A stretch of 64,000 nucleotides of DNA from an uncultured Chitinophaga sp. (GTDB lineage: Bacteria > Bacteroidota > Bacteroidia > Bacteroidales > GCA-2748055), in assembly GCA_964349045.1 (NCBI GenBank), contig CAYGFI010000001.1:17213-81212 (forward strand), in the 5' to 3' direction. The notes beneath the pieces were generated by a model. That model was not told the DNA's origin. It searched no databases and was given only the letters and a program-made list of their open reading frames with translations. This document shows positions 1 through 64,000 of this stretch, in pieces (within the stretch, counting starts at the first letter, position 1; each line of letters opens with the position of its first letter). Both the position numbers and the translations under genes were made by a program.

Positions 1-182
1 TCAGTTTTAATCATTGAATATTTGATTGTATCTAACATGTTGATTTTAAGGTTTATAACCTGATATTGGTAATGCCGATAATAGTTTTTAGCAGAAAGAA
101 GAAGTTATCAATATCCCTGGACATATTCAGAAATGTCCCCAAAAAAGTTGCTTATCGGATTGCCATAATAAAAATCAGAGCC

Positions 183-1646
183 ATGAAAAAATTTACAAAA
201 TTGTTTCTGTTAAGTGTACTAATTTCATTTGGAATTAATTGCTCTGCCCAGATAATGAAAGATATTGCTCAAAACAGCACCATAGATGCCAATGTACCAA
301 AATACAGCGATGTGGTAATGAGAAGCTTATCTTTTAGAAATGATACTTTTAAGTTTGGCTCTACCCTGCAAAATGCATTGGATTTTCATGTTACCCGACT
401 GGATTGGGTATATGTAAGGGAAGGTGACGGAAGTTACATGAAAGACTTTGCTGCAAAAGGTATTAAAGTAGGTGGTACAATTAATGCAACGCCCGTCGAT
501 TCTTCGATTTCTATCCAGGATATAAATGGAAAGGCCCAGCAAACACCCTGGCTTCCGGGACGTTATTTTATTTGCGTTAATAATCCTGTTGCATTTAAAT
601 ACAACCTGGATAATATTAAAATTGGTGTTGATCTTGGTTGTATTTCTATTCAGCGTGATGAGCCAGGCTTTGGTAATATTGAATACAGTAAAAGTTGCTG
701 TTTCTGTTCCTTCTGTAAGGCAAAAGCATTATCTCAAGGTGTTAATCTGAACGACGCAATTCAACGGAAAGCATTCAATAAAGCATCTACAATTGAGTTT
801 TATAAAAATCTTTATAGCCAGGCAAACACTTATGCCGGGTTTGCATTAGGTCATTCATGTAATGGAGGTGCGCGCTCCTGGGATGATGAAAACTATAAAG
901 AAATATTTGATGAACACAACTATAGAATCGCTGAAATGAGAGACAAGACACCTGATGAAGTATATAATCTATCGAAAGAATCGCGCTTGCGAAATAAAGC
1001 TCAGTTATTTCAATATACTACAAGGGGTGATATGGATAAATCCATTCAAAGAAAATACATAGCAATTGGATACGCGACCGGAATGATCGTAATGGTTCCG
1101 TGGGATGTATATATTAGCAGAGCTCCGCGTTATTTTGGTGTTAAGGAGGATTATGCTGATGTGTTTGGATTTGTCCGATGCATAGGACAGGCAGGATACC
1201 TGGATGAGTACCAGGATGCTGCTGTTGGTGGTTACGACCTGGATGAAACCCGGTATACAACAGACCCGGTTGGAATTATTTCCGGTAACCCCCAGCTTAG
1301 CATGTTTGTCCGTGCTAAGCCTGGAAATGAAGACGCACCCGTTATTGTTCATATGGTTAAATGGGATGGCAGCGGTTCTGTAAAAATAAAATTATTAACA
1401 AAGAGTTTTTTTGACGGAGGTGCTCTGAATATTAAACTATGGACTCCAAAACCTTATAACCATTCTAAGCACATCAAAGCTGAAAAAAAGGGTAACTACA
1501 AAACCCTTAAGCTGGATCGTACCGGAGAGATGAACGTAACTGTTAATGGTCAATGGACTGAAGTTGATGTACCGGACTTATCACCATGGGGTATCCTGGT
1601 GGTTGAGAAGGACAATTCTGACTCACGTTCAAAAAAAAGAAAATAA
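183..1646 (+). CDS. Secreted protein of unknown function (family X, paralog of 43447-45186); a glycosidase-like role is guessed only from context
   Basis: ORF 66-1646. The ATG at 183 yields Sec signal MKKFTKLFLLSVLISFGINCSAQ. It shares colinear motifs with the 43447-45186 product (YSDVVMRSL.FR, FHVTRL.W.Y, QRD[ED]P, CFC..C, VPWDVY, YAD.FGFVR, APVI.H.V.W, WG.LVVEK). I did not recognise the family by eye. Confidence 0.6.
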   Translation: MKKFTKLFLLSVLISFGINCSAQIMKDIAQNSTIDANVPKYSDVVMRSLSFRNDTFKFGSTLQNALDFHVTRLDWVYVREGDGSYMKDFAAKGIKVGGTINATPVDSSISIQDINGKAQQTPWLPGRYFICVNNPVAFKYNLDNIKIGVDLGCISIQRDEPGFGNIEYSKSCCFCSFCKAKALSQGVNLNDAIQRKAFNKASTIEFYKNLYSQANTYAGFALGHSCNGGARSWDDENYKEIFDEHNYRIAEMRDKTPDEVYNLSKESRLRNKAQLFQYTTRGDMDKSIQRKYIAIGYATGMIVMVPWDVYISRAPRYFGVKEDYADVFGFVRCIGQAGYLDEYQDAAVGGYDLDETRYTTDPVGIISGNPQLSMFVRAKPGNEDAPVIVHMVKWDGSGSVKIKLLTKSFFDGGALNIKLWTPKPYNHSKHIKAEKKGNYKTLKLDRTGEMNVTVNGQWTEVDVPDLSPWGILVVEKDNSDSRSKKRK

Positions 1647-1665
1647 ACCTGTTAACGTAAATGAA

Positions 1666-3105
1666 ATGAAGATGAAAAATAATTGGTCCACATTTTTGTA
1701 TTTGTGCCTGTTAATGTCCATTTTCTCAGGTTGTAACCCACCTATAAAAAATTCCGGCTATACAAGTGAGAATAAAAAAAGTGACATAAAAGTTCTTTTT
1801 AGCAGGGATGAACTCATTGAAATGGGATATCCTTTTGGAAAATACGGAAAAGACGTACCGTTGGGGGATCCTGATTTGGAATGGAAAAGAAGTAATCCCG
1901 ATGTTACCGTTTTTGTTCCCCTGGGTTCAGGTTTTTACGATGGCGATAACGAACACTTTCTGGTTTTTGAATCTCCTGATAAGGATGAATTGCTGGCAAT
2001 GTGGACTCAAAGTTCACGTGAAGCTCATGGAGATAATCACCTGGTTTTGGCCAGGAGTAAAGATGGAGTGAACTGGTCCAATCCAAAATATATTGTAGGT
2101 GCAAAGTACGCTATTGGCGGCTTACAGGCCAGCTGGGGTTTTCCCATTATCTCGGACAAAGGCAGGATATATATTTTTTATACTAAGGAAATTGAGCTTA
2201 ATGACGAAGACAAGCAGGGAAGTGGTACTATGGGATGCGTTTTTTCTGACGATAGGGGATATACCTGGACCCAACCAAAAGAAATCCCAATGCCTCGTTC
2301 AAAATACGATAATCCGGATCCTGAAATTCCAAAGGGTTGGATCGTATTTCAAAAGCCTGTATCAGACCAGGAGGGTAAATGGATTGCAGGATATACCCTG
2401 GTAACTTCACCCACTGTAATGAAAAAGGAAAAAAATTGGCCTAATGCAGATTCCAGGTGCTATTTTATGCGGTTTATGAACATTGATAACAATCCTAATC
2501 CCGGGGATATTGAAATTGAGTGGTATCCTGAAAATGACCTGGGATTGGAAGTTCAGAATAAAGTCTATCCGCACCTATCGACAGCTCAGGAACCGGCAGT
2601 TGTTTTATTACCCGACGGAAGGCTGTTTACAGTCATGAGAACTATGACCGGATATATATATTACTCTGTTTCTGCTGATAATGGTAAAACCTGGGATAAA
2701 CCCGGGATTCTTAAATACTCAGATAATGGACCCGGAATAAAACACCCGATGTCTCCCTGTCCTTTATACAGACTTAAGGATGGGAAATTTGTTCTTATTT
2801 TTCACAATAATGATGGTACACGATTTGGTTATAATCAGGCTGATAAAATCTGGAGTATTAATGTGGCAAATGTTATCAGGAACCCGACCTACTATGCTAT
2901 TGGGGAGTTTAAAAAAGATGCGGAACAGCCAATCTGGTTTAATGAACCAAAAGAAATCCTTAACTCCGGTGATATTGCATTACCACCCAAAATGACAGCT
3001 GAAATAGGCACCTATCCGAGTATCACAGAATTCATGGGAAAAACAGTATTATGGTATCCTGACAGAAAAAGGTTTTTACTGGGTAAATATTTAAATATAA
3101 ATTAA
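1666..3105 (+). CDS. BNR/Asp-box beta-propeller lipoprotein (sialidase-like superfamily)
   Basis: ORF 1546-3105. The ATG at 1666 gives lipoprotein signal MKMKNNWSTFLYLCLLMSIFSGC. Asp-boxes are SKDGVNWS, SDDRGYTW and SADNGKTW. It shares AMWTQSSRE with AVWTQASRE in 45356-46813. I saw no FRIP motif, so sialidase activity is unproven. Confidence 0.7.
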   Translation: MKMKNNWSTFLYLCLLMSIFSGCNPPIKNSGYTSENKKSDIKVLFSRDELIEMGYPFGKYGKDVPLGDPDLEWKRSNPDVTVFVPLGSGFYDGDNEHFLVFESPDKDELLAMWTQSSREAHGDNHLVLARSKDGVNWSNPKYIVGAKYAIGGLQASWGFPIISDKGRIYIFYTKEIELNDEDKQGSGTMGCVFSDDRGYTWTQPKEIPMPRSKYDNPDPEIPKGWIVFQKPVSDQEGKWIAGYTLVTSPTVMKKEKNWPNADSRCYFMRFMNIDNNPNPGDIEIEWYPENDLGLEVQNKVYPHLSTAQEPAVVLLPDGRLFTVMRTMTGYIYYSVSADNGKTWDKPGILKYSDNGPGIKHPMSPCPLYRLKDGKFVLIFHNNDGTRFGYNQADKIWSINVANVIRNPTYYAIGEFKKDAEQPIWFNEPKEILNSGDIALPPKMTAEIGTYPSITEFMGKTVLWYPDRKRFLLGKYLNIN

Positions 3106-3213
3106 TAGTATACCTGTTTCCGTATCTTGAAAATAGTTACTTAAAAACAATAAATTCAAACCATGGCGCCAAATAAAAAATCAGATTTTCGAGGCGCCCA
3201 AAAATGAAATAAT

Positions 3214-5259
3214 ATGAAAACCAAAGCGATTTACATCATTTTTATCGGTCTTATGTATCTTCAATCTGCGTTAGCACAGACGAAACTGTACATTGCACCT
3301 GGCGGTAATGACAGCTGGTCAGGTAGCATCGCTGAACCCAATACCCAAAAAACCGACGGACCGCTTGCCACACTGACCGGCGCCAGGGATGCTGTCCGGA
3401 AGTTACATAAACAAGGCATTACCCAGCCAATCACTGTGCAATTTCGCCAGGGGAACTACCTGCTTTCTGAGCCTGTAATGTTCAAAGCGGAAGATTCCGG
3501 AACGCCGAACGCTCCAATCCTTTATACTAATTATCCGGGTGAAAAGGTTATTATTTCCGGTGGGCGGACAATTGAGGGCAAATGGCAGAAGCATCAAAAC
3601 AAAATATGGAAAATCAAAATCCCCAAAGACTGGACATTTAACCAGCTCTTTGTGAACGGAAAACGCCAGACACGTGCACGTACTCCGAATAACGGATACT
3701 TTAACGCATACAGTGTTCCAAAAGAATCGTATGATTCCATGATCTACCAGGCAGGTGACATTCAAAAAACCTGGCATGATCTGCCAAATGTACAGGTTGT
3801 CATTTTTCATTCCTGGAGTGAGTCGAGGCTTTTCATTAAAGATATTGATGAGCAGCAAAGGTTGGTGACATTTACCGGCCCCGGAGCCTATACACTGGAC
3901 CATTTCAGAAAATATCCCCGTTACTGGGTAGAAAATATCATGGAAGGTTTGGATGCACCGGGAGAGTGGTATCTCGACCGTAAGTCCGGCACACTCTACT
4001 ATTACCCAACTGAGGATGTTGATTTAAATACTGCTGAAGTCATCGCTCCTGTTTCGAGTCAGCTTCTGCAACTCAGAGGAGATAAACCATCGGGCATACC
4101 GGTACAGTACCTGACATTTGAGAATTTAGCATTCATGTATACAGGGTACAGCTTCCCGGCTACCGGTTATAAGAACGGAGGTGGAACAACAGGACCCCGT
4201 TATCGTCCTTCGGCTGTGTTGCTGGAAAATGCGGGAAATGTGACATTCAGGAATTGCCTGCTCGAGAATACTGCAACCTATGCGATTGAGCTGGCGGACT
4301 CATCCTATAATTGCTTATTTGAAAACAACATCATACGACATTGTGGCGGAGGTGGAATCATAATCGTCGGTGGGAAGGATAATTCCGTAATCAACAATCA
4401 TATTCATCATTGCGGTGAGTTATTTTTTGGCGGTACCGGAGTAGTAAATGCAAACGGTGTAAAAACCCACATTGCCCACAACCTAATTCATGATATGCCT
4501 TACTGCGGCGTTCGCGGCGGTGACTGGGGTTTGCGTCTTGATGAGGTAATTGAATTCAATCACATCCATCATGTAATGAACATGCTCAATGATGGGGCGT
4601 GCGTTTTTAATTGTGGTATTGGCTCAATAATACGCAATAATGTCGTTCACGACAGTTATGGATTTGATGATCAGGGATGGGGATTGTATCTCGATGAATT
4701 CCGAACCGATGTGATTATGACCAAAAACATTTCCTACAATACCAGGTCCGGCGGACTTCATCTGCACAACAATTTCGGTCATACAATCACCAATAATATT
4801 TTTGCTTTTGGAAAAACGCATCAGATCAGCTGGACAAGGTTTCATGGAGTACATTTCAATGTGCGTAAAGCAAAATATCAGCATCCGATTCATACATTTC
4901 AGCACAACATTGTGTATTGGAATGAAGGGGTATTTTCATATAATCTCGATTGCAATCGCTGGGACCTTGCTACCGCACCCGACAAAATTGACTATAATCT
5001 ATACTTCAATGCTGCCAAAGCTGGGCGCGTAACCATGGGAATTGGCCACGGTGGCAAACCGGGATATGATAAATTCGCCGATTGGCAGGAGATGGGACTG
5101 GATAAGCATTCGCTTGAAGCCGATCCCTTATTTAAGGATCCCAATAATGGGGACTTTACATTAGATGCTGCCTCTCCCGCCTTTAAACTGGGATTTGAAG
5201 CTATTGACGTTTCAAAAGTTGGCTTGTTGAAAAAAATCGTTGGACCGCAATTAAAATGA
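3214..5259 (+). CDS. Right-handed parallel beta-helix repeat protein, secreted (uncharacterised glycan hydrolase/lyase candidate)
   Basis: Sec signal MKTKAIYIIFIGLMYLQSALAQ. N-terminal motifs are LYIAPGGNDSWSG and LFVNGKRQTRARTPN. PbH1-like turns include NNHIHHCG, HNLIHDMPYCGVRGGDW, FNHIHHVM, RNNVVHD and NNIFAFG. The C-terminus has DPLFKDPNNGDFTL. It is full-length homologous to the products of 21154-23313 and 23346-25484. Confidence 0.75.
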   Translation: MKTKAIYIIFIGLMYLQSALAQTKLYIAPGGNDSWSGSIAEPNTQKTDGPLATLTGARDAVRKLHKQGITQPITVQFRQGNYLLSEPVMFKAEDSGTPNAPILYTNYPGEKVIISGGRTIEGKWQKHQNKIWKIKIPKDWTFNQLFVNGKRQTRARTPNNGYFNAYSVPKESYDSMIYQAGDIQKTWHDLPNVQVVIFHSWSESRLFIKDIDEQQRLVTFTGPGAYTLDHFRKYPRYWVENIMEGLDAPGEWYLDRKSGTLYYYPTEDVDLNTAEVIAPVSSQLLQLRGDKPSGIPVQYLTFENLAFMYTGYSFPATGYKNGGGTTGPRYRPSAVLLENAGNVTFRNCLLENTATYAIELADSSYNCLFENNIIRHCGGGGIIIVGGKDNSVINNHIHHCGELFFGGTGVVNANGVKTHIAHNLIHDMPYCGVRGGDWGLRLDEVIEFNHIHHVMNMLNDGACVFNCGIGSIIRNNVVHDSYGFDDQGWGLYLDEFRTDVIMTKNISYNTRSGGLHLHNNFGHTITNNIFAFGKTHQISWTRFHGVHFNVRKAKYQHPIHTFQHNIVYWNEGVFSYNLDCNRWDLATAPDKIDYNLYFNAAKAGRVTMGIGHGGKPGYDKFADWQEMGLDKHSLEADPLFKDPNNGDFTLDAASPAFKLGFEAIDVSKVGLLKKIVGPQLK

Positions 5260-5340
5260 TTAAAGAGTTTGTTATTATTAACTGATTTACAAAGTAAATT
5301 TTTTTAATGATTCAACGGATTATCCTTAATAGAAAGTAAC

Positions 5341-6282
5341 ATGAAAAATTTCAAAATGAATAGTGTAAAGAAATTTATGATAATGAATATAATATTATTA
5401 GTTATGACAAACTGTTCAACCCGGCATAAGAAATTGTCATTCATTAATTACCCTGGTCTTAAACTTGGATTCACCACCCAGAACTTTACAGAATGTTTAC
5501 CCGTTAGTTTTGAAAATGTAATAATGTTGCTAGATTATGCCTATGAGAAAGGGTTTACATTTTTTGAATTACGCGATCCCAATGCAGAACTTACTTTTGA
5601 GGAGTGTTCTAAAATTGCAGGGTATGCAAGCGAAAAAGGGATTGAGGTAGCTTATGCAAATCAACGGGGATTACTTGACCCTGATTTTATGAATGTTTTC
5701 AGCAAAGGTGTAAAGAATGCTAAAGTTTTTATTGGACCAAAAACCATCCGGGCAACGATTAGCGGATTAAATTTTACTGAAAATCCCGGGAAAACAGGCC
5801 TCAGTAAGGAGGAGTTTACAAAAGCGATCGAAATTGCCAACCAGGCTGCTCAGGAAGCTGAAGGGCAAGGCATTCAGCTTGTTATTGAAAACGGTGCTGA
5901 GCGTTTCACGGAATCGAATGATAGTTTATTTGGTTTTGAGTCGTTTTTTAAAAAAGTTAACCCAAATGTTGCATGGCAATTTGATACAGCTAACCCCTTT
6001 GCCAATAAAGACAATTTTGCTAATCCTGACTCGGTTAAACAGTATTTGGAAAAACACGCCGGCAGAATTAAATACATACATCTGAAAGCTGCCCAAAATT
6101 ATCAGGCTCAGAAAGTTTTAGGCCCAAATGAATTGGATTATGGGGAATTATTCCGGATATTATCTGCCAATAATGTAAACTATATTTCCATAGAACTATT
6201 CGTTGAAAGCGATATTGACACAGTATATAAAAATATGGATATGAGCATTGAATTTTTGAGAAAAAGTGGTTTTATTAATTAA
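5341..6282 (+). CDS. Xylose-isomerase-like TIM-barrel protein (sugar phosphate isomerase/epimerase superfamily) with lipoprotein signal
   Basis: N-terminus MNIILLVMTNCS carries a lipobox. The length is about 310 aa. Motifs resemble the AP_endonuc_2/xylose isomerase-like fold (FFELRDPN, LVIENGAE, WQFDTANPF, YIHLKA). Assigned by general resemblance only. Confidence 0.55.
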   Translation: MKNFKMNSVKKFMIMNIILLVMTNCSTRHKKLSFINYPGLKLGFTTQNFTECLPVSFENVIMLLDYAYEKGFTFFELRDPNAELTFEECSKIAGYASEKGIEVAYANQRGLLDPDFMNVFSKGVKNAKVFIGPKTIRATISGLNFTENPGKTGLSKEEFTKAIEIANQAAQEAEGQGIQLVIENGAERFTESNDSLFGFESFFKKVNPNVAWQFDTANPFANKDNFANPDSVKQYLEKHAGRIKYIHLKAAQNYQAQKVLGPNELDYGELFRILSANNVNYISIELFVESDIDTVYKNMDMSIEFLRKSGFIN

Positions 6283-6420
6283 GTTAAAAATACTTGTATT
6301 TAAAAATCTTTACCCTTAGAACCTGACAAGTTTGTAGCAAAATTAAGCATATATTTTTCAAGATATTTTGGAATTCAGTCGAATCGGCAATCGCATGATA
6401 TATTTGATTAAATCCCGATA

Positions 6421-7896
6421 ATGAAAACAAAATTTAAAAGATTGGAGACAGGTAAAAACTTTTTTATCGGTTTGACATTGCCAATGATCATGTTCGCCGG
6501 TTGTAAGAGTATTGAAACTAAAAATCAAAGCCCTAACTTTATTTTCATTCTGGCCGATGATTTAGGTTGGGCCGATCTTCCTGTATATGGCAATAAATTC
6601 AATGAAGCACCAAATATTACAAAACTTGCTCAAGAAGGAATGCTTTTTACCAATGCTTATGCTACCGCACCTGTCTGTTCCCCATCCCGGGCAAGTATAA
6701 TTTCAGGACAATACCCGGCCAGGACTGGAATAATAGATTGGATTCCCGGTCACTGGAGACCTTTTGAAGAAGTTATTGTTCCTGTTAACCGTACCCAATA
6801 CCTGCCTTCAGAAATTGTCACAATTGGCGAATCTATGAAAGCAGTTGGTTATGCTACCGGTTACTTTGGGAAATGGCATCTGGGAAATGAAAAACAATAC
6901 CATCCGAAGTTTCAGGGTTTTGATGATGCAAATATCGGTCAGGGGTATTATAATGTGATATTTGATCCTCCGCGGGAAGTTGGATCTCCTAAAAGATTAT
7001 CGGAGCTCCTGACTGATTTTGGTGAGGAATTTATAGAAAAAAACAGTCATCATCCTTTTTTCCTTTTTATATCTCATTTTGATGTTCATGTACAATTAGA
7101 TGCAGATCAGGATTTAATAGATAAATATCTGCACAAAGAAAAAGTCAAGAATTATCCGTGCAATGCTGTATATGCAGCCATGATTGAACATCTGGACCGA
7201 AGTGTTGGAAGGATAGTTAAAAAACTGAAAGAATCCGGATTGGAAGAAAATACAATGTTAGTATTCTTTTCTGATAATGGGGGATTGAACATGCGATATG
7301 ACCGGGCCCCATTAATTGCCAATAGCAAAAAACCATTATATGAGACTGATTCTCTTTTATATATTGCCTCTTCTAATTCTCCGTTAAGAGGAGAAAAAGG
7401 GACACTCTATGAAGGTGGTATCCGTGAACCCATGATTGTAAAGTGGCCTGCAAAAATTAAAGCAGGAAGCGTGTCAGATGCTGTTGTCTGCGGTGTTGAT
7501 TTTTTCCCCACTTTTGTTGAAATAGCAGGAGGAATATTACCTCCTGATCAAATAATGGATGGGCAAAGTATTGTTCCACAATTATCAGGAAGAAAATTAG
7601 ATAATGAAAGGACAATATTCTGGCACTACCCTGTTTATCATCACGATTTCCCTTCCGGGGCAATACGAATGGGCGATTGGAAGCTAATAGAAAATCAGGT
7701 AACACGTGAAGTTTCACTGTTCAATCTGAAGTCGGATGTTGGTGAATCGACCGATCTTGCAAGGGTTTACCCTGAAAAAAAGGAGGAAATGTATTCCCTG
7801 TTAAAAAATTGGCAGTTAGAGATTAATGCTTCACTTCCAAAACCTAATCCACTTTTTGACATGAAAAAGAGGTTTGAGTGGGGAATTCATCCATAA
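6421..7896 (+). CDS. Sulfatase (S1, formylglycine-dependent arylsulfatase family)
   Basis: PNFIFILADDLGWADL is followed by the C-x-P-x-R signature in APVCSPSRASIISGQYPARTG. Also present are GKWHLG and FFSDNGG. An N-terminal lipoprotein-like signal ends in FAGC. Confidence 0.9.
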   Translation: MKTKFKRLETGKNFFIGLTLPMIMFAGCKSIETKNQSPNFIFILADDLGWADLPVYGNKFNEAPNITKLAQEGMLFTNAYATAPVCSPSRASIISGQYPARTGIIDWIPGHWRPFEEVIVPVNRTQYLPSEIVTIGESMKAVGYATGYFGKWHLGNEKQYHPKFQGFDDANIGQGYYNVIFDPPREVGSPKRLSELLTDFGEEFIEKNSHHPFFLFISHFDVHVQLDADQDLIDKYLHKEKVKNYPCNAVYAAMIEHLDRSVGRIVKKLKESGLEENTMLVFFSDNGGLNMRYDRAPLIANSKKPLYETDSLLYIASSNSPLRGEKGTLYEGGIREPMIVKWPAKIKAGSVSDAVVCGVDFFPTFVEIAGGILPPDQIMDGQSIVPQLSGRKLDNERTIFWHYPVYHHDFPSGAIRMGDWKLIENQVTREVSLFNLKSDVGESTDLARVYPEKKEEMYSLLKNWQLEINASLPKPNPLFDMKKRFEWGIHP

Positions 7897-8004
7897 CAAT
7901 TTAGTCGGGCTAATGTCATCTGGATCCGGTGCGTCGATTACAGTCGTATTTGGAATGCGATTGGTTATTCCGTTCGTTGTGTAAAGAATAATTAAATAAT
8001 TGTT

Positions 8005-9510
8005 TTAACGGAGGCGTACATACTTTTCAATTGCTGTCTCATCCGGAAAAATAAGACTCCCAATATATCCAACAACAAACATGGTAATATGACTGCATAA
8101 CCCGATTAAATAAGGGTGCAGTGTGTAATTAAAAGCACCCAGGTCAATTACATTATTTTTTGTTAGCGATGCCCATGCTACTACAGTAATCGTTGCTATA
8201 ATACCAATACCCACCCCTTTACTATTAGCCTTTTTACTAATGAATGCAAGCAACATTAAGCCAAGCAATCCACCGGCGAAAATAGATAATGCCGAATAAT
8301 ATATTTCCAATACCTGGCCCGACCGGCTATTGAGCCATGAAGCCAATAAAAGCGAAAATGTACCCGCAACAAGTACCGACAAACGGCCAATTATCAGCAT
8401 TTTTTTATCAGAACTCCCGGGAATCATTTTTTTAAATAAATCATTGGTAAACACCGTCGATACGCTGTTAAGCCCGCCCGACAATGTTGACATGGCACTG
8501 GAAAGCAAGGCAGCCAGTGCCAGACCAATAACACCGGCAGGTAATTGATTCATAATAAAAAAGGGCAAAATTTTGTCGGGTTTGGCCATAATGTCGGAAG
8601 GTACACTTGTTCCGGAATAAGTATAATAGCCCCACAAAGCTGTTCCTACAAAAAAGAATAATGCCCATACCGGTATACAGGCTAAACCACTAATTAACGC
8701 CCCTCTCACAGCTTGCCTGGTTGTTTTAGCTGTAAGGTAGCGTTGAACCATGGTCTGGTCGGTGCCAAAATTATGTGCATGCTGGTAAAAACCATATAAT
8801 AACATCACCAAAACAGTATCGTGTTTTAGACTAAATCCCGGTTCGCCTAAACTAAATTTACCCTGATGCCATGCGGCCGAAAGGATTTCACCAGCACCAG
8901 CCTTTGCTCCAAATAAAGCAATACTTAAGAAAACAATTCCCCCTCCAATAAACAGCACTCCCTGAATTACATCTACCCAGGTTACAGCTTCAATTCCACC
9001 CGATAAGGTGTACACCATTGTTATAATGCCAAGTACCAATATTAAAAGGTAGATATTCCAACCTGTCATAGTGTTTATAGCTAATGCCAGCACAAAAAAG
9101 ATAACTGCAAGCCTCGAAATATAATAGAAAATAAAAGTAACCGCACCATAAGCCCTTATACCGTACCCAAAACGTTTTTCGAAAAACTCATAGAGGCTCA
9201 TGCCTATAATGTTACGGTATAAAGGAATCATAATGAAAGCAATAGGAAACATAACCACAAGCACCATTAAGGAATTCGTAAATTGTCTCCAGTCTCCGGC
9301 AAATGCTGAACCCGGATTTGCTAAAAAAGTCATGTTACTTACCAGGGTCGCAATTAATGCCATGCCCATTGCCCAGCCCGGTATGCGGTTGTTTGCAATA
9401 AAATAATCCCTGGTGGATTTCTGACGTTTCATAAAAAAGAATCCAACGCCAAGAACAATAGCCATATATGCAATTAGCACCAAATAGTCGAGCAATGAAA
9501 GAGGATTCAT
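8005..9510 (-). CDS. Sodium:solute symporter family (SSF) transporter
   Basis: 501 aa and highly hydrophobic, with about 13 predicted TM stretches. It has the SSF-like motif SGGIEAVTWVDVIQG and an N-terminal DYFIANNRIPGW. Confidence 0.85.
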   Translation of the reverse strand: MNPLSLLDYLVLIAYMAIVLGVGFFFMKRQKSTRDYFIANNRIPGWAMGMALIATLVSNMTFLANPGSAFAGDWRQFTNSLMVLVVMFPIAFIMIPLYRNIIGMSLYEFFEKRFGYGIRAYGAVTFIFYYISRLAVIFFVLALAINTMTGWNIYLLILVLGIITMVYTLSGGIEAVTWVDVIQGVLFIGGGIVFLSIALFGAKAGAGEILSAAWHQGKFSLGEPGFSLKHDTVLVMLLYGFYQHAHNFGTDQTMVQRYLTAKTTRQAVRGALISGLACIPVWALFFFVGTALWGYYTYSGTSVPSDIMAKPDKILPFFIMNQLPAGVIGLALAALLSSAMSTLSGGLNSVSTVFTNDLFKKMIPGSSDKKMLIIGRLSVLVAGTFSLLLASWLNSRSGQVLEIYYSALSIFAGGLLGLMLLAFISKKANSKGVGIGIIATITVVAWASLTKNNVIDLGAFNYTLHPYLIGLCSHITMFVVGYIGSLIFPDETAIEKYVRLR

Positions 9511-9538
9511 AGATTACAGTTATTTATAAGATTCAATG

Positions 9539-12217
9539 CTATTTTCGGATATTTACAACTACTTTATAAACTCCCTGCTTCATGCCATCAACGAATAAGT
9601 AATTCTTTTCCAGGCTGATAATCCCAAAATCAGTAGTATTTGTTTTCTCGCCATCATAGATCATCTGATCATTTATTTTTATGATATACGGTCTTTTAAA
9701 ATATGCAATTGGAATTCCCAGTTTGCAGCTTGTTTTTTCGGGAATAGTGATCCGGGAAGTATAGAGTATGTCCTTGCTGATATTAAATTCCCATGCAAAA
9801 TCAATTTGTCCATATAATGTCGGAACAAGGCCTTTTGCCCATTTTAAGCCTGAAGGATGTGGGATGGTTTCAAATTTCCGGTAGCCTGTTTCCAGGGGTT
9901 GAACTCCAAGAATATACCCTGACATCAGCTGGGCGCAGGCATTATCGGCATGAGACATGTCCCTGTATCCATCTCCTGCCGGTCGAAATGGAGGATAGAT
10001 GGTTGACTCCCATGTGGCATCCTGAACGCCTCGCCCATCATTCAAAATTTTAATCCATGTTGATTTTCGTATGGATTCCAATGCAGATGAATCTGATTCA
10101 TAGCGAAATCTTCCTGAAATAGAATGAATGAGAAATTTTCCGGTAATAAACCCATATTTTTCCATGAGTAGTTTTCCGACATCCTGTATATCTTTTTCTT
10201 TACTGGCTTTTGTAATTCCATAACTGTAAGATAAGTTTTTATTTAATGGATCTATCATAGATGCCGCCTGTTCATCTGTAATAAGACCAATTGCCAAAGC
10301 CAATCCGTTTGAACAATAATGAAATTTTCTGTCAGTTGGTGATAAAACGAAGTATCCCTTATCTTCATCCCAGAAGTTTTTAAAAATGGCTATTTTAAGT
10401 TTTTCCGCCTTCCTTTCAAAATTGATTTTATCTTCTTTAAAGTTGAGTTCTTCGGCCAGGTAAGTAGCTTGTTGCAGAGCATAGTAGAGAAGGATATTCA
10501 TATAAGCAAACTTTTTTGAAGTAAACCCACCAAAATCACCTCCAACTCCCTGCCCTCTTTTTGTTTCTTCCCTCTGGTTAAACAGGTCGTCATCATCCAT
10601 ATTACGTAATAAGTAGTTAAGATCATTTTTTGCCGAAGGGTATAAACTTTCTGCTGTTCTCATATCGCCGGTATACAATAAATAGTTGCCAAGAACCGGT
10701 ACAAACCATGCAGAATACTCATCTGATGGCCAGTATCCAAAATCTCCTGATTTGGGGGGAATAGTATCCTCAGGAAATGCTGTCGGCCAAATATATCCTT
10801 CCGGGGTTTGATGCCTGGCAAAAATTTCAAGTGAGCCTTTCATAAACCTTGCATCCTTAAAACCATAATATACATTATATCCTGCCCAGTCAAGGTCACC
10901 GATCCACGGCAGACGATCACGAAGAGATCCGTCACAGATAAAAGGTGGGGCTCTGTAGAAATCCCATTGATTTAAATCATTATCAAAACGGTCGGAAAAA
11001 AGTATCTTTTCCGAAATTGATTTTACATCAACATCATCAAAGAGTGCCCAATGTTCTATGGGCTGGAAAATTCCAATAGTTCCGGATTTAAATGTATTGT
11101 CCCTGAATTTAGTGACAAGCCGGTCATCTATGAAAACTTTGATCTCGTTCTTATTTAAACTGGTTCTTACCCTGTACCTGGTTCCGTCTTCCACTTTAAA
11201 TGGCAAATCTATTTGATGAAGAACAACATTCTCTCCTTGTATTCGTTTGGATAATATTAATTTGTTCTCCAGGTTTATTAATCCGGTATAACAATTATCC
11301 GGATCGTTTGCCCTGAAAGCCCAACCAGCGCCAGATGTGTGTAATGGATTTCTCCTGATTTCCAGATCCAGTGAAAAAGTATAATCCGACCATTCCTTGC
11401 CCTTATTAGCTAAGATTACCTCGTTCGAATAGGAAAGTTTACGGGCTGCACACCAACCGTTCACTATGTCAAGTGGATTGGAATTATCAATGGAAGCAAA
11501 CTGCGCAGTGTAAATACTTGCATGCCATAAACGGTTCAGGTCATCATCACTGCAAATAAAATCTCCATCCAGGGGTGAAAAATCATGGACATTCTGAATA
11601 TAGAAATAATCCAGTTCAACACTTGTTCCTTCTGTCTCAAGTTGAATTCTTACCCATCTCTCCTGACCCTGGATCAGAGGATGCATAAACTCACCTGTCC
11701 GGTTTATGGAGTAAAGTTCATACCTGCCCGGATTTCCCGGAAGTACAGGTAAATCGAAACCAAGGTAGGTATTCATATACCTCCTGGTAAAGTCGCCCTG
11801 TTCTCCAAATTCCGGATCCACCAAATAAGGATACCAGCAGGCGTAAGCAATCCGGAGTACAGGTGCCCCGGATTTTGATGTAACCTTAAAGACCGGATAA
11901 CCCCCAACACTTGCGGGTCCGATATCCACTATCAGATATGGTTTTTCGCCACCTTCGGGGTAAACAAGTTTTGCAGACTGACCATCGGAAGAGAGAATAT
12001 TTCTGGCATTATGGACCTCACCAACCGATATATTAACTTTTTCGGGAAATACCTTTTTTTTCAGGGTAGAGGCTCTGTAAGGATTGTTATCATTTTGTCC
12101 GGAGGCATTTAAACCCGACAAGATATTTATGAAGATTGCGCCAACCCATACTATACCGATTTTCAAAAATAAGGACTCACGGCGGTTAATAGCTTTTGCA
12201 TTATGAATATCTCTCAT
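9539..12217 (-). CDS. Six-hairpin (alpha/alpha)6 glycosidase, GH78 alpha-L-rhamnosidase-like, with inserted ConA/LamG-like (DUF1080-like) domain
   Basis: RDRLPWIGDLDWAGYNVYY resembles the R-E-R-L-G-W-T-G-D motif of Bac_rhamnosid catalytic domains. The central segment WSDYTFSLDLEI...GTIGIFQPIEHWALFDDVDV looks like a concanavalin-type jelly roll. A signal/TM lies at the N-terminus. Confidence 0.55.
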   Translation of the reverse strand: MRDIHNAKAINRRESLFLKIGIVWVGAIFINILSGLNASGQNDNNPYRASTLKKKVFPEKVNISVGEVHNARNILSSDGQSAKLVYPEGGEKPYLIVDIGPASVGGYPVFKVTSKSGAPVLRIAYACWYPYLVDPEFGEQGDFTRRYMNTYLGFDLPVLPGNPGRYELYSINRTGEFMHPLIQGQERWVRIQLETEGTSVELDYFYIQNVHDFSPLDGDFICSDDDLNRLWHASIYTAQFASIDNSNPLDIVNGWCAARKLSYSNEVILANKGKEWSDYTFSLDLEIRRNPLHTSGAGWAFRANDPDNCYTGLINLENKLILSKRIQGENVVLHQIDLPFKVEDGTRYRVRTSLNKNEIKVFIDDRLVTKFRDNTFKSGTIGIFQPIEHWALFDDVDVKSISEKILFSDRFDNDLNQWDFYRAPPFICDGSLRDRLPWIGDLDWAGYNVYYGFKDARFMKGSLEIFARHQTPEGYIWPTAFPEDTIPPKSGDFGYWPSDEYSAWFVPVLGNYLLYTGDMRTAESLYPSAKNDLNYLLRNMDDDDLFNQREETKRGQGVGGDFGGFTSKKFAYMNILLYYALQQATYLAEELNFKEDKINFERKAEKLKIAIFKNFWDEDKGYFVLSPTDRKFHYCSNGLALAIGLITDEQAASMIDPLNKNLSYSYGITKASKEKDIQDVGKLLMEKYGFITGKFLIHSISGRFRYESDSSALESIRKSTWIKILNDGRGVQDATWESTIYPPFRPAGDGYRDMSHADNACAQLMSGYILGVQPLETGYRKFETIPHPSGLKWAKGLVPTLYGQIDFAWEFNISKDILYTSRITIPEKTSCKLGIPIAYFKRPYIIKINDQMIYDGEKTNTTDFGIISLEKNYLFVDGMKQGVYKVVVNIRK

Positions 12218-12278
12218 GATTATGGCATTTAAAATTAAAACCCTGTTTTATTAAACTCATTTCCAAAAAAGTGCTAAC

Positions 12279-13703
12279 TTATTGAAAGCAGACCCACAGC
12301 TCTTCAGCGAAAAGCCGGTGCCCCCGGTCGTCGGGATGGTTGATTGTATTGTGAAGCAGAGTCGTGTAGGGAATGCCCTCTTTTGCGAGGTGCTCCCAGC
12401 GTGCGGAAGCATCGGCCAGCGCTATGTTATGCTTGCCGGCAAACTCGCGTAGTGCAAGTACGTAAGGTCGCTTTTCCGTTTCGCGCATATCCTTAAAGCC
12501 CATCATCTGCGTCATCGTAAAGTGGGGTGTGATGAGGATCAGCTCTGCGCCAATATCCTGTACCCGTTTTAAAATTTCGGAATATACTTCCTTAACTATC
12601 GCGGGAGTCTGATTGGCGTCGTTAACAAACTCAAGTGTGACGAGGTCTGGTTTAGCGTCAGCAATACGCTGCCAGGTCACGCCCGTTTCCTGCCAGGGCT
12701 TGTCATGGTAAAGATACTTCTCAGGGTAAAGCCACTGTCGACTGTTCGAGCCACCGGCACTTATATTTTCCATGTCGATCTTAGCCAGTGGGAATCGTTC
12801 ACACAGCCCGGAGATGAATACATCAGGATAACGAAACTCCGGTTTGGATGCATTGCCGCCGGCGGTGACCGAATCTCCCCAACAAACTATTTTCACAGAG
12901 CCACCGGCCCTTAATTTCGTGAGTGTCTTCGGAATAAGGCCTTTAGTGCTACCTGTTACTGCCTGCGTAGCTGTTTCAAGGATCATGTAAATCTGGTCGG
13001 TCTTAACCTCAGTGTCGCAATAGTTGATAAAAATATGCGCTATTGCGATGCAACCTGTGTCCGCAAGGGGTGGAACCGGTGTACTGATATGAGATTCTCC
13101 GTTTTTTAATGACGCTTTTCCTTCTGCTGAAACCTGGATCGTATCCATCCTAAGCATTGAGTAGCGATAGCTGGCGAAAACCGTATCATTAGCAGTCACC
13201 CGACTCTTCGTCCCTAGTCCAACATGTCCCCAGGAGACATCCACAAGATAATCCGTACCCTCTTTCAACCGTTTACCTCCTTTTGTCTTCCGGATCTCAA
13301 GCGAACCTGGCACGAAAGACCTGTATGCGTTCACGTCCTGTGCCCCGCAGCCCTTTAGCCGTGTGCCTTTGGCCCAGCCTGCCGATTTATCAACAGAAAG
13401 CATCAAGGGTTCGTCCGTCACTGCGATGACGTGTGCAGGTGAGACAATCAGGGTGGCAGGTTGAGTAACTGTTACAGAAGCGCCACCAAGCTTACAGTTA
13501 CCAGGTGTAACAATCACATTACTACCTTTTGCTGTGATCCTGATGCCAGGGTTTGAATCTAAAAAAGTCGATTTTCCCGACACTGATGATTCTGATGCTA
13601 AAACTCCAATTTCTCCAAGAGCAGTTGCGCTAAAGAACGCTAATGTACCTATTTTCAAAGCCTCACGACGGGTGATATAAGATGTATTTTGCTTTTTATT
13701 CAT
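12279..13703 (-). CDS. SGNH/GDSL-type hydrolase (carbohydrate esterase candidate) with twin-arginine signal
   Basis: Tat-like N-terminus YITRREALKIGTLAFFSATALG. The C-terminal half has SGNH blocks VCWGDSVTAGG, FVNDAN and HPDDRGH. The gene is GC-rich relative to its neighbours (33/60 GC in line 12301-12360). Confidence 0.7.
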   Translation of the reverse strand: MNKKQNTSYITRREALKIGTLAFFSATALGEIGVLASESSVSGKSTFLDSNPGIRITAKGSNVIVTPGNCKLGGASVTVTQPATLIVSPAHVIAVTDEPLMLSVDKSAGWAKGTRLKGCGAQDVNAYRSFVPGSLEIRKTKGGKRLKEGTDYLVDVSWGHVGLGTKSRVTANDTVFASYRYSMLRMDTIQVSAEGKASLKNGESHISTPVPPLADTGCIAIAHIFINYCDTEVKTDQIYMILETATQAVTGSTKGLIPKTLTKLRAGGSVKIVCWGDSVTAGGNASKPEFRYPDVFISGLCERFPLAKIDMENISAGGSNSRQWLYPEKYLYHDKPWQETGVTWQRIADAKPDLVTLEFVNDANQTPAIVKEVYSEILKRVQDIGAELILITPHFTMTQMMGFKDMRETEKRPYVLALREFAGKHNIALADASARWEHLAKEGIPYTTLLHNTINHPDDRGHRLFAEELWVCFQ

Positions 13704-13834
13704 AAAGAAATAATTATTCTTATTAGAATCAAAACTAAATTTTCTATTTGTTAACTTAATGTTTTAAGCGCTCTGTAATCACCGTCCCTGGCTATTTTTG
13801 CAGGTACTGCAATTCATAAATCATTTTAAGATGT

Positions 13835-15199
13835 CTATTTCAATATCACTTCAATAACCGGAATTTCGAAATTAGGTTTTGTCACCGGGAGGCTCAGGTT
13901 CAGATCCGTCGCTTTTGCGTTTTCTTTTAACCAGTGCCCGGATGGTGAAGTAATTTTTATTTCGGAAGCGTCATGCAGAAATTGTGCATATTTGATTTTC
14001 CCGGCATACCCGGGTAAATTGAAATTCTGAAGAGGATAATCCAGGAGGTGAATATATAATCGCCTGGTTTCCGGATTATAGGTCAGCAGGCAGTGATCCG
14101 GAACTTCAAACTCTTCCGGCGCCTGGGTACATCCATATATTGAACGGTTGTTATACTTCATCCAGTTGCCCATAGCGTTTAGTGATTTTTCAGCACGCTC
14201 ATCAAACATGCCGCGGGCAGTCGGACCTACATTAAGCAAAAGGTTTCCTCCTTTGCTGACGGATTCAATCAACAAAACCAATAATTGTTTGGTGTCCTTC
14301 CATGTATATTCGTCACGGTAATAACCCCATGAACCGCTGAAAGTCTGACAGGTTTCCCATGCAACTTTCTTACCGTTCACTTCTGGCCAGTTTGAAACCT
14401 TAAACTGTTCAGGAGTAGTAAAATCCCATCCGTCTTCATATTCTTTCAGATCGAGCCGGTCGTTTATCAAAATGCCGGGTTGAAGCTGGCGTACCATTTT
14501 GATCAGCTTTTCAGAATCCCAGTCATCGTGGCCTTTGCCTTTTTCACCCGGGTATGAGAAATCCAGCCAGAGTATATCTACTTTCCCATAGTTGGTCAGT
14601 AACTCCCGGACCTGGTTGTGAAGGTATTCGCGGTATTTCTTCATATCGCGGTTCCTGTTAAGTTCAGCTAATTTAGCCGGATCATCTGTTCTTTGTGGAT
14701 GAACGCGGTCAACAGTAAAATCAGGATGATGCCAGTCAATTAGGCTATAATAAAAACCAATCTTAAGGCCTTCTGCACGAAATGCGTCCACCCACTCCTT
14801 TAGCAGATCTTTTCCAATAGTAGTATTCACTGACTTATAATCGGTATATTCGGAATTAAAGAGACAGAAACCTTCGTGATGTTTGGTAGTAATTACAGCG
14901 TATTTCATGCCTGCTGCCTTTGCCATTTTAGCCCAGTCACGTGGATTATAAAGATCCGGATTAAAATTATCGAAGTATTTCTGGTAAACTTCGTTAGTAA
15001 GTTGTTCCTTGTTTTTAACCCATTCATGACGTGCAGGAAGGGCATATAATCCCCAGTGGATAAACATTCCGAACCGGTCGTTGACCCACCATTCCATTCG
15101 TTCCTTTTTTTGTCCTTCGGTTTCTTTAAAAAGTTTCTGCTGGGCATTTATCCCGGTAAAAAGGAATAAAAACAGTAAAAGGGCAGTTGTTGTTTTCAT
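13835..15199 (-). CDS. Alpha-L-fucosidase (GH29-like)
   Basis: Signal peptide, then the GH29 hallmark stretches WWVNDRFGMFIHWGLYALPA, YAVITTKHHEGFCLFNS and ILWLDFSYPG. Confidence 0.88.
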   Translation of the reverse strand: MKTTTALLLFLFLFTGINAQQKLFKETEGQKKERMEWWVNDRFGMFIHWGLYALPARHEWVKNKEQLTNEVYQKYFDNFNPDLYNPRDWAKMAKAAGMKYAVITTKHHEGFCLFNSEYTDYKSVNTTIGKDLLKEWVDAFRAEGLKIGFYYSLIDWHHPDFTVDRVHPQRTDDPAKLAELNRNRDMKKYREYLHNQVRELLTNYGKVDILWLDFSYPGEKGKGHDDWDSEKLIKMVRQLQPGILINDRLDLKEYEDGWDFTTPEQFKVSNWPEVNGKKVAWETCQTFSGSWGYYRDEYTWKDTKQLLVLLIESVSKGGNLLLNVGPTARGMFDERAEKSLNAMGNWMKYNNRSIYGCTQAPEEFEVPDHCLLTYNPETRRLYIHLLDYPLQNFNLPGYAGKIKYAQFLHDASEIKITSPSGHWLKENAKATDLNLSLPVTKPNFEIPVIEVILK

Positions 15200-15264
15200 G
15201 ATTTTTTATGTATGTGTTCAGGTTATTTCTATTTTAGGGTTTAAGGTTAAACATCAGGTGTAAA

Positions 15265-16857
15265 TCATTCTTCCAGATAATAAATCCCTTTTCTATCCCA
15301 ATATAATTTCAGTTCTGATAATGCCTCCGAAAACCTGCCAAAGTCCTTATTTTCTTCCTTTGTCCAACCAACTTCAGAGTAGGCTGCGATACGGGGAAAA
15401 GTGTAATTATAAACAAGCTTAACTGTTGGAGTTGTCTCCCCCCACATCTGGCAACCGAGTCCCAAAACATGAGCCGCCTGATTTCCGGTCAGGCCTTTAG
15501 GTACAGGTGAATAATGATAAGCCATAGTCATAGGCAATGATTTTCCATTATGGTCAAAATAAGTATATTTACCCGGAGAATTAACAACATCGTAACCTTT
15601 CTCAAGAGCTTCAATCAGTAAAAGCGAATCTCCTTTCCAGAAATGTACAATCGAGTTTTTAGTCAGTTCCGAGGAGGCTGTCTGTTCAACTTTTTCAACA
15701 TGCACATTGCCCAATATCTCGTTCCAGCCCATCATCCGGAAACCATTCTTCTCAATAAACAAGGCAATACGGTTAGTAAAATAAATCTGCACATCTGCAT
15801 AGGTTTTTAAATCTTCTTTTGCCATCAGTTCTTTAATATCCGGGCATTCTTTCCATGCATCATACTTAACCTCGTCGCCTCCAATATGAATGATTTTTCC
15901 CGGGAAAAGATCCATCACTTCAGTCAGCACATCCTCCAAAAAGATGTACACTTTTTCGTTAGCCACATTGTAAGCCAGTTTTTTTATACCCAAAGATGAG
16001 GGAACTTTAATCTGTTCTCCGGATGACTGCAACCAGGGGTAAGATGCAATGGCGGCAGAAGCATGTCCCGGCATTTCGATCTCCGGCACAATTGTAATAT
16101 GGCGTTTTGCAGCATACGTAACAATTTCGCGGATATCTTCCTGAGTATAAAATCCCCCAACCGATCTTTCTGAGTATAGCTTTGCGTCGTACCAAATCCA
16201 TTTGTCATTTCTCCATATATTCTCACGCAAACGGGTGCTGTCGCGCCACGCACCAACTTCGGTCAGCAAAGGATATTTTTTAATCTCAATACGCCAGCCC
16301 TGATCATCCGTAAGATGCCAGTGAAAGGTATTCATTTTAAGTAATGCCATTTGGTCAAGCAGGCTTTTTACAACTTCCTTCCCATGAAAATTTCTTGCTT
16401 CATCAAGCATATATGCCCGCCAGGGAAATGCCGGTTGGTCTTCTATTTGACAGGCAGGAATCTGATAACTACCTTTTCCTGTTAATTTCATTAGTTGACG
16501 TATGGTTTGGAAAGCATAGAAACAACCCGATCCACTTGAGGTTTCAACCAGTATATTATCTTTGATAACAGTTAGTTTGTATGCTTCTTTTTCCAATGAG
16601 CTATTTAGCATGACAACCAACTTCGAGTTTTTTGACGGTACTAACCGGGTAAAATATTCTTCTTCGAATATTTTACCCATTGTTTCCATTTCGGATTTAA
16701 ATACATCCGGGATATTTATGTTAAGGACAGATTTGAATTCAAAATCGCCCTCTGCTTCAATCAATTTATTGGGATAAGGGATGATAGCATAACGACCCTG
16801 CGCTTTCAAGGTCATTGTTATAACCAGAAGAAATGTGTAAAGAAGTAATTTTTTCAT
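15265..16857 (-). CDS. Beta-N-acetylhexosaminidase (GH20-like)
   Basis: MNTFHWHLTDDQGWRIEIKKYPLLT, ITIVPEIEMPGHASAA and IIHIGGDEV are classic GH20 catalytic-domain motifs. An N-terminal signal peptide is present. Confidence 0.9.
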   Translation of the reverse strand: MKKLLLYTFLLVITMTLKAQGRYAIIPYPNKLIEAEGDFEFKSVLNINIPDVFKSEMETMGKIFEEEYFTRLVPSKNSKLVVMLNSSLEKEAYKLTVIKDNILVETSSGSGCFYAFQTIRQLMKLTGKGSYQIPACQIEDQPAFPWRAYMLDEARNFHGKEVVKSLLDQMALLKMNTFHWHLTDDQGWRIEIKKYPLLTEVGAWRDSTRLRENIWRNDKWIWYDAKLYSERSVGGFYTQEDIREIVTYAAKRHITIVPEIEMPGHASAAIASYPWLQSSGEQIKVPSSLGIKKLAYNVANEKVYIFLEDVLTEVMDLFPGKIIHIGGDEVKYDAWKECPDIKELMAKEDLKTYADVQIYFTNRIALFIEKNGFRMMGWNEILGNVHVEKVEQTASSELTKNSIVHFWKGDSLLLIEALEKGYDVVNSPGKYTYFDHNGKSLPMTMAYHYSPVPKGLTGNQAAHVLGLGCQMWGETTPTVKLVYNYTFPRIAAYSEVGWTKEENKDFGRFSEALSELKLYWDRKGIYYLEE

Positions 16858-16867
16858 TTTTTATACT

Positions 16868-17305
16868 TTACATTATTTTCTGACTATTATATCCTCTTTT
16901 TTTCATTGCATCCGGATTCACAATAAGAGGAACTTTATTGTTCTTATAGAACTCAATAATGTTAACTGCTGCCAACCTGGACATTTCCTGTCTTGTCTCA
17001 ACCGTGGCAGAGCTGATATGGGGCAAAACGAATACATTTTCCATTTGTAACAGTATGTTGTCAGGTTTCATAGGCTCCGGATTGGTAACATCTAGCCCGG
17101 CTCCCCAGATTATTCCTTTTTTCAGTGCTTCAACCAGGTCGTGCTCATTGTGCACTGATCCACACGAAGTAATAATAAAAATGGATGAAGGTCTCGTTTT
17201 TTGAAATGCAGTCATATTAAAAACACCTTTAGTCTCCTCGTTTAGGGAACAATGCACAGATATTACATCGCTTTGTGCCAGGCAGTATTTAACAGGATTA
17301 AACAA
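16868..17305 (-). pseudogene. C-terminal fragment of a D-isomer-specific 2-hydroxyacid dehydrogenase (truncated, no NAD-binding N-terminal part)
   Basis: The 145-aa ORF has DVISVHCSLNEETKGVFN, GAGLDVTNPEP and LPHISSATVETR. These correspond to only the last third or so of this ~320-aa family. Upstream sequence is AT-rich with no in-frame continuation. Confidence 0.65.
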
Positions 17306-17478
17306 TTATTTTTCTTTTATATTGGTGAGGCATATTGTATCTGCTTCATGATATTATGATGTTAATTTTAAATCATTCCATTTGCTAAGAAAATAGAGAA
17401 AATCTGGTTGGATTTGTACTGTGATAATGTCAATTAAGTTTATCTTCTAAAATTCGGATAAACCTAATCTTTTAAACA

Positions 17479-17592
17479 TTAACCTGATTTTTTATCATAT
17501 TTCCTCTTATAATTTAAGGGAGTATAACCCGTCATTTTATTAAATTGCTGGATGAAATGTGATACATTGGTAAACTTTAAATTATTTATTTG
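17479..17592 (-). pseudogene. Remnant of the C-terminal helix-turn-helix of an AraC-family regulator (37 codons between stops: 36 sense codons plus the terminal stop)
   Basis: Reverse-strand translation gives QINNLKFTNVSHFIQQFNKMTGYTPLNYKRKYDKKSG-stop. This matches the AraC tail pattern F.n.S.F...F.k..G.TP..Y. An in-frame stop lies immediately upstream (17593-17595), so only the tail survives. Confidence 0.5.
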
Positions 17593-17594
17593 TC

Positions 17595-18347
17595 ATGAAA
17601 TTACCAAACATTAATCGTTGAGATTTTCTAGTGAAGGCATCCGTTGGAGCTGCCTGTCTGGCTGTGGTCAACCCAACCCAGCTTTTAGCAGCAAGTGGAA
17701 GCAGAAAATCAATTTCCAAAAGTTCCAATGCCATAGATTATAAGATTGCGTACGGATGCTGGGTGAATGATATGCGGCTCGAACCGCTACCATTGGAGGA
17801 CTGGCCTGCACCTCAGATGGATGATGAGACTGTGAGAAGTGTCATTAAAGCAATGGATTTACAAAGTAAATACCATTACAACTGCCTAGATGCATGGGGT
17901 TTATTAGCAACAACCGCCTGGCCGCTAAACTTAGGTGAAGGGATTGATAATGAGCGCTTCACCGAGGCTGACAAGAAAGCGATAATTGAGCTTAGCAAGC
18001 ACATAGACGGCTTCTACGATCAAGGCTGGCACGGCACTTATATTCCTTCGGATGAAAGGGCAGCATTTATTAAGGAGCTGCATTGCACCTACAGAACATC
18101 CGGTGGTCGGTGGGTCTACCCTGGCCTGAGGTGGGATCGGGAGTCATTCTTCCTTCCTCATATGCAGCATCAGGCAACAGCCATTAAGGAACAGTTCGCC
18201 CAAGGGGCCCGGGGAATTATGCACTATCAGGGTCCGGTGAACAATCCCGGTAATATTTCAGGTTCCCGGAAACCTTTGATGAGGCATTCTATGTCTCCGA
18301 CTAAGACGGGACATTCAGCAGGATCCGCTGGCCTGTTTGTGGGATAG
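17595..18347 (+). pseudogene. Disrupted gene for a Tat-exported protein of unknown function (in-frame TGA in the RR motif; probable frameshift near the 3' end)
   Basis: The frame from ATG 17595 reads MKLPNINR-TGA-DFLVKASVGAACLAVV. The TGA at 17619-17621 sits where the second Arg of an RRDFL twin-arginine motif is expected (one step from CGA). The 238-aa ORF ends in a low-quality tail. A protein-like reading (VIVENMVPGIKSNIGFPFECWQNDNLQDW) continues in another frame to about 18510. Confidence 0.55.
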
Positions 18348-18672
18348 GATTACCCACAGGGGTACTGGACAAAAACCTGTTATTGTGGAAAATATGGTGC
18401 CCGGCATAAAATCAAATATAGGGTTTCCATTCGAATGTTGGCAGAATGATAATCTTCAGGACTGGAATTGCAGACCGACGCGTCTTTTGCTAGTGCTGCG
18501 ATAATCATGCTGAAAATTCCAGCTACATCATTGAAGGTTTCGGCTTAATCACCTAAGACATTGCCGGAAAGTACCTGTGAAATTTTCGGAATTTCAGCAG
18601 TACAAGTTGAAAAATCCTTTCTCTGTTATTAATTCTGTAATTTATTGTGTCTCTTCTTAAAAAGTAAAAAAA

Positions 18673-21147
18673 ATGTCAAATCGAAGAGAATTTATAAAAC
18701 AGGCTGCGGCAGCAGGAATGCTTGCCAGTATCCCGGAAGTTTTATTATCATCTGACTTTAAATCATTCAGCAATAATTACGATGCTCTCAAATCGAAGGA
18801 TGACACGACCGGAAAATCCAACAACATAGCTCCCCGGAAAAATGTTGGGGCTGTAATTGGCAGAGATTATTCCGGACGCCCGGTACTTGTCGTTGATGGC
18901 AAACCGGTTGCTATGATTGCCGGGCGTTTTGAGAGAAGGTATGATTCGGAACCAACCACAGCATCTTTGGATGCTTTCAGAAATGCCGGTTTACCACTGG
19001 TATTTGTCCCTGCTAACCTTGGCTTTTTCAACTCCAGATACCAAATTGACAATAACCTTCATGGAATTCCCACAAAAAACGGGAGTGAATTCTGGTGCGG
19101 ACCCGGAGACTACGACAGATCGCTCGTGGACAAGGCTCTGTCCCTTCCCTGTAAAGCTTACCCTGATGCAAAGATCATTGTCTGGCTTCTGATAGGGGAA
19201 TATCCCGAATTCGGGATCATGCATCCCGATGAAAGGATCCGGAACGATAAAGGTGAATCACTGATCGTTTCCACTCATTTCCTGCGATTTGATTCCATTG
19301 CACCAAGGGAAGCAAAGGAACATTACGCGATATCTTTCTTTTCGGAGCGATACAGGCAGGAATGCAAGGAAATGATTGCTGAATTCATAAAGACTGTGGA
19401 GTCAAGTCCATATGGCAATAATGTAGTGGGTTACCTCATCGGCGGCGGTCAAGATGCGCAGTTTTATGCATGGTCTCCACCGGACTGGAGTTTGCAGGAT
19501 ACGCCTAACAACTGGGGGGATTATTCCCTGCCTGCCAAAAAAGCTTTTACAAAATGGTTAGAAAAGAAATATGGGAGTATTGCTGCTTTGAATACGTCAT
19601 GGATGAGTGAACTCATATCCTTCGAACAGGTAACACCGCCGCCAGCTTCAGATCTGGCAGGAGAACAACCGTTTCATGATCCTGTAAAGGATCGTAAAGC
19701 TTATGATTGGAAGAGATTTCTTGCAGAGGGAAGGGCAGAATTTCTCGGGTATTTTGCTGAATTCATTAAAAAGAGTGCAAGTACAAATGTCATGGTTGGT
19801 GTTTCGGGGGGTGATGGCGGACACCGTCGTGATAACACATCTATCTCACAACTCCTCCGTTCTCCCTATATTGACTTTTTCTTACATCAGGCTACCTACG
19901 GTGTCAGAATTCCACCTTCCGTTGGTGGAATAAATGCTCTTTTGGATTCTTACACCGCAAACGGCAAATTATTTTTAACTGATATGGACCACAGGTTCTG
20001 GACTGGTGCAAAAATCGGGGACTGGAAGGAGGGGGTGATTTCAATTTCTGCCAGTGCGATGGGACAGGCGTCTGATATGTCCATGCAACGGGATATGTGG
20101 AGACGCGAGTTCTCCCGGCTCTGGGTCTCAGGGAACAATGGTGCATGGTTCAGCAACATGGGGCCTTCAGCACAATATGATAACATTGAAATCCAGAATG
20201 AACTGAGGCTGATTAATGATTTCTCAAATAGCCTGGTGAAGAGCCGCTGTGATACATCCCTTTCAATACAAAACCCGGTAAATTCCTGCGAAGTCGTCTT
20301 TGTTTTCGACGAGGCATCAGTGGATTATGCCAGAAAAGACCTTGGAGAATTCCACCAGGCAGGAATGCACCGCCAGTGGGCTGAAACAGGTGCTTCAGGC
20401 GTTCCGATCCGTTTTTATTATGCACAGGATCTCCGGGATGGCATTATCCCCCAGGCAAAACTCTATGTCCTTCAAAACCTGCTTGATATAGATGAAACTA
20501 TGGCCCGCAGGATCAAAGAGCTTCGAAAATCAGGGGCAACGATAATTCTGTTGCAGGGAACAGGAATGGTTCAGCTGGCTGGGGGCCGGTATAAACTATT
20601 GGATGATGCCTTGGGCATCAGGCTTCGCCCTGTGAACACAGCTGCCGGAAAAAATGACACAGGTAAATCCGGAATAATTGATACAATTCATCCGCTTCTG
20701 ACCGGTGACAGATGGAATCCCCGGATAACATCTTTTTCGAGTGAGCAGCTGAAGGAAGTTGATGGCTTATCCCTGACAGTTCAGGACAAGAAAGCTTCTT
20801 TTCTGGGCAGATATGAAATCTCAAAACTGCCCGCAATAGTTACAAAGAATCAGAAAAAGGGGGGAAGTGTGATTTTCATCGGAGCCTACACGCTTTCAAG
20901 AGACATGATCAGTCGGCTGGCTTCTTACGCCGGTGCATGGAGAGTGGCACCTCCTGGTAATGTTATTGCAGCCGACAGTCAGATCATGATGATCCATCCG
21001 CTCAGGGATGGCATAATCGAATTGGTACCAAAAGTTCCTTCCGCCTTGAGGCAAATGCCCCCGGGCGACATCTTCTCACCCAAAGCGGACATTCACAAAC
21101 TGGATCTTAAAGCAGGCACAACATATATGTTTAACGCGATAAAATGA
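18673..21147 (+). CDS. Tat-exported GH42-like (beta-galactosidase-like TIM barrel plus middle and C-terminal domains) protein, copy A
   Basis: Tat motif SNRREFIKQAAAAGMLA. YPEFGIMHPDERIRNDKGE and LPAKKAFTKWLEKKYGSIAALNTSW resemble GH42 N-domain stretches. CEVVFVFDEASVDYA resembles the GH42 middle domain. It is full-length homologous to the 25672-28137 product. Confidence 0.6.
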   Translation: MSNRREFIKQAAAAGMLASIPEVLLSSDFKSFSNNYDALKSKDDTTGKSNNIAPRKNVGAVIGRDYSGRPVLVVDGKPVAMIAGRFERRYDSEPTTASLDAFRNAGLPLVFVPANLGFFNSRYQIDNNLHGIPTKNGSEFWCGPGDYDRSLVDKALSLPCKAYPDAKIIVWLLIGEYPEFGIMHPDERIRNDKGESLIVSTHFLRFDSIAPREAKEHYAISFFSERYRQECKEMIAEFIKTVESSPYGNNVVGYLIGGGQDAQFYAWSPPDWSLQDTPNNWGDYSLPAKKAFTKWLEKKYGSIAALNTSWMSELISFEQVTPPPASDLAGEQPFHDPVKDRKAYDWKRFLAEGRAEFLGYFAEFIKKSASTNVMVGVSGGDGGHRRDNTSISQLLRSPYIDFFLHQATYGVRIPPSVGGINALLDSYTANGKLFLTDMDHRFWTGAKIGDWKEGVISISASAMGQASDMSMQRDMWRREFSRLWVSGNNGAWFSNMGPSAQYDNIEIQNELRLINDFSNSLVKSRCDTSLSIQNPVNSCEVVFVFDEASVDYARKDLGEFHQAGMHRQWAETGASGVPIRFYYAQDLRDGIIPQAKLYVLQNLLDIDETMARRIKELRKSGATIILLQGTGMVQLAGGRYKLLDDALGIRLRPVNTAAGKNDTGKSGIIDTIHPLLTGDRWNPRITSFSSEQLKEVDGLSLTVQDKKASFLGRYEISKLPAIVTKNQKKGGSVIFIGAYTLSRDMISRLASYAGAWRVAPPGNVIAADSQIMMIHPLRDGIIELVPKVPSALRQMPPGDIFSPKADIHKLDLKAGTTYMFNAIK

Positions 21148-21153
21148 GGTCTT

Positions 21154-23313
21154 ATGAAGCAAAAGAAAATCAATCGCCGGAAGTTTATCAGGACAACCGG
21201 GATATTGGGTGGCATGGCTGCCTTTACCCATTTTAGTATTTACGGAAGAGAGTCCGTGAAAAGTACAGGTAAGGAATTTTTTATCCATGTATCGCCAAAT
21301 GGCCAGGATCGCTGGAAGGGTCGTCTGGCTGATCCGGACAGGAAGGGAGAGGAGGGTCCTGTTCTGAGCCTGGAGCGTGCCCGTGATCTGGCACACGCGG
21401 CCCGGCTGGCTGAACCTGACAGGCCGGTGACCGTATTGCTGCATCCGGGGGTTTATCGCCGGAGCGGACCAATTATTCTGGATGCCGCCGATAGCGGTAC
21501 AGCAGGGGCGCCTGTAACCTGGCGTGCTGCAAAGGATTCTGTTCCTGTTATCACAGGATTGAAGCCGCTGCCTTCATCCTGGGTTTCAAATGGCGACGGG
21601 TCATGGAAGATGTTAATGAAAGATGTTTCAGGTATTCCGGAAACTTTTCGTCAGCTTTTCTGCAATGGTCTGCGTCTTTCACGGACGCGCTGGCCGGCAG
21701 AGGGATATCATACGGTTTATAGTTTTGCCGGGGAAAGCGAACAGGAGAAAAAGCAAAGTTTTCGCTACCTGGAAGGAGATGTGAAACGCTGGTCTAATTT
21801 TGAGGATGTTGAATTTGTCATTTTTCACAGCTGGAGTGAATCACGTTTGTTCCCGAAAGAGCTGGACGAGAAAGAACGGCGGATAACATTTACCCAGCAG
21901 GCGGCTTATCCGTTCGATTTTCAAGGTTGGAATTCTTACTACCTGGAGAATGTCAGGGAGGCTCTGACCGGGCCGGGGCAATGGTATCATGACAGAAACG
22001 AGGGCGTTTTGTATATGCGTCCCCCTGCCGGGGTCTCTGATCCGAACAAGGCTGAATTTGCTGTACCGGTTGCTGATGCCCTGCTGGAACTTCGTGGTTC
22101 TGAAAGTGATCCTGTCCGTCATATTCAATTTGAGGGGATTCATTTCACCGGTACCCGCTGGCAGATGTCACCAACCGGCTATGCCAACGGAGGTGGCTCC
22201 ACAGGTCCTCATGTACGCCCTGCAGCAATTACTTTTGAGCATGCTGAAGATTGTATTTTGCATAAGTGTTTGCTGGAGGCATCAGCTGGTTATTTCGTTG
22301 AATTAAACCAATGTCTTCGTTGCCGGGTATTACGCACAACCATTCGTGAGGCTGGCAGCGGCGGAATTATTTTTTCCAATGGAGCAGACAACGAGGTGGC
22401 CGATTGTCACATTCACCATTGCGGCCGTCTTTATTTCGGCGGCACGGGGGTGGTCAATCCCACCGGTTTACGCACCCACATTCATCACAACCATATCCAT
22501 GATATGCCTTACTGTGGTATACGTGGCGGTGATTGGCGTATTGAGTTGAATGAAATCTTTGAATACAACCATATTCATCATGTAATGCTTGTTCTCGATG
22601 ATGGGGCAGGTATTTTTAATGCCGGCATTGGCAGTATCTTCCGCAACAATCTGGTTCATGACTGTGTCGGCGGGCGACACAAATTTGCACTGGGGCTTTA
22701 TCTGGATCATTACCGCACCGGTGTGCTGATGGAGAATAATGTGGTTTACAACACGGGCAGGGAATTATTGCATCTGCACGACAATTATGGAAACACTTTT
22801 GTAAATAATATTTTTGCCTTCGGTGGTGCGGCTCAGTTAAGCTGGACAAGATTTCACGGCACAACTTTTGGCCGGCGTAATGAGCCCTACCGTCATTCTT
22901 TGCAAACTTTTCAACGTAATATTGTTTACTGGCGTGAAGGCTGCCTGTCCCATAATATGGACTGTAACCGATGGGACCTGGCATCGCAACCGGAATTGAT
23001 TGATTATAACATTTACTGGAAGGATGGTAAAAAAGATCTTGAGGTGCCGGGGCTTGGCCGGATTCCGGCAAATGAAGTCCGGTTTGGCCGTGGACATGTT
23101 TCGCAGCCCGGTGTTGGTCATGACACCTTTGCCGACTGGCAGGGGTTGGGATTGGATCGTCATTCACTCAATCAGGATCCTTTGTTTGTGGATCCCGATA
23201 ATGGAGATTTCCGTCTGCGTGAGGATTCCCCGGCTTTCGCCCTTGGTATTAAGCCGATCGATTTGAGCGGGGTGGGTATCCGTGTGCCGGATGCATCTGA
23301 CAGGAAAGAATAA
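21154..23313 (+). CDS. Tat-exported right-handed beta-helix protein, tandem copy B
   Basis: Tat motif INRRKFIRTTGILGGMAAF. It has the same beta-helix motif set as 3214-5259 (CHIHHCG, HNHIHDMPYCGIRGGDW, YNHIHHVM, RNNLVHD, NNIFAFG, DPLFVDPDNGDFRL). GC-rich (39/60 in line 21301-21360). It starts 6 nt after the stop of copy A. Confidence 0.8.
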   Translation: MKQKKINRRKFIRTTGILGGMAAFTHFSIYGRESVKSTGKEFFIHVSPNGQDRWKGRLADPDRKGEEGPVLSLERARDLAHAARLAEPDRPVTVLLHPGVYRRSGPIILDAADSGTAGAPVTWRAAKDSVPVITGLKPLPSSWVSNGDGSWKMLMKDVSGIPETFRQLFCNGLRLSRTRWPAEGYHTVYSFAGESEQEKKQSFRYLEGDVKRWSNFEDVEFVIFHSWSESRLFPKELDEKERRITFTQQAAYPFDFQGWNSYYLENVREALTGPGQWYHDRNEGVLYMRPPAGVSDPNKAEFAVPVADALLELRGSESDPVRHIQFEGIHFTGTRWQMSPTGYANGGGSTGPHVRPAAITFEHAEDCILHKCLLEASAGYFVELNQCLRCRVLRTTIREAGSGGIIFSNGADNEVADCHIHHCGRLYFGGTGVVNPTGLRTHIHHNHIHDMPYCGIRGGDWRIELNEIFEYNHIHHVMLVLDDGAGIFNAGIGSIFRNNLVHDCVGGRHKFALGLYLDHYRTGVLMENNVVYNTGRELLHLHDNYGNTFVNNIFAFGGAAQLSWTRFHGTTFGRRNEPYRHSLQTFQRNIVYWREGCLSHNMDCNRWDLASQPELIDYNIYWKDGKKDLEVPGLGRIPANEVRFGRGHVSQPGVGHDTFADWQGLGLDRHSLNQDPLFVDPDNGDFRLREDSPAFALGIKPIDLSGVGIRVPDASDRKE

Positions 23314-23345
23314 ATACAATTCATGCTAATTAAAAAGCTAAACTT

Positions 23346-25484
23346 ATGAACCAAAAGAAATACAATCGCCGGAAGTTTATCAGGACCACCGGTATTTTTG
23401 GTGGCATGGCTGTTTTAACCAATTTTGGTATTTATGGAAGAGAATCCGTAACAAGTACCGGCAAGGAGTTTTTTATCCATGTATCGCCCCAGGGACAGGA
23501 TCGCTGGCAGGGTCGTTTGGCTACTCCGGACAGGCGGGGAGAGGAGGGGCCTGTTATGAGTCTGGAGCGTGCGCGTGATCTGGCGCGCCTGGCCCGGCAG
23601 GCTGAACCAGCAAGGGCTGTGACGGTTTTGCTGCATCCGGGGGTTTATCGCCGGAGCGAACCGCTTATTCTGGATGTCGCCGATAGTGGTACTGCAGGGG
23701 CGCCTGTAGCCTGGCGTGCTGCAAAGGATTCTGTTCCTGTTATCACAGGATTGAAGCCGCTGCCTTCATCCTGGGTTTCCAATGGCGACGGGTCATGGAA
23801 ACTCTTAATGAGTGATGTTTCAGGTTTTCCGGTAACTTTTCGTCAGCTTTTCTGCAATGGCCAGCGCCTCTCCCGGACTCGCTGGCCGGCGCAGGGATAT
23901 AAATCAGTATATAGTTTTGCCGGGGAGAGCGATCAGGAACGGAAGCAAAGTTTTCGATACATGGAAGGAGATGTGAAACGCTGGTCGAATTTTGAGGATG
24001 TTGAATTTGTTATTTTTCACAGCTGGAGTGAATCCCGTTTGTTTCCGAAAGAGCTGGACGAGAAAGAACGGCGGATAACTTTTACCCGTCAGGCGGCTTA
24101 TCCGTTCGATTTTACAGGATGGAATTCTTACTATGTTGAGAATGTCAGGGAAGCTCTGACTGATCCGGGACAGTGGTACCATGACAGAAGTGAAGGTGTT
24201 TTGTATATGCGTCCCCCTGCCGGGGTCTCTGATCCGAACAAGGCTGAATTTTCTGTAGCGGTTGCCGATGGTCTGCTGGAGCTTCGCGGTTCTGAAAGCA
24301 ATCATATCCATCATGTTCAGCTTGAAGGTATTCATTTCACCGGTACCCGCTGGCAGATGGGACCAACCGGTTATGCCAACGGGGGAGGTGCCGGAGGTCC
24401 TCACGTACGCCCTGCGGCAATTACTATTGAGAATGCTGAAGATTGCGTTCTGCATAATTGTTTACTGGAGGCAACAGCGGGTTATTCAGTGGAACTAAGC
24501 CAATGTGATCGTTGCGTGGTCTCTCGCACGACCATCCGTGAGGCCGGCAGTGGTGGTGTCATTCTTTTCGGAGGAGCAGACAACGAGGTGGCGGATTGTC
24601 ACATTCATCATTGCGGCTGTCTTTATTTCGGTGGCACGGGGGTGGTCAATCCCACCGGTTTACGCACCCACATTCATCACAACCATATCCATGATATGCC
24701 TTACTGTGGTATACGTGGCGGTGATTGGCGTATTGAGTTGAATGAAATCTTTGAATACAACCATATTCATCATGTAATGCTTGTTCTCGATGATGGGGCA
24801 GGTATTTTTAATGCCGGCATTGGCAGTATCATCCGCAATAATCTGGTTCATGACTGTGCAGGCGGGCGACACAAATTTGCATTTGGGCTATATCTGGATG
24901 AGTACCGCACCGGTGTGCTGCTTGAAAACAATGTGGTTTACAACGCCGGAAGTGAATTATTACTTTTACATGACAATTACGGGAACACGATTGTCAATAA
25001 TATCTTTGCCTTTGGCGGTAATGCGCAGTTGAGCTGGACTGTATTTCACGGTACTACTTTTGGCAGGCGCATGATGACATATCGCCATCCGCTGCAAACA
25101 TTTCAGCGTAATATCGTTTACTGGCATAAAGGCTGCCTGTCCCACAATCTTGATTGTAACAGGTTGGATCTGGCCTCAAAACCGGAATTGATTGATTATA
25201 ACATTTACTGGAAGGATGGTAAAGAAGATCTTGAAGTACCGGGACTTGGCCGGATTCCGGCAAATGAAGTCCGGTTTGGCCGTGGACATGTTTCGCAGCC
25301 CGGTGTTGGTCATGACACCTTTGCCGACTGGCAGGGGTTGGGATTGGATCGTCATTCACTCAATCAGGATCCAATGTTTGTGGATCCCGATAATGGAGAT
25401 TTCCGTCTGCGTGAGAATTCTCCGGCTTTTGCCCTTGGAATTAAGCCAATCGATGTGAGCGGGGTAGGGCCGCGTAAGATATAG
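23346..25484 (+). CDS. Tat-exported right-handed beta-helix protein, tandem copy B'
   Basis: Tat motif YNRRKFIRTTGIFGGMAVL. Colinear with 21154-23313 at an offset of exactly 2192 nt, and contains stretches of 198 and 128 identical nucleotides. Confidence 0.8.
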   Translation: MNQKKYNRRKFIRTTGIFGGMAVLTNFGIYGRESVTSTGKEFFIHVSPQGQDRWQGRLATPDRRGEEGPVMSLERARDLARLARQAEPARAVTVLLHPGVYRRSEPLILDVADSGTAGAPVAWRAAKDSVPVITGLKPLPSSWVSNGDGSWKLLMSDVSGFPVTFRQLFCNGQRLSRTRWPAQGYKSVYSFAGESDQERKQSFRYMEGDVKRWSNFEDVEFVIFHSWSESRLFPKELDEKERRITFTRQAAYPFDFTGWNSYYVENVREALTDPGQWYHDRSEGVLYMRPPAGVSDPNKAEFSVAVADGLLELRGSESNHIHHVQLEGIHFTGTRWQMGPTGYANGGGAGGPHVRPAAITIENAEDCVLHNCLLEATAGYSVELSQCDRCVVSRTTIREAGSGGVILFGGADNEVADCHIHHCGCLYFGGTGVVNPTGLRTHIHHNHIHDMPYCGIRGGDWRIELNEIFEYNHIHHVMLVLDDGAGIFNAGIGSIIRNNLVHDCAGGRHKFAFGLYLDEYRTGVLLENNVVYNAGSELLLLHDNYGNTIVNNIFAFGGNAQLSWTVFHGTTFGRRMMTYRHPLQTFQRNIVYWHKGCLSHNLDCNRLDLASKPELIDYNIYWKDGKEDLEVPGLGRIPANEVRFGRGHVSQPGVGHDTFADWQGLGLDRHSLNQDPMFVDPDNGDFRLRENSPAFALGIKPIDVSGVGPRKI

Positions 25485-25671
25485 ACTTTGCTACCAATAT
25501 TTTGTCCCTACGGATTTAAATATCGGTAGAATTAAAAAGCAACTCCTATTCAGTAAAGTTCCGTAGGAACGTAATAAATAAAGCAATTCTGGTAAAATCT
25601 TTAATTTTTTTATGGACACCAGTGATACTAATAATAAAACTAAACATCCCTTTAAAATAAATTTTGTTGTG

Positions 25672-28137
25672 ATGAAACAAAAAAATCTCGATCGACGGAT
25701 GTTTATTAAGACCACCGGTATCTATGGCAGCATGGCTATTCTGGCAAATACCGGTATTTCCGGATACTTTGCTGGTTGTAGTAATGAAACACCTACGCAC
25801 GTGAAACCCATCTGGGAGGATCCACCCATAGAAGAGGTTCCTCCGTTGACCGAAGAATTGCTGCAACGCATCAGGAATCAACCTGTTCCGGCAGCTGAAT
25901 TGGTTCAACACTCTAATGGTGCCACTCAGTTGTCAATCAATGGTAATGTAAAACCATTTTTGTTTGGAACGGAGGTTTACTGGACCCCCCGGGAAAATTT
26001 ACAGATTGGTGTGTGGAAGCAAGCTGGTATTGAAATACTTATTATTCCTATGAACCTTGGATTTGCACGTGAACGGCAGGGTAGCAATGTTAACGCCATC
26101 AAGTATCAGAAATCTTTTTGGGATGGAGCAGGTAAATATACTCATCACGAAGAAATTGAAGAAGTTCTCTGGCGCGTTCTTCGTGTGTATCCTGATGCCA
26201 AATTGCTGCTTTGGACCTTTATTCAGGCCTATCCTGAATGGGACCAGGAAAATCCTGATGAAATAATGCGAAATGATAAAGGTGTTCCATTTATTGTAAC
26301 CAGTTATTTCCAGCGTGTAGGAAATGATCCTGATTATTCAAAAGGAGAAACCCGTGCATGGTCATTTTTTTCAGAAAAATTTCGTGCTGATGTCAATGCC
26401 ATGCTCACGGAATTTATAACAACTGTAGAAAATAGCATTCCTGGCCGGTCGGTAATCGGGTATATGCTGGGTGGAGGTGTGGATGCACAATTTTATTTTT
26501 GGCAACCACCTAACCCTATTCGCCAGAAGGATCCTGATTTATGGGGTGATTTCAGCCTTCCTGCCATCAGGGCATGGCGCCGCTGGCTTAAGAAGAAATA
26601 TGTCACGATTGACAAACTGCGTACAAACTGGAACATACCCGTTGTATCGTTTGATAAGGCAGAACCACCCGGAGCAGCTGATTTGATTGGCAGTGATATT
26701 TTTCATGATCCGGGTAAGGAGCAACGCGCCATCGATTGGAAACGATTTATTGCTGAAGGGCGGGTGGATCTGATATGTGATCTGGCACGAACTGTTCGTA
26801 AAGCTTCTACCAGAAAAATTATTGTCGGGTCCTCAGGCGGTGAAAGTGCAAGTCGCAGTGATCTCACTGCAAATGCCTTACTTATCCAGTCACCTGAAAT
26901 TGACTTTCTTTTCCACCAGGCCGGTTATGGTGACCGTTTGCCTCCTTCTGCAGGCGGGATTAATGCGGTCCTTCATTCCCATCAGCTCCATGGTAAACAA
27001 TTTATCAGCGATAACGATCACCGGACCTGGCTTGTCAAGCCCACAGAAGGAGCCACTAAAATTGGCACAGGGGTTTCTTTTACTGATAACACTGTTGGCC
27101 GGGCTTCCGACATTGACCAGTACCGTGCCATGCTGCGTCGTGAACTTGGACGGATCTGGACAGCAGGTCTTGGTGCTCACTTCTTTAATCATTCTGCTCC
27201 CTGGACCTACAACGATGATAAGCTTATTGGAGAACTGACCCAACTCCGGAAGACCGCGGAAACCCTTCTGCCGCCCTCTCCATGGCATCCTGCTGCAGAA
27301 GTAGCTGTTATATACGATGAATGTTCCATTGATTATCTGAAAGGAGGTCTTCAAAATCTTCACAGTGTCTGGGCCAGGCAGCAGCGCACTGAACTGGATT
27401 CCTCCGGTGTTCCTTATTCCAGATATTATACAGCTGATTTACGTGCCGGAAAAATCCCGGAAGCCAGGCTTTACATTTTTGTAAACCAGTTAAACCTCGA
27501 TAATGAACTAATTACCCAGATCAATCGTCTTAAAAAGGAACAGGCTACCCTGGTATTTCTGCAAAGCACCGGTTTTGCCCAGGTAAAAAGTAATTTTTCT
27601 GAAATTACCGATACCCTGGGAATGCAGGTTCTTCACCACATAGAGGCAAGGAAGAAGTCTTCAACAATACCGGTAACTGCTACTCATCCTTTAAGAGCTT
27701 CAGCAGATTCCAACCATCAATCCCTGGATTTGGAATCACAATCTGCACTGGTAATTACGGATCCTGATGCAGAGATTCTTGCGTATTATCCGGAGACCGA
27801 ACTTGCCGGATTTGGTATTAAAAAACACGAAGACTGGTCGGCTGTATTTGTTGGCACACACTTATTGAATCGTCAGACCATTCATGCACTGGCAGAGTTT
27901 ACAGGTGCTTACCGTCTTTCTTCGTCAGGTTACGGCGTGGCTGCTGATGATAACCTATTGATGATTCATCCCCTGCAATCTGGTTCTGTTACCGTCATCA
28001 TGCCTCACCCTGCTGCTTTACGGGAAGTACCTCCTGGTTCGATTAATACGGATTTTTCTTCTCAACATAAGCTCAGGCTTAAGGCAGGGACAACCTATCT
28101 TTTCAGGCTGGAGAAGAAAGGCGGGCAAACTTCCTGA
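25672..28137 (+). CDS. Tat-exported GH42-like protein, copy A'
   Basis: ORF 25612-28137. The ATG at 25672 gives MKQKNLDRRMFIKTTGIYGSMAILA (Tat motif). Colinear with 18673-21147 (YPEWDQENPDEIMRNDKG, LPAIRAWRRWLKKKYVTIDKLRTNW, AEVAVIYDECSIDYL). Confidence 0.6.
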   Translation: MKQKNLDRRMFIKTTGIYGSMAILANTGISGYFAGCSNETPTHVKPIWEDPPIEEVPPLTEELLQRIRNQPVPAAELVQHSNGATQLSINGNVKPFLFGTEVYWTPRENLQIGVWKQAGIEILIIPMNLGFARERQGSNVNAIKYQKSFWDGAGKYTHHEEIEEVLWRVLRVYPDAKLLLWTFIQAYPEWDQENPDEIMRNDKGVPFIVTSYFQRVGNDPDYSKGETRAWSFFSEKFRADVNAMLTEFITTVENSIPGRSVIGYMLGGGVDAQFYFWQPPNPIRQKDPDLWGDFSLPAIRAWRRWLKKKYVTIDKLRTNWNIPVVSFDKAEPPGAADLIGSDIFHDPGKEQRAIDWKRFIAEGRVDLICDLARTVRKASTRKIIVGSSGGESASRSDLTANALLIQSPEIDFLFHQAGYGDRLPPSAGGINAVLHSHQLHGKQFISDNDHRTWLVKPTEGATKIGTGVSFTDNTVGRASDIDQYRAMLRRELGRIWTAGLGAHFFNHSAPWTYNDDKLIGELTQLRKTAETLLPPSPWHPAAEVAVIYDECSIDYLKGGLQNLHSVWARQQRTELDSSGVPYSRYYTADLRAGKIPEARLYIFVNQLNLDNELITQINRLKKEQATLVFLQSTGFAQVKSNFSEITDTLGMQVLHHIEARKKSSTIPVTATHPLRASADSNHQSLDLESQSALVITDPDAEILAYYPETELAGFGIKKHEDWSAVFVGTHLLNRQTIHALAEFTGAYRLSSSGYGVAADDNLLMIHPLQSGSVTVIMPHPAALREVPPGSINTDFSSQHKLRLKAGTTYLFRLEKKGGQTS

Positions 28138-28200
28138 GAAGCAAAACATGCCAGCGGGCTATTCATTTTCCATAATGATTTCCACTGATATGGTGTTGAT

Positions 28201-30174
28201 TCAGTTGGATGCCCGGTATAATCCAACAACTTCGGTGGTCATCAGAAACCGGTCATAAATTCTAAGATTTGTCATCTGCTTATTTGCCAGTTGCCAAGTT
28301 GAAGCGCCGTTTGCATCGCCAAAATCATGACTGAACCAGACTGTACCACGTTCCTTTGTTTTCCCGCCGTCCTGAAATTCCCCATTGATGACTATACTGA
28401 CCAGTTTGGGGTAGCCGTCAACGATAATGGAAATATCATGAGTTTTGGAAGGGTTGAGAATATTTTCGTTACTGGTCAGGGTGACTGTTTCTTTTCCATC
28501 GCTCATCGTGAACACCAGGGTATGATCCGCTGTAAGCTCTGCTTTCACTCCTTTTTTGTTGTGGAATGCATCGATGAGAACGATGGTCCCTGTTGTTTTC
28601 CCTTTGGCGGCTTCTGGTTGAGGTAACAGACGAAAACAGATTGAAAATCCTCCATTTTCACCTGGTGAAGGCAGAATGGGTGCAGGAATTTTTGATTTGG
28701 GTTTTGCAAGATGTATTAGCAGACCGGTTTCCGGAACGCCGGAGATTTTGAACTGCTGGCTCAGGAGGTCAAAAAATGGTTCGGGGACAGGAAACGTCTT
28801 TACGTATTCCTTATCACTGATACGTCCGATAATACCATCGGGTCCTGCACCAAATTCGGGAGTGTTCAGTCTTTCATGGGAATGATTATCGTAGCCGAGT
28901 TGATCTTTCCGGTAATGAACCAATTCCGGTTCAGAAAAGTAGAACTGATTGTTCCGCGTTTCCATATAAGCAATATAAACGAGATCACGGCCGGAGAAAT
29001 CATCAAATCCCTGAACACTATTATTATAGTAAACGAAAAATTTACGACCCTTGGGGTCGGAGGGGAATCCGTATGGTCCCTGGGGGCTTTTAACAGGCCT
29101 GCCGTCAGGGGAATAGCGCAATATGTCTGTTTTCCAGGTCTGTCCCTGGTCATTGCTTCGTGCCAGTCCGATGAATCCATAAACTGTCCGGTGGTGAAAA
29201 CACCAGTGGTCATCTTCCATGATTAGCGGAGAAAAACCACCGGCAGATGAATATTCAAGGTGGGTAATACCACGTTTATCATTTGGAAGCAATTCAATTT
29301 CGAGGGTTTCTAGGCGATCATTGTTTGCGTAATTTTTAAAAAGCAGAAAAAATGCTTCGCCGTTGCCGCAACGAGGGATAGGCCCGTGTTTGGTAATCCA
29401 CGTAAGCCCGTCGTCGCCCATCATTCGGTGCGGTATGGGATAACTCCAGCTTACGAAGTATTTTCCTTTAAAAAGTGTTGAACGATCAATATCGGCTACG
29501 GGTACTGGCAGCTCATATCGTTCGGAGAATTCTCCTTCCTTACTGACATATCTGAACATCACTTTACCTACCAGATGCGGGTAACAGCGGAACGGTTCCC
29601 CTTCATGCCAGCCAAGGAATGTGGCTATATCAAGAAAATCAGTAGGCTCTTTGCTGTAGTGCATATCCTCGTCAGGTCCCCGGAAGTACATAAAATAAAC
29701 CTGGTCGGTAGTAGGATGACGGAAGAACGACCCATAGGTGGTGAGTGGAGGGCCTTCCGGTTCAAGTTCGAACCAGTCACTCCAGGTTTGGCCTCCGTCA
29801 GTTGAACGTCTGATGATAATATGCTGGCTGGGATGGCCTTCGCGACTTCTGGCCACTGTCAGGGTTCGTAAATGCACTTTGTCAGTAACTTTGTAAGTCG
29901 AAAATCCTTCCATATAACCGTATCCTTCCGGTAGGGTTCCTCCGGTCAAGCCCACAACTGGGTCACCATTTTCAAAAGCCCGCCAGTCGTCCATGCCAAA
30001 CGAAGGAGGAAACACATATGGATTCCGGGGTATCTCCTCATCTGAAATATTTTTAAGGGCGCTGTCAGATGTTACATTTAACCAACCTGCTGAATTGCGG
30101 GAAGGATCATTAAAATTTCCTGCCGATAAAGCAACTCCTGAAATGAGCAAAAGGGATAGGATATTTGTATTCAT
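28201..30174 (-). CDS. BNR/Asp-box beta-propeller plus C-terminal LamG-like domain protein (sialidase/trans-sialidase-like architecture)
   Basis: Start taken at the ATG giving MNTNILSLLLISGVALSA, because the upstream GTG lies inside the IS terminal repeat. Asp-boxes are STDGGQTWS and SNDQGQTWK. The C-terminal ...LVSIVINGEFQDGG...LRIYDRFLMTTEVVGLYRA is a LamG_3-like ending. Paralog of 61028-62899. Confidence 0.7.
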   Translation of the reverse strand: MNTNILSLLLISGVALSAGNFNDPSRNSAGWLNVTSDSALKNISDEEIPRNPYVFPPSFGMDDWRAFENGDPVVGLTGGTLPEGYGYMEGFSTYKVTDKVHLRTLTVARSREGHPSQHIIIRRSTDGGQTWSDWFELEPEGPPLTTYGSFFRHPTTDQVYFMYFRGPDEDMHYSKEPTDFLDIATFLGWHEGEPFRCYPHLVGKVMFRYVSKEGEFSERYELPVPVADIDRSTLFKGKYFVSWSYPIPHRMMGDDGLTWITKHGPIPRCGNGEAFFLLFKNYANNDRLETLEIELLPNDKRGITHLEYSSAGGFSPLIMEDDHWCFHHRTVYGFIGLARSNDQGQTWKTDILRYSPDGRPVKSPQGPYGFPSDPKGRKFFVYYNNSVQGFDDFSGRDLVYIAYMETRNNQFYFSEPELVHYRKDQLGYDNHSHERLNTPEFGAGPDGIIGRISDKEYVKTFPVPEPFFDLLSQQFKISGVPETGLLIHLAKPKSKIPAPILPSPGENGGFSICFRLLPQPEAAKGKTTGTIVLIDAFHNKKGVKAELTADHTLVFTMSDGKETVTLTSNENILNPSKTHDISIIVDGYPKLVSIVINGEFQDGGKTKERGTVWFSHDFGDANGASTWQLANKQMTNLRIYDRFLMTTEVVGLYRASN

Positions 30175-30176
30175 AA

Positions 30177-31493
30177 TCACTAGTGTCCGATTAAATCCAG
30201 CTGATTTTCAGCTGTTTATTATATAGTTCTTTGACGTCTTTGTAATTCTGATTTGTAAGTAATTCATTTATAGGCGTTTTGTCAAGTAGAGATATGCTTA
30301 ATATTTGTAATATTTCGTAGGTTGAGCGGTCAACTTTCAATTTGTTACGAACTAATGCAACCAGACAGTATGCAATTATTGCAGAGTAAACCTGTATTTT
30401 GACTGCATTCAGACTCGTTCCCCAAAATGATTTAATTTTTAAATGCTGTTTTATCCATTTGAAAAATAGTTCAACTTTCCATCGGTATTTATAAAGTTGT
30501 GCTATTTCTTCTGATGCTAAACCAAAGTTGTTGGATAAAAAATCAAGTTCGTTATTCGTTTCTTCGTCGTAAAATTTAACCCGACGAAGCTTTTGCGGAT
30601 ACTTTTTGGAGACATAAAATCCAGTCAATGTTCCGATTTGGTCGAGCAAAACGCCATTCTTCTTATTTACTTTATTTGAATATACTCTTTGGAACTGAAG
30701 ATTACCTTTCGCTCTTATTACGAAGAAGGCCGAGCATTGATTTATTTTAAAAAGTCTTGCATAATCAACATATCCACGATCGAAAATGTAATAACTTCCT
30801 GGTTCATAATACAATAAATCCATAGCATTCATGTCATTCATTGATGCTGCAGAAACATGAATAAAATTAGGAATGGAAGTCTTTACATCATACAAGGTAT
30901 GCAACTTGATTCCTCCCTTAGTTTTACGGAATTCAGCCCACCAGAAAATATTCAAACAAAGATCAATGGTTGTTGAATAAAATGCATAAATATTACCATT
31001 TATATTCAACTGAAAGTCTTGATCAACTATTGAGGATTGTCTTGCTTGATCGATGAGATAGTATGCAAAATCTTCAAAAATTCTACAGTCTCTTTTCTCA
31101 TTTGAGTTTGCAAAGTTTGATCTTGAGGTTCCCTTACCAAATCCAAGGTGATAATACTTGGGTTCATGAGGCTCAATACTAATCATTAGATCTCGTAAGC
31201 TATCTCTACCGGTCAGTTGGCCAAATATCATACAGAGCAATTGGTTCCAGCAGGAAAAGTGTCTAACATGCTTATTACCATTGTATTTATCAACCAACCC
31301 ATCGAAAATACGTTTTGGAAGAAAATCTGTAAGTTGTGAACAGACAAATTTACCTTTATTCATGGGTTCCAGCTTTTCACAAAGCTAAAAACCAACTTTT
31401 CAATTCAAATCGACACGCAACAAAAATGCTCTACATGTCAGAAATATCAAAGGTTTCAAAGAACGTTATATAAATTTAATCGGACACTTGTGA
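30177..31493 (-). mobile_element. IS4-family insertion sequence, about 1.3 kb, with 20-bp terminal inverted repeats
   Basis: Left end 30177-30196 is tcactagtgtccgattaaat. The reverse complement of 31474-31493 is tcacaagtgtccgattaaat (19/20 match). A single transposase ORF lies inside. I could not find a direct target-site duplication in the flanks (..ttcataa versus ctcaact..). Confidence 0.8.
30191..31363 (-). CDS. IS4-family DDE transposase (DUF4372-type N-terminus)
   Basis: 390 aa. The N-terminal CSQLTDFLPKRIFDGLVDKYNGNKHVRHFSCWNQLLCMIFGQLTGRDSLRDL is typical of DUF4372-containing IS4 transposases of Bacteroidota. The central FDRGYVDY and C-terminal YKYRWKVELFFKWIKQHLKIKSFWG are DDE_Tnp_1-like. 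Confidence 0.88.
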   Translation of the reverse strand: MNKGKFVCSQLTDFLPKRIFDGLVDKYNGNKHVRHFSCWNQLLCMIFGQLTGRDSLRDLMISIEPHEPKYYHLGFGKGTSRSNFANSNEKRDCRIFEDFAYYLIDQARQSSIVDQDFQLNINGNIYAFYSTTIDLCLNIFWWAEFRKTKGGIKLHTLYDVKTSIPNFIHVSAASMNDMNAMDLLYYEPGSYYIFDRGYVDYARLFKINQCSAFFVIRAKGNLQFQRVYSNKVNKKNGVLLDQIGTLTGFYVSKKYPQKLRRVKFYDEETNNELDFLSNNFGLASEEIAQLYKYRWKVELFFKWIKQHLKIKSFWGTSLNAVKIQVYSAIIAYCLVALVRNKLKVDRSTYEILQILSISLLDKTPINELLTNQNYKDVKELYNKQLKISWI

Positions 31494-31500
31494 CTCAACT

Positions 31501-34500
31501 TTATTGTTTAACAATCTTTTGTCTGACGGAATAGTTGTTTGTTCTTATCATTAAAAAGTATATCCCCTCAGACAGATTGCTTGTTTTTATATTTATGATT
31601 GAAGAATTTTCATATTTCTCAGATACATTCTCTCCCATCATATTCATCAGCTTTATATATGCACCTGTTTCGCCCGGGTTTAATTGGATCGTAAGCTCAG
31701 TGCTTACAGGATTTGGATAAATTCTGAATAAGTTTACATCAACATCTTTCAATATCGTTCCTATTTCTACAGTGATGGTATAGTTAGTTGTGGAGACTCC
31801 GTCCTGTGCGGTCACAATGATGTCTATGCTTGTGTTACCAGATAAAGGTATAAGCCCGTCCCCACTTACCGTCGATAAGGGATCGGTTTTAGTCGCAGTA
31901 AGAGTTATGCTTGTTGTACCATAAGGAAGTGAAAGGCTGTAATCAAGCCCATCAGTAGAAAATTCCGGAGCAAATATACCCGTGTTAACACTTAATCCAT
32001 CCAGGCTGGATATATCAGGAAGAATAAACACAACATCGATGGAATAAGTTGTTGTGGAAGTTCCATCTTCAGAAGTTACTACAATGTTTAAGGTTGTATC
32101 TTTTGCAAAAGCAAAGTTTCCTTCACCAGTAACTGTTGATAGCATATCGGTTTTAGTTGCTGTAACAGTCAAACTAGTTGTATTATAAGGGATTTCAAGG
32201 GCGTAATTCAGCACATTCGACGAGAACGAAGGAGCAAGTGTTCCAATGTCAGCGCTTAATCCATCGAGGCTGGAAACGCCTTCAGGTTTTTCAAGTCCCC
32301 ATTCAGAAAAGAGATATTCTTCAATCCTGATCCGGTCTGCACTGCTCATTTTGCCCCTGTACATGATGATCTCAGCAATATCACCTGAAAGCTCACCTGT
32401 TGCAGATGCACCAGTTTTCCCCAGGTAACTTTGAACCCAGTATTCAAAGAAATTGGTTGCTCCTGGTAAGCTTGTGGAATCTCTTAAAATTTCGTTTTCA
32501 AAATATTTGATTTGTCCGGTATTTCGTAAGTAGGTCCTTACTTTGAAATCATTCCCGGGTTTTCCAATTGAGGCTGAATTAGACCACTTCAACTGGTTCT
32601 GGTTTTCACCAATGCTCAAAGTTCCATTAACCCCGGAGTTTCCTTTGCAGAACACTGCCTGGTTTCCAGAACTTTTATGAACTGTAAAAATGGTAAAGTC
32701 TTCCGTTTCGAAAAGGGCGAGAGAACCTGATATCTCGAGGCTTTTGTGACTTGTGGACATCCACTGTTCACCTTCAAAATGGACTGTTGGATTTCCGTTT
32801 AATCCGGTCTGGTTGACAGATGGTTTCAAATCCTCATCAAACTGGTAAAAAGAGAATCTGTTCGGAGTACGATCTAACCAGGCTGAAACCTTTTCCCCTG
32901 TTAAATCTTTTGCCGTTAACCACAAATGGATTCCGGGAATATCGGATGGAAAGAAATCCTGTTTAGCGGGTTTCGTGGGATAATCAATCCAGACAGCGCC
33001 ATTGTTAAGCCACACTGACTTCCTGGTTCCAACCTGCGACATATCGATTTCAACAAATCCAATTGCTGCAGCAGGTGATTCACCTTTGAACCTGAAATCA
33101 CCATTTAACGGATCGACAAAACCCGGATCAGCAACAACTGAGTTTGCGTCATCTCCTGAAGTTGCTTTCCACTGTGTAAAGCTCTGGTCTTCGTTCATTT
33201 CCTGGTCGGGAAGAGAATAATCCCAGAAAAGATTCTGGTCACCCGTGTACTGTAACTGGATATTCGGGCCGGTATCGGGACCGTTATAAAAGCTTCTTGC
33301 CCCGTTCTGTAAAACAATATTATGATTAAACTCTGTTGGTTTAATACCCAATCCCAGTGCATCTTCAGAAGTCGGAAGGCTGCTTTCATGACTGTAAAAT
33401 GCCGAACGCGTCCCAAAAGCAATAATGTTGTTTTCAATGAGGTTATAATGACTTTTTTCTTCAAATACATCCTCGTTTGAATTATAAAGAATATTATTCC
33501 GTATTGTAAAATGGGCCGTGTTATCGTCAAGGTAAATGACATCTCCATTGTAATCACGTCCCTCGATATTATAAATCAGGTTATTTTCAATAAAGGAGTA
33601 AGGCTGGTATCCGGAGGTATAAATGGCTCCCATATCGCTTAACACACCATGTCCGAGGTCATGGATCTTGTTTTGCCTTATAACATTCTTATACCCGTAT
33701 GAATAAACAGTGCTCGGGTTAGCATTGCAGGTGATTGCATTAAAGAATCCTTCCCTGATATAATTGTGTTCAATTACCATGTGTACTGTGTTAACATGCC
33801 GCATGGCTACCTCCCCGAAATAAAAGCGACCGTATCCCATGATATCATTGTCATGAAGATGATGATAACCTGTCTTTTTATAATAATTAGTAGCAGTTGT
33901 TATACCATATACTCCTGTGGCCCCGGATCCGAGATCCCTGAAAATATTGGATGATATTTCACCTCCCATGGTACCGCTTTCGAACTCGATGCAGACATCC
34001 CCCACGTGACCGAAATAACATGCCTTAACAACAGGAACCCTTGCATCTTCAAAGGAAAGGGCACCTTCTCCATAGGTATTGTTGTTACCGGTTCCGATAT
34101 GTGCAGCGATCACAGATTCAGTATGCATGAACCCGATTTTTTCAAAGGATACATCCCAGATAAATTTATTGCTGCTCCCGCTTCCATAAATTCGGAAAAG
34201 GTTCAGAAGTTTGGGTGCAATTACCTCCGTATTTTCTTTTGACTCGCCGGGATTTGGAATATAATAGAGCTTTCCCGAGGGATGGTCGAGATACCATTCG
34301 CCCGGTTCGCTCAAGGTCTCAAACACATGATCCCAGAAATATGCTGAAAGTCCGGCGCCATGAATGGCATGACTTCCAACCATTTCATGACTTGTTACAT
34401 AATTCAAAGTAATAATACTGTTGGCAACATCAATACTTTTAACCGGCATTCGTTCGTCAAGCCATCGATGTGTGTGAACCATCTCGACATCTGCAAGATT

Positions 34501-36108
34501 TTTCCAGTTTTGAAAGTCTTTTGATCTTACCTTTACCCGGTCAGTATTGTTACTGATAACACCGGTGGTTGTCGGCAGGATTTCGGTTATCCGGAAAGTT
34601 CCCGTCTTTGGGAACCGGGATCTCATGGCTCTTTTCCCGTTCACGAACAATTGTTTGAAATACCAGCTTCCGGAAGCAACCTCCGGAATGTTTGTGACCC
34701 AGGCGGTTTTGCCGTTCACTGTAGTATCTCTCCAGCCGGTTATCTGTCGTCCGCCGCTCACGACCGGCATTTTGTCCACTGGCAGATCCATCCACAATGG
34801 ATCATCGATATTGTTTTCAAATCCTGCCTTGATCTCTGTAGCTGCATCTCCAGTCCAGTCGCCGATAAAATGAACATTTCCACCTACCGAATTATCTACA
34901 GTTATGCGGGAGTCGAGAAAATGCCATCCCGGTAACAGATGTATTTCAACCCTGTTTTCCAGGTTTGAAAGGTTTCCAAGAATAATTTCCCTGTAATTAT
35001 CGGGAGTGCCAAGTATGGGATTTGTGGTTGGTGCAGGAAATGAAGGTAACTGTATCTGATCCGGCCTGTTAAGGACTTTAACCTTATTCACCGCTGCCTG
35101 TATAGTTTTTAGAGGCTCTCCCGGAATTTCTCCTGAATTTGAGTCCAGTCCCGTTGGTGAGACATAGAATCGGATGGTATCCCGGGCGCTGAATAATGTA
35201 CCGGAACCTTTAACACTGAATGAGAATAAACTGTCAATATCGTCTGTGCCGGTAATTTGTATGACTGAAGTTCTTTGAAGAGTCTCAACCGGAGAAAACG
35301 TAATTCGTAAGGTATCTGTTCCGTCTGGTGCGATACTTAAGCTTGTATCAGATAATGTAAACCATTCATCTGAACTTTCAATCCTGAAAAGATGACTGCT
35401 TGTATTATCTTTGTTTTCAAGCACAAAATCTTTTACCAGGTTCTGGTTAATTTCAATTGAACCGTAATCAACCATAGAGGATCCTGAGTTAAGACTCTTT
35501 CCTTCATATCTGACATTAAGCCATGGAACACCGCCCAGGTCAATAGAATGTTGACCTAAATTATCGTAAGAAACAGTGCTGACAATCCATTGTGAGTCAT
35601 CGGCATTTGTTCCTCTTGAGTGAGCCCAGATCGTATCACCTTTGGATACTGAAGGCTTACGGATAAGAGTATGCAACTCAAGTGCACTTGTGACACCTGC
35701 AACTTCTGCATTTCGCGGATCCCCGTTAATTGCGTCAATAACCTGTCCTTCTTTTAACAACTGTATCAGGGCGGAGTTGCTTAAATACCAGATACTCCCT
35801 GAAGCGGGCCATGATGTATCAGCCTTGGCAAGAACCTCCTGGTCAGGAGGATTTGAGGGTTCGTTCCTGCATCCAACCCAAGTGGAGTAAGGTAAAATTA
35901 CACCGCCGGGAAAATCAAAACGATAAGCTCCGTTCCGTATAATTGAATAAGTTTCCAATTCGACTGTATCGGCGGTGGGATTATAGATCTCAAGTGCATT
36001 GGTATATCCGTTTGCAATATATTCTGAAAAGAAAAGAGTTCTGTCCTGGCTTTTTGCCGAAGCGAGAAATAATATGGGTAGCAGCAGTTGAAAAACCAGT
36101 TTCTTCAT
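31501..36108 (-). CDS. 1535-aa multidomain T9SS-secreted protein: lamin-tail-like domain, beta-sandwich, beta-helix, LamG-like, 2x cadherin-like, Por C-terminal sorting domain
   Basis: Signal peptide. FFSEYIANGYTNALEIYNPTADTVEL is LTD-like. The beta-helix region has LFVNGKRAMRSRFPKTG and repeated NN/HN turns, plus DPGFVDPLNGDFRF. A LamG_3-like segment ends in IAEIIMYRGKMSSADRIRIEEYL. There are two repeats of LDGLS...AP.FS...L.Y.L..PY.TTS.T.TATKTD.LSTV.G (cadherin-like beta-sandwich). The C-terminus FRIYPNPVSTELTIQL...GIYFLMIRTNNYSVRQKIVKQ matches the T9SS CTD pattern. Confidence 0.8.
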   Translation of the reverse strand: MKKLVFQLLLPILFLASAKSQDRTLFFSEYIANGYTNALEIYNPTADTVELETYSIIRNGAYRFDFPGGVILPYSTWVGCRNEPSNPPDQEVLAKADTSWPASGSIWYLSNSALIQLLKEGQVIDAINGDPRNAEVAGVTSALELHTLIRKPSVSKGDTIWAHSRGTNADDSQWIVSTVSYDNLGQHSIDLGGVPWLNVRYEGKSLNSGSSMVDYGSIEINQNLVKDFVLENKDNTSSHLFRIESSDEWFTLSDTSLSIAPDGTDTLRITFSPVETLQRTSVIQITGTDDIDSLFSFSVKGSGTLFSARDTIRFYVSPTGLDSNSGEIPGEPLKTIQAAVNKVKVLNRPDQIQLPSFPAPTTNPILGTPDNYREIILGNLSNLENRVEIHLLPGWHFLDSRITVDNSVGGNVHFIGDWTGDAATEIKAGFENNIDDPLWMDLPVDKMPVVSGGRQITGWRDTTVNGKTAWVTNIPEVASGSWYFKQLFVNGKRAMRSRFPKTGTFRITEILPTTTGVISNNTDRVKVRSKDFQNWKNLADVEMVHTHRWLDERMPVKSIDVANSIITLNYVTSHEMVGSHAIHGAGLSAYFWDHVFETLSEPGEWYLDHPSGKLYYIPNPGESKENTEVIAPKLLNLFRIYGSGSSNKFIWDVSFEKIGFMHTESVIAAHIGTGNNNTYGEGALSFEDARVPVVKACYFGHVGDVCIEFESGTMGGEISSNIFRDLGSGATGVYGITTATNYYKKTGYHHLHDNDIMGYGRFYFGEVAMRHVNTVHMVIEHNYIREGFFNAITCNANPSTVYSYGYKNVIRQNKIHDLGHGVLSDMGAIYTSGYQPYSFIENNLIYNIEGRDYNGDVIYLDDNTAHFTIRNNILYNSNEDVFEEKSHYNLIENNIIAFGTRSAFYSHESSLPTSEDALGLGIKPTEFNHNIVLQNGARSFYNGPDTGPNIQLQYTGDQNLFWDYSLPDQEMNEDQSFTQWKATSGDDANSVVADPGFVDPLNGDFRFKGESPAAAIGFVEIDMSQVGTRKSVWLNNGAVWIDYPTKPAKQDFFPSDIPGIHLWLTAKDLTGEKVSAWLDRTPNRFSFYQFDEDLKPSVNQTGLNGNPTVHFEGEQWMSTSHKSLEISGSLALFETEDFTIFTVHKSSGNQAVFCKGNSGVNGTLSIGENQNQLKWSNSASIGKPGNDFKVRTYLRNTGQIKYFENEILRDSTSLPGATNFFEYWVQSYLGKTGASATGELSGDIAEIIMYRGKMSSADRIRIEEYLFSEWGLEKPEGVSSLDGLSADIGTLAPSFSSNVLNYALEIPYNTTSLTVTATKTDMLSTVTGEGNFAFAKDTTLNIVVTSEDGTSTTTYSIDVVFILPDISSLDGLSVNTGIFAPEFSTDGLDYSLSLPYGTTSITLTATKTDPLSTVSGDGLIPLSGNTSIDIIVTAQDGVSTTNYTITVEIGTILKDVDVNLFRIYPNPVSTELTIQLNPGETGAYIKLMNMMGENVSEKYENSSIINIKTSNLSEGIYFLMIRTNNYSVRQKIVKQ

Positions 36109-36144
36109 AATGGATATATTTAATACGTTGAGATATCTGTAAAA

Positions 36145-38592
36145 TTATTCATACTTCAGGGAATCATTAGGATTCCGAAGAGAGGATTTCCAGGAAATGT
36201 AAAAAGTAACTAAAACCGCAATAAATGCAGTTAATGCCAGTGCAGCAGCAAACATCCACAGGGAGGCGTTTATCCGGTAGGCAAAATTCTGTAGCCATTT
36301 ATTCGCGAGAAACCAGGAAAGTGGTAAGCCAAAAATTGCGGCTGCCCCAACCATTTGTAAAATCTCATTGTTAAACAGTATCAGGATATCATTCCTGCTT
36401 GCTCCAAAAGTTTTTCGCACACCGATTTCTTTTATTCTTTTTGCAGCAGAATAACGGGCAAAACCGAACAGTCCCAGGCATGAAATGAGAATAGCCATAA
36501 ATGATCCAAGGGAAAGTGATTTTCCAAAATTCTGTTCAGCCGCATACTGTTCACGGTAATTATCTTCCAGGTACTTGTACAAAAACCGTTCGCCCGGATA
36601 GGTCTCTGTCCAGGCTTTCTCTATCATGGGTATTGCCCCCTGGATATTTTCCGGCGCTATCTTGAATGAATAATAACCTACAGCATATCTCCATTTCAGA
36701 CTCTTAAAGATAATTACAGGTGTAAGTTCCTGTTTAAGCGACAGGTGATGAAAATCTCTGACTACTCCGAATATTGTATAATTCTTATTGTCAACTTTTA
36801 TAATTTCACCTATGGCGTCATCCGGATTCATAAATCCGATTTTTCTTGCAGCAAGCTGGTTCAAAATAACTTCATCACCCGGGTATTGATAGCTATCGGT
36901 GAAGTTACGGCCGGCAATAAGATTCAACTTGTAGGTATTAAGATATTCCTGGTCCACATTCAGGATCTGGAAATAGGTTTGCTTATCCGGTTCATCCCCT
37001 GCACGGGCTACATTCTCAGAATGCATAAGGAAATCCTTTCCCGGTACTGAAGAAGATGTACAAAAACCCTGTATTCCTGCTATTTCAGCCATCCTGCCGC
37101 GGAATACCCGCAGTTTCTCTTGTATGTCCGGCCGCTGGTTCATTGTCATCGGGCTATAGGAAAAGATTATTGATTCAGGTACAAATCCGGGGTCTTTCTT
37201 TTGAATATACCTGAGCTGGTAAAAAATTACAATCGTTCCTGCTATAAGAAAAATAGAAATCGCAAACTGGACAGTAATCAGTAATTTGCGGCTAATTATA
37301 CCCCCTGACCCTCTGATAATCCTTTTTTTAAGCATATCCTGCAAGCTTGTTGACCGGAGGTGCCATAGAGGAATGATCAGTGTTAAAAGTGCGCTCATTA
37401 CCATAATTGCGGAAACCAGAATAACTGAGGAAATTCCCGGTATAGAACCGGGAACCAGTCCTTTCAGCGCGTAATAGCCGATAATAAAAGAGAAAACACC
37501 AGCCGCCAGGCTGATCAGAAATTCCTTTAAAAATCCGAATCTCAGCAGGTCGGAGACCTGTGCTCCATGGATCAGCCTGAGCGCAGAATTAAATGACTGG
37601 TCGTAAAAATCCATTACCGAGAGGTTGATAAAGTTTACAATACTTATGATCATAACAATGATTGCGACAAGTATCAGGGTATAAACTTTAAACATGCTTC
37701 CGTTGACTTTCAGTTCTTCCGACAGGCTTGAATGAAGGTGGATATCGGTAATTGGTTGAATAACCAGGTCAATTTTTGCTGAACTGAGACCTGAGGGTAG
37801 ATTTTCAGGCTTGATCATGGATTCAGTCTTTAATTTCAACCCATTGATGTCTGTGCCTTCCTTTACCAGAATGTAGCTGTAACCGTAAAATTTTCCCCAT
37901 GATCTTTTATCATACGGACCCGGTTCAAAATATTCGAAAGGTTTGTCTTCATCCAGTTTACTGGTCAGGTTATTAAAATTGGCCAGATAGTAACGAAGTG
38001 AAGGTATTGTCATGAGCAGGTCGAAATCCATGTGACTATTACCAGGGATATCTTCGAAAACAGCACTTACATAAAATTCCCATCCTTCATTTAACTTCAG
38101 GGATCTCCCGATAGGGTTCTTATCACCAAAGATTTTTTTTGACAGAGATTCTGAAATCAGTACAGATCTTAAATCAGGAAACAGGGAGGATGATTCCCGG
38201 GCAATAATTTTTCTTTTTAGAATATCGAAAACACAGGTATCCGTATAAAACATTTTTACATCCTGTATCTGTGCATCCGGAGTAAATACGGTTATCATGT
38301 CACGGTGAAGACGAACCCTTCCCTCCACTTCAGGCAATTCTTCAAGCATCAGATCTGTAACACCCCGGTAATTAGGCGCCATGCTAAACTGCAATTGCCC
38401 GTTCTGATACTGTTCGAGTGATACACGATATATCCTGTCCTTATTTTCCCAGAATTGGTCGTAGCTGAGTTCCTTGCTTACCCAGACAATAATAACAATT
38501 GATATAACAAATCCAATTAAAAGGCTAAGTAACCTGACAGTAGATAAGAAGGCGGCTCTGCGCAACTGACGAAAGATAATCTGAAGGTTCAT
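36145..38592 (-). CDS. FtsX/MacB-type ABC transporter permease (double FtsX domain, ~815 aa), tandem copy 1
   Basis: The N-terminal TM helix after LRRAAFLSTVRLLSLLIGFVIS is followed by a large extracytoplasmic domain. There are two 4-TM FtsX-like blocks, and the C-terminal block contains KEIGVRKTFGASRNDILILF. Colinear with 38729-41173. Confidence 0.85.
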   Translation of the reverse strand: MNLQIIFRQLRRAAFLSTVRLLSLLIGFVISIVIIVWVSKELSYDQFWENKDRIYRVSLEQYQNGQLQFSMAPNYRGVTDLMLEELPEVEGRVRLHRDMITVFTPDAQIQDVKMFYTDTCVFDILKRKIIARESSSLFPDLRSVLISESLSKKIFGDKNPIGRSLKLNEGWEFYVSAVFEDIPGNSHMDFDLLMTIPSLRYYLANFNNLTSKLDEDKPFEYFEPGPYDKRSWGKFYGYSYILVKEGTDINGLKLKTESMIKPENLPSGLSSAKIDLVIQPITDIHLHSSLSEELKVNGSMFKVYTLILVAIIVMIISIVNFINLSVMDFYDQSFNSALRLIHGAQVSDLLRFGFLKEFLISLAAGVFSFIIGYYALKGLVPGSIPGISSVILVSAIMVMSALLTLIIPLWHLRSTSLQDMLKKRIIRGSGGIISRKLLITVQFAISIFLIAGTIVIFYQLRYIQKKDPGFVPESIIFSYSPMTMNQRPDIQEKLRVFRGRMAEIAGIQGFCTSSSVPGKDFLMHSENVARAGDEPDKQTYFQILNVDQEYLNTYKLNLIAGRNFTDSYQYPGDEVILNQLAARKIGFMNPDDAIGEIIKVDNKNYTIFGVVRDFHHLSLKQELTPVIIFKSLKWRYAVGYYSFKIAPENIQGAIPMIEKAWTETYPGERFLYKYLEDNYREQYAAEQNFGKSLSLGSFMAILISCLGLFGFARYSAAKRIKEIGVRKTFGASRNDILILFNNEILQMVGAAAIFGLPLSWFLANKWLQNFAYRINASLWMFAAALALTAFIAVLVTFYISWKSSLRNPNDSLKYE

Positions 38593-38728
38593 TTGTCTTT
38601 GATTTTTGGTTTCAATTTATTATACCCTGAAATGTGTTTTTCAAACCTGTTAATCCAATTCAGGTGAAATAAATCTATAAAGAACTGATAACTCATCCAT
38701 AATCCTATTTTCACAATATTGATAAAAA

Positions 38729-41173
38729 CTATTCATACTTAAGGGCTTCATAAGGTTGTAACATAGAAGATTTCCAGGAAATGTAGAATGTTGCTGAAAC
38801 AGCGATCAGCGCGGTCATACATAATGCAGTAACAAACATCCAAAGGCTGGCATCAATCCGGTATGCGAAATTCTGAAGCCATTTATTCATGAGCATCCAG
38901 GATAAAGGAAGGCCGAATAATGCCGCCATGGCAACCATTTGCAGGATCTCTTTATTAAATAATATCAGAATATCATTGCTGCTTGCACCGAAAGTTTTTC
39001 GCACCCCGATCTCCTTAACCCTTTTTGCAGCTGAATATCTTGCATAACCAAACAAGCCCAGGCAGGAAATCAGGATAGCCATAAATGATCCAAGCGTAAT
39101 TGATCTTCCGAAATTCTGCTCAGCCCTGTACTGCTCCTGGTAATTGTCTTCAAGAAACCTGTAAATGAACCTCTCGCCAGGGAATATTTCTTCCCAGGCT
39201 TTCCCGATCAGAGGTATGGTTTCCTGTAAAGCTCCGGGTGAAATCCTGAATGAGTAGTAACCGATATTAAACCGCCATTTCAGACTCTTAAAAATTATGA
39301 CCGGGGTAAGTTCCTTCTTGAGGGAAAGATGGTGAAAGTCTTTTACAACCCCTTGTACAACATAATTTACTTCATCAACCTTTATTACTTCGCCTGTCGC
39401 TTCATCCGGACTTTTAAAACCGATCTTTTTTGCTGCAAGCTCGTTAAGTATAATTTCTTCTCCCGGGTATTTATCTGTATCCGTAAAGTTTTGGCCGGAT
39501 ACCAGGTACAGCCCATACGTTTCCAGGTAATCAGAATCAACATTCAGGACCTGAAAATAGGTTTGATTATCAGGTTCATCACTGACGCGGGCAACATTAT
39601 CGGACTGAAATAGAAAATCCTTCCCCGGAACCGATGACGACGAGCAAAATCCTTGCACGCCTGCAATAGTAGCCATCCTGTCGCGGAAAACCAAGAGTTT
39701 TCCCTGGTCGTATGCTTTTTGACGCGCAGTCATTGGACTATAGGAGAATATTACCGATTCCGGAACAAATCCCGGATCTTTTTTCTGAATGTACCTGAGC
39801 TGGTAAAAAATAACAATGCTTCCGGAGATCAGGAAAATGGAAATGGCAAACTGCACAGTGACCAACATTTTCCTGGAGATTATCCCCCCTGAACCTGAAA
39901 TGATCCTTTTTTTCAGCATATCCTGAAGGGTACGGGTTCTTAGGTGCCAGAGAGGAATGATCAAGGTCAGTAAAGCGCTTATTATTGTCAGTGCAGATAT
40001 CATTAGAACTGAAGCAAACCCCGGAGAGGATCCGGGAACAAACACTTTTAATGCATAATAACCTATTATGAAAGAGGAAATACCTGCTAAGAAACTAATA
40101 AAGAATTCCTTGAAAAACCCGGTTATAATAAGGTCGGAAACCTTTGCACCATGTATTCTCCTTATGGCAGAATTGAAATACTGGTCATAAAAATCCATTA
40201 CCGACAGGTTGATAAAATTAACCATACTGATTATCAGGACAATCAGGGCAACAAGCAGCATTATATAAACCTGGACAATGCTACCATTGATTTTCCATTC
40301 TTCTGTAAGGTTGGAATTCAGGTGGATACCGGTAATGGGCTGAAAAATAAGATCTATTCTTGATGAGCTGAACCAGGAAGGAAGATTTTCAGGTCTGATC
40401 AATGATTCTGCTTTCTTTTCCAGCTCTTTTATGTCTGTACCCTCCCGGACCAGGATGTAACTGTATCCGTACCACTTTCCCCATGAACCTTTGTCATACG
40501 GACCCGGCGGAATATATTCGAAAGGTTTGCTTCTGTCCAGTTTATTACGTGTGCCGTTATAATTAGCCTGGTAGTAACGAAGGGTCGGTATTGTTAAAAG
40601 CAGGTCAAAACTGAGGTGACTGTTTTCAGGGATATCCTCAAAAATAGCGCTGACATATAATTCCCAGGAATTTACTTTCAGGGATCTTCCGATCGGGTTC
40701 TTATCTCCAAAGATTTTCCTGGCAAGGGATTCGGAGATCAGAACGGATGTCAGATCCGGAAAAAGTACTGAGGATTCCCGTGCAATGATTTTTCTTTTAA
40801 GAACATCGAAAATGGAGGTATCGGTATAAAACATCTTCACATCCTGTACCTGGGCGTCGGGTGTAAACACAGTTATCATATCACGGTGAAACCTTACCCT
40901 TGCCTCAACTTCAGGCAGCTCTTCAAGCATTACATCGGTAACTCCCCGGTAAGTGGGCGCCATGCTTAACTGCAATTCCCCGTTCCTGTATTGGTCAAAT
41001 GCCACGCGGTATAATCTGTCTTTGTTCTCCCAGAACCGGTCGTAGTTCAGTTCTTTCGAAATCCAGGATATAATAACGATGGAGATCACAAAACCAATGA
41101 AAAGGCTTAGGAACCTGACAGTTGATAAAAATGCGGATCTTCCTAACTGTCTGAAGAAAAGCTTAATGTTCAT
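38729..41173 (-). CDS. FtsX/MacB-type ABC transporter permease, tandem copy 2
   Basis: 814 aa with the same architecture and many identical stretches to 36145-38592 (for example MLKKRII.GSGGIISRK, YIQKKDPGFVPES.IFSYSPMT, KEIGVRKTFGAS.NDILILFN). Confidence 0.85.
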   Translation of the reverse strand: MNIKLFFRQLGRSAFLSTVRFLSLFIGFVISIVIISWISKELNYDRFWENKDRLYRVAFDQYRNGELQLSMAPTYRGVTDVMLEELPEVEARVRFHRDMITVFTPDAQVQDVKMFYTDTSIFDVLKRKIIARESSVLFPDLTSVLISESLARKIFGDKNPIGRSLKVNSWELYVSAIFEDIPENSHLSFDLLLTIPTLRYYQANYNGTRNKLDRSKPFEYIPPGPYDKGSWGKWYGYSYILVREGTDIKELEKKAESLIRPENLPSWFSSSRIDLIFQPITGIHLNSNLTEEWKINGSIVQVYIMLLVALIVLIISMVNFINLSVMDFYDQYFNSAIRRIHGAKVSDLIITGFFKEFFISFLAGISSFIIGYYALKVFVPGSSPGFASVLMISALTIISALLTLIIPLWHLRTRTLQDMLKKRIISGSGGIISRKMLVTVQFAISIFLISGSIVIFYQLRYIQKKDPGFVPESVIFSYSPMTARQKAYDQGKLLVFRDRMATIAGVQGFCSSSSVPGKDFLFQSDNVARVSDEPDNQTYFQVLNVDSDYLETYGLYLVSGQNFTDTDKYPGEEIILNELAAKKIGFKSPDEATGEVIKVDEVNYVVQGVVKDFHHLSLKKELTPVIIFKSLKWRFNIGYYSFRISPGALQETIPLIGKAWEEIFPGERFIYRFLEDNYQEQYRAEQNFGRSITLGSFMAILISCLGLFGYARYSAAKRVKEIGVRKTFGASSNDILILFNKEILQMVAMAALFGLPLSWMLMNKWLQNFAYRIDASLWMFVTALCMTALIAVSATFYISWKSSMLQPYEALKYE

Positions 41174-41212
41174 TTATTCATAGCCATATAATTAAAAGAA
41201 GGATTAAAATGT

Positions 41213-41240
41213 AAAATGTACTTAAACTTAAGGATAATAA
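41213..41240 (-). promoter_or_regulatory. Conserved upstream motif (candidate promoter/operator), 40 nt upstream of the FtsX permease pair
   Basis: The plus-strand aaaatgtacttaAACTtaaggataa shares 12+9 identical nt around a 4-nt spacer with 49247-49274. In gene orientation it contains TACATTTT, close to the Bacteroidota -7 box TAnnTTTG. Confidence 0.3.
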
Positions 41241-41366
41241 ATTATAGAAAATGAGGTGAGATGATATCAAAAATAGCGACGCGGGATCCTTTTCGTTTTG
41301 TTGTTTTCATGTTTCTCTAAGTCAGAGGATTCTATCAATATTTTCCATTGAAAAATCCAGATCCCA

Positions 41367-43355
41367 TTATTGCCCGACAAAAAACTTTACTCCCAATGCT
41401 GGCATAAGAGCTAAGGATTCGACTTCGGATCCGTAACCTGACAACCTAAGCTTGCAGTCCTTTTCACTTCCATCTGCCATTATTTCCTTCCACTTCATTT
41501 TTTCAAGTTTTCCTGATAATAAAAGCGTTACATCTTCATAACTTCCCGTACTATAGTTAATAAGTGTAAGCAAAACTTTTCCTCCTTCAATTTCACACAT
41601 TTCCACCGCAACCCGCGGGCTTTCCTTTATCATTACATTGACTGCTTCACCATTTACCCAGGCTGCAAGCTCGCTCATAATACCGGGCATCCATGTATGA
41701 AACCATGCGTAAAGCGGCCATCGTTCGTAAGAGAAATTTATAAAGCCGAATTGCTGACCATCCGGTCCGGTCCATTTTACCGCATATGGCACTGTTATTT
41801 CATTTTCATGATTTTTACAGGAATAGAGACGGATTTCGCCCAATGCTTTGAATACTAAAGGCCAGGCAGGATCGGGCAGGTTTCGAAGCCAATAATAGAT
41901 ATTCCAGTTCAAGTCGTCGGGTCTGCCCTCCTGGTTAAAATCGATATTAATGATGTTATTCCGGTCGGATTGGGTAAGTTCCCCCACCCCCATTTTCGCC
42001 AGGTATCCTCTCTGCTTCATTACTCTCATGGCATCTAAATCGAATATCGCTCCCTTTCTGACCAGTCCTTCTAACTGTGAATCTAAAAGACCAGAAAGTG
42101 CACTCCCAAAAAGAATATCGGCATCCCCGGCCTCGCTGACTGCTTTAAAAGGCAGCCCAAGTAATTCGAGATTACAACCAGGCATATTCCATACACCGAT
42201 TCCCCCGGGACTCGACTTTCCCCTGAGCAGATCCGTAACCTCTTTAACCTGTCCTTTCCGTTCAGATAACAACCCGATAGTTCGATGGTTCCTGAAGTTC
42301 TCCAGGTTGTATGCAGGTGATCCTATCCCCCTGCCAAATACGCTGGCAATTTGTGAGTAAGTAGCTTCCGGGGATTTCGAAAAGTTAGTATAGGGAAAAT
42401 TCTCGATTTCGGGAAAGATTTCAAAATCCTCGCCTAGTTTGCTCTGCCAGTAAGGAATAACCCAGAATACCTGTGAATAGCTGGCCACAGGGATGTCTTC
42501 ACGGTATAAGGGCATCTGCGGACGGACAAAGGGTTTATGTTTGCCTGCAAATGCTTTGGCGATCCGGGCAACATCATTCTTAATGGAAGAGGGGAACATC
42601 ATCCCGATTTTGGTTTCCGGGGATACTTTATGGACTGCTTGTTCGATGATCTTTGCCAGGTCCTCCAGGTCACGATTGACCAGTTCTCCCATGATATATT
42701 GCATTTTAGCGGCAGTTTCCGGATTATCGCTGTAAACTAATGCTACCAAAGCCTCGCGGGTAGAATCGCAACCCACAATGTGGGCAAATTCCTTCACCCT
42801 GCCTTCGTGGAAGCTGGCTGCCAAAGGAACACCGTAATCATCATCCACGAAAAGACGGTGAGGTTTAAGCGTAGCATATGCAGAATAGATCATTTCCAGG
42901 TGCTCTCTAAGTTTTTCACTCCTGGGATCCAGCACCGGGTGCAGGTTTGGTTTTCCTTCCCTGGTAAGCTGGCGTTCAAAGCCAAAATGCTGAACTACTT
43001 CCTCCGGAACACGTATATGTCCGAGAGTATGAAACGCATTAATACTCAGGATCAAACCTTCATTGCGAATACGATCGGCGCAATACCGAAAATGTTCCAT
43101 CCTCTTTTCAAACTCTTCACCATCATAAAAAGCATCCCCGCCGTATTCTCCGTTTGACAGCATTGTAAACAGAAGAATCTCGTTTATACCCATCGATTTG
43201 CATTGATTAACCATTTCATCCAGGTAAATATCGCGATTCTCCAAAGGTACCATGTATCTTAAAAGAGGTTTCGATGGTCTGGTATCTTCATTTACTTTAT
43301 CCGGCTCTTTACATGAGTTGAGTATGATAATAATTAAAAATAACAGCATTTGCAT
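41367..43355 (-). CDS. Lipoprotein of unknown function (possible TIM-barrel-like enzyme)
   Basis: ORF 41367-43490. The internal ATG at 43355 gives MQMLLFLIIIILNSC (lipobox) and removes the overlap with the upstream gene. I recognised no family motif. Function unassigned. Confidence 0.55.
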   Translation of the reverse strand: MQMLLFLIIIILNSCKEPDKVNEDTRPSKPLLRYMVPLENRDIYLDEMVNQCKSMGINEILLFTMLSNGEYGGDAFYDGEEFEKRMEHFRYCADRIRNEGLILSINAFHTLGHIRVPEEVVQHFGFERQLTREGKPNLHPVLDPRSEKLREHLEMIYSAYATLKPHRLFVDDDYGVPLAASFHEGRVKEFAHIVGCDSTREALVALVYSDNPETAAKMQYIMGELVNRDLEDLAKIIEQAVHKVSPETKIGMMFPSSIKNDVARIAKAFAGKHKPFVRPQMPLYREDIPVASYSQVFWVIPYWQSKLGEDFEIFPEIENFPYTNFSKSPEATYSQIASVFGRGIGSPAYNLENFRNHRTIGLLSERKGQVKEVTDLLRGKSSPGGIGVWNMPGCNLELLGLPFKAVSEAGDADILFGSALSGLLDSQLEGLVRKGAIFDLDAMRVMKQRGYLAKMGVGELTQSDRNNIINIDFNQEGRPDDLNWNIYYWLRNLPDPAWPLVFKALGEIRLYSCKNHENEITVPYAVKWTGPDGQQFGFINFSYERWPLYAWFHTWMPGIMSELAAWVNGEAVNVMIKESPRVAVEMCEIEGGKVLLTLINYSTGSYEDVTLLLSGKLEKMKWKEIMADGSEKDCKLRLSGYGSEVESLALMPALGVKFFVGQ

Positions 43356-43446
43356 CCCCTTAAGAGCTGATTTACTTAGAAAATTTGAATTATAAATTCT
43401 CATTGACTTAAAGTCTAAATTACTATTTGAGTTCATCATAAGGAAT

Positions 43447-45186
43447 TCACATTTTCTCCACCACAAGGACACCCCATAATTGAAGCTCACTGATATTCAA
43501 CAAAATTTTTCCATCCTTCTCTTTTACAGGAATGGGAATTTTCGTAACAAGATCTCTGTATGCCGGTGATTCTTTTACAGTAAACATGGTATCCTTAGCC
43601 CTCAGCTTTTGTGCCCTTTCTTCTGCTTTTTTATGCTGGGTTTCCGAATAAGCAGCCGGGATTAGCAGGGTGCACTTCACTTGCTTACCACCAAAGAGTA
43701 GTTTCTTATCCAGCTCCAGACCTAATGTGGCAGCATCATCGTTCCAATTCACCACATGAATAATTACGGGAGCATTTTTATCATTGGGAATTGCACGGGC
43801 AAAAGTGAATACTCCGTCAGGCAGTTTTCCAAAAAGTGATGTCCCATCCAGCTTTTGTTCTGCGATATTTCTTCCTGCTGCGCACACTTCCTCGTATTTT
43901 TCCAGATATGGAGCAATACCCCTGACAAAACCAAAAAGGTCGGCATACTGCTCCGGTGTTCCAAAATACCTGTCAGACCCGGATGGAGTCTGTTCATAAA
44001 CATCCCATGGTACGCTCATGATTCCTCCGGTTGCATAGCAGGTAGCTGTAGCCCTCCTAATAGTGATATACCTTAGGCTTTCTGGTATTATTTCATTTCC
44101 CAGTACCTTGGGTGCGCTGTACACCTGGATTTTTCCAAGGTTACGGGCAGCATAGGAACGCTCGTAAATACGTTCAGGTATAGTTGTTTTCATGATTATC
44201 TCGGAGTATCCCCAGTCAAAAGATTTGTGGGTTGGTGTCCACTGTTGAAAGGAAGTATTATTGCATGAAACAGGGTATTTTTTACCTGCATGTTTATCAA
44301 TCTCAGCCCTCAGTCTGGCAAAAAATTCAGCATCCACCAACGCATTGGATTGAATAAACCATTGCTTCAGAATTCCGCCATCCCATTTGTTAAAGTCATC
44401 ACCAACCGGTGCATTCATGGATATGAGGTAATCCCTGTAATTGAATGATGAAAGATCTTTTATTCCATTTTCTTCAAGTTTGGCATGACTGATATTTTCT
44501 TCAAGCCATTGATTAAAATGTACCATGCACCAGGGGCAAAAACAACCCCCAAGTTCATTTGCAGTGCTATTCTGTCGTGGATCATCACGCTGGAGTACCG
44601 GGATACCCAGGTCGACGTATTTTTTATATGCAGCAAGTTGTTCCTCGAAATAAGCAGGTTTGTTCATGCATCCAACTCCGGGAATGTCCTTAAACAGCCT
44701 GTGATGTTTCAGTACCAGGGATTTGCCTTCAACAGTAACTGCACATAAGCTTGTATCTTTAGCCGGAGGGTGACAATTTACAGCAGATCCAAATACTCTT
44801 CCAGACTGAAGAACCTGTTTCACTTTCGAAATTTCATTGTCATTGTTCAGATAAGTCCATTCCAGTCTGGTTACGTGAAATTGATCCATGGATGTAAATG
44901 TATTACGATGAAGTTTCGTGTCCTCTTCACCATTAGGTCTGAAACGCAGTGAGCGCATTACCACGTCGGAGTAATTTGGAATATACCCGGGTTTGTCAAA
45001 TGCTTTTGCATAATCTGCCAGGCATGTGGCATCAGGAACTGACTTTGGGAAGATCACAGTTACCGTGCGGGTACTGCTTGGCATATCATATCCGTCTGCC
45101 AGGCTGATATCATCATTTAATGTTTTAATTTGTGTATAGGAAATTCCGCATACACACAGCCCCAGGGTAAGTAAAAAATTTCTCAT
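43447..45186 (-). CDS. Secreted protein of unknown function, family X (paralog of 183-1646)
   Basis: Signal MRNFLLTLGLCVCGISYTQ. The motifs shared with 183-1646 are listed under that feature. Confidence 0.6.
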   Translation of the reverse strand: MRNFLLTLGLCVCGISYTQIKTLNDDISLADGYDMPSSTRTVTVIFPKSVPDATCLADYAKAFDKPGYIPNYSDVVMRSLRFRPNGEEDTKLHRNTFTSMDQFHVTRLEWTYLNNDNEISKVKQVLQSGRVFGSAVNCHPPAKDTSLCAVTVEGKSLVLKHHRLFKDIPGVGCMNKPAYFEEQLAAYKKYVDLGIPVLQRDDPRQNSTANELGGCFCPWCMVHFNQWLEENISHAKLEENGIKDLSSFNYRDYLISMNAPVGDDFNKWDGGILKQWFIQSNALVDAEFFARLRAEIDKHAGKKYPVSCNNTSFQQWTPTHKSFDWGYSEIIMKTTIPERIYERSYAARNLGKIQVYSAPKVLGNEIIPESLRYITIRRATATCYATGGIMSVPWDVYEQTPSGSDRYFGTPEQYADLFGFVRGIAPYLEKYEEVCAAGRNIAEQKLDGTSLFGKLPDGVFTFARAIPNDKNAPVIIHVVNWNDDAATLGLELDKKLLFGGKQVKCTLLIPAAYSETQHKKAEERAQKLRAKDTMFTVKESPAYRDLVTKIPIPVKEKDGKILLNISELQLWGVLVVEKM

Positions 45187-45355
45187 TTAAATATCTTTTA
45201 TGATGACAATAAAAACTTTATGCTCTTGATGAACAATCAATTAACCTGTATAAACAAAATGCATTTATAATTTTCCTGACAACTATGTAGTCTTGAAATC
45301 ACGAAGACTTCTTTACATTCGATGCTAATCTTACTTTAAAAAACATTTTATAATT

Positions 45356-46813
45356 CTAGCGTGAGAAAAAAGGTATTCCCACACCGGTAACAAATTCATC
45401 AGGTATTTCTTTGACCCGAATGTCCATTTTTGTATTTGAATAGAAAATAAAATGCCTGTCGCCAATGTGTAAAAGCTGAGGATAGGCTGCCGAACGTACG
45501 CGGTTGAAAACCTGAACATTTTCATTCTTATTTATATTATCTTCAACTCCATCCAGAATTATCCGTGGCGTATCGAAATAAATACCCGCGTTATTCTTTT
45601 CTGCAGGCACATTTTTTGCCAGAAGCGGAAGCTCCCTGCCAACAACGATATGTATCGGGTCCCTGTTTATCCACCTTCTCGACCAGGTGGATTCAGATCC
45701 GGAATAATCATTCCGGTTTGAAAAGAGAAAATATATCCTTCCATCGGATGTTGAGCTTACCTGGCATGGTCCACAGACGTGTTTCAGAAGATCACCGCCC
45801 GGAGAGTTTCGCAGAGGCAGGGGTTTGCTCCACGTAATGCCATAATCCTCGCTGACTGAATATACCGGGTAACCATTCATCACGCGCATGGTGCAAATTA
45901 CGCGACCGCTCGGCAAAAGAGCCATATAGGGCTCCTGGCAGAAATGCAGCTTTGCATCCTCCTCATCAGGAATCCAGAGTCCCTCGGGTCCTGAAGGAGT
46001 GATCCTGAATTTGAGTTTTTCTGGATCGGTTTCAGACAGAATATTTTCCGCCCGCAGGAAAAAAACCTCTGTTCTCCAGAACTGGGGGCCTGCTTTAGCT
46101 CCAGCTCTCTTTGCAGCGTCAGCGCCAAGATCCGGACCCATCTTGGAAAACCCCATGAGCATGGCGCCATCAGGCATAAGGATCGGAAAACCGGTGTTCC
46201 AGCCATGACTGTCCTGTCCTTCCACATCCATATCATGCCGTGGCATTGCAATCGGGTAACGTCCGCTCCAGCTGGCACAATTATCGTCGGAATAACGAAA
46301 ATAGATGCGCCCTGCATCCCGTTTGGTATTCTGGTTTTCATCATACCAGTAGAAAGTATAAAACCTGCCCGTATGAGGCACACAAAAAATCATAGCCCAG
46401 GAACCCGGCCGTTTGTCAGCAGCCCGTTCAATATCCACCGGGGTCTTCCATGTCTTTCCCCCGTCAAAACTGGTCGATGAAACAACACTCTGATCCTTGG
46501 CCGACTCTCTTGATGCCTGTGTCCAGACGGCTACCATTATGCCCTCGCTGGTAACCGCAACACACGGCTGCTGGTTGGTCTCATGGTCTCCCGGACCATG
46601 ATTGTAAATATTGATAAAGTCAGCATCAATGGAAGGATCATAAACAACTCCATTGAAAACAAAGGGTTTGATATCGGGCTTGACATAAGGAGCCCGCCAA
46701 TCTTTGGGCAACTGAATACTACCTTTTTGTGCATTCAGGCAGATGAATTGTGTCAACAGGAAAACTGATATTATTAAATGTCTCATAATTTTGGGATTAA
46801 GGAAGTTTTTCAA
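45356..46813 (-). CDS. BNR/Asp-box beta-propeller protein (sialidase-like superfamily)
   Basis: Asp-boxes are SFDGGKTWK, SDDNCASWS and SEDYGITWS, with an N-terminal signal. The start could instead be the second ATG (MRHLIISVFLL) at 46786. Confidence 0.7.
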   Translation of the reverse strand: MKNFLNPKIMRHLIISVFLLTQFICLNAQKGSIQLPKDWRAPYVKPDIKPFVFNGVVYDPSIDADFINIYNHGPGDHETNQQPCVAVTSEGIMVAVWTQASRESAKDQSVVSSTSFDGGKTWKTPVDIERAADKRPGSWAMIFCVPHTGRFYTFYWYDENQNTKRDAGRIYFRYSDDNCASWSGRYPIAMPRHDMDVEGQDSHGWNTGFPILMPDGAMLMGFSKMGPDLGADAAKRAGAKAGPQFWRTEVFFLRAENILSETDPEKLKFRITPSGPEGLWIPDEEDAKLHFCQEPYMALLPSGRVICTMRVMNGYPVYSVSEDYGITWSKPLPLRNSPGGDLLKHVCGPCQVSSTSDGRIYFLFSNRNDYSGSESTWSRRWINRDPIHIVVGRELPLLAKNVPAEKNNAGIYFDTPRIILDGVEDNINKNENVQVFNRVRSAAYPQLLHIGDRHFIFYSNTKMDIRVKEIPDEFVTGVGIPFFSR

Positions 46814-46818
46814 TTTCT

Positions 46819-49125
46819 TTATTTTCTGAACTTTTGAGGAAATTCATCAGTCAGCCCCATTTCGTCCTGGTTAAGAGGGGCGAATCCATTTTTAAGAAGA
46901 GGGCTTGCCGGGTCAATTTGAAAATTACCATTTTCGGGATCAGCAAACATTGGATCTATAATCATTCCATTATTATCAATCCCTAATTTCCCGAGGGTGG
47001 AAAGTAATTCCCGCATTTCCGAAGAGTGATTTTTCCAATAATAGTAATTATGATCAACTACGCTATATCCGGTATCGTTCTTTGACAGATCTAACCTGAA
47101 AAAAGGGTTGCGATTCCCGTCATGCCAGATAAAATTACGCATGATCATACAATCCGTAAAACCCTGTGTTGTGTTCATATAATCAAAATAAAAATCGAGA
47201 TGTTTTCCCGGGTCTTCCATCAGACCCGATTCCCGGCATGAAGCAACGATGTTATTGTATGCCAGATTATTAGCACTACTGGCTATGCCGCCGGAAAATT
47301 TCCAGATAATATTGCCATAAACATAAGTGTTCATCTGGTATGCATCGGTGCGGATACCTACTCCCCAGGCTTCAGGCGTACTATGGATGAAATTATTCCT
47401 GATTACGTTAAAAGGACCTGTATCGCTGATGTAAATTCCATTTCCGTCGCCCAGAAACTTCATAACGTCGAATATCTCATTGTTCTCAATGATGTTCATC
47501 CGGTTGTGATTCATGTTAAAATAAGAAGCCACTGTCTGGAATTTATTTTGATTGTTAAATGCACCAACATTTTCACCAGGGATTCCTGTCAATGGTTCCC
47601 CTATTTCGTCCCAACGGATCGACTTTGAATTCTCACGTATATTCAGTCCAACAGAGAAGCTTCCAGGTCCACCATGCCAGTTGTAATTTATGAGGCTGTC
47701 GGTCCCATCGATAAAATTCTTTCTGGATTCATGCATGAACCAGGGCCTGTAGCCAGTAATTACCATACCTGAGTATGGCATTTTCGATATTTCATTATGA
47801 CTGATAAGGTTTTCGCTTGTCTGTGTTAGGATAATCGCAGAACTATGCCAGACAAGCCTGCTAGCATCAGTTATCCTGTTGTTGGTTATAATGTTCTTGG
47901 TGTTTACATCCTTTGTGCCAAGACCGTAACCACAAAGGAAAATACCTGTAGCCCCGATACCATGTATATAATTGTTTCTTACCGTTATGTTTTTACAGTA
48001 GAGGTCGAGGCGCACACCAGCACCTCCACCCGAAGAAAACTCGCACTCTTCTAAAACGCAATCTTCTGCTCCCCTGAAACGGAAAAAGGCATTGTCGGTA
48101 TCGAAAAGTTCCCAGTCGTGCTGAATACCTGCATCCGTATCCTTAAACACGTACCTGTCATTATGTTTGAATGAGATGCCCTTAAAAACCAGGTTCCTCA
48201 CAGGAATATCATTTCGTCCTTTTATATCATTGAATCCTTCAAGACGGATGAATTCCTGCAAAGTAGGAATCAGAACATCTTCCCCGGGGGCTTCCCCTTT
48301 AGGCCAGTAATACACTTTACCCAGTTTGCTGTTAATGCACCATGAGCCTGGTTCTGTCATACCTTCCATACAGTTTTCTATCCAGGCATGCTCTTCGGGA
48401 AAACGATCATACCGCTCGTTAGTAAGAAAATACGTCCCGTTTACACTGGTTTTAATGGAACGGTTTTTAAGATCGATCGATTCGATTGGGAGGTTATTCA
48501 TGGTCCACAAGCACCAGGGCCTGATCACCAGTTCCATGTCGCTGACGTTATCCCAGTTTTTCAGTTCAGCACGCTCATTCACATACATTACATTGAAAGA
48601 CCTCAGGGTTGACTGGCCATCTCTTCCGAAAGCGTCGATCCGGGATTTGAATCCTATACTTCTGGATCTCCGGAGCATTTCGTACCCGTCAAACAGGCTT
48701 CTTGGGACCTGCATTCCTGCAGGAAATGACGCCTCAAAGACCTTCCCCTTTGCTGCCTCAGGAAGTCCTTTAAGTTTTTTCGACCGGGTCCATCCCGAAA
48801 GTTTTACCCCCGAGGATAAAACCGGAGTTTCGCCGGGATATGCCTTCCAGGTGATCAGCTGATCTTTACTGCCCCCATACTCGAGTCCAAAAACAAGAGT
48901 TTTGTCAATAAAGTAAGTTCCTCCACGTAAAATGACGGTGATGTCCTCACTCCCACTCTTTTTTAATTCCCTTACCTTTTCCCGGGCTTTTTCGAGGGTT
49001 TTCAGGGGAGAGGATTCTGTTCCGGCAGCAGTGTTGTTGCCATTTGGCGAAACGTAGATAGTAGTTTGCGAATAGCCGGCTAAGGTAAATGCCCAAAGGA
49101 GAATAAACAGAATGAATGATTTCAT
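46819..49125 (-). CDS. Right-handed parallel beta-helix repeat protein, secreted (distant paralog of 3214-5259)
   Basis: Signal MKSFILFILLWAFTLAGYSQ. IYVSPNGNNTAAGTESSPLKTLEKA is the typical N-terminus of this family. Repeated turns include VRNNYIHG, ITNNRITD, ISHNEISKMPYSG, IENNEIFD and IRNNFIHS. The C-terminus has DPMFADPENGNFQI. Confidence 0.75.
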   Translation of the reverse strand: MKSFILFILLWAFTLAGYSQTTIYVSPNGNNTAAGTESSPLKTLEKAREKVRELKKSGSEDITVILRGGTYFIDKTLVFGLEYGGSKDQLITWKAYPGETPVLSSGVKLSGWTRSKKLKGLPEAAKGKVFEASFPAGMQVPRSLFDGYEMLRRSRSIGFKSRIDAFGRDGQSTLRSFNVMYVNERAELKNWDNVSDMELVIRPWCLWTMNNLPIESIDLKNRSIKTSVNGTYFLTNERYDRFPEEHAWIENCMEGMTEPGSWCINSKLGKVYYWPKGEAPGEDVLIPTLQEFIRLEGFNDIKGRNDIPVRNLVFKGISFKHNDRYVFKDTDAGIQHDWELFDTDNAFFRFRGAEDCVLEECEFSSGGGAGVRLDLYCKNITVRNNYIHGIGATGIFLCGYGLGTKDVNTKNIITNNRITDASRLVWHSSAIILTQTSENLISHNEISKMPYSGMVITGYRPWFMHESRKNFIDGTDSLINYNWHGGPGSFSVGLNIRENSKSIRWDEIGEPLTGIPGENVGAFNNQNKFQTVASYFNMNHNRMNIIENNEIFDVMKFLGDGNGIYISDTGPFNVIRNNFIHSTPEAWGVGIRTDAYQMNTYVYGNIIWKFSGGIASSANNLAYNNIVASCRESGLMEDPGKHLDFYFDYMNTTQGFTDCMIMRNFIWHDGNRNPFFRLDLSKNDTGYSVVDHNYYYWKNHSSEMRELLSTLGKLGIDNNGMIIDPMFADPENGNFQIDPASPLLKNGFAPLNQDEMGLTDEFPQKFRK

Positions 49126-49246
49126 GATTTGGATTATATTAATTGAAAAATATTTTTGTATAACACGTTTTGCTATTTAAAAATCTAATTATCAGAGTTT
49201 AATAACACTGTGCGTTGAATATAATAAAACAGAAGGTTTTATTCTG

Positions 49247-49274
49247 AAAATGTACTTATGAGTAAGGATAAAAA
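49247..49274 (-). promoter_or_regulatory. Conserved upstream motif (candidate promoter/operator), 122 nt upstream of the beta-helix gene 46819-49125
   Basis: The plus-strand aaaatgtacttaTGAGtaaggataa is the same motif as at 41213-41240. It is related to the cores at 60951-60980 and 63055-63080 (ttaatgtact..taagacatgata). Confidence 0.3.
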
Positions 49275-49375
49275 ATATTTACAATTCCTGTTTATTCATC
49301 TAATACGCCTTAATTAGGGTAATAATTTACAACAACGGGTGCGAAAGATTATCAATATTTATCCATTAAGTTTTA

Positions 49376-49384
49376 CCCCCCCCC
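49376..49384. repeat. C9 homopolymer inside a C-rich tract (ccccccccc aa cccc tctcc)
   Basis: Read directly at 49376-49384, followed by aacccctctcc. It lies in the 316-nt spacer between the ADH-like fragment and the start of 46819-49125. Confidence 0.9.
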
Positions 49385-49441
49385 AACCCCTCTCCGCATC
49401 ACGTGTGAGGTCTTATTTTTAAAAATATTTAAGCCATTAGA

Positions 49442-49675
49442 TTAAATATTGTATAATTGTATCAAAGGTTCTTTCTGAATGGGATCATTCAGTATGACAG
49501 AAATGTCTCTTGCTTCCATTTCGGGGAGTAAATCCGATATTGTTTCATGTACAGGGGAAGCAATGATACACAACAGATTTTTTATTTCAGATTTTTTCAG
49601 CCCATTCGGTAATTGCAGCAGGGAGCCTTCTCCAAATATTACCTTTCGGGATTGTATAATTGATATCTGCTTCAT
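49442..49675 (-). pseudogene. N-terminal fragment (77 aa) of an iron-containing alcohol dehydrogenase-like gene
   Basis: MKQISIIQSRKVIFGEGSLLQLPNGLKKSEIKNLLCIIASPVHETI...RDISVILNDPIQKEP follows the N-terminal pattern of Fe-ADH proteins (..i.fG.g.l..l......k..liv......). The ORF stops after 77 codons, whereas the family is about 380 aa. Confidence 0.45.
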
Positions 49676-49678
49676 GAT

Positions 49679-50875
49679 TCATGGTTTCCATATAGTTGCA
49701 GCAATATGACCCTGGGGGTTTTCCTTTGTTGCCCAGTAATACATGGCCACGAGATTATTTTTATGGTTTGTAACCAGACGGGGATATCCCATATCCGAAC
49801 TGTTGTCCTTGCCCCGTTGAAAATCGTCACGCACCACCAGTTCGTCGCCCCAGGTCTTGCCACCATCGGAACTAATTCTTGCCTTTATTTTTGCCGTCCT
49901 CCGGTCGCCATAGGCACAAGCTATCCTGCCGTCTTTGAGCGCCACCAATGCCGGAGGATTTCCGTTCTGCATCGCGCCGCCAGTTTCACCTACGCGGCTC
50001 AGAAAGCTCCAGGTTTTTCCGTTATCTGCAGAACCATAGGCATCCACGTGTCCCGCCATGAAATCCACTCCGCCTTCGTCTCTTTCAGGCCTATTGGCAC
50101 GGACAGTCGCTACGATGGAACCATCCTTCAGACGGCATACCGCAGGCATGACGGCGCGGAATTGACCGCTAATCGGCGCGATCCAGGAGACAAAGTGGAA
50201 TGACTTCCCGCCATCGGTGGTTTCCGCGACGTAGGATTTGTCCCAATTATCAATAAACTGGGGCGCGTTGGCTTTATTCTTGTCAATGGGCCGGGCTGAC
50301 ATGAAGATCAGACAGGATTTGGGGCCGGTCACGAGATAGCCGGTTCGGGAGGTGCATTCCGTTCCTGCAAGATTCGGGTCTTCCATCAGACCGTTGAAAC
50401 GATAGGGGCCATGCCAGTTCTTGCCCTTGTCATCCGAAACAAAGAAGGATCCCACCTTGTCAGTCGACCCATGATAACCATCGGCCATCACCCGCATCGC
50501 AAAACCCGGAACTTCAAAGTTGATCTCTCCCGGCGAAGCGACTGGCGGGGCACTATTCCCAACGAAATTTGACGGTTCTTCCGTGGCCCATGTCATTCCG
50601 CCGTCGGTGCTTCGTGCCAGGTGGTTATGGCGGTTCGTTGGTGCGATGTTGTGGCCATCCGTTTCTATAAACGGTCCTTTGGTGAAGCCAACCAGGATTT
50701 CTTTTCCATCGTTCCATGTCCAAACGCCGCTGTTGGCAGGCCAGCCTGCAAACGAACCCGGCTCAGCGAAAACAACAACATTTTTTGTACTTTTAACCGA
50801 AACCTCATTAGTGTTTGTAAAGCCAGCAGCCAATAGAGCTGCAATAATCAATGTCAGAGCTACTTTTTTTATCAT
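49679..50875 (-). CDS. BNR/Asp-box beta-propeller protein (sialidase-like superfamily), GC-rich
   Basis: Five Asp-box-like motifs: STDGGMTWA, SDDKGKNWH, TTDGGKSFH, SADNGKTWS and SSDGGKTWG. Signal peptide MIKKVALTLIIAALLAAG. 38/60 GC in line 50101-50160. Confidence 0.75.
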   Translation of the reverse strand: MIKKVALTLIIAALLAAGFTNTNEVSVKSTKNVVVFAEPGSFAGWPANSGVWTWNDGKEILVGFTKGPFIETDGHNIAPTNRHNHLARSTDGGMTWATEEPSNFVGNSAPPVASPGEINFEVPGFAMRVMADGYHGSTDKVGSFFVSDDKGKNWHGPYRFNGLMEDPNLAGTECTSRTGYLVTGPKSCLIFMSARPIDKNKANAPQFIDNWDKSYVAETTDGGKSFHFVSWIAPISGQFRAVMPAVCRLKDGSIVATVRANRPERDEGGVDFMAGHVDAYGSADNGKTWSFLSRVGETGGAMQNGNPPALVALKDGRIACAYGDRRTAKIKARISSDGGKTWGDELVVRDDFQRGKDNSSDMGYPRLVTNHKNNLVAMYYWATKENPQGHIAATIWKP

Positions 50876-50984
50876 TTTATATTCCTCTTTAATAGTGAAA
50901 CTAAATATCCAAATTGAATTTTAAAAGCTGGTTTTAATAACGGCAACGAGACAAAAGTTATTTAATCATGGCCAATTAACCAAG

Positions 50985-53984
50985 CTATCGTAAAATCAGC
51001 TTTTCGATGACCGTTTTCTCTTCTGATTTTACTTTCACGATGTACATTCCGGAAGGATCGGTTACCTGTATCCGTTCAAAGGTCGAAGTAAGGTTCTTGT
51101 GAATAATTTTCTTACCGTCAAGGTTATATACTTTCACCTGATTGAACATTCCAATACCTGAGGTTCTGATACAGATGGTTTTGCCTTCGGCGTAGATGTT
51201 CAGTAGCTCGTTCGGGGTTTTTTCCATACCGGTGATCAGGTTGAATACAATCTTATAGGTAGTCATAGAGATGTTGTCTTCAGCGAGTACATTCACCGTA
51301 GCCGTTCTTTGTGCCTCAGTTCCCTGGAGGTTCTCAGCCTGTGTAAGGGTGACTGTTGCTCCTTCAAAATTCGCGATAGCAACTACCAAAGGAACAGGTG
51401 GTATTGAAACATTGCCATCCACATCCACTACATACGACAGCACGGCGGGATCAAATCCCCGGACCGTAGTGCTATCCACAGTAAGGTCTGCCAGGGTGGC
51501 ATCGCTGGAGTATTCATGACTGGTGATCAGTTTGAATATAAGCTTATAGGTAGTCATAGAAATCTTGTCTTCAGCGAGTACATTCACCGTAGCCGTTCTC
51601 TGTGCCTCAGTTCCCTGAAGGTTCTCAGCCTGAGTCACGGTGACCGTTGCTCCTTCAAAATTCGCGATGGCAGCTACCACTGGAACAGGTGGTATCGAAA
51701 CTATGCCATCCACATCCACTACATACGACAGCACGGCGGGATCAAATCCCCGGACCGTAGTGCTATCCACAGTAAGGTCTGCCAGGGTGGCATCGCTGGA
51801 GTATTCATGACTGGTGATCAGTTTGAATATAAGCTTATAGGTAGTCATAGAAATCTTGTCTTCAGCGAGTACATTCACCGTAGCCGTTCTCTGTGCCTCA
51901 GTTCCCTGAAGGTTCTCAGCCTGAGTCACGGTGACCGTTGCTCCTTCAAAATTCGCGATGGCAGCTACCACTGGAACAGGTGGTATCGAAACTATGCCAT
52001 CCACATCCACTACATAAGACAGCACGGCGGGATCAAATCCCCGGACCGTAGTGTCATTCACAGTAAGGTCTGTCAGGGAAGCATCGCTGGAGAATTCATG
52101 AATTGCGATTATGACCCGTTGCACCTGGAATACCGCCGGGGTTGAGGACGGCTCGTCGGCGGCGGGATTCACAGCAGTACTTTCGCCTTTTTCGCGCCAC
52201 AGGCCGTCCCAGCTCGGGGTACCGGCAGATGTAGACACATCGTCGCCGAACACGCGGTAGGTGCCGGTGCGTAGCGACAGCCGATGCAGGGTCCTAGCGC
52301 TGGTCTCGGCCGTGGCCAGTACCCGCGGCGCACTGCCGTTCACCTGCACACTGTAGCGTCCTGCCGCCGCATCAGCGGCGATGACCAGAGAGAGTTTATT
52401 GCCCGACGTGTAATTACCAAGGTCGGTCATGATCTTACCGTCCGCCGCCTGAACCCGGCCGGTTTCGGTCAACACGACGCGCACGGGCCGGCGGCCGGAG
52501 GAATCACACAGCTCGATCTCCAGCCGGCCCTTTGTCTGGGCTGGTGTCAATTCCAATTCGGCTCGGACCTTCGCCGATTCCGGAAACACGCGCACGGCAC
52601 GGGCATAGTCGAAGGGATCACCATCGCGCAGTTCCAGGCTGCGTTTCCCGGCGTTCTCCACGACCGTAACCGGCGCCCACTTCGGGTTGTAAAGATTCCA
52701 TCCCGGCACAACACCACCGGGCGTGGCATTCGCAAAATCGTCTGTTGGAAACTCGGTCTCGTCCGGCTTGATCGGCAGCGAGATCCGCGACACCCAGATG
52801 TCTTCCTTGGCAACGCTGTAGATCATCCACATTGCCTGCCTGTCGGCGAACGTTCCGTCATCGGCCCACTCTGCCAACCCGCGCATGTATTGCGGACCGA
52901 AAACCTTCCACTGGCCCCCATAGCGAATCTTAGATACTTCGCCATGGACCACCCTCATGTCCCGGAATACCTGCCCATCATCGCCGTGAACTATGGCCAG
53001 GGGGTAACGCATGACTCGTTTCGGGTTGGGATTGTAGACGAGAGCATACCGGCTGTCGGTAGTTCTTTGCCCCCAGATCTTCCCCGAACCGGCAAACAGC
53101 GTCGGTGGCTGCATCGGCCGTTGTGGCCAGGTAGCGCCGTTATCGTCCGACAGCGACTCCCAGCCCATCTTGCTCAACCCGACCAGGGTACTATCCTGGC
53201 GGTGGTAGAAACAGAAAGCTTTACCGTACTGCCAAAAGCCCTTGCTTAGCTCCGGATCGTCATGCCAAGGTATTTTGTTCGTGCCAAGGTACACACCATA
53301 GTCCTGTTGCTCAAGCAACAGGTTGTTCTCCGCGGCTTCACGGCAAGCCGCCACAAAACCGGCATCTGTGGCCGTTTCGAAGGAAGATGGCGGGGAGTAT
53401 TGGGGTGTACTGGTCAAAAGGTTAAGCAGGGTGAATACCTCGCCCAGCTGGTGATCCGCCGTGATTTCCCTGACCAGCAGGATCGATTTCCCAACTTCGC
53501 CTACGGTGGCAGCTTTATACTTGAAGGCGGTGAAAGCCAGCATCCGATCGTTGGTGGCACGGTAGAAATAGAAACGGGCGGCCAAAACAATGTTGCGCGG
53601 GAAAAGATCCGCAGGCGCGGACCAGTGAAAGCCATCCGTAGAGGTCGCATAGACCACCTTATAAGGTCCTTCGTCCTCATGCTTCGGCTGCATGTCCCAA
53701 GCGGCATAGAGCCGGCCTTTCCAGACGGCCAGATCCGGGTGGTGGGAGTAAGTCCAGCCGTCGCCGTCGGCCAGTTCCGGCTTGTTGAGACATGCGCGCA
53801 TGATCTGGATGTTCTGCACGCCGACCACGGGTTTCAGCCCGCCGTCGGGCAACTGCATATTGATGCGGTTTATCTCCTCCCCTCGCACCTCGATCGGCAG
53901 AAGTGTATCCGGAGAAGCTGGCTGCGAAAAAGCAAAGGCTGATCCTGCCAGCAGTACAATGAATGATAGTAATATTTTATTCAT
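50985..53984 (-). CDS. 999-aa T9SS-secreted protein: BNR-like N-terminal region, jelly-roll-like middle, 3x 97-aa cadherin-like repeats, Por C-terminal sorting domain
   Basis: Signal MNKILLSFIVLLAGSAFAFSQ. Asp-boxes are STDGFHWS and SDDNGATWP. There are three tandem units of HE[FY]SSDA.L.DLTV..TTVRGFDPAVLSYVVDVDG...TTYK. The C-terminus VKVYNLDGKKIIHKNL...GMYIVKVKSEEKTVIEKLILR is T9SS-CTD-like. Confidence 0.8.
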   Translation of the reverse strand: MNKILLSFIVLLAGSAFAFSQPASPDTLLPIEVRGEEINRINMQLPDGGLKPVVGVQNIQIMRACLNKPELADGDGWTYSHHPDLAVWKGRLYAAWDMQPKHEDEGPYKVVYATSTDGFHWSAPADLFPRNIVLAARFYFYRATNDRMLAFTAFKYKAATVGEVGKSILLVREITADHQLGEVFTLLNLLTSTPQYSPPSSFETATDAGFVAACREAAENNLLLEQQDYGVYLGTNKIPWHDDPELSKGFWQYGKAFCFYHRQDSTLVGLSKMGWESLSDDNGATWPQRPMQPPTLFAGSGKIWGQRTTDSRYALVYNPNPKRVMRYPLAIVHGDDGQVFRDMRVVHGEVSKIRYGGQWKVFGPQYMRGLAEWADDGTFADRQAMWMIYSVAKEDIWVSRISLPIKPDETEFPTDDFANATPGGVVPGWNLYNPKWAPVTVVENAGKRSLELRDGDPFDYARAVRVFPESAKVRAELELTPAQTKGRLEIELCDSSGRRPVRVVLTETGRVQAADGKIMTDLGNYTSGNKLSLVIAADAAAGRYSVQVNGSAPRVLATAETSARTLHRLSLRTGTYRVFGDDVSTSAGTPSWDGLWREKGESTAVNPAADEPSSTPAVFQVQRVIIAIHEFSSDASLTDLTVNDTTVRGFDPAVLSYVVDVDGIVSIPPVPVVAAIANFEGATVTVTQAENLQGTEAQRTATVNVLAEDKISMTTYKLIFKLITSHEYSSDATLADLTVDSTTVRGFDPAVLSYVVDVDGIVSIPPVPVVAAIANFEGATVTVTQAENLQGTEAQRTATVNVLAEDKISMTTYKLIFKLITSHEYSSDATLADLTVDSTTVRGFDPAVLSYVVDVDGNVSIPPVPLVVAIANFEGATVTLTQAENLQGTEAQRTATVNVLAEDNISMTTYKIVFNLITGMEKTPNELLNIYAEGKTICIRTSGIGMFNQVKVYNLDGKKIIHKNLTSTFERIQVTDPSGMYIVKVKSEEKTVIEKLILR
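51220..52092. repeat. Three in-frame 291-bp tandem repeats (coding, 97 aa each)
   Basis: The string tattcatgac at 51511 recurs at 51802 (period 291). A diverged unit is aligned at 51220, and the next boundary is at 52093. Units 51511-51801 and 51802-52092 are identical over about the first 215 nt. The unit at 51220-51510 is more diverged. Confidence 0.9.
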
Positions 53985-54414
53985 CTAAATAAATGATTTT
54001 GTTAGTAAAATAGAATCCTGATTTTCTCAGAGATTTACAAAACATATGATTATGTAATCCTGATCTTTAATACTGAATCATTTGTTTTAGTTCTTGTACT
54101 GGAAAGAATTCATTTTTTTTGATGCATAAAAAGTGCTTTACCCTAAATTGCGCATGTTTGATTCTGTCTTAGACGCTAATATGCAAAATTCAATTCTCTG
54201 ACTCATGGACTCATGATACTTTGTTCTTTGAAAGGCATGGCTTTTTTTTCATAAATTTACCTTTCTTAACTGTATACCATGTGTGTAGCCCCTTGTATAC
54301 TATCTGTGTAGTTCATACAGGAGGGTTGGGAGGGGCATATACAAAAATGATCCCTTTATTTTTAAATGTCATATAGCTCAAGCCAAATGGAAACTTTGCA
54401 TACAACAAAAAATT

Positions 54415-55644
54415 TCATTGCCCGGAATACTTATCATACTTACCACTCATAACCTCCTTAACCGCCTCCAGATAACCATAGCCCCACCGCATGTCGGGTT
54501 CAAGATAACTGCCCTCAATCCATTCATTCCATGCATTGATAATAATCAGTTTTGGTTGCTCAGGATGGATATCGGCATATTCTTTTGCCTTAATAAGATA
54601 AGCGGCAAAACTCTCAGGAGAGTTGTTTATATGAATTACTGATTCCTTTCCTTTATCAGGGTAACGTGGAGTATTATCCCATCCGATAGAAACGTTTGGG
54701 AAAAAGGGTATGGTCAGTATCGAGTCCCATTTACGCTGTATTGCCATTGAGTTCTCAGCCCATTTAATATAGTCCTCCATCAGCCTGTCTGACCAGTTAT
54801 ATTTTGTTATACTATTGATACCAAGAATTGAAATAACTTCATTCATGGTTTTGCCTTCCGCATACTTTTCTCCGATAAGGTAAGTTGTTCCTTTCCCTCC
54901 ATGTCCTACCAGCTGAATATGCAGACCCGGGAAACCGGCTTTTTTGACCTCATCCCTGAAATAATCCAGGGCTTTTTTTGTTTCCTCAAGATTGCCGAAG
55001 CTTTTTACCAGATTATCCAGGATGATAATTGAAAATACAGGTTCATCATTGATCCTGAAATAATTTGGCTGGCTGAAGTATTTGTTTATAACCCTGTCAA
55101 CTATTTTTTTATAGTTATCCCAATCCACAGTTCCAGTCCAGATTAGAGAATCGGTAGGGTACCGGTATGAGTTCAATAAGTTTCCGGGAATATTCATATT
55201 TGCCCACAAAATGTAAAAATTCATTTTATCTTTATTCCTGGCTTTCAGGAATCCTTCATCCAGGGCTTCCTCCAGGAATGGTTTTCCGTCATACCAGTAC
55301 CAGTCATAGATAAAAACATTTACTCCATGATCCGTGGCAGCATCAATTTTTTTCTCGACAGCAAGAGGATCATCATCCATAACATATCCCCATAAAGGCA
55401 CATGGGGTTGATAATGCCCGTCAAAACGAGGATTGCCTTTTTTTATCATCTCCCATTCTCCAATTCCTTCTCCCCATAAAACCTCCCGACTCATGGGCTC
55501 ATCATGACATGAAGGCCAGACATATGCTGCCACATAATAATCATTCCTGGGATTTGAAGTTCCGGAGTTTTGGCTTGAATTTTTACAACCAGATAAATTT
55601 ATAAGGACTAACAGGTATAACAGTATGAATTTGGTATTTTTCAT
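54415..55644 (-). CDS. WbsX-like (Glyco_tran_WbsX-type) TIM-barrel lipoprotein; in this context more plausibly a glycoside hydrolase
   Basis: ORF 54415-55761. The ATG at 55644 gives MKNTKFILLYLLVLINLSGC (lipobox). YVAAYVWPSCHDEPMSREVLWGEGIGEWEMIKKGNPRFDGHYQPHVPLWGY and HGVNVFIYDWYWYDGKPFLE follow the WbsX-family N-terminal pattern as I remember it (F.P...e...WG.GftEW......P.F.GHYQPh.P, then y.YW). Confidence 0.6.
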   Translation of the reverse strand: MKNTKFILLYLLVLINLSGCKNSSQNSGTSNPRNDYYVAAYVWPSCHDEPMSREVLWGEGIGEWEMIKKGNPRFDGHYQPHVPLWGYVMDDDPLAVEKKIDAATDHGVNVFIYDWYWYDGKPFLEEALDEGFLKARNKDKMNFYILWANMNIPGNLLNSYRYPTDSLIWTGTVDWDNYKKIVDRVINKYFSQPNYFRINDEPVFSIIILDNLVKSFGNLEETKKALDYFRDEVKKAGFPGLHIQLVGHGGKGTTYLIGEKYAEGKTMNEVISILGINSITKYNWSDRLMEDYIKWAENSMAIQRKWDSILTIPFFPNVSIGWDNTPRYPDKGKESVIHINNSPESFAAYLIKAKEYADIHPEQPKLIIINAWNEWIEGSYLEPDMRWGYGYLEAVKEVMSGKYDKYSGQ

Positions 55645-55672
55645 AAATCCATTATAAGCAATTAAATCCCTC

Positions 55673-57367
55673 CTATTTCGAGCCAGACCTGAAATTCCCA
55701 ATAACTTCAGATGTTCGCAATGCACGGTCATAAATCCTGAATGTTTTAATATCACCGTCAAATCCGGGAGCCAGTGTTGTCTTTGTTCTGCCTTTCACAT
55801 TCAGCAGGTATGAATTATATCTCCCCCATCCATATTGCCTGTAGTCGCCTCCATCCAGAAATTTACCATTAACAATGAATGAGATTGTTTTCGGACCTCC
55901 GTCAATAACTATTGCAACATGCTGGAGTTCCCCGGCTTTCAGCACCGGGTCGGACGACCAGCTGTTTTCGGTTCTTCCATCATTTAAGCTTAGTTTCAGG
56001 CTGTTATTCTCATTTACAGTAATTCCCATTCCTATACCACCTGGCAAATAATTCTCCAGGATCACCTGGTCCTGTTTAAATGAATTAAATTGAATCCAGA
56101 ATTCAAATGTGATGCCGGTTCTGTAATCTAAATTATTTCCCCCGTTTATAAATTGTTTAAAATCCGGAAGTTCAATCTCCTTTTTGGCTTTTATTTCATC
56201 CGATTTCAATTCCAATTGCAAACCTTTTGTTGTAAGAGATTTATTTGACAATTGATTCCAGCAACCTTCCAGCAGGGATGCGTCCAATTGGTGCACCCTG
56301 GCGAGTGTTTTCTGGGTTTCAAAAAGGTAGTACTGACCATCGTCTTCAAGAAATCCCGGGTAACTCAAACGTCCGGAATGATAAGTAAGATCATCAGAGT
56401 AAAGCAGTATTTCCGGTTCTGACCAGACTATTCTTCCATCTTTTTCAACCCCTCCGCTTATCCATGCAGGATTTCTTTCACTGTAGTTTTTCCCATTATG
56501 ATTGTGAAAAAAAAGCAAATAATTACCATTGGTACATTTCCATAGGCTGGGACATGCCAGGGGGTGCTTTATTTTACGATCAGTGCTGCTGTATTGGAGA
56601 GCAACCGGTTTAGTCCATGTCTTTCCCTGGTCGTGACTGACCGAATTTCCTATATAACCCTGGTCTGTCCGGAAAACACAGTATAATGAACCATCACTCA
56701 TGGTAACAATATGAGGCTCTTCCGAGCGGCTTTCCGGTTTATCCCATTCAGGTCCTCTTAAACCTTTTCCGTTTTCCGGGAGCAGATTCCATTTTATTTT
56801 TTGAGGGTCGGATTCTGTGTATATATTTTTACTCTCAAGAAAATATACTTCTGTTTTTCTTGGAGGACTATTTAACGCAATCATAGCCCAGGGATAGATC
56901 AGTTCCTTGTTTATCAGCACGGGCATGCCAACTCCCCAACCACCGAATTCCGTAAACTGGGGTATTTTAACGGGATCTGACCATGTCTGGCAACCATTAT
57001 CTGACCAGGTAAATGCGCCCGGGGTAAGTGAATATATCCTGCCATCCTGAGCTTCAAAAGGTATAGCATATGCCCTGTTACATTCTGTAAAGGGTGACCA
57101 GGTTTTTCCCAGGTCTTTACTTAAGGTAACAGCCGAAAAATTTCTGGATCCTTTTTCAACTTCACCAAGTGTTCCCACGGTTAACGCGCATATCCATGTG
57201 CCATCCTTTGATTTTATAACATAAGGTTGATCAGCATATTTCATGCCCGGAGTTGGAATGATTGTTCCCTCTTCAATGTTTCTCCAGTCGTTAGTTTCCT
57301 GTGCTGAAGAATTTAAAATGCCAACCGAAAATATCAGAAGGCAACAAAAGAAAAGTTGTTTTTTCAT
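55673..57367 (-). CDS. BNR/Asp-box beta-propeller plus LamG-like domain protein
   Basis: Signal MKKQLFFCCLLIFSVGILNSSAQ. Asp-boxes are SKDLGKTWS, SDNGCQTWS and SHDQGKTWT. The C-terminal ISFIVNGKFLDGG...IKTFRIYDRALRTSEVIGNF is LamG_3-like. Confidence 0.7.
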   Translation of the reverse strand: MKKQLFFCCLLIFSVGILNSSAQETNDWRNIEEGTIIPTPGMKYADQPYVIKSKDGTWICALTVGTLGEVEKGSRNFSAVTLSKDLGKTWSPFTECNRAYAIPFEAQDGRIYSLTPGAFTWSDNGCQTWSDPVKIPQFTEFGGWGVGMPVLINKELIYPWAMIALNSPPRKTEVYFLESKNIYTESDPQKIKWNLLPENGKGLRGPEWDKPESRSEEPHIVTMSDGSLYCVFRTDQGYIGNSVSHDQGKTWTKPVALQYSSTDRKIKHPLACPSLWKCTNGNYLLFFHNHNGKNYSERNPAWISGGVEKDGRIVWSEPEILLYSDDLTYHSGRLSYPGFLEDDGQYYLFETQKTLARVHQLDASLLEGCWNQLSNKSLTTKGLQLELKSDEIKAKKEIELPDFKQFINGGNNLDYRTGITFEFWIQFNSFKQDQVILENYLPGGIGMGITVNENNSLKLSLNDGRTENSWSSDPVLKAGELQHVAIVIDGGPKTISFIVNGKFLDGGDYRQYGWGRYNSYLLNVKGRTKTTLAPGFDGDIKTFRIYDRALRTSEVIGNFRSGSK

Positions 57368-57733
57368 TTTTTGAGATTTTTTAATTAAACCTTAAAATTC
57401 AAAATGAATTATTATTTTCTATATTTAAGCTCAAATACGAAGAAAAAGATATAATCTAATAAGAGAGCGATTGTTATCTGGATTGTACTGATTAAATTAT
57501 ACAGAAAAATATTCACTCATGTATCAACAAGTCTGTGGATTTACATACAGTACAATCCTCAAGGAATCATCTCATATTACAACAGATTTACATTTTTTTA
57601 GAACATCACGTGGAATATGTTTTATTTGAAAGGGAATATCTGAAACTATGCAGGGGTATTAAGGTTTTTGCCTGTTGTGAATTTTCTTTAGACACTTTAG
57701 GGATAAGGGTCGGGTAACTTAATTTCATAAAAT

Positions 57734-59155
57734 ATGACAAAATCACAAATTTATTCCGCTGCACTTGCATTCACAATGGTATCATGTCATTCCGTAAATA
57801 ATGATCTTTCCTCCAGACCAAACTTTATAATAATCCTTGCGGACGACCTGGGTTATAATGATATAAGCTGCTTTGGCAGTAAAAAGATCCATACCCCCAA
57901 TCTCGACGCATTGGCTTCTGAAGGAATGATTTTAACTGATTTTCACTCCAATTGCTCCGTGTGCAGTCCAACACGCGCAGCATTAATGACCGGAAGATAC
58001 CAGCACAGAACCGGGATTGTGAATGTACTTGGGCAAACCAGTATGGCATTACCATTGATCCAGGGTCTGCCCAAAGGATCAACCACTATAGCAAAAGTTC
58101 TGGGAGAAAATGGTTACCAGACAGCCATGTTTGGGAAATGGCACCTGGGGAATTTAAAAGAGTTTCACCCTCTTGATTTTGGTTTTGACTATTTCTTCGG
58201 AGTAGACGGTGGAATGGGCAATCCATTTACCTATCTGCCTGCAAACCCCGGACCAAATACCAGATCAATGTTATACAGGAACCGGGAACAGGTAAACGGT
58301 CCGGGAAAATATTTTACCTATAGATTGGCAGATGAGGTGAAAGAATTTATTGATAAACGGCATAAGGAAAAACCATTTTTTATCTACTTACCATTTACCG
58401 CACCCCATGTTCCCTATTGGAAACCTGATGATTCACTTACAATATGGGACGGGAATCCCTTGGGACCCCATCCTGATGAGCCTGAGTCGGCTTACAAGGC
58501 AACAATTGAGGCTCTTGACCTTGCTGTCGGTTCCATCATGAATAAACTCGAGGAGTCTGGTCTGAGTAAAAATACATTGGTAATTTTCACTTCTGACAAC
58601 GGGCCGGTTGATGTGGGAAGCTGCCAACCTTTTACAGGGAGGAAATCTAACCTCTTTGAAGGAGGAACAAGGGTTCCGGGGATAGCCTGGTGGCCAGGTA
58701 AAATCAAACCTGGGCAGGTAAGCAATGAGCTGATAGTGACAATGGACATTTTTCCAACCCTTACAGGTCTTGCAGGGATTAAGCCGGATGAAAAGCTGAA
58801 ACTTGATGGAATCGATTTTTCCAGGGTATTGCTTAAGAATGGCAACCTGCCGGACAGAATGGTGTTCTGGGAAAAACCTGCCGGTGTGTACATGAACCAT
58901 TTTAACGTTCGCAGGGAAGCTGTCAGACAGGGAAGCTGGAAACTGTTGAGGGATAGAAGCGATAAAGAGCTGCAATTATTCAAGCTCGATACGGATACAA
59001 CTGAACAGTTTGATTTATCATCAAAATACCCTGAAAAAGTGCAGGAATTATATTCAAACTTTTCAAAATGGAAAGAGGAGGTTTATAACGAATCTCCAAT
59101 GACCCTTGAAGAAATGATCAAATACCTGGAAGAAACAGGGGCTATTAAAAAGTAA
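57734..59155 (+). CDS. Sulfatase (S1, formylglycine-dependent)
   Basis: PNFIIILADDLGYNDI, CSVCSPTRAALMTGRYQHRTG (C-x-P-x-R), GKWHLG and FTSDNGP. Confidence 0.9.
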   Translation: MTKSQIYSAALAFTMVSCHSVNNDLSSRPNFIIILADDLGYNDISCFGSKKIHTPNLDALASEGMILTDFHSNCSVCSPTRAALMTGRYQHRTGIVNVLGQTSMALPLIQGLPKGSTTIAKVLGENGYQTAMFGKWHLGNLKEFHPLDFGFDYFFGVDGGMGNPFTYLPANPGPNTRSMLYRNREQVNGPGKYFTYRLADEVKEFIDKRHKEKPFFIYLPFTAPHVPYWKPDDSLTIWDGNPLGPHPDEPESAYKATIEALDLAVGSIMNKLEESGLSKNTLVIFTSDNGPVDVGSCQPFTGRKSNLFEGGTRVPGIAWWPGKIKPGQVSNELIVTMDIFPTLTGLAGIKPDEKLKLDGIDFSRVLLKNGNLPDRMVFWEKPAGVYMNHFNVRREAVRQGSWKLLRDRSDKELQLFKLDTDTTEQFDLSSKYPEKVQELYSNFSKWKEEVYNESPMTLEEMIKYLEETGAIKK

Positions 59156-59204
59156 ATGTCAGTGCTTATTGACCGATAACATTGTTTACCCTGGTTTGCC
59201 TTTA

Positions 59205-60773
59205 TCAGGGATTTTCCGGTGTGGCCCAGCCGTTGCCTTCAGGAACTCGTCCACCCGGTTCACGGTGTTTACCGGACGGAGCCGGTAGTGTCTGACACCA
59301 TTCTTTGTAATGTCGTGCCAATTCTTCTACTATTTCAGGATTTTTGGTGGACAGATCCAATGTCTCCCCGGGATCAGCAGTAATATCATATAATTGCCAC
59401 CGTTCTTCCTCGAGTATCTTCATTAATCGCCATTTCCCCTTTCGGACGGCGTGCACGGAGCGTGGGTTAGCACCCTCCAGCCATCGCCAGTATAAGATTT
59501 CATGGATATCCCCTTTTCTGGTACCCGTCATATATGGGATAAGATCTACCCCCTCGCATTTAGGCGGCGCTTTTTTACCAGCCACAGCTGCTGCAGTCGC
59601 GTAAACATCTATCGTAGAAAGCATACCCTCAAAGCTTGTCCCTGCCGGAACCCGGTTGGTCCATCGTACAATAAAAGGTTCATGGACCGCACCTTCCCAG
59701 GGACTGGCTTTACCCCCGCGAAATGGATAGTTTCGTGCGCCTCCATATAAGGCCGGATTTTGGCTATCGGTCTTTGACTGCTCCTGCCCACCGTTATCGC
59801 CTGTGAAAATCACCAGTGTCTCTTCGTCAAGACCAAGTATACCGATAGCACCCATCAACTTCCCTATCGCATCGTCAATCGCGATTAACGAAGCAGCCAG
59901 ATTCCGCCTGTGTTCATCAGTAATTTTATTTGCAACCCGGTCCAGGTATTTCCCTGGCACTTCCTGTACCGGGTAATGAATCCCCAGCGGTGCAAAATAC
60001 AGGAAAAAAGGTTTATCCTTATGGCGGGTCACGAAATCCACCATTTCATCCCCCTGGCGATCTGTCAGGTACACGCCGTCGCTTTCCATATAGGTCGGAC
60101 CATCAGAATAAGCCCGCCGTGGATCGTTCCCGGGCAAACTCGACCTTCGTGCCACCTCCATAAATCCCTCCGCCAGAGGTCCCTGATCCGGTACCCCGAT
60201 ATCCCAGCGGCCCACCATGCCGGTAATATAGCCAGCGTCCCGCATAAACTCGGCCAATGTCGGATGGTCTTCCGGTATGGCGGCGCCACGATCCTCGTTA
60301 CCGAACACTCCGAACCGCTGAGGATACATCCCCGTCATCATAGCTACACGGCTTGGGCTGCAGACCGGGCAAATCGTGTAAGCATTAGTACAGCTCACTC
60401 CCTGCCTTGCCAACTGGTCGATATTGGGGGTTGGAATATCCGGGCAGCCAAACGCTCCTATATCGCCATAACCCAGGTCGTCAATGAAGAGCACAATAAC
60501 ATTGGGCCGCTTTTTATAATCTGTTTTCTCAAAGCCCGGATTAACGAATGCATTCGGATAGCCTGCTGAGTTATCACCGCTGGGGCGAATAATTTGGTGG
60601 TTGAACTCCATCTCCGGATGAAGAACGTCTGCATATAACGATGTCTTCTCCTGGTTTAAAGCAATCTGGGCATTGCTATTTTGAGCCGGACTGAGACCCG
60701 ACAGAAGTGCAAGGCAGGGTGTTACAAACTGCGCTGTCAGACCATTTCGAATGTAACCTTTATGATTTTTCAT
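59205..60773 (-). CDS. Sulfatase (S1, formylglycine-dependent), GC-rich
   Basis: PNVIVLFIDDLGYGDIG, CPVCSPSRVAMMTGMYPQRFG and FTGDNGG. 35/60 GC in line 60241-60300, versus 20/60 in the neighbouring gene (line 61081-61140). Confidence 0.9.
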   Translation of the reverse strand: MKNHKGYIRNGLTAQFVTPCLALLSGLSPAQNSNAQIALNQEKTSLYADVLHPEMEFNHQIIRPSGDNSAGYPNAFVNPGFEKTDYKKRPNVIVLFIDDLGYGDIGAFGCPDIPTPNIDQLARQGVSCTNAYTICPVCSPSRVAMMTGMYPQRFGVFGNEDRGAAIPEDHPTLAEFMRDAGYITGMVGRWDIGVPDQGPLAEGFMEVARRSSLPGNDPRRAYSDGPTYMESDGVYLTDRQGDEMVDFVTRHKDKPFFLYFAPLGIHYPVQEVPGKYLDRVANKITDEHRRNLAASLIAIDDAIGKLMGAIGILGLDEETLVIFTGDNGGQEQSKTDSQNPALYGGARNYPFRGGKASPWEGAVHEPFIVRWTNRVPAGTSFEGMLSTIDVYATAAAVAGKKAPPKCEGVDLIPYMTGTRKGDIHEILYWRWLEGANPRSVHAVRKGKWRLMKILEEERWQLYDITADPGETLDLSTKNPEIVEELARHYKEWCQTLPAPSGKHREPGGRVPEGNGWATPENP

Positions 60774-60830
60774 TTCTTTTTATGTTATCTTTATTAAAAT
60801 AATACTTTGTTTCTTTTTCATTGGGTCAAT

Positions 60831-60996
60831 AATTTGATTCAGCTTGAGCAAAAAGCATTATTGTATACAATTCATGTAATTATGCAATTCATTTTACAAA
60901 TCAAGATATATTTGCATATTTATCCGTAATTAAAAGATTACTGAATAAGGTTAATGTACTCAAACATAAGACATGATAAATTGTACTTCCCGTAAA
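60831..60996. repeat. Intergenic repeat copy 1 (~165 bp), upstream of sulfatase 59205-60773
   Basis: Aligns end to end with 62933-63096, from aatttgatt.ag...aaaaagca...attcatgtaattatgc.attcatt...atttatccg...actgaataaggttaatgtact...taagacatgata...cttcccgtaaa. By eye roughly three quarters or more of positions are identical. Confidence 0.8.
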
Positions 60997-61027
60997 TTCC
61001 AACCTCATTGTATCCATTGATTTAAAT

Positions 61028-62899
61028 TCAATTTACCGCGCTTTCATCTGCTCTTTGTAATCCTATTATTTCAGTAGTAAGTAAGGTTCGGTTATAAACA
61101 CGCAGATTGCTAATTATATCAGGTTTAATTTCCCAGAATTTTGAACCGTTACAATCAGTGAATTTGTGACTAAAAAATACGGTACCTCTTTCCTTTGAAG
61201 CGCCTCCATCCTGGAATTCCCCGTCAACAACCATACTCACCAAAGCAGGAAGCCCATCTACAACAATGGCGACATGGTGAGGTTTTCCCGGGGATAATGC
61301 TCCCCTGTTGCATGAGAGATTCACGGTATCCTTCCCGTCAGACATGGTAAATAAAACCGTGCTGTCGGGTTGAAGTTGAATTTTTAATCCCTTGCCATTT
61401 CGCATTCCGTCAATGATGTTGGCAGAAGGATTCGATAAGTCTGTACTTAGTTCAAAAGAAATGGTAAAACCGCCTCCGTTGTTAAGAGCAGGGAGCGCAG
61501 GAGATTTCATTCGTTTTTTCACAGAACTGGCATAAATCAACGCTTTTTCAGGGACCTCACAAATTTGGAATTGGGAAGAAAGGATTTTAATAAATTCTGA
61601 AGGTATGGTAAAACTCCTGATCTCTTTTTTATCACTGACGCGGGCTAATATTCTCCCATCGGATTGTTCATCTGAAAAATGAGGAGGATTTAACCTTTCA
61701 ACGGATTTATAACCAAGCTGATCGATCCTATACTGGAAAAGCTCAGGTTCCGTAAAATTAATAGTACCATTTCTGTTTTCATAGTAACTGATAAAGACGA
61801 GGTCTCTTCCTGAATAGTTACCAATAGCCCCTGCGCTGTTGTTATAGAAAGCAAGAAATCCTTTACCCTCCGGCCCCTTACTAAAAGAATAGGGACCTTG
61901 TGAATTTTTTACAGGTCGTCCTGTGGGATTATAGCGAAGTATATCTGTTTCCCAGTTTTTTCCCTGGTCTGTACTCCGGGTAAGACCGATAACACCATAG
62001 GTGGTTCTCCATGTGAAAATCCAAAGACTATCGTTCATAATAAAGGGGGCAAAGTCAGCAGCATTGTTATATTTCGGGTGGGTGATACCCCGTCCTTCAG
62101 GAAAGAGCTTTATTTCCAGATTTTCAAGCCGGTCATTTTTCAGGTAATTGACATACCTTACGAAATAAGATTCTCCATTTCCGGTACTCGAGCGAGGTCC
62201 ATGTTTTGTAGTCCAGCCAATTCCATCATTGCCTGAAATAATTTTAGGTACAGGAGCATTGTAAATGAGGAGATATTTTCCTTTAAAAACAGTTGAACGG
62301 TCAATTTCACTGAGAGGGATGTTAAATTTATGAGCAGGAGAGAAATTGCCTTTTTCATCAACATAGCGAAATACAAATTTGCCAACATGGTGCCTGGGGG
62401 CTTTTGCAAGCTCAGGCATGTCCTCTTTGGGCCCTATCAGATACATAAAATATACCTGGCCGGTCACCGGATGTCTGAAAAATGCTCCGTATGAGTTTAC
62501 CGGAGGGCCCTCAGGTTCCACATCAAACCATTCGCTCCATTTGATCCCTTTATCAGTTGATTTCCTGGCAACGATATGCTGACTGGGGTTTCCTTCCCCG
62601 ACTCTTGCCACGGTGAGGGTTTCAAGCCAAACACTATCATTAATGATGAATCTGTTTAATCCCTCCATATAAGCATACTGGCTTGGCATATCATGTTGTA
62701 TAATTGATAACCCCGTTTTGGCATTTTCAAATGCCCGCCAGTCTGACCTTAGTAAAGGATCAGGGAATAAATATGGATTTAAAATATCTGACTTTTGCGA
62801 GTTACCCATTTCTTCAGATGTACGTTTATTCATGAAAAAAATAGCTGCTGCTATAATCAGAATAATAATAAAAATCAAAATTTTCGGTTGTTTTTTCAT
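61028..62899 (-). CDS. BNR/Asp-box beta-propeller plus LamG-like domain protein (AT-type paralog of 28201-30174)
   Basis: N-terminal TM/signal KILIFIIILIIAAAIFF. Asp-boxes are STDKGIKWS and STDQGKNWE. Colinear with 28201-30174 (WRAFEN, LTVAR..EGNPSQHI, EPEGPP..YGAFFRHP.TGQVYFMY, GRDLV[FY]I). The C-terminal VSMVVDGEFQDGG...LRVYNRTLLTTEIIGLQRA is LamG-like. Confidence 0.7.
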   Translation of the reverse strand: MKKQPKILIFIIILIIAAAIFFMNKRTSEEMGNSQKSDILNPYLFPDPLLRSDWRAFENAKTGLSIIQHDMPSQYAYMEGLNRFIINDSVWLETLTVARVGEGNPSQHIVARKSTDKGIKWSEWFDVEPEGPPVNSYGAFFRHPVTGQVYFMYLIGPKEDMPELAKAPRHHVGKFVFRYVDEKGNFSPAHKFNIPLSEIDRSTVFKGKYLLIYNAPVPKIISGNDGIGWTTKHGPRSSTGNGESYFVRYVNYLKNDRLENLEIKLFPEGRGITHPKYNNAADFAPFIMNDSLWIFTWRTTYGVIGLTRSTDQGKNWETDILRYNPTGRPVKNSQGPYSFSKGPEGKGFLAFYNNSAGAIGNYSGRDLVFISYYENRNGTINFTEPELFQYRIDQLGYKSVERLNPPHFSDEQSDGRILARVSDKKEIRSFTIPSEFIKILSSQFQICEVPEKALIYASSVKKRMKSPALPALNNGGGFTISFELSTDLSNPSANIIDGMRNGKGLKIQLQPDSTVLFTMSDGKDTVNLSCNRGALSPGKPHHVAIVVDGLPALVSMVVDGEFQDGGASKERGTVFFSHKFTDCNGSKFWEIKPDIISNLRVYNRTLLTTEIIGLQRADESAVN

Positions 62900-62932
62900 A
62901 GGTTTATTTTAATGATTTCACATACATACATT

Positions 62933-63096
62933 AATTTGATTTAGTTTCAGTAAAAAGCAATTTTTGAATACCATTCATGTAATTATGCTATTCATTTAAC
63001 AAATCAGGAGATTTTTACACATTTATCCGCATAGTATAAGAGGACTGAATAAGGTTAATGTACTTATAAGACATGATACATTTTTCTTCCCGTAAA
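62933..63096. repeat. Intergenic repeat copy 2 (~165 bp), upstream of 61028-62899
   Basis: See copy 1. It starts 34 nt upstream of the 62899 start codon. Copy 1 starts 58 nt upstream of the 60773 start codon. Confidence 0.8.
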
Positions 63097-63689
63097 CAGT
63101 CTACATGATTATTTCTCCCGTGAAATGCAGGCAATTAGTGTAGCTGATATTGCTGCAATAATGGATCCCTGGTTATGAATGCTTTGCTGTAAGCGGCGAA
63201 GCTTAATGCTGCAAGGAAAATAATCAGTTTGAATGTTATCATGAAAAAATGGTCAGGGAATCTCTGATTTCTTTTTCAAGAATTCAATAAACCAAAACGG
63301 ATTATCTAAGACAGATTACCTATTTTTGATAATCTAATATAGATAACAATTACATTTTTGGATATTTACAGAATGAGAAATTTAATGCCCTTATTTTGCA
63401 ATGAAGAATAAGCTGTCCGGCCCCGGTAGCCATCGGAGTACAATGTCATATAATCGTTAGCCCCCCGCTACCGCAGGGTGTATATATCCCCCTGCTGGCG
63501 CTGATCCCTGCCTGCCGCAGGCTGGTGTGATCAGTGTCCCGGCCTGAAAGACCGGATCCTGGCTGCTTTTTTGAGCCCCAACAAATCGGTGCGGTAACGA
63601 GGGGTAAGCTGGTTGTCATTTTTAAGGACAGGATTTCGCACAGATATTAAATTTGGAACACTAAAAACGGCCAGATCACTCAAATCGAC

Positions 63690-63998
63690 TTAGGTTAATT
63701 CAAATCTGCAGGCCGGAACTACCTGGATGGTGTAACCATCTTTAAGAATTTTATCAGTTTGGTCAATGGTTAAAATTACCCCTTCTGTGAGTTTAAAAAA
63801 CTGTAGGGCTGCAATAAGTCCTTTTATTTCCCTTTCCTGATTGTCTCCGTTTAAAGCGTAGCAAACCTGAATTGCGAAATAGTCTTCATTTTTTTGATAG
63901 ATAAAATCGCATTCCGAATTGCCATCGGAATAATACCAGATTTTTTTGGTTTTTCTTCGTATGCTCCAGTAAACAGCATTTTCAAATTTTCGGCCCAA
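63690..63998 (-). CDS. C-terminal part of a DUF4143-type (AAA ATPase-associated) protein; gene continues beyond the window edge
   Basis: GRKFENAVYWSIRRK...WYYSDGNSECDFIY....YFAIQVCY follows the DUF4143 pattern (lfEn.v..el......yy......EvDFv......ieVK). There is no start codon within the window. Confidence 0.55.
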   Translation of the reverse strand: MGRKFENAVYWSIRRKTKKIWYYSDGNSECDFIYQKNEDYFAIQVCYALNGDNQEREIKGLIAALQFFKLTEGVILTIDQTDKILKDGYTIQVVPACRFELT

Positions 63999-64000
63999 AT

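What the first reader, a model, noticed from the sequence alone, without database searches (positions are those of the whole stretch)
17595..30176. About 12.6 kb GC-rich block bounded by gene debris on the left and an IS without target duplication on the right
The block has clearly higher GC than its flanks.
- Inside the block: 39/60 GC at 21301-21360 and 35/60 at 29041-29100.
- Background genes: 23/60 at 51061-51120 and 20/60 at 61081-61140.

The left edge coincides to the nucleotide with the point where an AraC-family tail remnant (17479-17592) is cut off and a Tat-signal gene begins (17595). The right edge is the start codon of 28201-30174, which abuts the terminal repeat of an IS4-family element at 30177.

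Five of the six genes in the block (one of them decayed) start with twin-arginine motifs, whereas almost all flanking genes use Sec or lipoprotein signals. Together this looks like a horizontally acquired cassette inserted into a native glycan locus, possibly by an IS-mediated event.
Basis: partly seen in the sequence, partly recalled or inferred. Interest (0 to 1): 0.7.

Follow-up and report, generated by a model that had tools for sequence, protein, structure and literature searches.

The report
Patchwork GC-rich glycan-enzyme gene block
The GC-rich stretch is real, but it is a patchwork of enzyme genes gained, duplicated, broken and swapped at different times in a sugar-degrading locus of an uncultured Bacteroidales-like bacterium, and only its right-hand 6 kb is tied to the insertion sequence, so it is an instructive but ordinary case of gene turnover.

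Summary
GC change points fall at about 17,640 and 30,040 (0.468 inside, 0.418 in the rest of the window). The AraC tail, four intact and one broken twin-arginine (Tat) leaders, and an IS4 element with 20-nt inverted repeats and no target duplication are all present.

The one-cassette interpretation fails. Three comparators split the block into modules:
- **Distant relative.** A Bacteroidales MAG (flank proteins 70-84% identical) joins the GDSL esterase directly to the 1535-aa T9SS protein.
- **Closer relative (L039).** It has an intact 2-hydroxyacid dehydrogenase operon, then GH42-like and GH141a-like genes at the same position. The core (18359-25499) is therefore older than that split, and the left-edge debris is later decay.
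- **Closest relative (L046, about 96% nt; four independent runs).** It lacks 25500-31492 (GH42b, BNR/LamG gene, IS). The homology break lies exactly at the IS terminus.

The tandem GH141-like genes nest, with 100% NJ bootstrap, inside a clade of proteins that lack signal peptides. Members whose contigs were read lie on 60-63% GC DNA (Anaerolineae MAG, 67% identity). Their 93-nt Tat leader is homologous to that of the unrelated GH42b.

Codon usage is host-like, so the acquisitions are old. Interest is modest.

The parts
12279..13703 (-). GDSL-type esterase (DUF4815 + Lipase_GDSL_2) with a Tat motif (TRREALK). It is the left conserved anchor of the variable zone.
   Evidence: Pfam families in the gene list. 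Motif. It is 71% identical in Bacteroidales MAG L015, where it lies next to the T9SS gene, and 76% identical in L039.
13835..15199 (-). GH29 alpha-L-fucosidase. It is shared with relative L039 and absent at this place in L015.
   Evidence: Alpha_L_fucos family. 91-92% aa and 85% nt identity to L039. No orthologue between GDSL and T9SS in L015.
15265..16857 (-). GH20 hexosaminidase.
   Evidence: Pfam families. blastn gap in L039. Joint 15151->16900 in run X22. Its 74% homologues lie in unrelated contexts.
16868..17305 (-). Truncated D-2-hydroxyacid dehydrogenase. Only the C-terminal ~145 codons of a ~335-aa gene remain.
   Evidence: 2-Hacid_dh_C profile positions 85-178 only. The gene is intact at 335 aa in L039, with 89% nt identity over 16900-17276.
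17345..17427 (.). An 83-nt stretch homologous to the intergenic DNA between RraA and the 769-aa GH141-like gene of L039. It is what remains after loss of the dehydrogenase 5' half, MR_MLE and RraA.
   Evidence: blastn: L039 7197-7279, 85.5%.
17479..17592 (-). C-terminal tail (37 codons) of an AraC-family regulator, cut off at 17592.
   Evidence: HTH_18, HTH_AraC, ChbR and TIGR04094 C-terminal matches. Similarity ends at a stop codon. Absent from relative R: depth 0 in X21 and X22.
17595..18347 (+). Decayed gene of an uncharacterised ~510-aa Tat-signal protein family. It has TGA in the RR motif, an internal loss of about 130 codons, and no 3' third.
   Evidence: Sequence. phmmer: P0215 at 52%, matched in two stretches, with the best stretch at query 91-207 against protein 247-363 of 513. 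Other hits align the N-terminal third of the query to the start of ~450-aa proteins. Homologues carry Tat leaders and have no Pfam family.
18359..18469 (+). Remnant of the 3' end of a 769-aa GH141-like gene that is intact in L039.
   Evidence: blastn: L039 9559-9669, 85.6%. Compare the translation with the L039 protein.
18673..21147 (+). GH42a: an 824-aa distant GH42-like protein with a Tat leader (MSNRREFIKQ). It is a recombinant mosaic.
   Evidence: PF02449 at E = 1.4e-8. PDB beta-galactosidases match only over residues 279-375. In 50-residue windows from ~196 to ~533 it is 91-100% identical to P0130 on another low-GC contig (78% for 146-195). Residues 779-824 are 96% identical to L039, against 56% overall.
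21154..23313 (+). GH141a: a 719-aa right-handed beta-helix, GH141-like protein with a Tat leader.
   Evidence: Beta_helix; GH141_M at 24.9 bits, below its cut-off of 27. PDB 9rx2 at E = 9e-56 and BT_1002 (5mqp) at E = 8e-19. 67% identity to the Anaerolineae MAG protein. Tree.
23346..25484 (+). GH141b: a tandem duplicate of GH141a (88% nt identity, 2192-nt period).
   Evidence: L046 is 95.7% identical over 22693-25499.
25488..25499 (+). The first 12 nt of a GH42a-like 3' remnant. The remnant continues for 157 nt in L046, and the window diverges after 25499.
   Evidence: Alignment A2. blastn. Joint 25498->20977 in X21 and X22.
25500..31493 (.). Module M3 (5,994 bp): GH42b, the BNR/LamG gene and IS4. 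It is present here and in the same-species samples. In the closest relatives 221 bp stand in its place, and the right limit equals the IS terminus.
   Evidence: L046. Depth 0 over 25708-30047 plus joints in X21 and X22. Joint 21126->31494 in RNA run X26 and the L046 spacer as a loose end in X28.
25672..28137 (+). GH42b: a distant GH42-like protein, 38% identical to GH42a. The Tat leader starts at ATG 25672; the ORF is open from 25612.
   Evidence: The closest hit among retrieved proteins is 45% (P0183, on a 61% GC contig).
28201..30174 (-). BNR/sialidase-like + LamG protein with a Sec signal, convergent with GH42b. Its ATG lies 2 nt from the IS.
   Evidence: Laminin_G_3 weak hit. Best homologues are 54-56% identical low-GC Bacteroidota paralogues; the Anaerolineae homologue is 43%.
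30177..31493 (-). IS4-family insertion sequence, 1317 bp, GC 0.33, transposase at 30191-31363. Inverted repeats are 20 nt (19/20) and there is no target duplication.
   Evidence: NF033592 at 251 bits against a cut-off of 115; DUF4372 + DDE_Tnp_1. Inverted repeats. Closest plasmid copies are in Bacteroidota at 53-59%. A relative has a 9-bp duplication.
31501..36108 (-). 1535-aa GH141-like beta-helix protein with a T9SS sorting tail. It is the right conserved anchor. Its stop codon lies 7 nt from the IS.
   Evidence: 81% identity in L015, adjacent to GDSL there. 96.5% nt identity in L046 from 31493 onward.
21154..21246 (+). The 93-nt Tat-leader module. It is repeated at 23346-23438 and 25672-25764 in front of unrelated mature proteins.
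   Evidence: Family D2: 86% and 74% identity. Alignment A4. The 31-nt core pattern occurs only at these three sites, with 0 expected by chance.

Best explanation
The GC-rich stretch is an accretion zone, not a cassette. It lies between two conserved anchor genes, the GDSL esterase (12279-13703) and the 1535-aa T9SS beta-helix protein (31501-36108). These sit in a fucosidase/rhamnosidase/sulfatase locus of an uncultured, ~40% GC Bacteroidales-like bacterium. Modules of different age and origin have piled up between the anchors.

**(1) Older core, 18359-25499.** It holds GH42a and the tandem pair GH141a/GH141b. It was already at this position in the common ancestor with a related organism.
- GH141a/b descend from an enzyme of the signal-less, cytoplasmic type. 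That type is found on 60-63% GC contigs, one of them an Anaerolineae MAG (Chloroflexota).
- After transfer the gene received a 93-nt Tat leader, which is homologous to the leader of the unrelated GH42b. This redirected the enzyme to the periplasm. It was then duplicated.

**(2) Module M3, 25500-31493.** It holds GH42b, the BNR/LamG gene and IS4.
- It entered inside a GH42 3' remnant and replaced 221 bp.
- Its right joint is the IS terminus. This explains why the IS has no target duplication.
- The likely route is IS-mediated adjacent rearrangement or recombination between two IS copies.

**(3) Left-edge debris.** A later deletion and replacement removed about 5 kb: the 5' half of the 2-hydroxyacid dehydrogenase gene, MR_MLE, RraA and most of a 769-aa GH141-like gene. 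It left 0.93 kb of fragments, namely the AraC tail and a dead Tat gene.

**Why the GC is raised.** These families come from higher-GC lineages (about 51-62% GC). They have only partly ameliorated, and codon choice is already host-like.

**Shown versus inferred.** Shown here: the comparator structures, the breakpoints, the phylogeny and the leader homology. Inferred: the direction of each event, the IS mechanism and the export route.
For: **Distant relative.** L015 (Bacteroidales MAG, 1-Mb contig) has rham-GDSL directly followed by the T9SS gene, with flank proteins 70-84% identical.

**Closer relative.** L039, L040 and L041 have rham 86%, GDSL 76%, fucosidase 92%, and an intact 2-Hacid_dh-MR_MLE-RraA set. 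These are followed by GH141-769, a Tat-leader GH42, and the start of a GH141a-type gene (89% over 97 aa, same leader). blastn maps window 17345-17427, 18359-18469 and 18559-18888 onto L039.

**Closest relative.**
- L046 is 95.7% identical over 22693-25499. It then has a 157-nt GH42a-like remnant, then window 31493 onward at 96.5%.
- The same joints appear in independently assembled contigs of X21 and X22, with zero depth over 25708-30047.
- They also appear in metatranscriptome runs: a joint in X26 and the L046 spacer as a loose end in X28.
- The window keeps 12 nt of the remnant.
- In X21 and X22 the L039-type and L046-type contigs have equal depth (5.7 against 5.6; 8.75 against 7.9), so they are probably one genome.

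**GH141 phylogeny.** The block copies group with P0003-5 to the exclusion of P0006-7, and all of these group apart from the low-GC Bacteroidota clade that holds the window's own paralogue 3214-5259 (47%). NJ bootstrap is 100%. The contigs of P0003 and P0005 are 60-63% GC, the proteins lack signal peptides, and one contig is an Anaerolineae MAG.

**Leader homology.**

**GH42 relatives.** They come from a 51% GC contig that carries a prepilin-type N_methyl gene and a 61% GC contig. Named hits are Lentisphaerota and Verrucomicrobiota.

**IS.** No target duplication here, against a 9-bp duplication in a related IS.
Against: - **Comparators.** All are metagenome contigs or MAGs. L046 is only 3.2 kb. 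The link between L039 and L046 rests on equal depth alone.
- **Polarity of M3.** Insertion here rather than loss there rests on the 12-nt shared remnant. In a distant MAG (L014, ~50% identity) a BNR/LamG gene follows the T9SS gene, as it does in the window, which could mean that adjacency is old.
- **GH42a.** It has a 79% homologue with the same Tat leader on another low-GC contig. Its foreign origin is therefore less clear than for GH141a/b.
- **Age.** Codon usage gives no signal, and 67% identity to the nearest Anaerolineae protein means the transfer is ancient. The donor is known only at clade level.
- **Phylogeny method.** The tree is neighbour-joining on 21 sequences.
- **Export.** Tat export is inferred from motifs only.
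Confidence: 0.7

Rival explanations
1. One ~12.6-kb foreign cassette (17595-30176) was inserted in a single, possibly IS-mediated, event into a native locus, cutting an AraC gene on the left.
For: GC change points coincide with the proposed edges. The AraC tail is truncated exactly at 17592. The IS has no target duplication. The whole region is absent from L015.
Against: - L039 carries GH42-like followed by GH141a-like genes at the same place, with a different and intact left neighbourhood.
- L046, X21, X22 and X26 carry GH141a/b but lack 25500-31492.
- Block genes have different nearest relatives: Anaerolineae for GH141a/b, PVC-like for GH42a, and Bacteroidota for the BNR/LamG gene.
- There is no coherent codon usage, no tRNA, no integrase and no bounding direct repeats.
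Confidence: 0.04
2. The genes are native and vertically inherited. Their higher GC reflects amino-acid composition and family-specific constraints. The differences from L015, L039 and L046 are deletions in those lineages.
For: - Synonymous codon usage is host-like, and the GC shift is no larger at third positions.
- Conserved native flank genes such as GDSL are also 0.46-0.49 GC with a Tat leader in all three relatives.
- GH42a-type Tat proteins occur on other low-GC contigs, where they are also GC-elevated.
Against: - GH141a/b are nested inside a clade of proteins that lack signal peptides, with 100% bootstrap. The clade members whose contigs were read (P0003, P0005) lie on 60-63% GC DNA. GH141a/b are 67% identical to those proteins but only 47% identical to the genome's own paralogue.
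- The BNR/LamG gene is 0.46 GC, while its paralogue on the same contig is 0.39.
- The window retains only 12 nt of a remnant that is complete in L046. That fits insertion here, not deletion there.
Confidence: 0.12
3. This rival concerns the right module only. GH42b, the BNR/LamG gene and the T9SS gene are the ancestral arrangement. The IS merely dropped into the spacer, and the L046-type genomes lost 25500-30176 by deletion.
For: A distant MAG (L014) has a BNR/LamG homologue (51%) directly downstream of the T9SS homologue (49%). Freshwater runs X7 and X17 hold M3-like DNA at 90-95%.
Against: - The homology break with L046 is exactly at the IS terminus, not at a gene boundary.
- L046 holds 221 bp (the rest of the remnant plus a spacer) that the window lacks. 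That DNA is GH42a-like, not GH42b-like.
- The IS lacks the 9-bp duplication expected of a simple insertion.
Confidence: 0.12

Closest known systems
Horizontally acquired CAZyme clusters in Bacteroidota polysaccharide-utilisation regions (from my own knowledge: the porphyranase/agarase genes of marine origin in gut Bacteroides plebeius)
   Same: Glycan-degrading genes of foreign ancestry sit inside a native degradative locus. They are compositionally distinct, variably present among relatives, and have a mobile element at one edge.
   Different: There is no integrative conjugative element, integrase, tRNA site or SusC/SusD pair in the window. The region is a multi-step mosaic of several origins rather than one transferred unit. 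The best-supported donor clade is Chloroflexota-like, not another Bacteroidota, and the transfer is old (67% aa identity, host-like codon usage).
IS4-family insertion sequences of Bacteroidota, and IS-mediated adjacent rearrangement or IS-IS recombination
   Same: DDE_Tnp_1 transposase with DUF4372 and 20-nt terminal inverted repeats. The transposase is 53-59% identical to IS4 copies on Arenibacter, Bacteroides and Parabacteroides plasmids. One terminus is a novel joint relative to close relatives.
   Different: There is no target duplication, although a related copy has 9 bp. Only one copy is present, so this is not a composite transposon. A surrogate second end at 25500 is not supported (p ~ 0.11).
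GH141 family (BT_1002 alpha-L-fucosidase; XynE endoxylanase, PMC5593877; endo-fucanases, PMC12786026)
   Same: Right-handed beta-helix with the GH141 insertion domain, and sequence matches to PDB 5mqp and 9rx2. Genomic company with GH29 fucosidase and sulfatases resembles loci that degrade fucose-containing sulfated polysaccharides.
   Different: Similarity to BT_1002 is low (E = 8e-19 over the N-terminal half). No activity or catalytic residues were tested. The proteins carry a Tat leader, while their closest relatives have no signal peptide at all.
Twin-arginine (Tat) signal peptides
   Same: N-terminal [ST/N]RR[KE]F[IL][KR] followed by a hydrophobic stretch, on four intact genes.
   Different: The same 93-nt leader-coding module is shared by unrelated mature proteins. 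This points to leader exchange by recombination rather than independent evolution. Export was not tested.

Membership tests
Genomic island (single horizontally acquired unit) | Composition deviates from the host | tested here: met
   GC is 0.468 against 0.418, with change points at 17,640 and 30,040. Codon usage, however, is not deviant.
Genomic island (single horizontally acquired unit) | Present or absent as one unit, with the same breakpoints, among relatives | tested here: not met
   L015 lacks 13704-31500. L039 has the core with a different left side. L046, X21 and X22 lack only 25500-31492.
Genomic island (single horizontally acquired unit) | Integration machinery or signature: integrase, tRNA target, bounding direct repeats | tested here: not met
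   No tRNA genes. No bounding direct repeats. No integrase among the Pfam hits. The only mobility gene is one IS4 transposase.
IS4-family insertion sequence | DDE transposase of the IS4 type | tested here: met
   NF033592 at 250.8 bits against a cut-off of 115. PF01609 and PF14294 also match.
IS4-family insertion sequence | Terminal inverted repeats | tested here: met
   30177-30196 and 31474-31493, 19/20 complementary.
IS4-family insertion sequence | Target-site duplication flanking the element | tested here: not met
   The flanks are TATTCATAA and CTCAACTTT. A related copy shows a 9-bp TTTTACAAA duplication. The element itself is an IS; this copy is not a simple insertion.
Composite transposon / one-ended (ISEcp1-like) mobilisation unit | A second IS copy or a recognisable surrogate end at the other boundary | tested here: not met
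   There is a single IS copy in the window. The gapped resemblance at 25500 scores no better than 11% of random positions.
Canonical Bacteroidota PUL | Adjacent SusC-like TonB-dependent transporter and SusD-like genes | tested here: not met
   No Plug, TonB_dep_Rec or SusD families were found among the ORFs of the window that were scanned. The 707-aa and 579-aa ORFs at 41367-45186 have no Pfam hit.
GH141 | Beta-helix with the GH141 insertion domain, and similarity to BT_1002 | tested here: met
   PF21231 gives 27.3 bits for GH141b (cut-off 27) and 24.9 for GH141a. PF13229 also matches. PDB 5mqp at E = 7.6e-19 and 9rx2 at E = 9.4e-56.
GH141 | Catalytic residues and glycosidase activity | not tested
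   No residue mapping or assay was done here.
GH42 | Full-length match to the GH42 catalytic TIM barrel | tested here: inconclusive
   PF02449 matches only profile positions 145-229 of 376 (35 and 26 bits). PDB hits cover residues 279-375 only. The proteins are best called GH42-like.
Tat substrates | Twin-arginine consensus in the n-region followed by an h-region | tested here: met
   SNRREFIK, INRRKFIR, YNRRKFIR and LDRRMFIK, each followed by a hydrophobic stretch.
Tat substrates | Tat-dependent export; tatA/tatC present in the genome | not testable with these tools
   The window holds no tat genes and the rest of the genome is not available.

The most novel reading that the evidence does not exclude
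In this lineage a short module, in one case the 93-nt Tat-leader coding stretch and in others a promoter plus its first codons, moves by recombination between unrelated glycoside-hydrolase genes of one regulon. The move would convert enzymes captured from other phyla into periplasmic Tat substrates. The example here is a signal-less, cytoplasmic Chloroflexota-type GH141. This would be a general route for fitting foreign cytoplasmic CAZymes into a diderm's extracytoplasmic degradation pathway.
Probability: 0.3. Interest if true: 0.55.

Novelty: new member of a known kind. Interest (0 to 1): 0.3.

Why it matters
**For the scan.** A clean GC step with gene debris on one side and an IS on the other can look like a single island and still be the sum of several events of different ages. 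Only comparison with graded relatives separates them.

**Biologically.**
- The locus shows a Chloroflexota-type GH141 enzyme recruited into a Bacteroidota glycan locus. GH141 is a family now tied to fucoidan and fucan breakdown (PMC12786026).
- The enzyme was fitted with a Tat leader that it shares with an unrelated neighbour.
- It also shows how fast the gene content between two conserved anchor genes turns over. There are at least four indels between organisms whose flank genes are 83-96% identical.

These are useful examples of CAZyme locus evolution in uncultured freshwater and sediment Bacteroidota. They are not a new kind of system.

Tried and rejected
- **Codon usage as evidence of foreignness.** Leave-one-out synonymous log-likelihoods do not separate block from flanks.
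- **Surrogate IS end at 25500.** TGTCC..GATTTAAAT resembles the inverted repeat, but 11% of random positions score as well.
- **Co-transfer of RraA and MR_MLE with GH141 from Anaerolineae.** The adjacency is seen in both L005 and L039. However, the L039 MR_MLE is only 28% identical and RraA has no hit.
- **Metagenome scan with the GH20 protein.** The aim was a relative with an intact AraC or dehydrogenase neighbourhood. Homologues at 74% lie in unrelated contexts.
- **Cluster-member look-up for organism names.** None were carried.
- **Logan contig breaks at 17565-17573 in X1 and X2.** They were first read as a strain polymorphism at the left edge. Depth is uniform across the break and no alternative path was seen.
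- **Searching runs with the L046 junction itself.** The joint was confirmed instead by laying X21, X22 and X26 on the window.
- **tRNA genes and bounding direct repeats.** None were found.
- **Decayed gene as a diverged copy of the 769-aa GH141-like gene.** Rejected. It belongs to a different ~510-aa family.

Full report

Yes.
- A two-change-point likelihood fit over 12-38 kb places the GC steps at 17,640 and 30,040 (0.411 / 0.470 / 0.402). 17595-30176 is the most GC-rich 12.6-kb stretch of the window, at 0.468 against 0.418 for the rest.
- Gene by gene, the six block ORFs have GC 0.45-0.50. Most others have 0.35-0.44. Mann-Whitney gives p = 0.005, and a run of six genes has permutation p = 0.016.

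Two qualifications apply.
- Other genes in the window are as rich or richer: 12279-13703 (0.49), 49679-50875 (0.52), 50985-53984 (0.54) and 59205-60773 (0.51).
- The shift is about equal at codon positions 1, 2 and 3, and synonymous codon usage does not distinguish the block.

The individual features also check out.
- The AraC tail is genuine. Three AraC-type models match their extreme C-termini, and the similarity stops at 17592.
- 17595 starts a gene whose Tat motif carries TGA in place of the second arginine.
- Four further genes have intact RR motifs, and the sixth has a Sec signal. One flank gene, GDSL, also has a Tat motif.
- The IS is 30177-31493, IS4 family (NF033592 at 251 bits), with 19/20 inverted repeats and flanks that are not a duplication.
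- A related IS4 copy on a Parabacteroides plasmid has a clear 9-bp duplication. The absence here is therefore informative.
- Depth is even across block and flanks in two runs. A 99.9% identical contig from another sample has the same structure, so this is not a chimera.

**2. What the genes are**

The window is a glycan-degradation region of a ~40% GC bacterium with T9SS-sorted proteins. It encodes GH78 rhamnosidase, GH29 fucosidase, GH20, several sulfatases, several BNR/LamG and GH141-like beta-helix proteins, and an SSF transporter. No SusC/SusD pair was detected.

Inside the block:
- a decayed gene of an uncharacterised ~510-aa Tat-protein family, with a nonsense codon, an internal loss of about 130 codons and a 3' truncation;
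- GH42a and GH42b, distant GH42-like proteins only 38% identical to each other;
- GH141a and GH141b, a tandem duplicate at 88% nt identity that matches PDB 9rx2 and BT_1002;
- on the other strand, a BNR/LamG gene.

GH141 members are known as an alpha-L-fucosidase, an endoxylanase and endo-fucanases, and are common in fucoidan degraders (PMC5593877, PMC12786026). A sulfated, fucose- and rhamnose-containing polysaccharide is therefore the likely substrate. This is an inference.

**3. Relatives break the block into modules**

(a) **L015**, a 1-Mb contig of an uncultured Bacteroidales MAG. Its flank proteins are 70-84% identical to those of the window. Its order is ...GH141(flank)-AP-rham-GDSL followed directly by the 1535-aa T9SS gene. 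Everything from 13704 to 31500 is absent there.

(b) **L039, L040 and L041**, which are closer (rham 86%, GDSL 76%, fucosidase 92%).
- After the fucosidase they carry an intact 335-aa 2-hydroxyacid dehydrogenase, MR_MLE and RraA.
- On the other strand they carry a 769-aa GH141-like gene, a Tat-leader GH42 gene, and the first 97 codons of a GH141a-type gene with the same leader (89% aa). The contig then ends in the tandem repeat.
- blastn shows that window 17345-17427, 18359-18469 (a remnant of the 769-aa gene's 3' end) and 18559-18888 are collinear with L039.
- Hence the GC-rich plus-strand genes were already at this position before the two organisms split.
- The window's left edge is a later loss of about 5 kb, with 0.93 kb of unrelated fragments in its place: the AraC tail and the dead Tat gene, which are absent from those samples.
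- GH20 (15203-16899) is a further indel.

(c) **L046**, the closest (95.7% nt over 22693-25499).
- GH141b is followed by a 157-nt GH42a-like 3' remnant and a 76-nt spacer. Window 31493 onward then follows at 96.5%.
- The window shares the first 12 nt of that remnant and then diverges at 25500.
- On the right, the homology resumes exactly at the IS terminus.
- The same two joints occur in independently assembled contigs of runs X21 and X22, where depth over 25708-30047 is zero. They also occur in a freshwater metatranscriptome.
- In X21 and X22 the L039-type and L046-type contigs have the same depth, so they are probably one genome. This is an inference.

So 25500-31493 (GH42b, the BNR/LamG gene and the IS; 5,994 bp) is a separate module that replaced 221 bp, with the IS end as one of its two joints.

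**4. Origins**

- **GH141a/b.** The nearest proteins outside the host clade are 59-68% identical and lack any signal peptide. P0003 and P0005 lie on 60-63% GC contigs with ABC-transporter neighbourhoods, and one contig is an Anaerolineae MAG. The window's own paralogue 3214-5259 and its Bacteroidota relatives are only 46-48% identical. In a neighbour-joining tree the block copies sit inside the high-GC clade with 100% bootstrap.
- **GH42a.** Relatives at 61-67% come from a 51% GC contig that carries a prepilin-type N_methyl gene and from Lentisphaerota. A 79% homologue with the same Tat leader sits on another low-GC contig. GH42a is itself a mosaic of that allele and the L039 allele.
- **GH42b.** Its best retrieved relative is 45% identical, on a 61% GC contig.
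- **BNR/LamG gene.** It is closest (54-56%) to low-GC Bacteroidota paralogues, one of them on the window's own contig. Even so, it is more GC-rich than they are, at 0.46 against 0.39-0.43.
- **IS.** It is a Bacteroidota-type element.

The block therefore has several sources. Host-like codon usage says that none of the distant acquisitions is recent.

**5. The Tat leaders**

- The first 93 nt of GH141a, GH141b and GH42b are homologous at the DNA level (74-86%). The 31-nt core occurs nowhere else in the window, with 0 expected by chance. The mature proteins are unrelated folds.
- The nearest GH141 relatives have no signal peptide, and the nearest GH42b relatives have Sec-type signals.
- In L039 the upstream region and the first six codons (MSNRRK) are shared between the 769-aa GH141-like gene and the GH42 gene.
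- A contig in run X6 shares 25559-25786 and then diverges.

The simplest reading is that leader or promoter modules are exchanged by recombination among genes of the locus, and that this is how the foreign GH141 became a Tat substrate. This is an inference, and export was not tested.

**6. Mechanism at the IS**

A simple insertion would leave a 9-bp duplication of the L046-type target (CTCAACTTT). Instead, the left flank is the start codon region of the BNR/LamG gene. Two routes fit:
- an intramolecular, IS-mediated adjacent deletion after a larger insertion; or
- recombination between two copies of the IS with different neighbours.

The data do not decide between them. A surrogate second end at 25500 is not supported.

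The IS now sits between the stop codon of the T9SS gene (7 nt away) and the ATG of the BNR/LamG gene (2 nt away), in the same orientation as both. The downstream gene can therefore only be transcribed from within or through the IS. This is an inference.

**7. Verdict**

- The thing is a gene-turnover hot spot in a glycan-degradation locus. It has an old, partly ameliorated core of foreign glycoside-hydrolase genes, a younger IS-associated 6-kb module, and decay at the left edge.
- This is a known kind of genome dynamics.
- The Tat-leader sharing and the Chloroflexota-to-Bacteroidota origin of the GH141 pair are the points worth keeping.

Noticed in passing
window 49679-53984: Two minus-strand genes have a much stronger GC anomaly than the block, at 0.52 and 0.54 (up to 0.60 per kb, GC3 0.54-0.61). 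One is a 398-aa BNR protein. The other is a 999-aa T9SS-sorted protein with a BT_1020-like beta-propeller and a sialidase-like CBM. They are a better candidate for a recent foreign acquisition.
   Followed up: no
window 18673-21147 (GH42a) vs L028 and L039: GH42a is a recombinant mosaic. Residues ~196-533 are 91-100% identical to a homologue on an unrelated low-GC contig (L028; 78% for 146-195, 79% overall). The last 46 residues are 96% identical to the L039 allele (56% overall). L039 and L028 are in turn 84-98% identical over residues 534-778.
   Followed up: partly
L039 7442-7576 and 9912-9980; window 18559-18695: In the relative, the upstream region plus the first six codons (MSNRRK) are shared by a 769-aa GH141-like gene and the GH42 gene. 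The former then continues as a Sec-type signal. This is a promoter/leader module duplicated in front of different genes.
   Followed up: partly
window 25559-25786 (run X6): A sediment-metagenome contig matches the GH42b upstream region and Tat leader with one mismatch, then runs on into unrelated sequence after 25786. The same promoter/leader appears to be attached to another gene there.
   Followed up: no
window 12279-13703 and 9539-12217: The conserved flank gene GDSL has a Tat motif (TRREALK) and GC 0.49 in this genome and in both relatives. The rhamnosidase begins with a Tat-like NRRESLFLK. Tat leaders are therefore not confined to the block.
   Followed up: partly
window 6421-9510 vs L015: Relative to the Bacteroidales MAG, the SSF transporter gene is inverted and relocated. 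Sulfatase 6421-7896 has no close counterpart at this position there. This shows further rearrangement left of the block.
   Followed up: no
window 17559-17573: Logan contigs of two runs of one sample both break here, ending at 17565 and restarting at 17559 or 17573, in an AT-rich stretch inside the AraC tail. Depth is even on both sides and the cause is unknown.
   Followed up: partly
L050 (Parabacteroides distasonis plasmid NZ_OY725783.1) 258-297 / 1574-1613: A related IS4 copy (transposase 53% identical) sits in the loop of a hairpin-like palindrome with a 9-bp duplication TTTTACAAA. This hints that the IS subgroup may target terminator-like hairpins. The window's copy also lies just after a stop codon.
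   Followed up: no
window 36145-41173: Two adjacent paralogous MacB/FtsX-type permease genes (815 and 814 aa) lie directly upstream of the T9SS beta-helix gene. No partner ATPase was seen among the ORFs scanned.
   Followed up: no
window 13000-32900 (RNA runs X26-X28): Freshwater metatranscriptome contigs, mostly 95-99% identical, cover the fucosidase, GH42a, GH141a/b, GH42b and the T9SS gene. Relatives therefore appear to transcribe these genes in nature. Nothing was laid on 17648-18311, the decayed gene.
   Followed up: partly

Follow-up and report, generated by a model that had tools for sequence, protein, structure and literature searches.

A four-gene cluster of GH42-like and GH141-family proteins with Tat-type N-termini in a member of the Bacteroidota

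Layout of the cluster and its surroundings

The window analyzed here, a stretch of 64,000 nucleotides from a metagenome-assembled Bacteroidota genome, contains four consecutive genes that we call A, B, B', and A'. These genes, the features at their borders, and a related gene farther upstream are as follows.

3214..5259, plus strand: GH141-family paralog with an ordinary Sec signal, 47-49% identical to B
16900..17276, minus strand: remnant of a 2-hydroxyacid dehydrogenase gene, with 88.9% nucleotide identity to positions 4101-4477 of contig L038
17595..18347, plus strand: decayed gene with a Tat-like N-terminus and an in-frame TGA (MKLPNINR*DFLVKASVGAACLAV), left border of the GC-rich block
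18673..21147, plus strand: gene A, 824 aa, GH42 fold of an uncharacterized branch (Pfam, Foldseek, hhalign)
21154..23313, plus strand: gene B, 719 aa, putative glycosidase of GH141 with a right-handed beta-helix and a Tat-type signal
23346..25484, plus strand: gene B', 712 aa, tandem duplicate of B
25672..28137, plus strand: gene A', 821 aa from the second Met, second GH42-fold paralog, with an RR motif
28201..30180, minus strand: 659-aa protein with a Sec signal and Asp-box (SxDxGxTW) motifs, its C terminus giving a weak LamG-like match
30191-31363, minus strand: DUF4372 + DDE_Tnp_1 transposase of an IS4-family element, the element being the right border of the block

The open reading frame calls agree with the preliminary description in placing all four genes on the plus strand at these coordinates, with spacers of 6, 32, and 187 nt when the Met at 25672 is taken as the start of A'; an alternative start at 25612 gives 841 residues. 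A and A' are 38% identical across 726 residues. B and B' had been called near-identical, which is slightly generous at 87% protein and 86.9% DNA identity; they share an identical tract of 198 nt that spans the catalytic core. A' belongs to a separate subfamily and groups in the tree with Verrucomicrobiota sequences. The mirror-like A-B-B'-A' order would carry no mechanistic meaning of its own. It probably came about when B was duplicated in tandem, the two copies later undergoing gene conversion, and when a separate insertion brought A' with the BNR/LamG gene and the IS4 element. Promoter and terminator scans of the locus gave nothing better than shuffled sequence. The whole is an interesting, not a fundamentally new, glycan-degradation gene cluster.

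Folds and candidate catalytic residues

The earlier guess that B and B' are GH141-like is borne out by profile, Foldseek, and Pfam matches. B alone finds BT1002, the founding member of GH141, in a phmmer search (E 7.6e-19), and a B-family profile matches chain residues 26-601 of BT1002 with E 2.1e-86. The structure model of B (pLDDT 87.5) has the same protein as its best PDB match (5MQP; Foldseek E 7e-30, TM 0.62/0.74). The GH141 insertion domain PF21231 scores 27.3 bits in B', 40.7 in the upstream paralog (P0005), and 24.9 in B, which lies just below the cut-off of 27. Judged by sequence and modeled structure, B and B' are members of GH141 and putative glycoside hydrolases with a beta-helix, and the statement that they could not be placed in a characterized CAZy family gives way, GH141 having characterized members. 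A polysaccharide lyase was rejected for B: PL6 and PL9 folds were matched with E of about 1e-4, against 1e-30 for GH141.

BT1002, an alpha-L-fucosidase of Bacteroides thetaiotaomicron, resembles B and B' in its right-handed beta-helix and GH141 insertion domain. Its residues D523 and D564 are essential (PMC12786026). In our sequence alignment this pair occupies chain positions 528 and 569, with the same spacing of 41, and both positions fall on conserved aspartates, namely D483 (39 of 39 sequences) and D518 (33 of 39) of B. D483/D518 is likely the catalytic pair of B, and by homology both B and B' would use it. The two proteins differ from BT1002 in identity (20-22% in the structural alignment), in a C-terminal extension of about 150 residues that is common with PDB 9RX2, and in carrying Tat-type rather than Sec signals. 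The 9RX2 entry ("Parallel beta-helix repeat protein," 717 aa) is the closest relative with a solved structure when the full length is considered, matched with E 9e-56 by B alone and 4e-140 by the B-family profile. It belongs to the same GH141 branch, one without an assigned activity, and shares the C-terminal DP(L/M)FVDPxNGDF region, although identity is about 30% and NIHHVG stands where B has HIHHCG; a literature search for a paper naming 9RX2 found none.

Another GH141 branch includes Wf141_1/2/4, endo-alpha-1,4-L-fucanases of Wenyingzhuangia fucanilytica, with the signatures xHQxWxxxD and xRxDx (PMC12786026). B is of the same family and has similar genomic company in the form of sulfatases and GH29, but it carries HSW and YLD at the signature sites, where only the shared Asp-Gly fits. 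By signature, B is therefore outside the Wf141 fucanase branch, and any fucose specificity is therefore only contextual.

The His/Cys-rich motifs that had drawn attention earlier (HIHHCG, HNHIHDMPYCGIRGGDW, and YNHIHHVM) are indeed present in B and B', with slightly changed versions in the paralog at 3214-5259. They form an NxIH[DH] ladder with a repeat of about 26-28 residues, one per beta-helix coil, that is conserved in homologs of 30-35% identity, while the cysteines vary (C423 in 24 of 39 sequences, C454 in 15 of 39, C418 in 9 of 39). The proposed metal or active-site signature does not survive this comparison, and a clade-specific metal site was rejected because the motif is family-wide and repeated per coil and its cysteines are not conserved.

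For A and A', the label "GH42-like" stands, with a partial Pfam match, Foldseek, and hhalign in agreement. PF02449 scores 35 bits in A and 26 in A' (cut-off 21) but only over profile positions 145-233 of 376, compared to positions 2-376 and 390 bits for the canonical GH42 protein of the same genome; a full-length PF02449 match was sought for A and A' and not found. The top 32 Foldseek matches of the A model (pLDDT 82) are all GH42, with E from 2e-24 to 4e-20 over about 810-850 aligned columns, and hhalign against the canonical GH42 of the genome gave probabilities of 97-98.6%. As modeled, the fold is the three-domain GH42 fold, with a TIM barrel, an alpha/beta trimerization-type domain, and a beta-sandwich. 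This architecture, TIM barrel included, is that of GH42 beta-galactosidases such as BiBga42A (8IBR) and Thermus A4 (1KWG) (TM 0.58/0.70), and a DYS...W...F helix region after strand 4 is also common to A and these enzymes. The differences are considerable: identity is 11-14%, there is an insertion of about 26 residues after strand 4, and A and A' are apparently exported. GH42 enzymes are typically cytoplasmic.

The putative catalytic residues differ as well. The Asn-Glu acid/base expected at the end of strand 4 is absent from A and A', the canonical DNE aligning in hhalign with an unconserved QDT (275-277). Right after strand 4, the A branch has instead G258-G259-x-D261-x-Q263, although loop 259-265 of the A model has low confidence. 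This branch comprises at least 1,154 clusters at 50% identity (E<=1e-30), and D261, Y409, R412, E/D437, and D439 are conserved in it; among members of 20-38% identity, D261 is found in 41 of 44 and both E/D437 and D439 in all 44. Position 437, which follows strand 433-437 and where hhalign confidence is low, is Glu in 32 of 44 and Asp in A and its subclade. A and A' are probably glycosidases with an altered catalytic apparatus, which would consist of Asp261 after strand 4 and Glu/Asp437 with Asp439 after strand 7.

Putative twin-arginine signals

All four N-termini carry the RR-x-F-I-[KR] motif noted in the preliminary description, preceded by N, S, or D and followed by a hydrophobic stretch, and all match the consensus [STN]-R-R-x-F-[LI]-[KR]. 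The Tat-type N-terminus of A, MSNRREFIKQAAAAGMLASIPE, is kept in homologs P0126, P0131, and L038. Against TIGR01409 (cut-off 16.7 bits), A and B score 17.0 and 19.2, which upholds the Tat reading for these two; B', at 16.2, is marginal (0.5 bit short), and A', at 12.4, is weak. The genome encodes TatC (230 bits, contig C138). A strict Tat pattern occurs in 16 open reading frames of the 5.4-Mb genome, and because A, B, B', and A' account for 4 of the 16, the four RR motifs together are beyond chance. Rossmann-type glycine motifs just after their signals suggest that the remaining 12 may for the most part be oxidoreductases.

Tat signals are confined to the nearest Bacteroidota homologs. Distant homologs have a Sec signal or lack a signal altogether, a pattern that points to relocation into the periplasm. 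The signals were probably gained in the Bacteroidota lineage by enzymes with distant relatives that would be cytoplasmic (B type) or Sec exported (A type), and their addition would have moved the enzymes into the compartment in which members of this phylum process glycans. The locus would also exemplify how a periplasm-centered degrader can adopt foreign enzymes, namely by adding a Tat signal to proteins with relatives that fold in the cytoplasm. That Tat export is unusual for cofactor-less glycoside hydrolases, as had been thought, does not hold generally, since such hydrolases are exported by Tat in Streptomyces, e.g., the agarase DagA. Like these, the proteins described here would be glycan-degrading, lack a redox cofactor, and use twin-arginine signals; they differ in phylum and enzyme family, and in that the signal looks like an addition to lineages otherwise without one. 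A recent Tat review and a Planctomycetota CAZyme preprint held no usable figures on Tat-exported glycosidases.

Two alternative views of the proteins need to be weighed. The RR motifs could be ordinary n-regions of Sec or lipoprotein signals, with the proteins leaving unfolded via Sec, and several features are compatible with this: all four fall under the gathering score of PF10518 (14-17 bits or no match, vs 22.7 bits), the RR motif of A', with its low TIGR01409 score, is followed by a lipobox-like FAGC, and there is no obvious AxA cleavage site. We regard it as improbable in view of the TIGR01409 scores of A and B, the near miss of B', the agreement of all four with a consensus that is rare in the genome, and the conservation of the RR motif across homologs of 55-79% identity. 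Tat dependence and a periplasmic location are what we infer, and A, B, B', and A' would all cross folded into the periplasm. It is similarly improbable that A and A' fall outside the glycoside hydrolases altogether, being instead GH42-fold scaffolds that have lost catalysis for a binding or structural role or have gained some other chemistry. The replacement of Asn-Glu by GGxDxQ, the Asp at the nucleophile position in the A subclade, and a Pfam match covering only profile positions 145-230 of 376 could be read in this way, but conservation is strong for the acidic residues where strands 4 and 7 end at their C-terminal side, and the A-type family is consistently set in CAZyme- and sulfatase-rich loci.

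Origin of the block, gene pairing, and substrate

The block has a GC content of 47.2%, compared to 39.6 +/- 3.0% for the genome, a value reached by only the top 0.8% of windows across the genome. None of 40 relatives has an A-type gene, relatives also lack the Tat-type B, and the genomes with the A family belong mostly to Kiritimatiellota, Lentisphaerota, Verrucomicrobiota, and Planctomycetota. The IS4-family element, which is single copy in the assembly, and gene debris lie at the block borders. The dehydrogenase that is a remnant here is intact in L038, where it lies upstream of the GH141, A, and B genes in the company of a sugar-acid dehydratase and an RraA-like aldolase; a Pfam search of the decayed 17595..18347 frame from its GTG start gave no match. 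Contigs L044 and L045, from a 96%-identical strain, lack window positions 25500-31492, including the gene at 28201..30180. The best explanation of the block as a whole, and a likely one, is that it consists of accessory, horizontally acquired, strain-variable glycosidase genes, with a donor phylum that we infer from a sparse tree and composition. In an empty-site search among same-genus genomes, the GH20 neighbor had no ortholog in the genus, and the only ortholog of the 1535-aa gene (G002) sits at a contig end.

The GC shift at the block is abrupt and the assembly is in 388 contigs, as a mis-assembly or binning artefact would have it. Such an artefact is nonetheless extremely improbable: host-type genes flank the block on either side within its contig, and two junctions recur on independent metagenome contigs, namely that from the GH29 side to A and B (L038-L040) and that from B' to the 1535-aa T9SS gene (L044/L045). 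A and B could also be an obligate two-enzyme unit, acting as a functional pair or complex with shared translation and export. In its favor are the 6 nt between the A stop and the B start, the Tat signals on all partners, and the recurrence of the same junction in L038-L040, where the order in L038 is GH141 (769 aa), A, 6 nt, B and where A is only 56% identical and in another tree clade while B is 88% identical. This is the one other Bacteroidota lineage in which the junction recurs. Among about 20 GH42-like loci outside this Bacteroidota group, from PVC bacteria and others, none has a B-like gene within 10 kb; the flanking genes of a 79%-identical A homolog (L005) are of the BNR and GH20 types, with no beta-helix gene, the closest non-Bacteroidota homologs of B (L001, L042) have no GH42-like neighbor, and the recurring pair in Verrucomicrobiota is A type plus A' type. 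An obligate unit is therefore unlikely, and the two-enzyme unit proposed earlier is not general: in a tblastn check of all collected loci, co-occurrence was confirmed for L038-L040 and failed everywhere else. Speculative, and rather unlikely, is the possibility that the GH42-like branch is a distinct GH family with rebuilt catalysis, dedicated to sulfated or otherwise decorated glycans, requiring Tat here, and partnering a Tat-relocated, formerly cytoplasmic GH141 enzyme; Asp261 in the GGxDxQ loop would then replace the Asn-Glu of clan GH-A, with E/D-x-D on strand 7.

Sulfatase, GH29, GH20, rhamnosidase-like, BNR, and SASA genes surround the locus and homologous loci. The host is a T9SS-bearing member of the Bacteroidota, probably specialized in sulfated, fucose- and hexosamine-containing glycans, and the four enzymes would trim imported periplasmic oligosaccharides together with the neighboring GH29 fucosidase, GH20 hexosaminidase, rhamnosidase-like enzyme, esterase, and sulfatases. 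Fucose-containing sulfated glycans are our leading guess for the substrate. GH141 serves as a marker for the breakdown of fucoidan and complex pectin, yet most of its many branches lack a known activity. Automatic annotation routinely gives the name "beta-galactosidase" to members of the GH42-like branch, which is large and widespread in lake PVC bacteria, although the acid/base motif of GH42 is missing from it. If an activity were measured, many annotations would be corrected and a new family might be defined. The upstream GH141 paralog at 3214-5259 has orthologs in two related genomes and is vertically inherited.

Organization and origin of the block

Genes A, B, B', and A' form a horizontally acquired block of predicted glycosidases with probable Tat signals; it combines a GH141 subfamily of unassigned specificity with an uncharacterised branch of the GH42 fold. 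The block is a variant of already known kinds, and of its features the large GH42-like branch, with a noncanonical catalytic motif, offers the best lead. The four plus-strand open reading frames of the preliminary description are all present, with spacers of 6, 32, and 187 nt, and are bordered as follows.

Genes of the block and features at its borders
16900-17276, left border, 2-hydroxyacid dehydrogenase remnant
17595-18347, left border, Tat-motif gene interrupted by TGA
18673-21147, +, gene A, 824 aa
21154-23313, +, gene B, 719 aa
23346-25484, +, gene B', 712 aa
25612 or 25672 to 28137, +, gene A', two possible starts
Right border of the block, IS4 element

Identity is 38% between A and A' (726 residues) and 87% between B and B'. 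The GC content of the block (18673-28137) is 47.2%, compared to 39.6 ± 3.0% for 2-kb windows of the genome, only 0.8% of which reach that value. None of the 40 genomes sampled from the genus, family, and order has an A-type gene, and the beta-helix genes in those genomes are only of the type of P0005, the B paralog at 3214-5259 (+). A-family genes in named genomes come almost exclusively from PVC metagenome-assembled genomes of lakes (Pontiellaceae, Lentisphaerota, Verrucomicrobiota, and Planctomycetota), plus one from Porphyromonadaceae. In a maximum-likelihood tree, A with its L005 homologue and the homologues of loci L038, L018, and L041 form separate clades nested among PVC sequences, while A' groups with a second Verrucomicrobiota paralog, which sits 1.5 to 8 kb from an A-type gene in its genomes.

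At the left border, the dehydrogenase remnant matches the 3' part of its intact counterpart in L038, an independent metagenome contig, at 88.9% identity. In L038, that gene adjoins genes for a galactonate-dehydratase-family enzyme and for an RraA-like aldolase, a sugar-acid module that is lost from the window. The gene that follows has an in-frame TGA at the second arginine position of its Tat-like N terminus (MKLPNINR*DFLVKASVGAACLAV). Its remaining open reading frame has no Pfam match, and the gene resembles a fifth Tat substrate that has decayed.

Several window proteins bear T9SS C-terminal sorting domains, and the genome was therefore assigned to the Bacteroidota. Neighbors of the cluster include a GH29 fucosidase, a GH20 hexosaminidase, a rhamnosidase-like six-hairpin enzyme, a GDSL esterase, an SSF symporter, four S1 sulfatases, and many BNR/sialidase-like and LamG proteins. 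The GDSL/DUF4815 esterase gene (12279-13703), which lies outside the GC-rich block and is conserved in L038, has 48.8% GC and a GC3 of 48.6%, well over the genome mean. A 659-aa protein (28201-30180) has two clear Asp-box motifs, STDGGQTW and SNDQGQTW, and resembles the BNR and LamG proteins at 55673-57367 and 61028-62899; Pfam gave it no BNR match and only a weak LamG_3 match. The host genome (5.4 Mb, 388 contigs, 39.5% GC) matches the B-type beta-helix family at 17 places, including one short C-terminal fragment, and has only two A-type genes, A and A'. Its GH141-like matches include two T9SS cargo proteins of ~1,540 aa. Congeners have 3.8 to 4.2 Mb, leaving >1 Mb of additional DNA in this genome.

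GH141 and GH42-fold assignments

The preliminary description had guessed that the beta-helix proteins were GH141-like, and B and B' do belong to this family. Pfam detected Beta_helix and the GH141 insertion domain in both, the latter close to threshold. With B as the phmmer query, two solved relatives were found, the parallel beta-helix repeat protein 9RX2 (E = 9e-56) and the founding GH141 fucosidase BT1002 (E = 8e-19); a profile of 39 homologues matched them over essentially full length, at 4e-140 and 2e-86, respectively. The AlphaFold model of B has a pLDDT of 87.5, with residues 1 to 38 disordered, as expected of a signal peptide. Its best PDB match by far is BT1002 (E = 7e-30, TM 0.62/0.74), followed by GH120 (4e-15); lyase folds match at only ~1e-4 or weaker, and a lyase identity was rejected. 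Residues D523 and D564, reported essential in BT1002 (PMC12786026) and found at chain positions 528 and 569, align with D483 of B, invariant in 39/39 homologues, and with D518 (33/39). Published signatures of the Wf141-type fucanase branch (PMC12786026) are absent from B.

The His/Cys-rich motifs shared by these proteins had been put forward as a possible metal or active-site signature. P0005, which has an ordinary Sec signal, also contains HIHHCG, HN(H/L)IHDMPYCG, and (Y/F)NHIHHVM, and the set resolves into an N-x-I-H-[DH] unit that recurs once in each helical coil (residues 418-422, 446-450, 472-476, and 499-503). The unit is kept in homologues of just 30 to 35% identity and partly in 9RX2 and BT1002, and the cysteines are variable (C423 in 24, C454 in 15, and C418 in 9 of the 39 homologues). 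This family-wide conservation and the variable cysteines do not fit a clade-specific metal site, and the motifs are best read as a structural or cleft ladder common to the whole family.

A and A' have a GH42 fold, as the earlier label implied, yet they are not canonical GH42 enzymes. Pfam matched only positions 145 to 233 of the 376-position GH42 model, and PDB sequence searches matched the same segment only. The model of A (pLDDT 82, pTM 0.86) fits all three domains of GH42 beta-galactosidases, at 11 to 14% identity (E = 2e-24, TM 0.58/0.70), and the next matches, GH35 and GH164, have the same architecture. The genome's own canonical GH42 on contig C91 scores 390 bits against PF02449, and hhalign against it gave 97 to 98.6% probability; the canonical D-N-E acid/base motif is without an equivalent. 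After strand 4, the A family instead has G258-G259-x-D261-x-Q263, and the shared DYS helix follows only after ~26 additional residues. Polar residues conserved among 44 members of 20 to 38% identity are D261 (41/44), Q263, D283, D401, Y409, R412 (44/44), and K432; position 437 is Glu in 32 and Asp in 12, including A, and D439 is invariant (44/44). From their strand positions, D261 and E/D437, with D439, are read as the likely catalytic residues. With E ≤ 1e-30 as the limit, an exhaustive profile search collected 1,154 cluster representatives, and with 1e-3 it collected 4,076; of eight members sampled in Pfam, none had more than a weak, partial GH42 match and two had no match.

Probable twin-arginine signals

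All four proteins begin with RR-x-F-I-[KR] followed by a hydrophobic stretch, as the preliminary description claimed. Against TIGR01409 (cutoff, 16.7 bits), A (17.0) and B (19.2) pass and B' (16.2) and A' (12.4) fall below, and all four are below the gathering score of PF10518. The Tat signals are regarded as probable. The host genome encodes TatC, and a strict motif scan of it found only 16 candidate substrates, including these four; several others, with a Rossmann-type glycine motif immediately downstream of the signal, may be oxidoreductases. Homologues of A (P0126, P0131, and the one in L038; 55 to 79% identical overall) retain its signal, which favors the upstream start over the Met16 start of gene callers. 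In more remote A-family members, the signals are of the Sec type. No signal is present in the non-Bacteroidota proteins nearest to B (66 to 68% identity, on contigs of 61 to 62% GC), whose start codons are preceded by in-frame stops at distances of 1 and 13 codons. Given these homologues, the twin-arginine signals seem to have been added in a lineage-specific manner and would bring the enzymes into the periplasm. In A', the RR motif (signal at 25672-25785) is followed by a lipobox-like FAGC, and the protein may be a Tat-exported lipoprotein.

Locus variation and gene pairing

Independent metagenome contigs show that the locus is real and variable. L038 to L040 share the rhamnosidase-like, esterase, and GH29 flank with the window (83 to 89% nucleotide identity), followed by the intact dehydrogenase, the sugar-acid dehydratase, the RraA-like aldolase, and a 769-aa Sec-type GH141 protein; next comes an A homologue (56%), separated by 6 nt from a B homologue whose 97 available residues are 88.7% identical. 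L044 and L045 are 96% identical to the window over the 3' end of B, the 32-nt spacer, and B', after which ~220 nt lead directly to a 1535-aa T9SS gene; this junction marks window positions 25500-31492 (A', the BNR/LamG gene, and IS4) as an indel. Within the ~220 nt, a 157-nt fragment (L044, 2796-2952; L045, 2351-2507) is 84.7% identical to the 3' end of A and suggests a former A-type copy downstream of B', later deleted. B and B' (21154-25484) form a DNA mosaic in which identity ranges from 78 to 99%. Over residues ~425 to 495, the catalytic core with the NxIH ladder and D483, the two genes are identical for 198 nt, a likely gene-conversion tract. With the indel, this mosaic makes the A-B-B'-A' order historical rather than functional.

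Two Bacteroidota loci keep the A-6 nt-B junction though their A alleles are very different, which hints at co-transcription and perhaps cooperation. The two-enzyme unit proposed earlier does not hold as a general arrangement, since ~20 other A-family loci have no B-like gene within 10 kb. A 79%-identical A homologue lies between BNR and GH20 genes, with sulfatases, and the nearest non-Bacteroidota B homologues have no GH42-like neighbor. A more widely shared trait of the B type is linkage to a sugar-acid dehydratase and an RraA-like aldolase, in L001 and L038, which suggests that the released sugar would enter an aldonate route, compatible with fucose or galactose and not specific. Paralog pairing inside the GH42-like family is more widespread than pairing with GH141. 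A-type and A'-type genes lie within 1.5 to 8 kb of each other in the Verrucomicrobiota loci L022 (9662-17153), L023, and L033, and L007 (GCA_965085625.1) has two A-type copies with a sulfatase between them.
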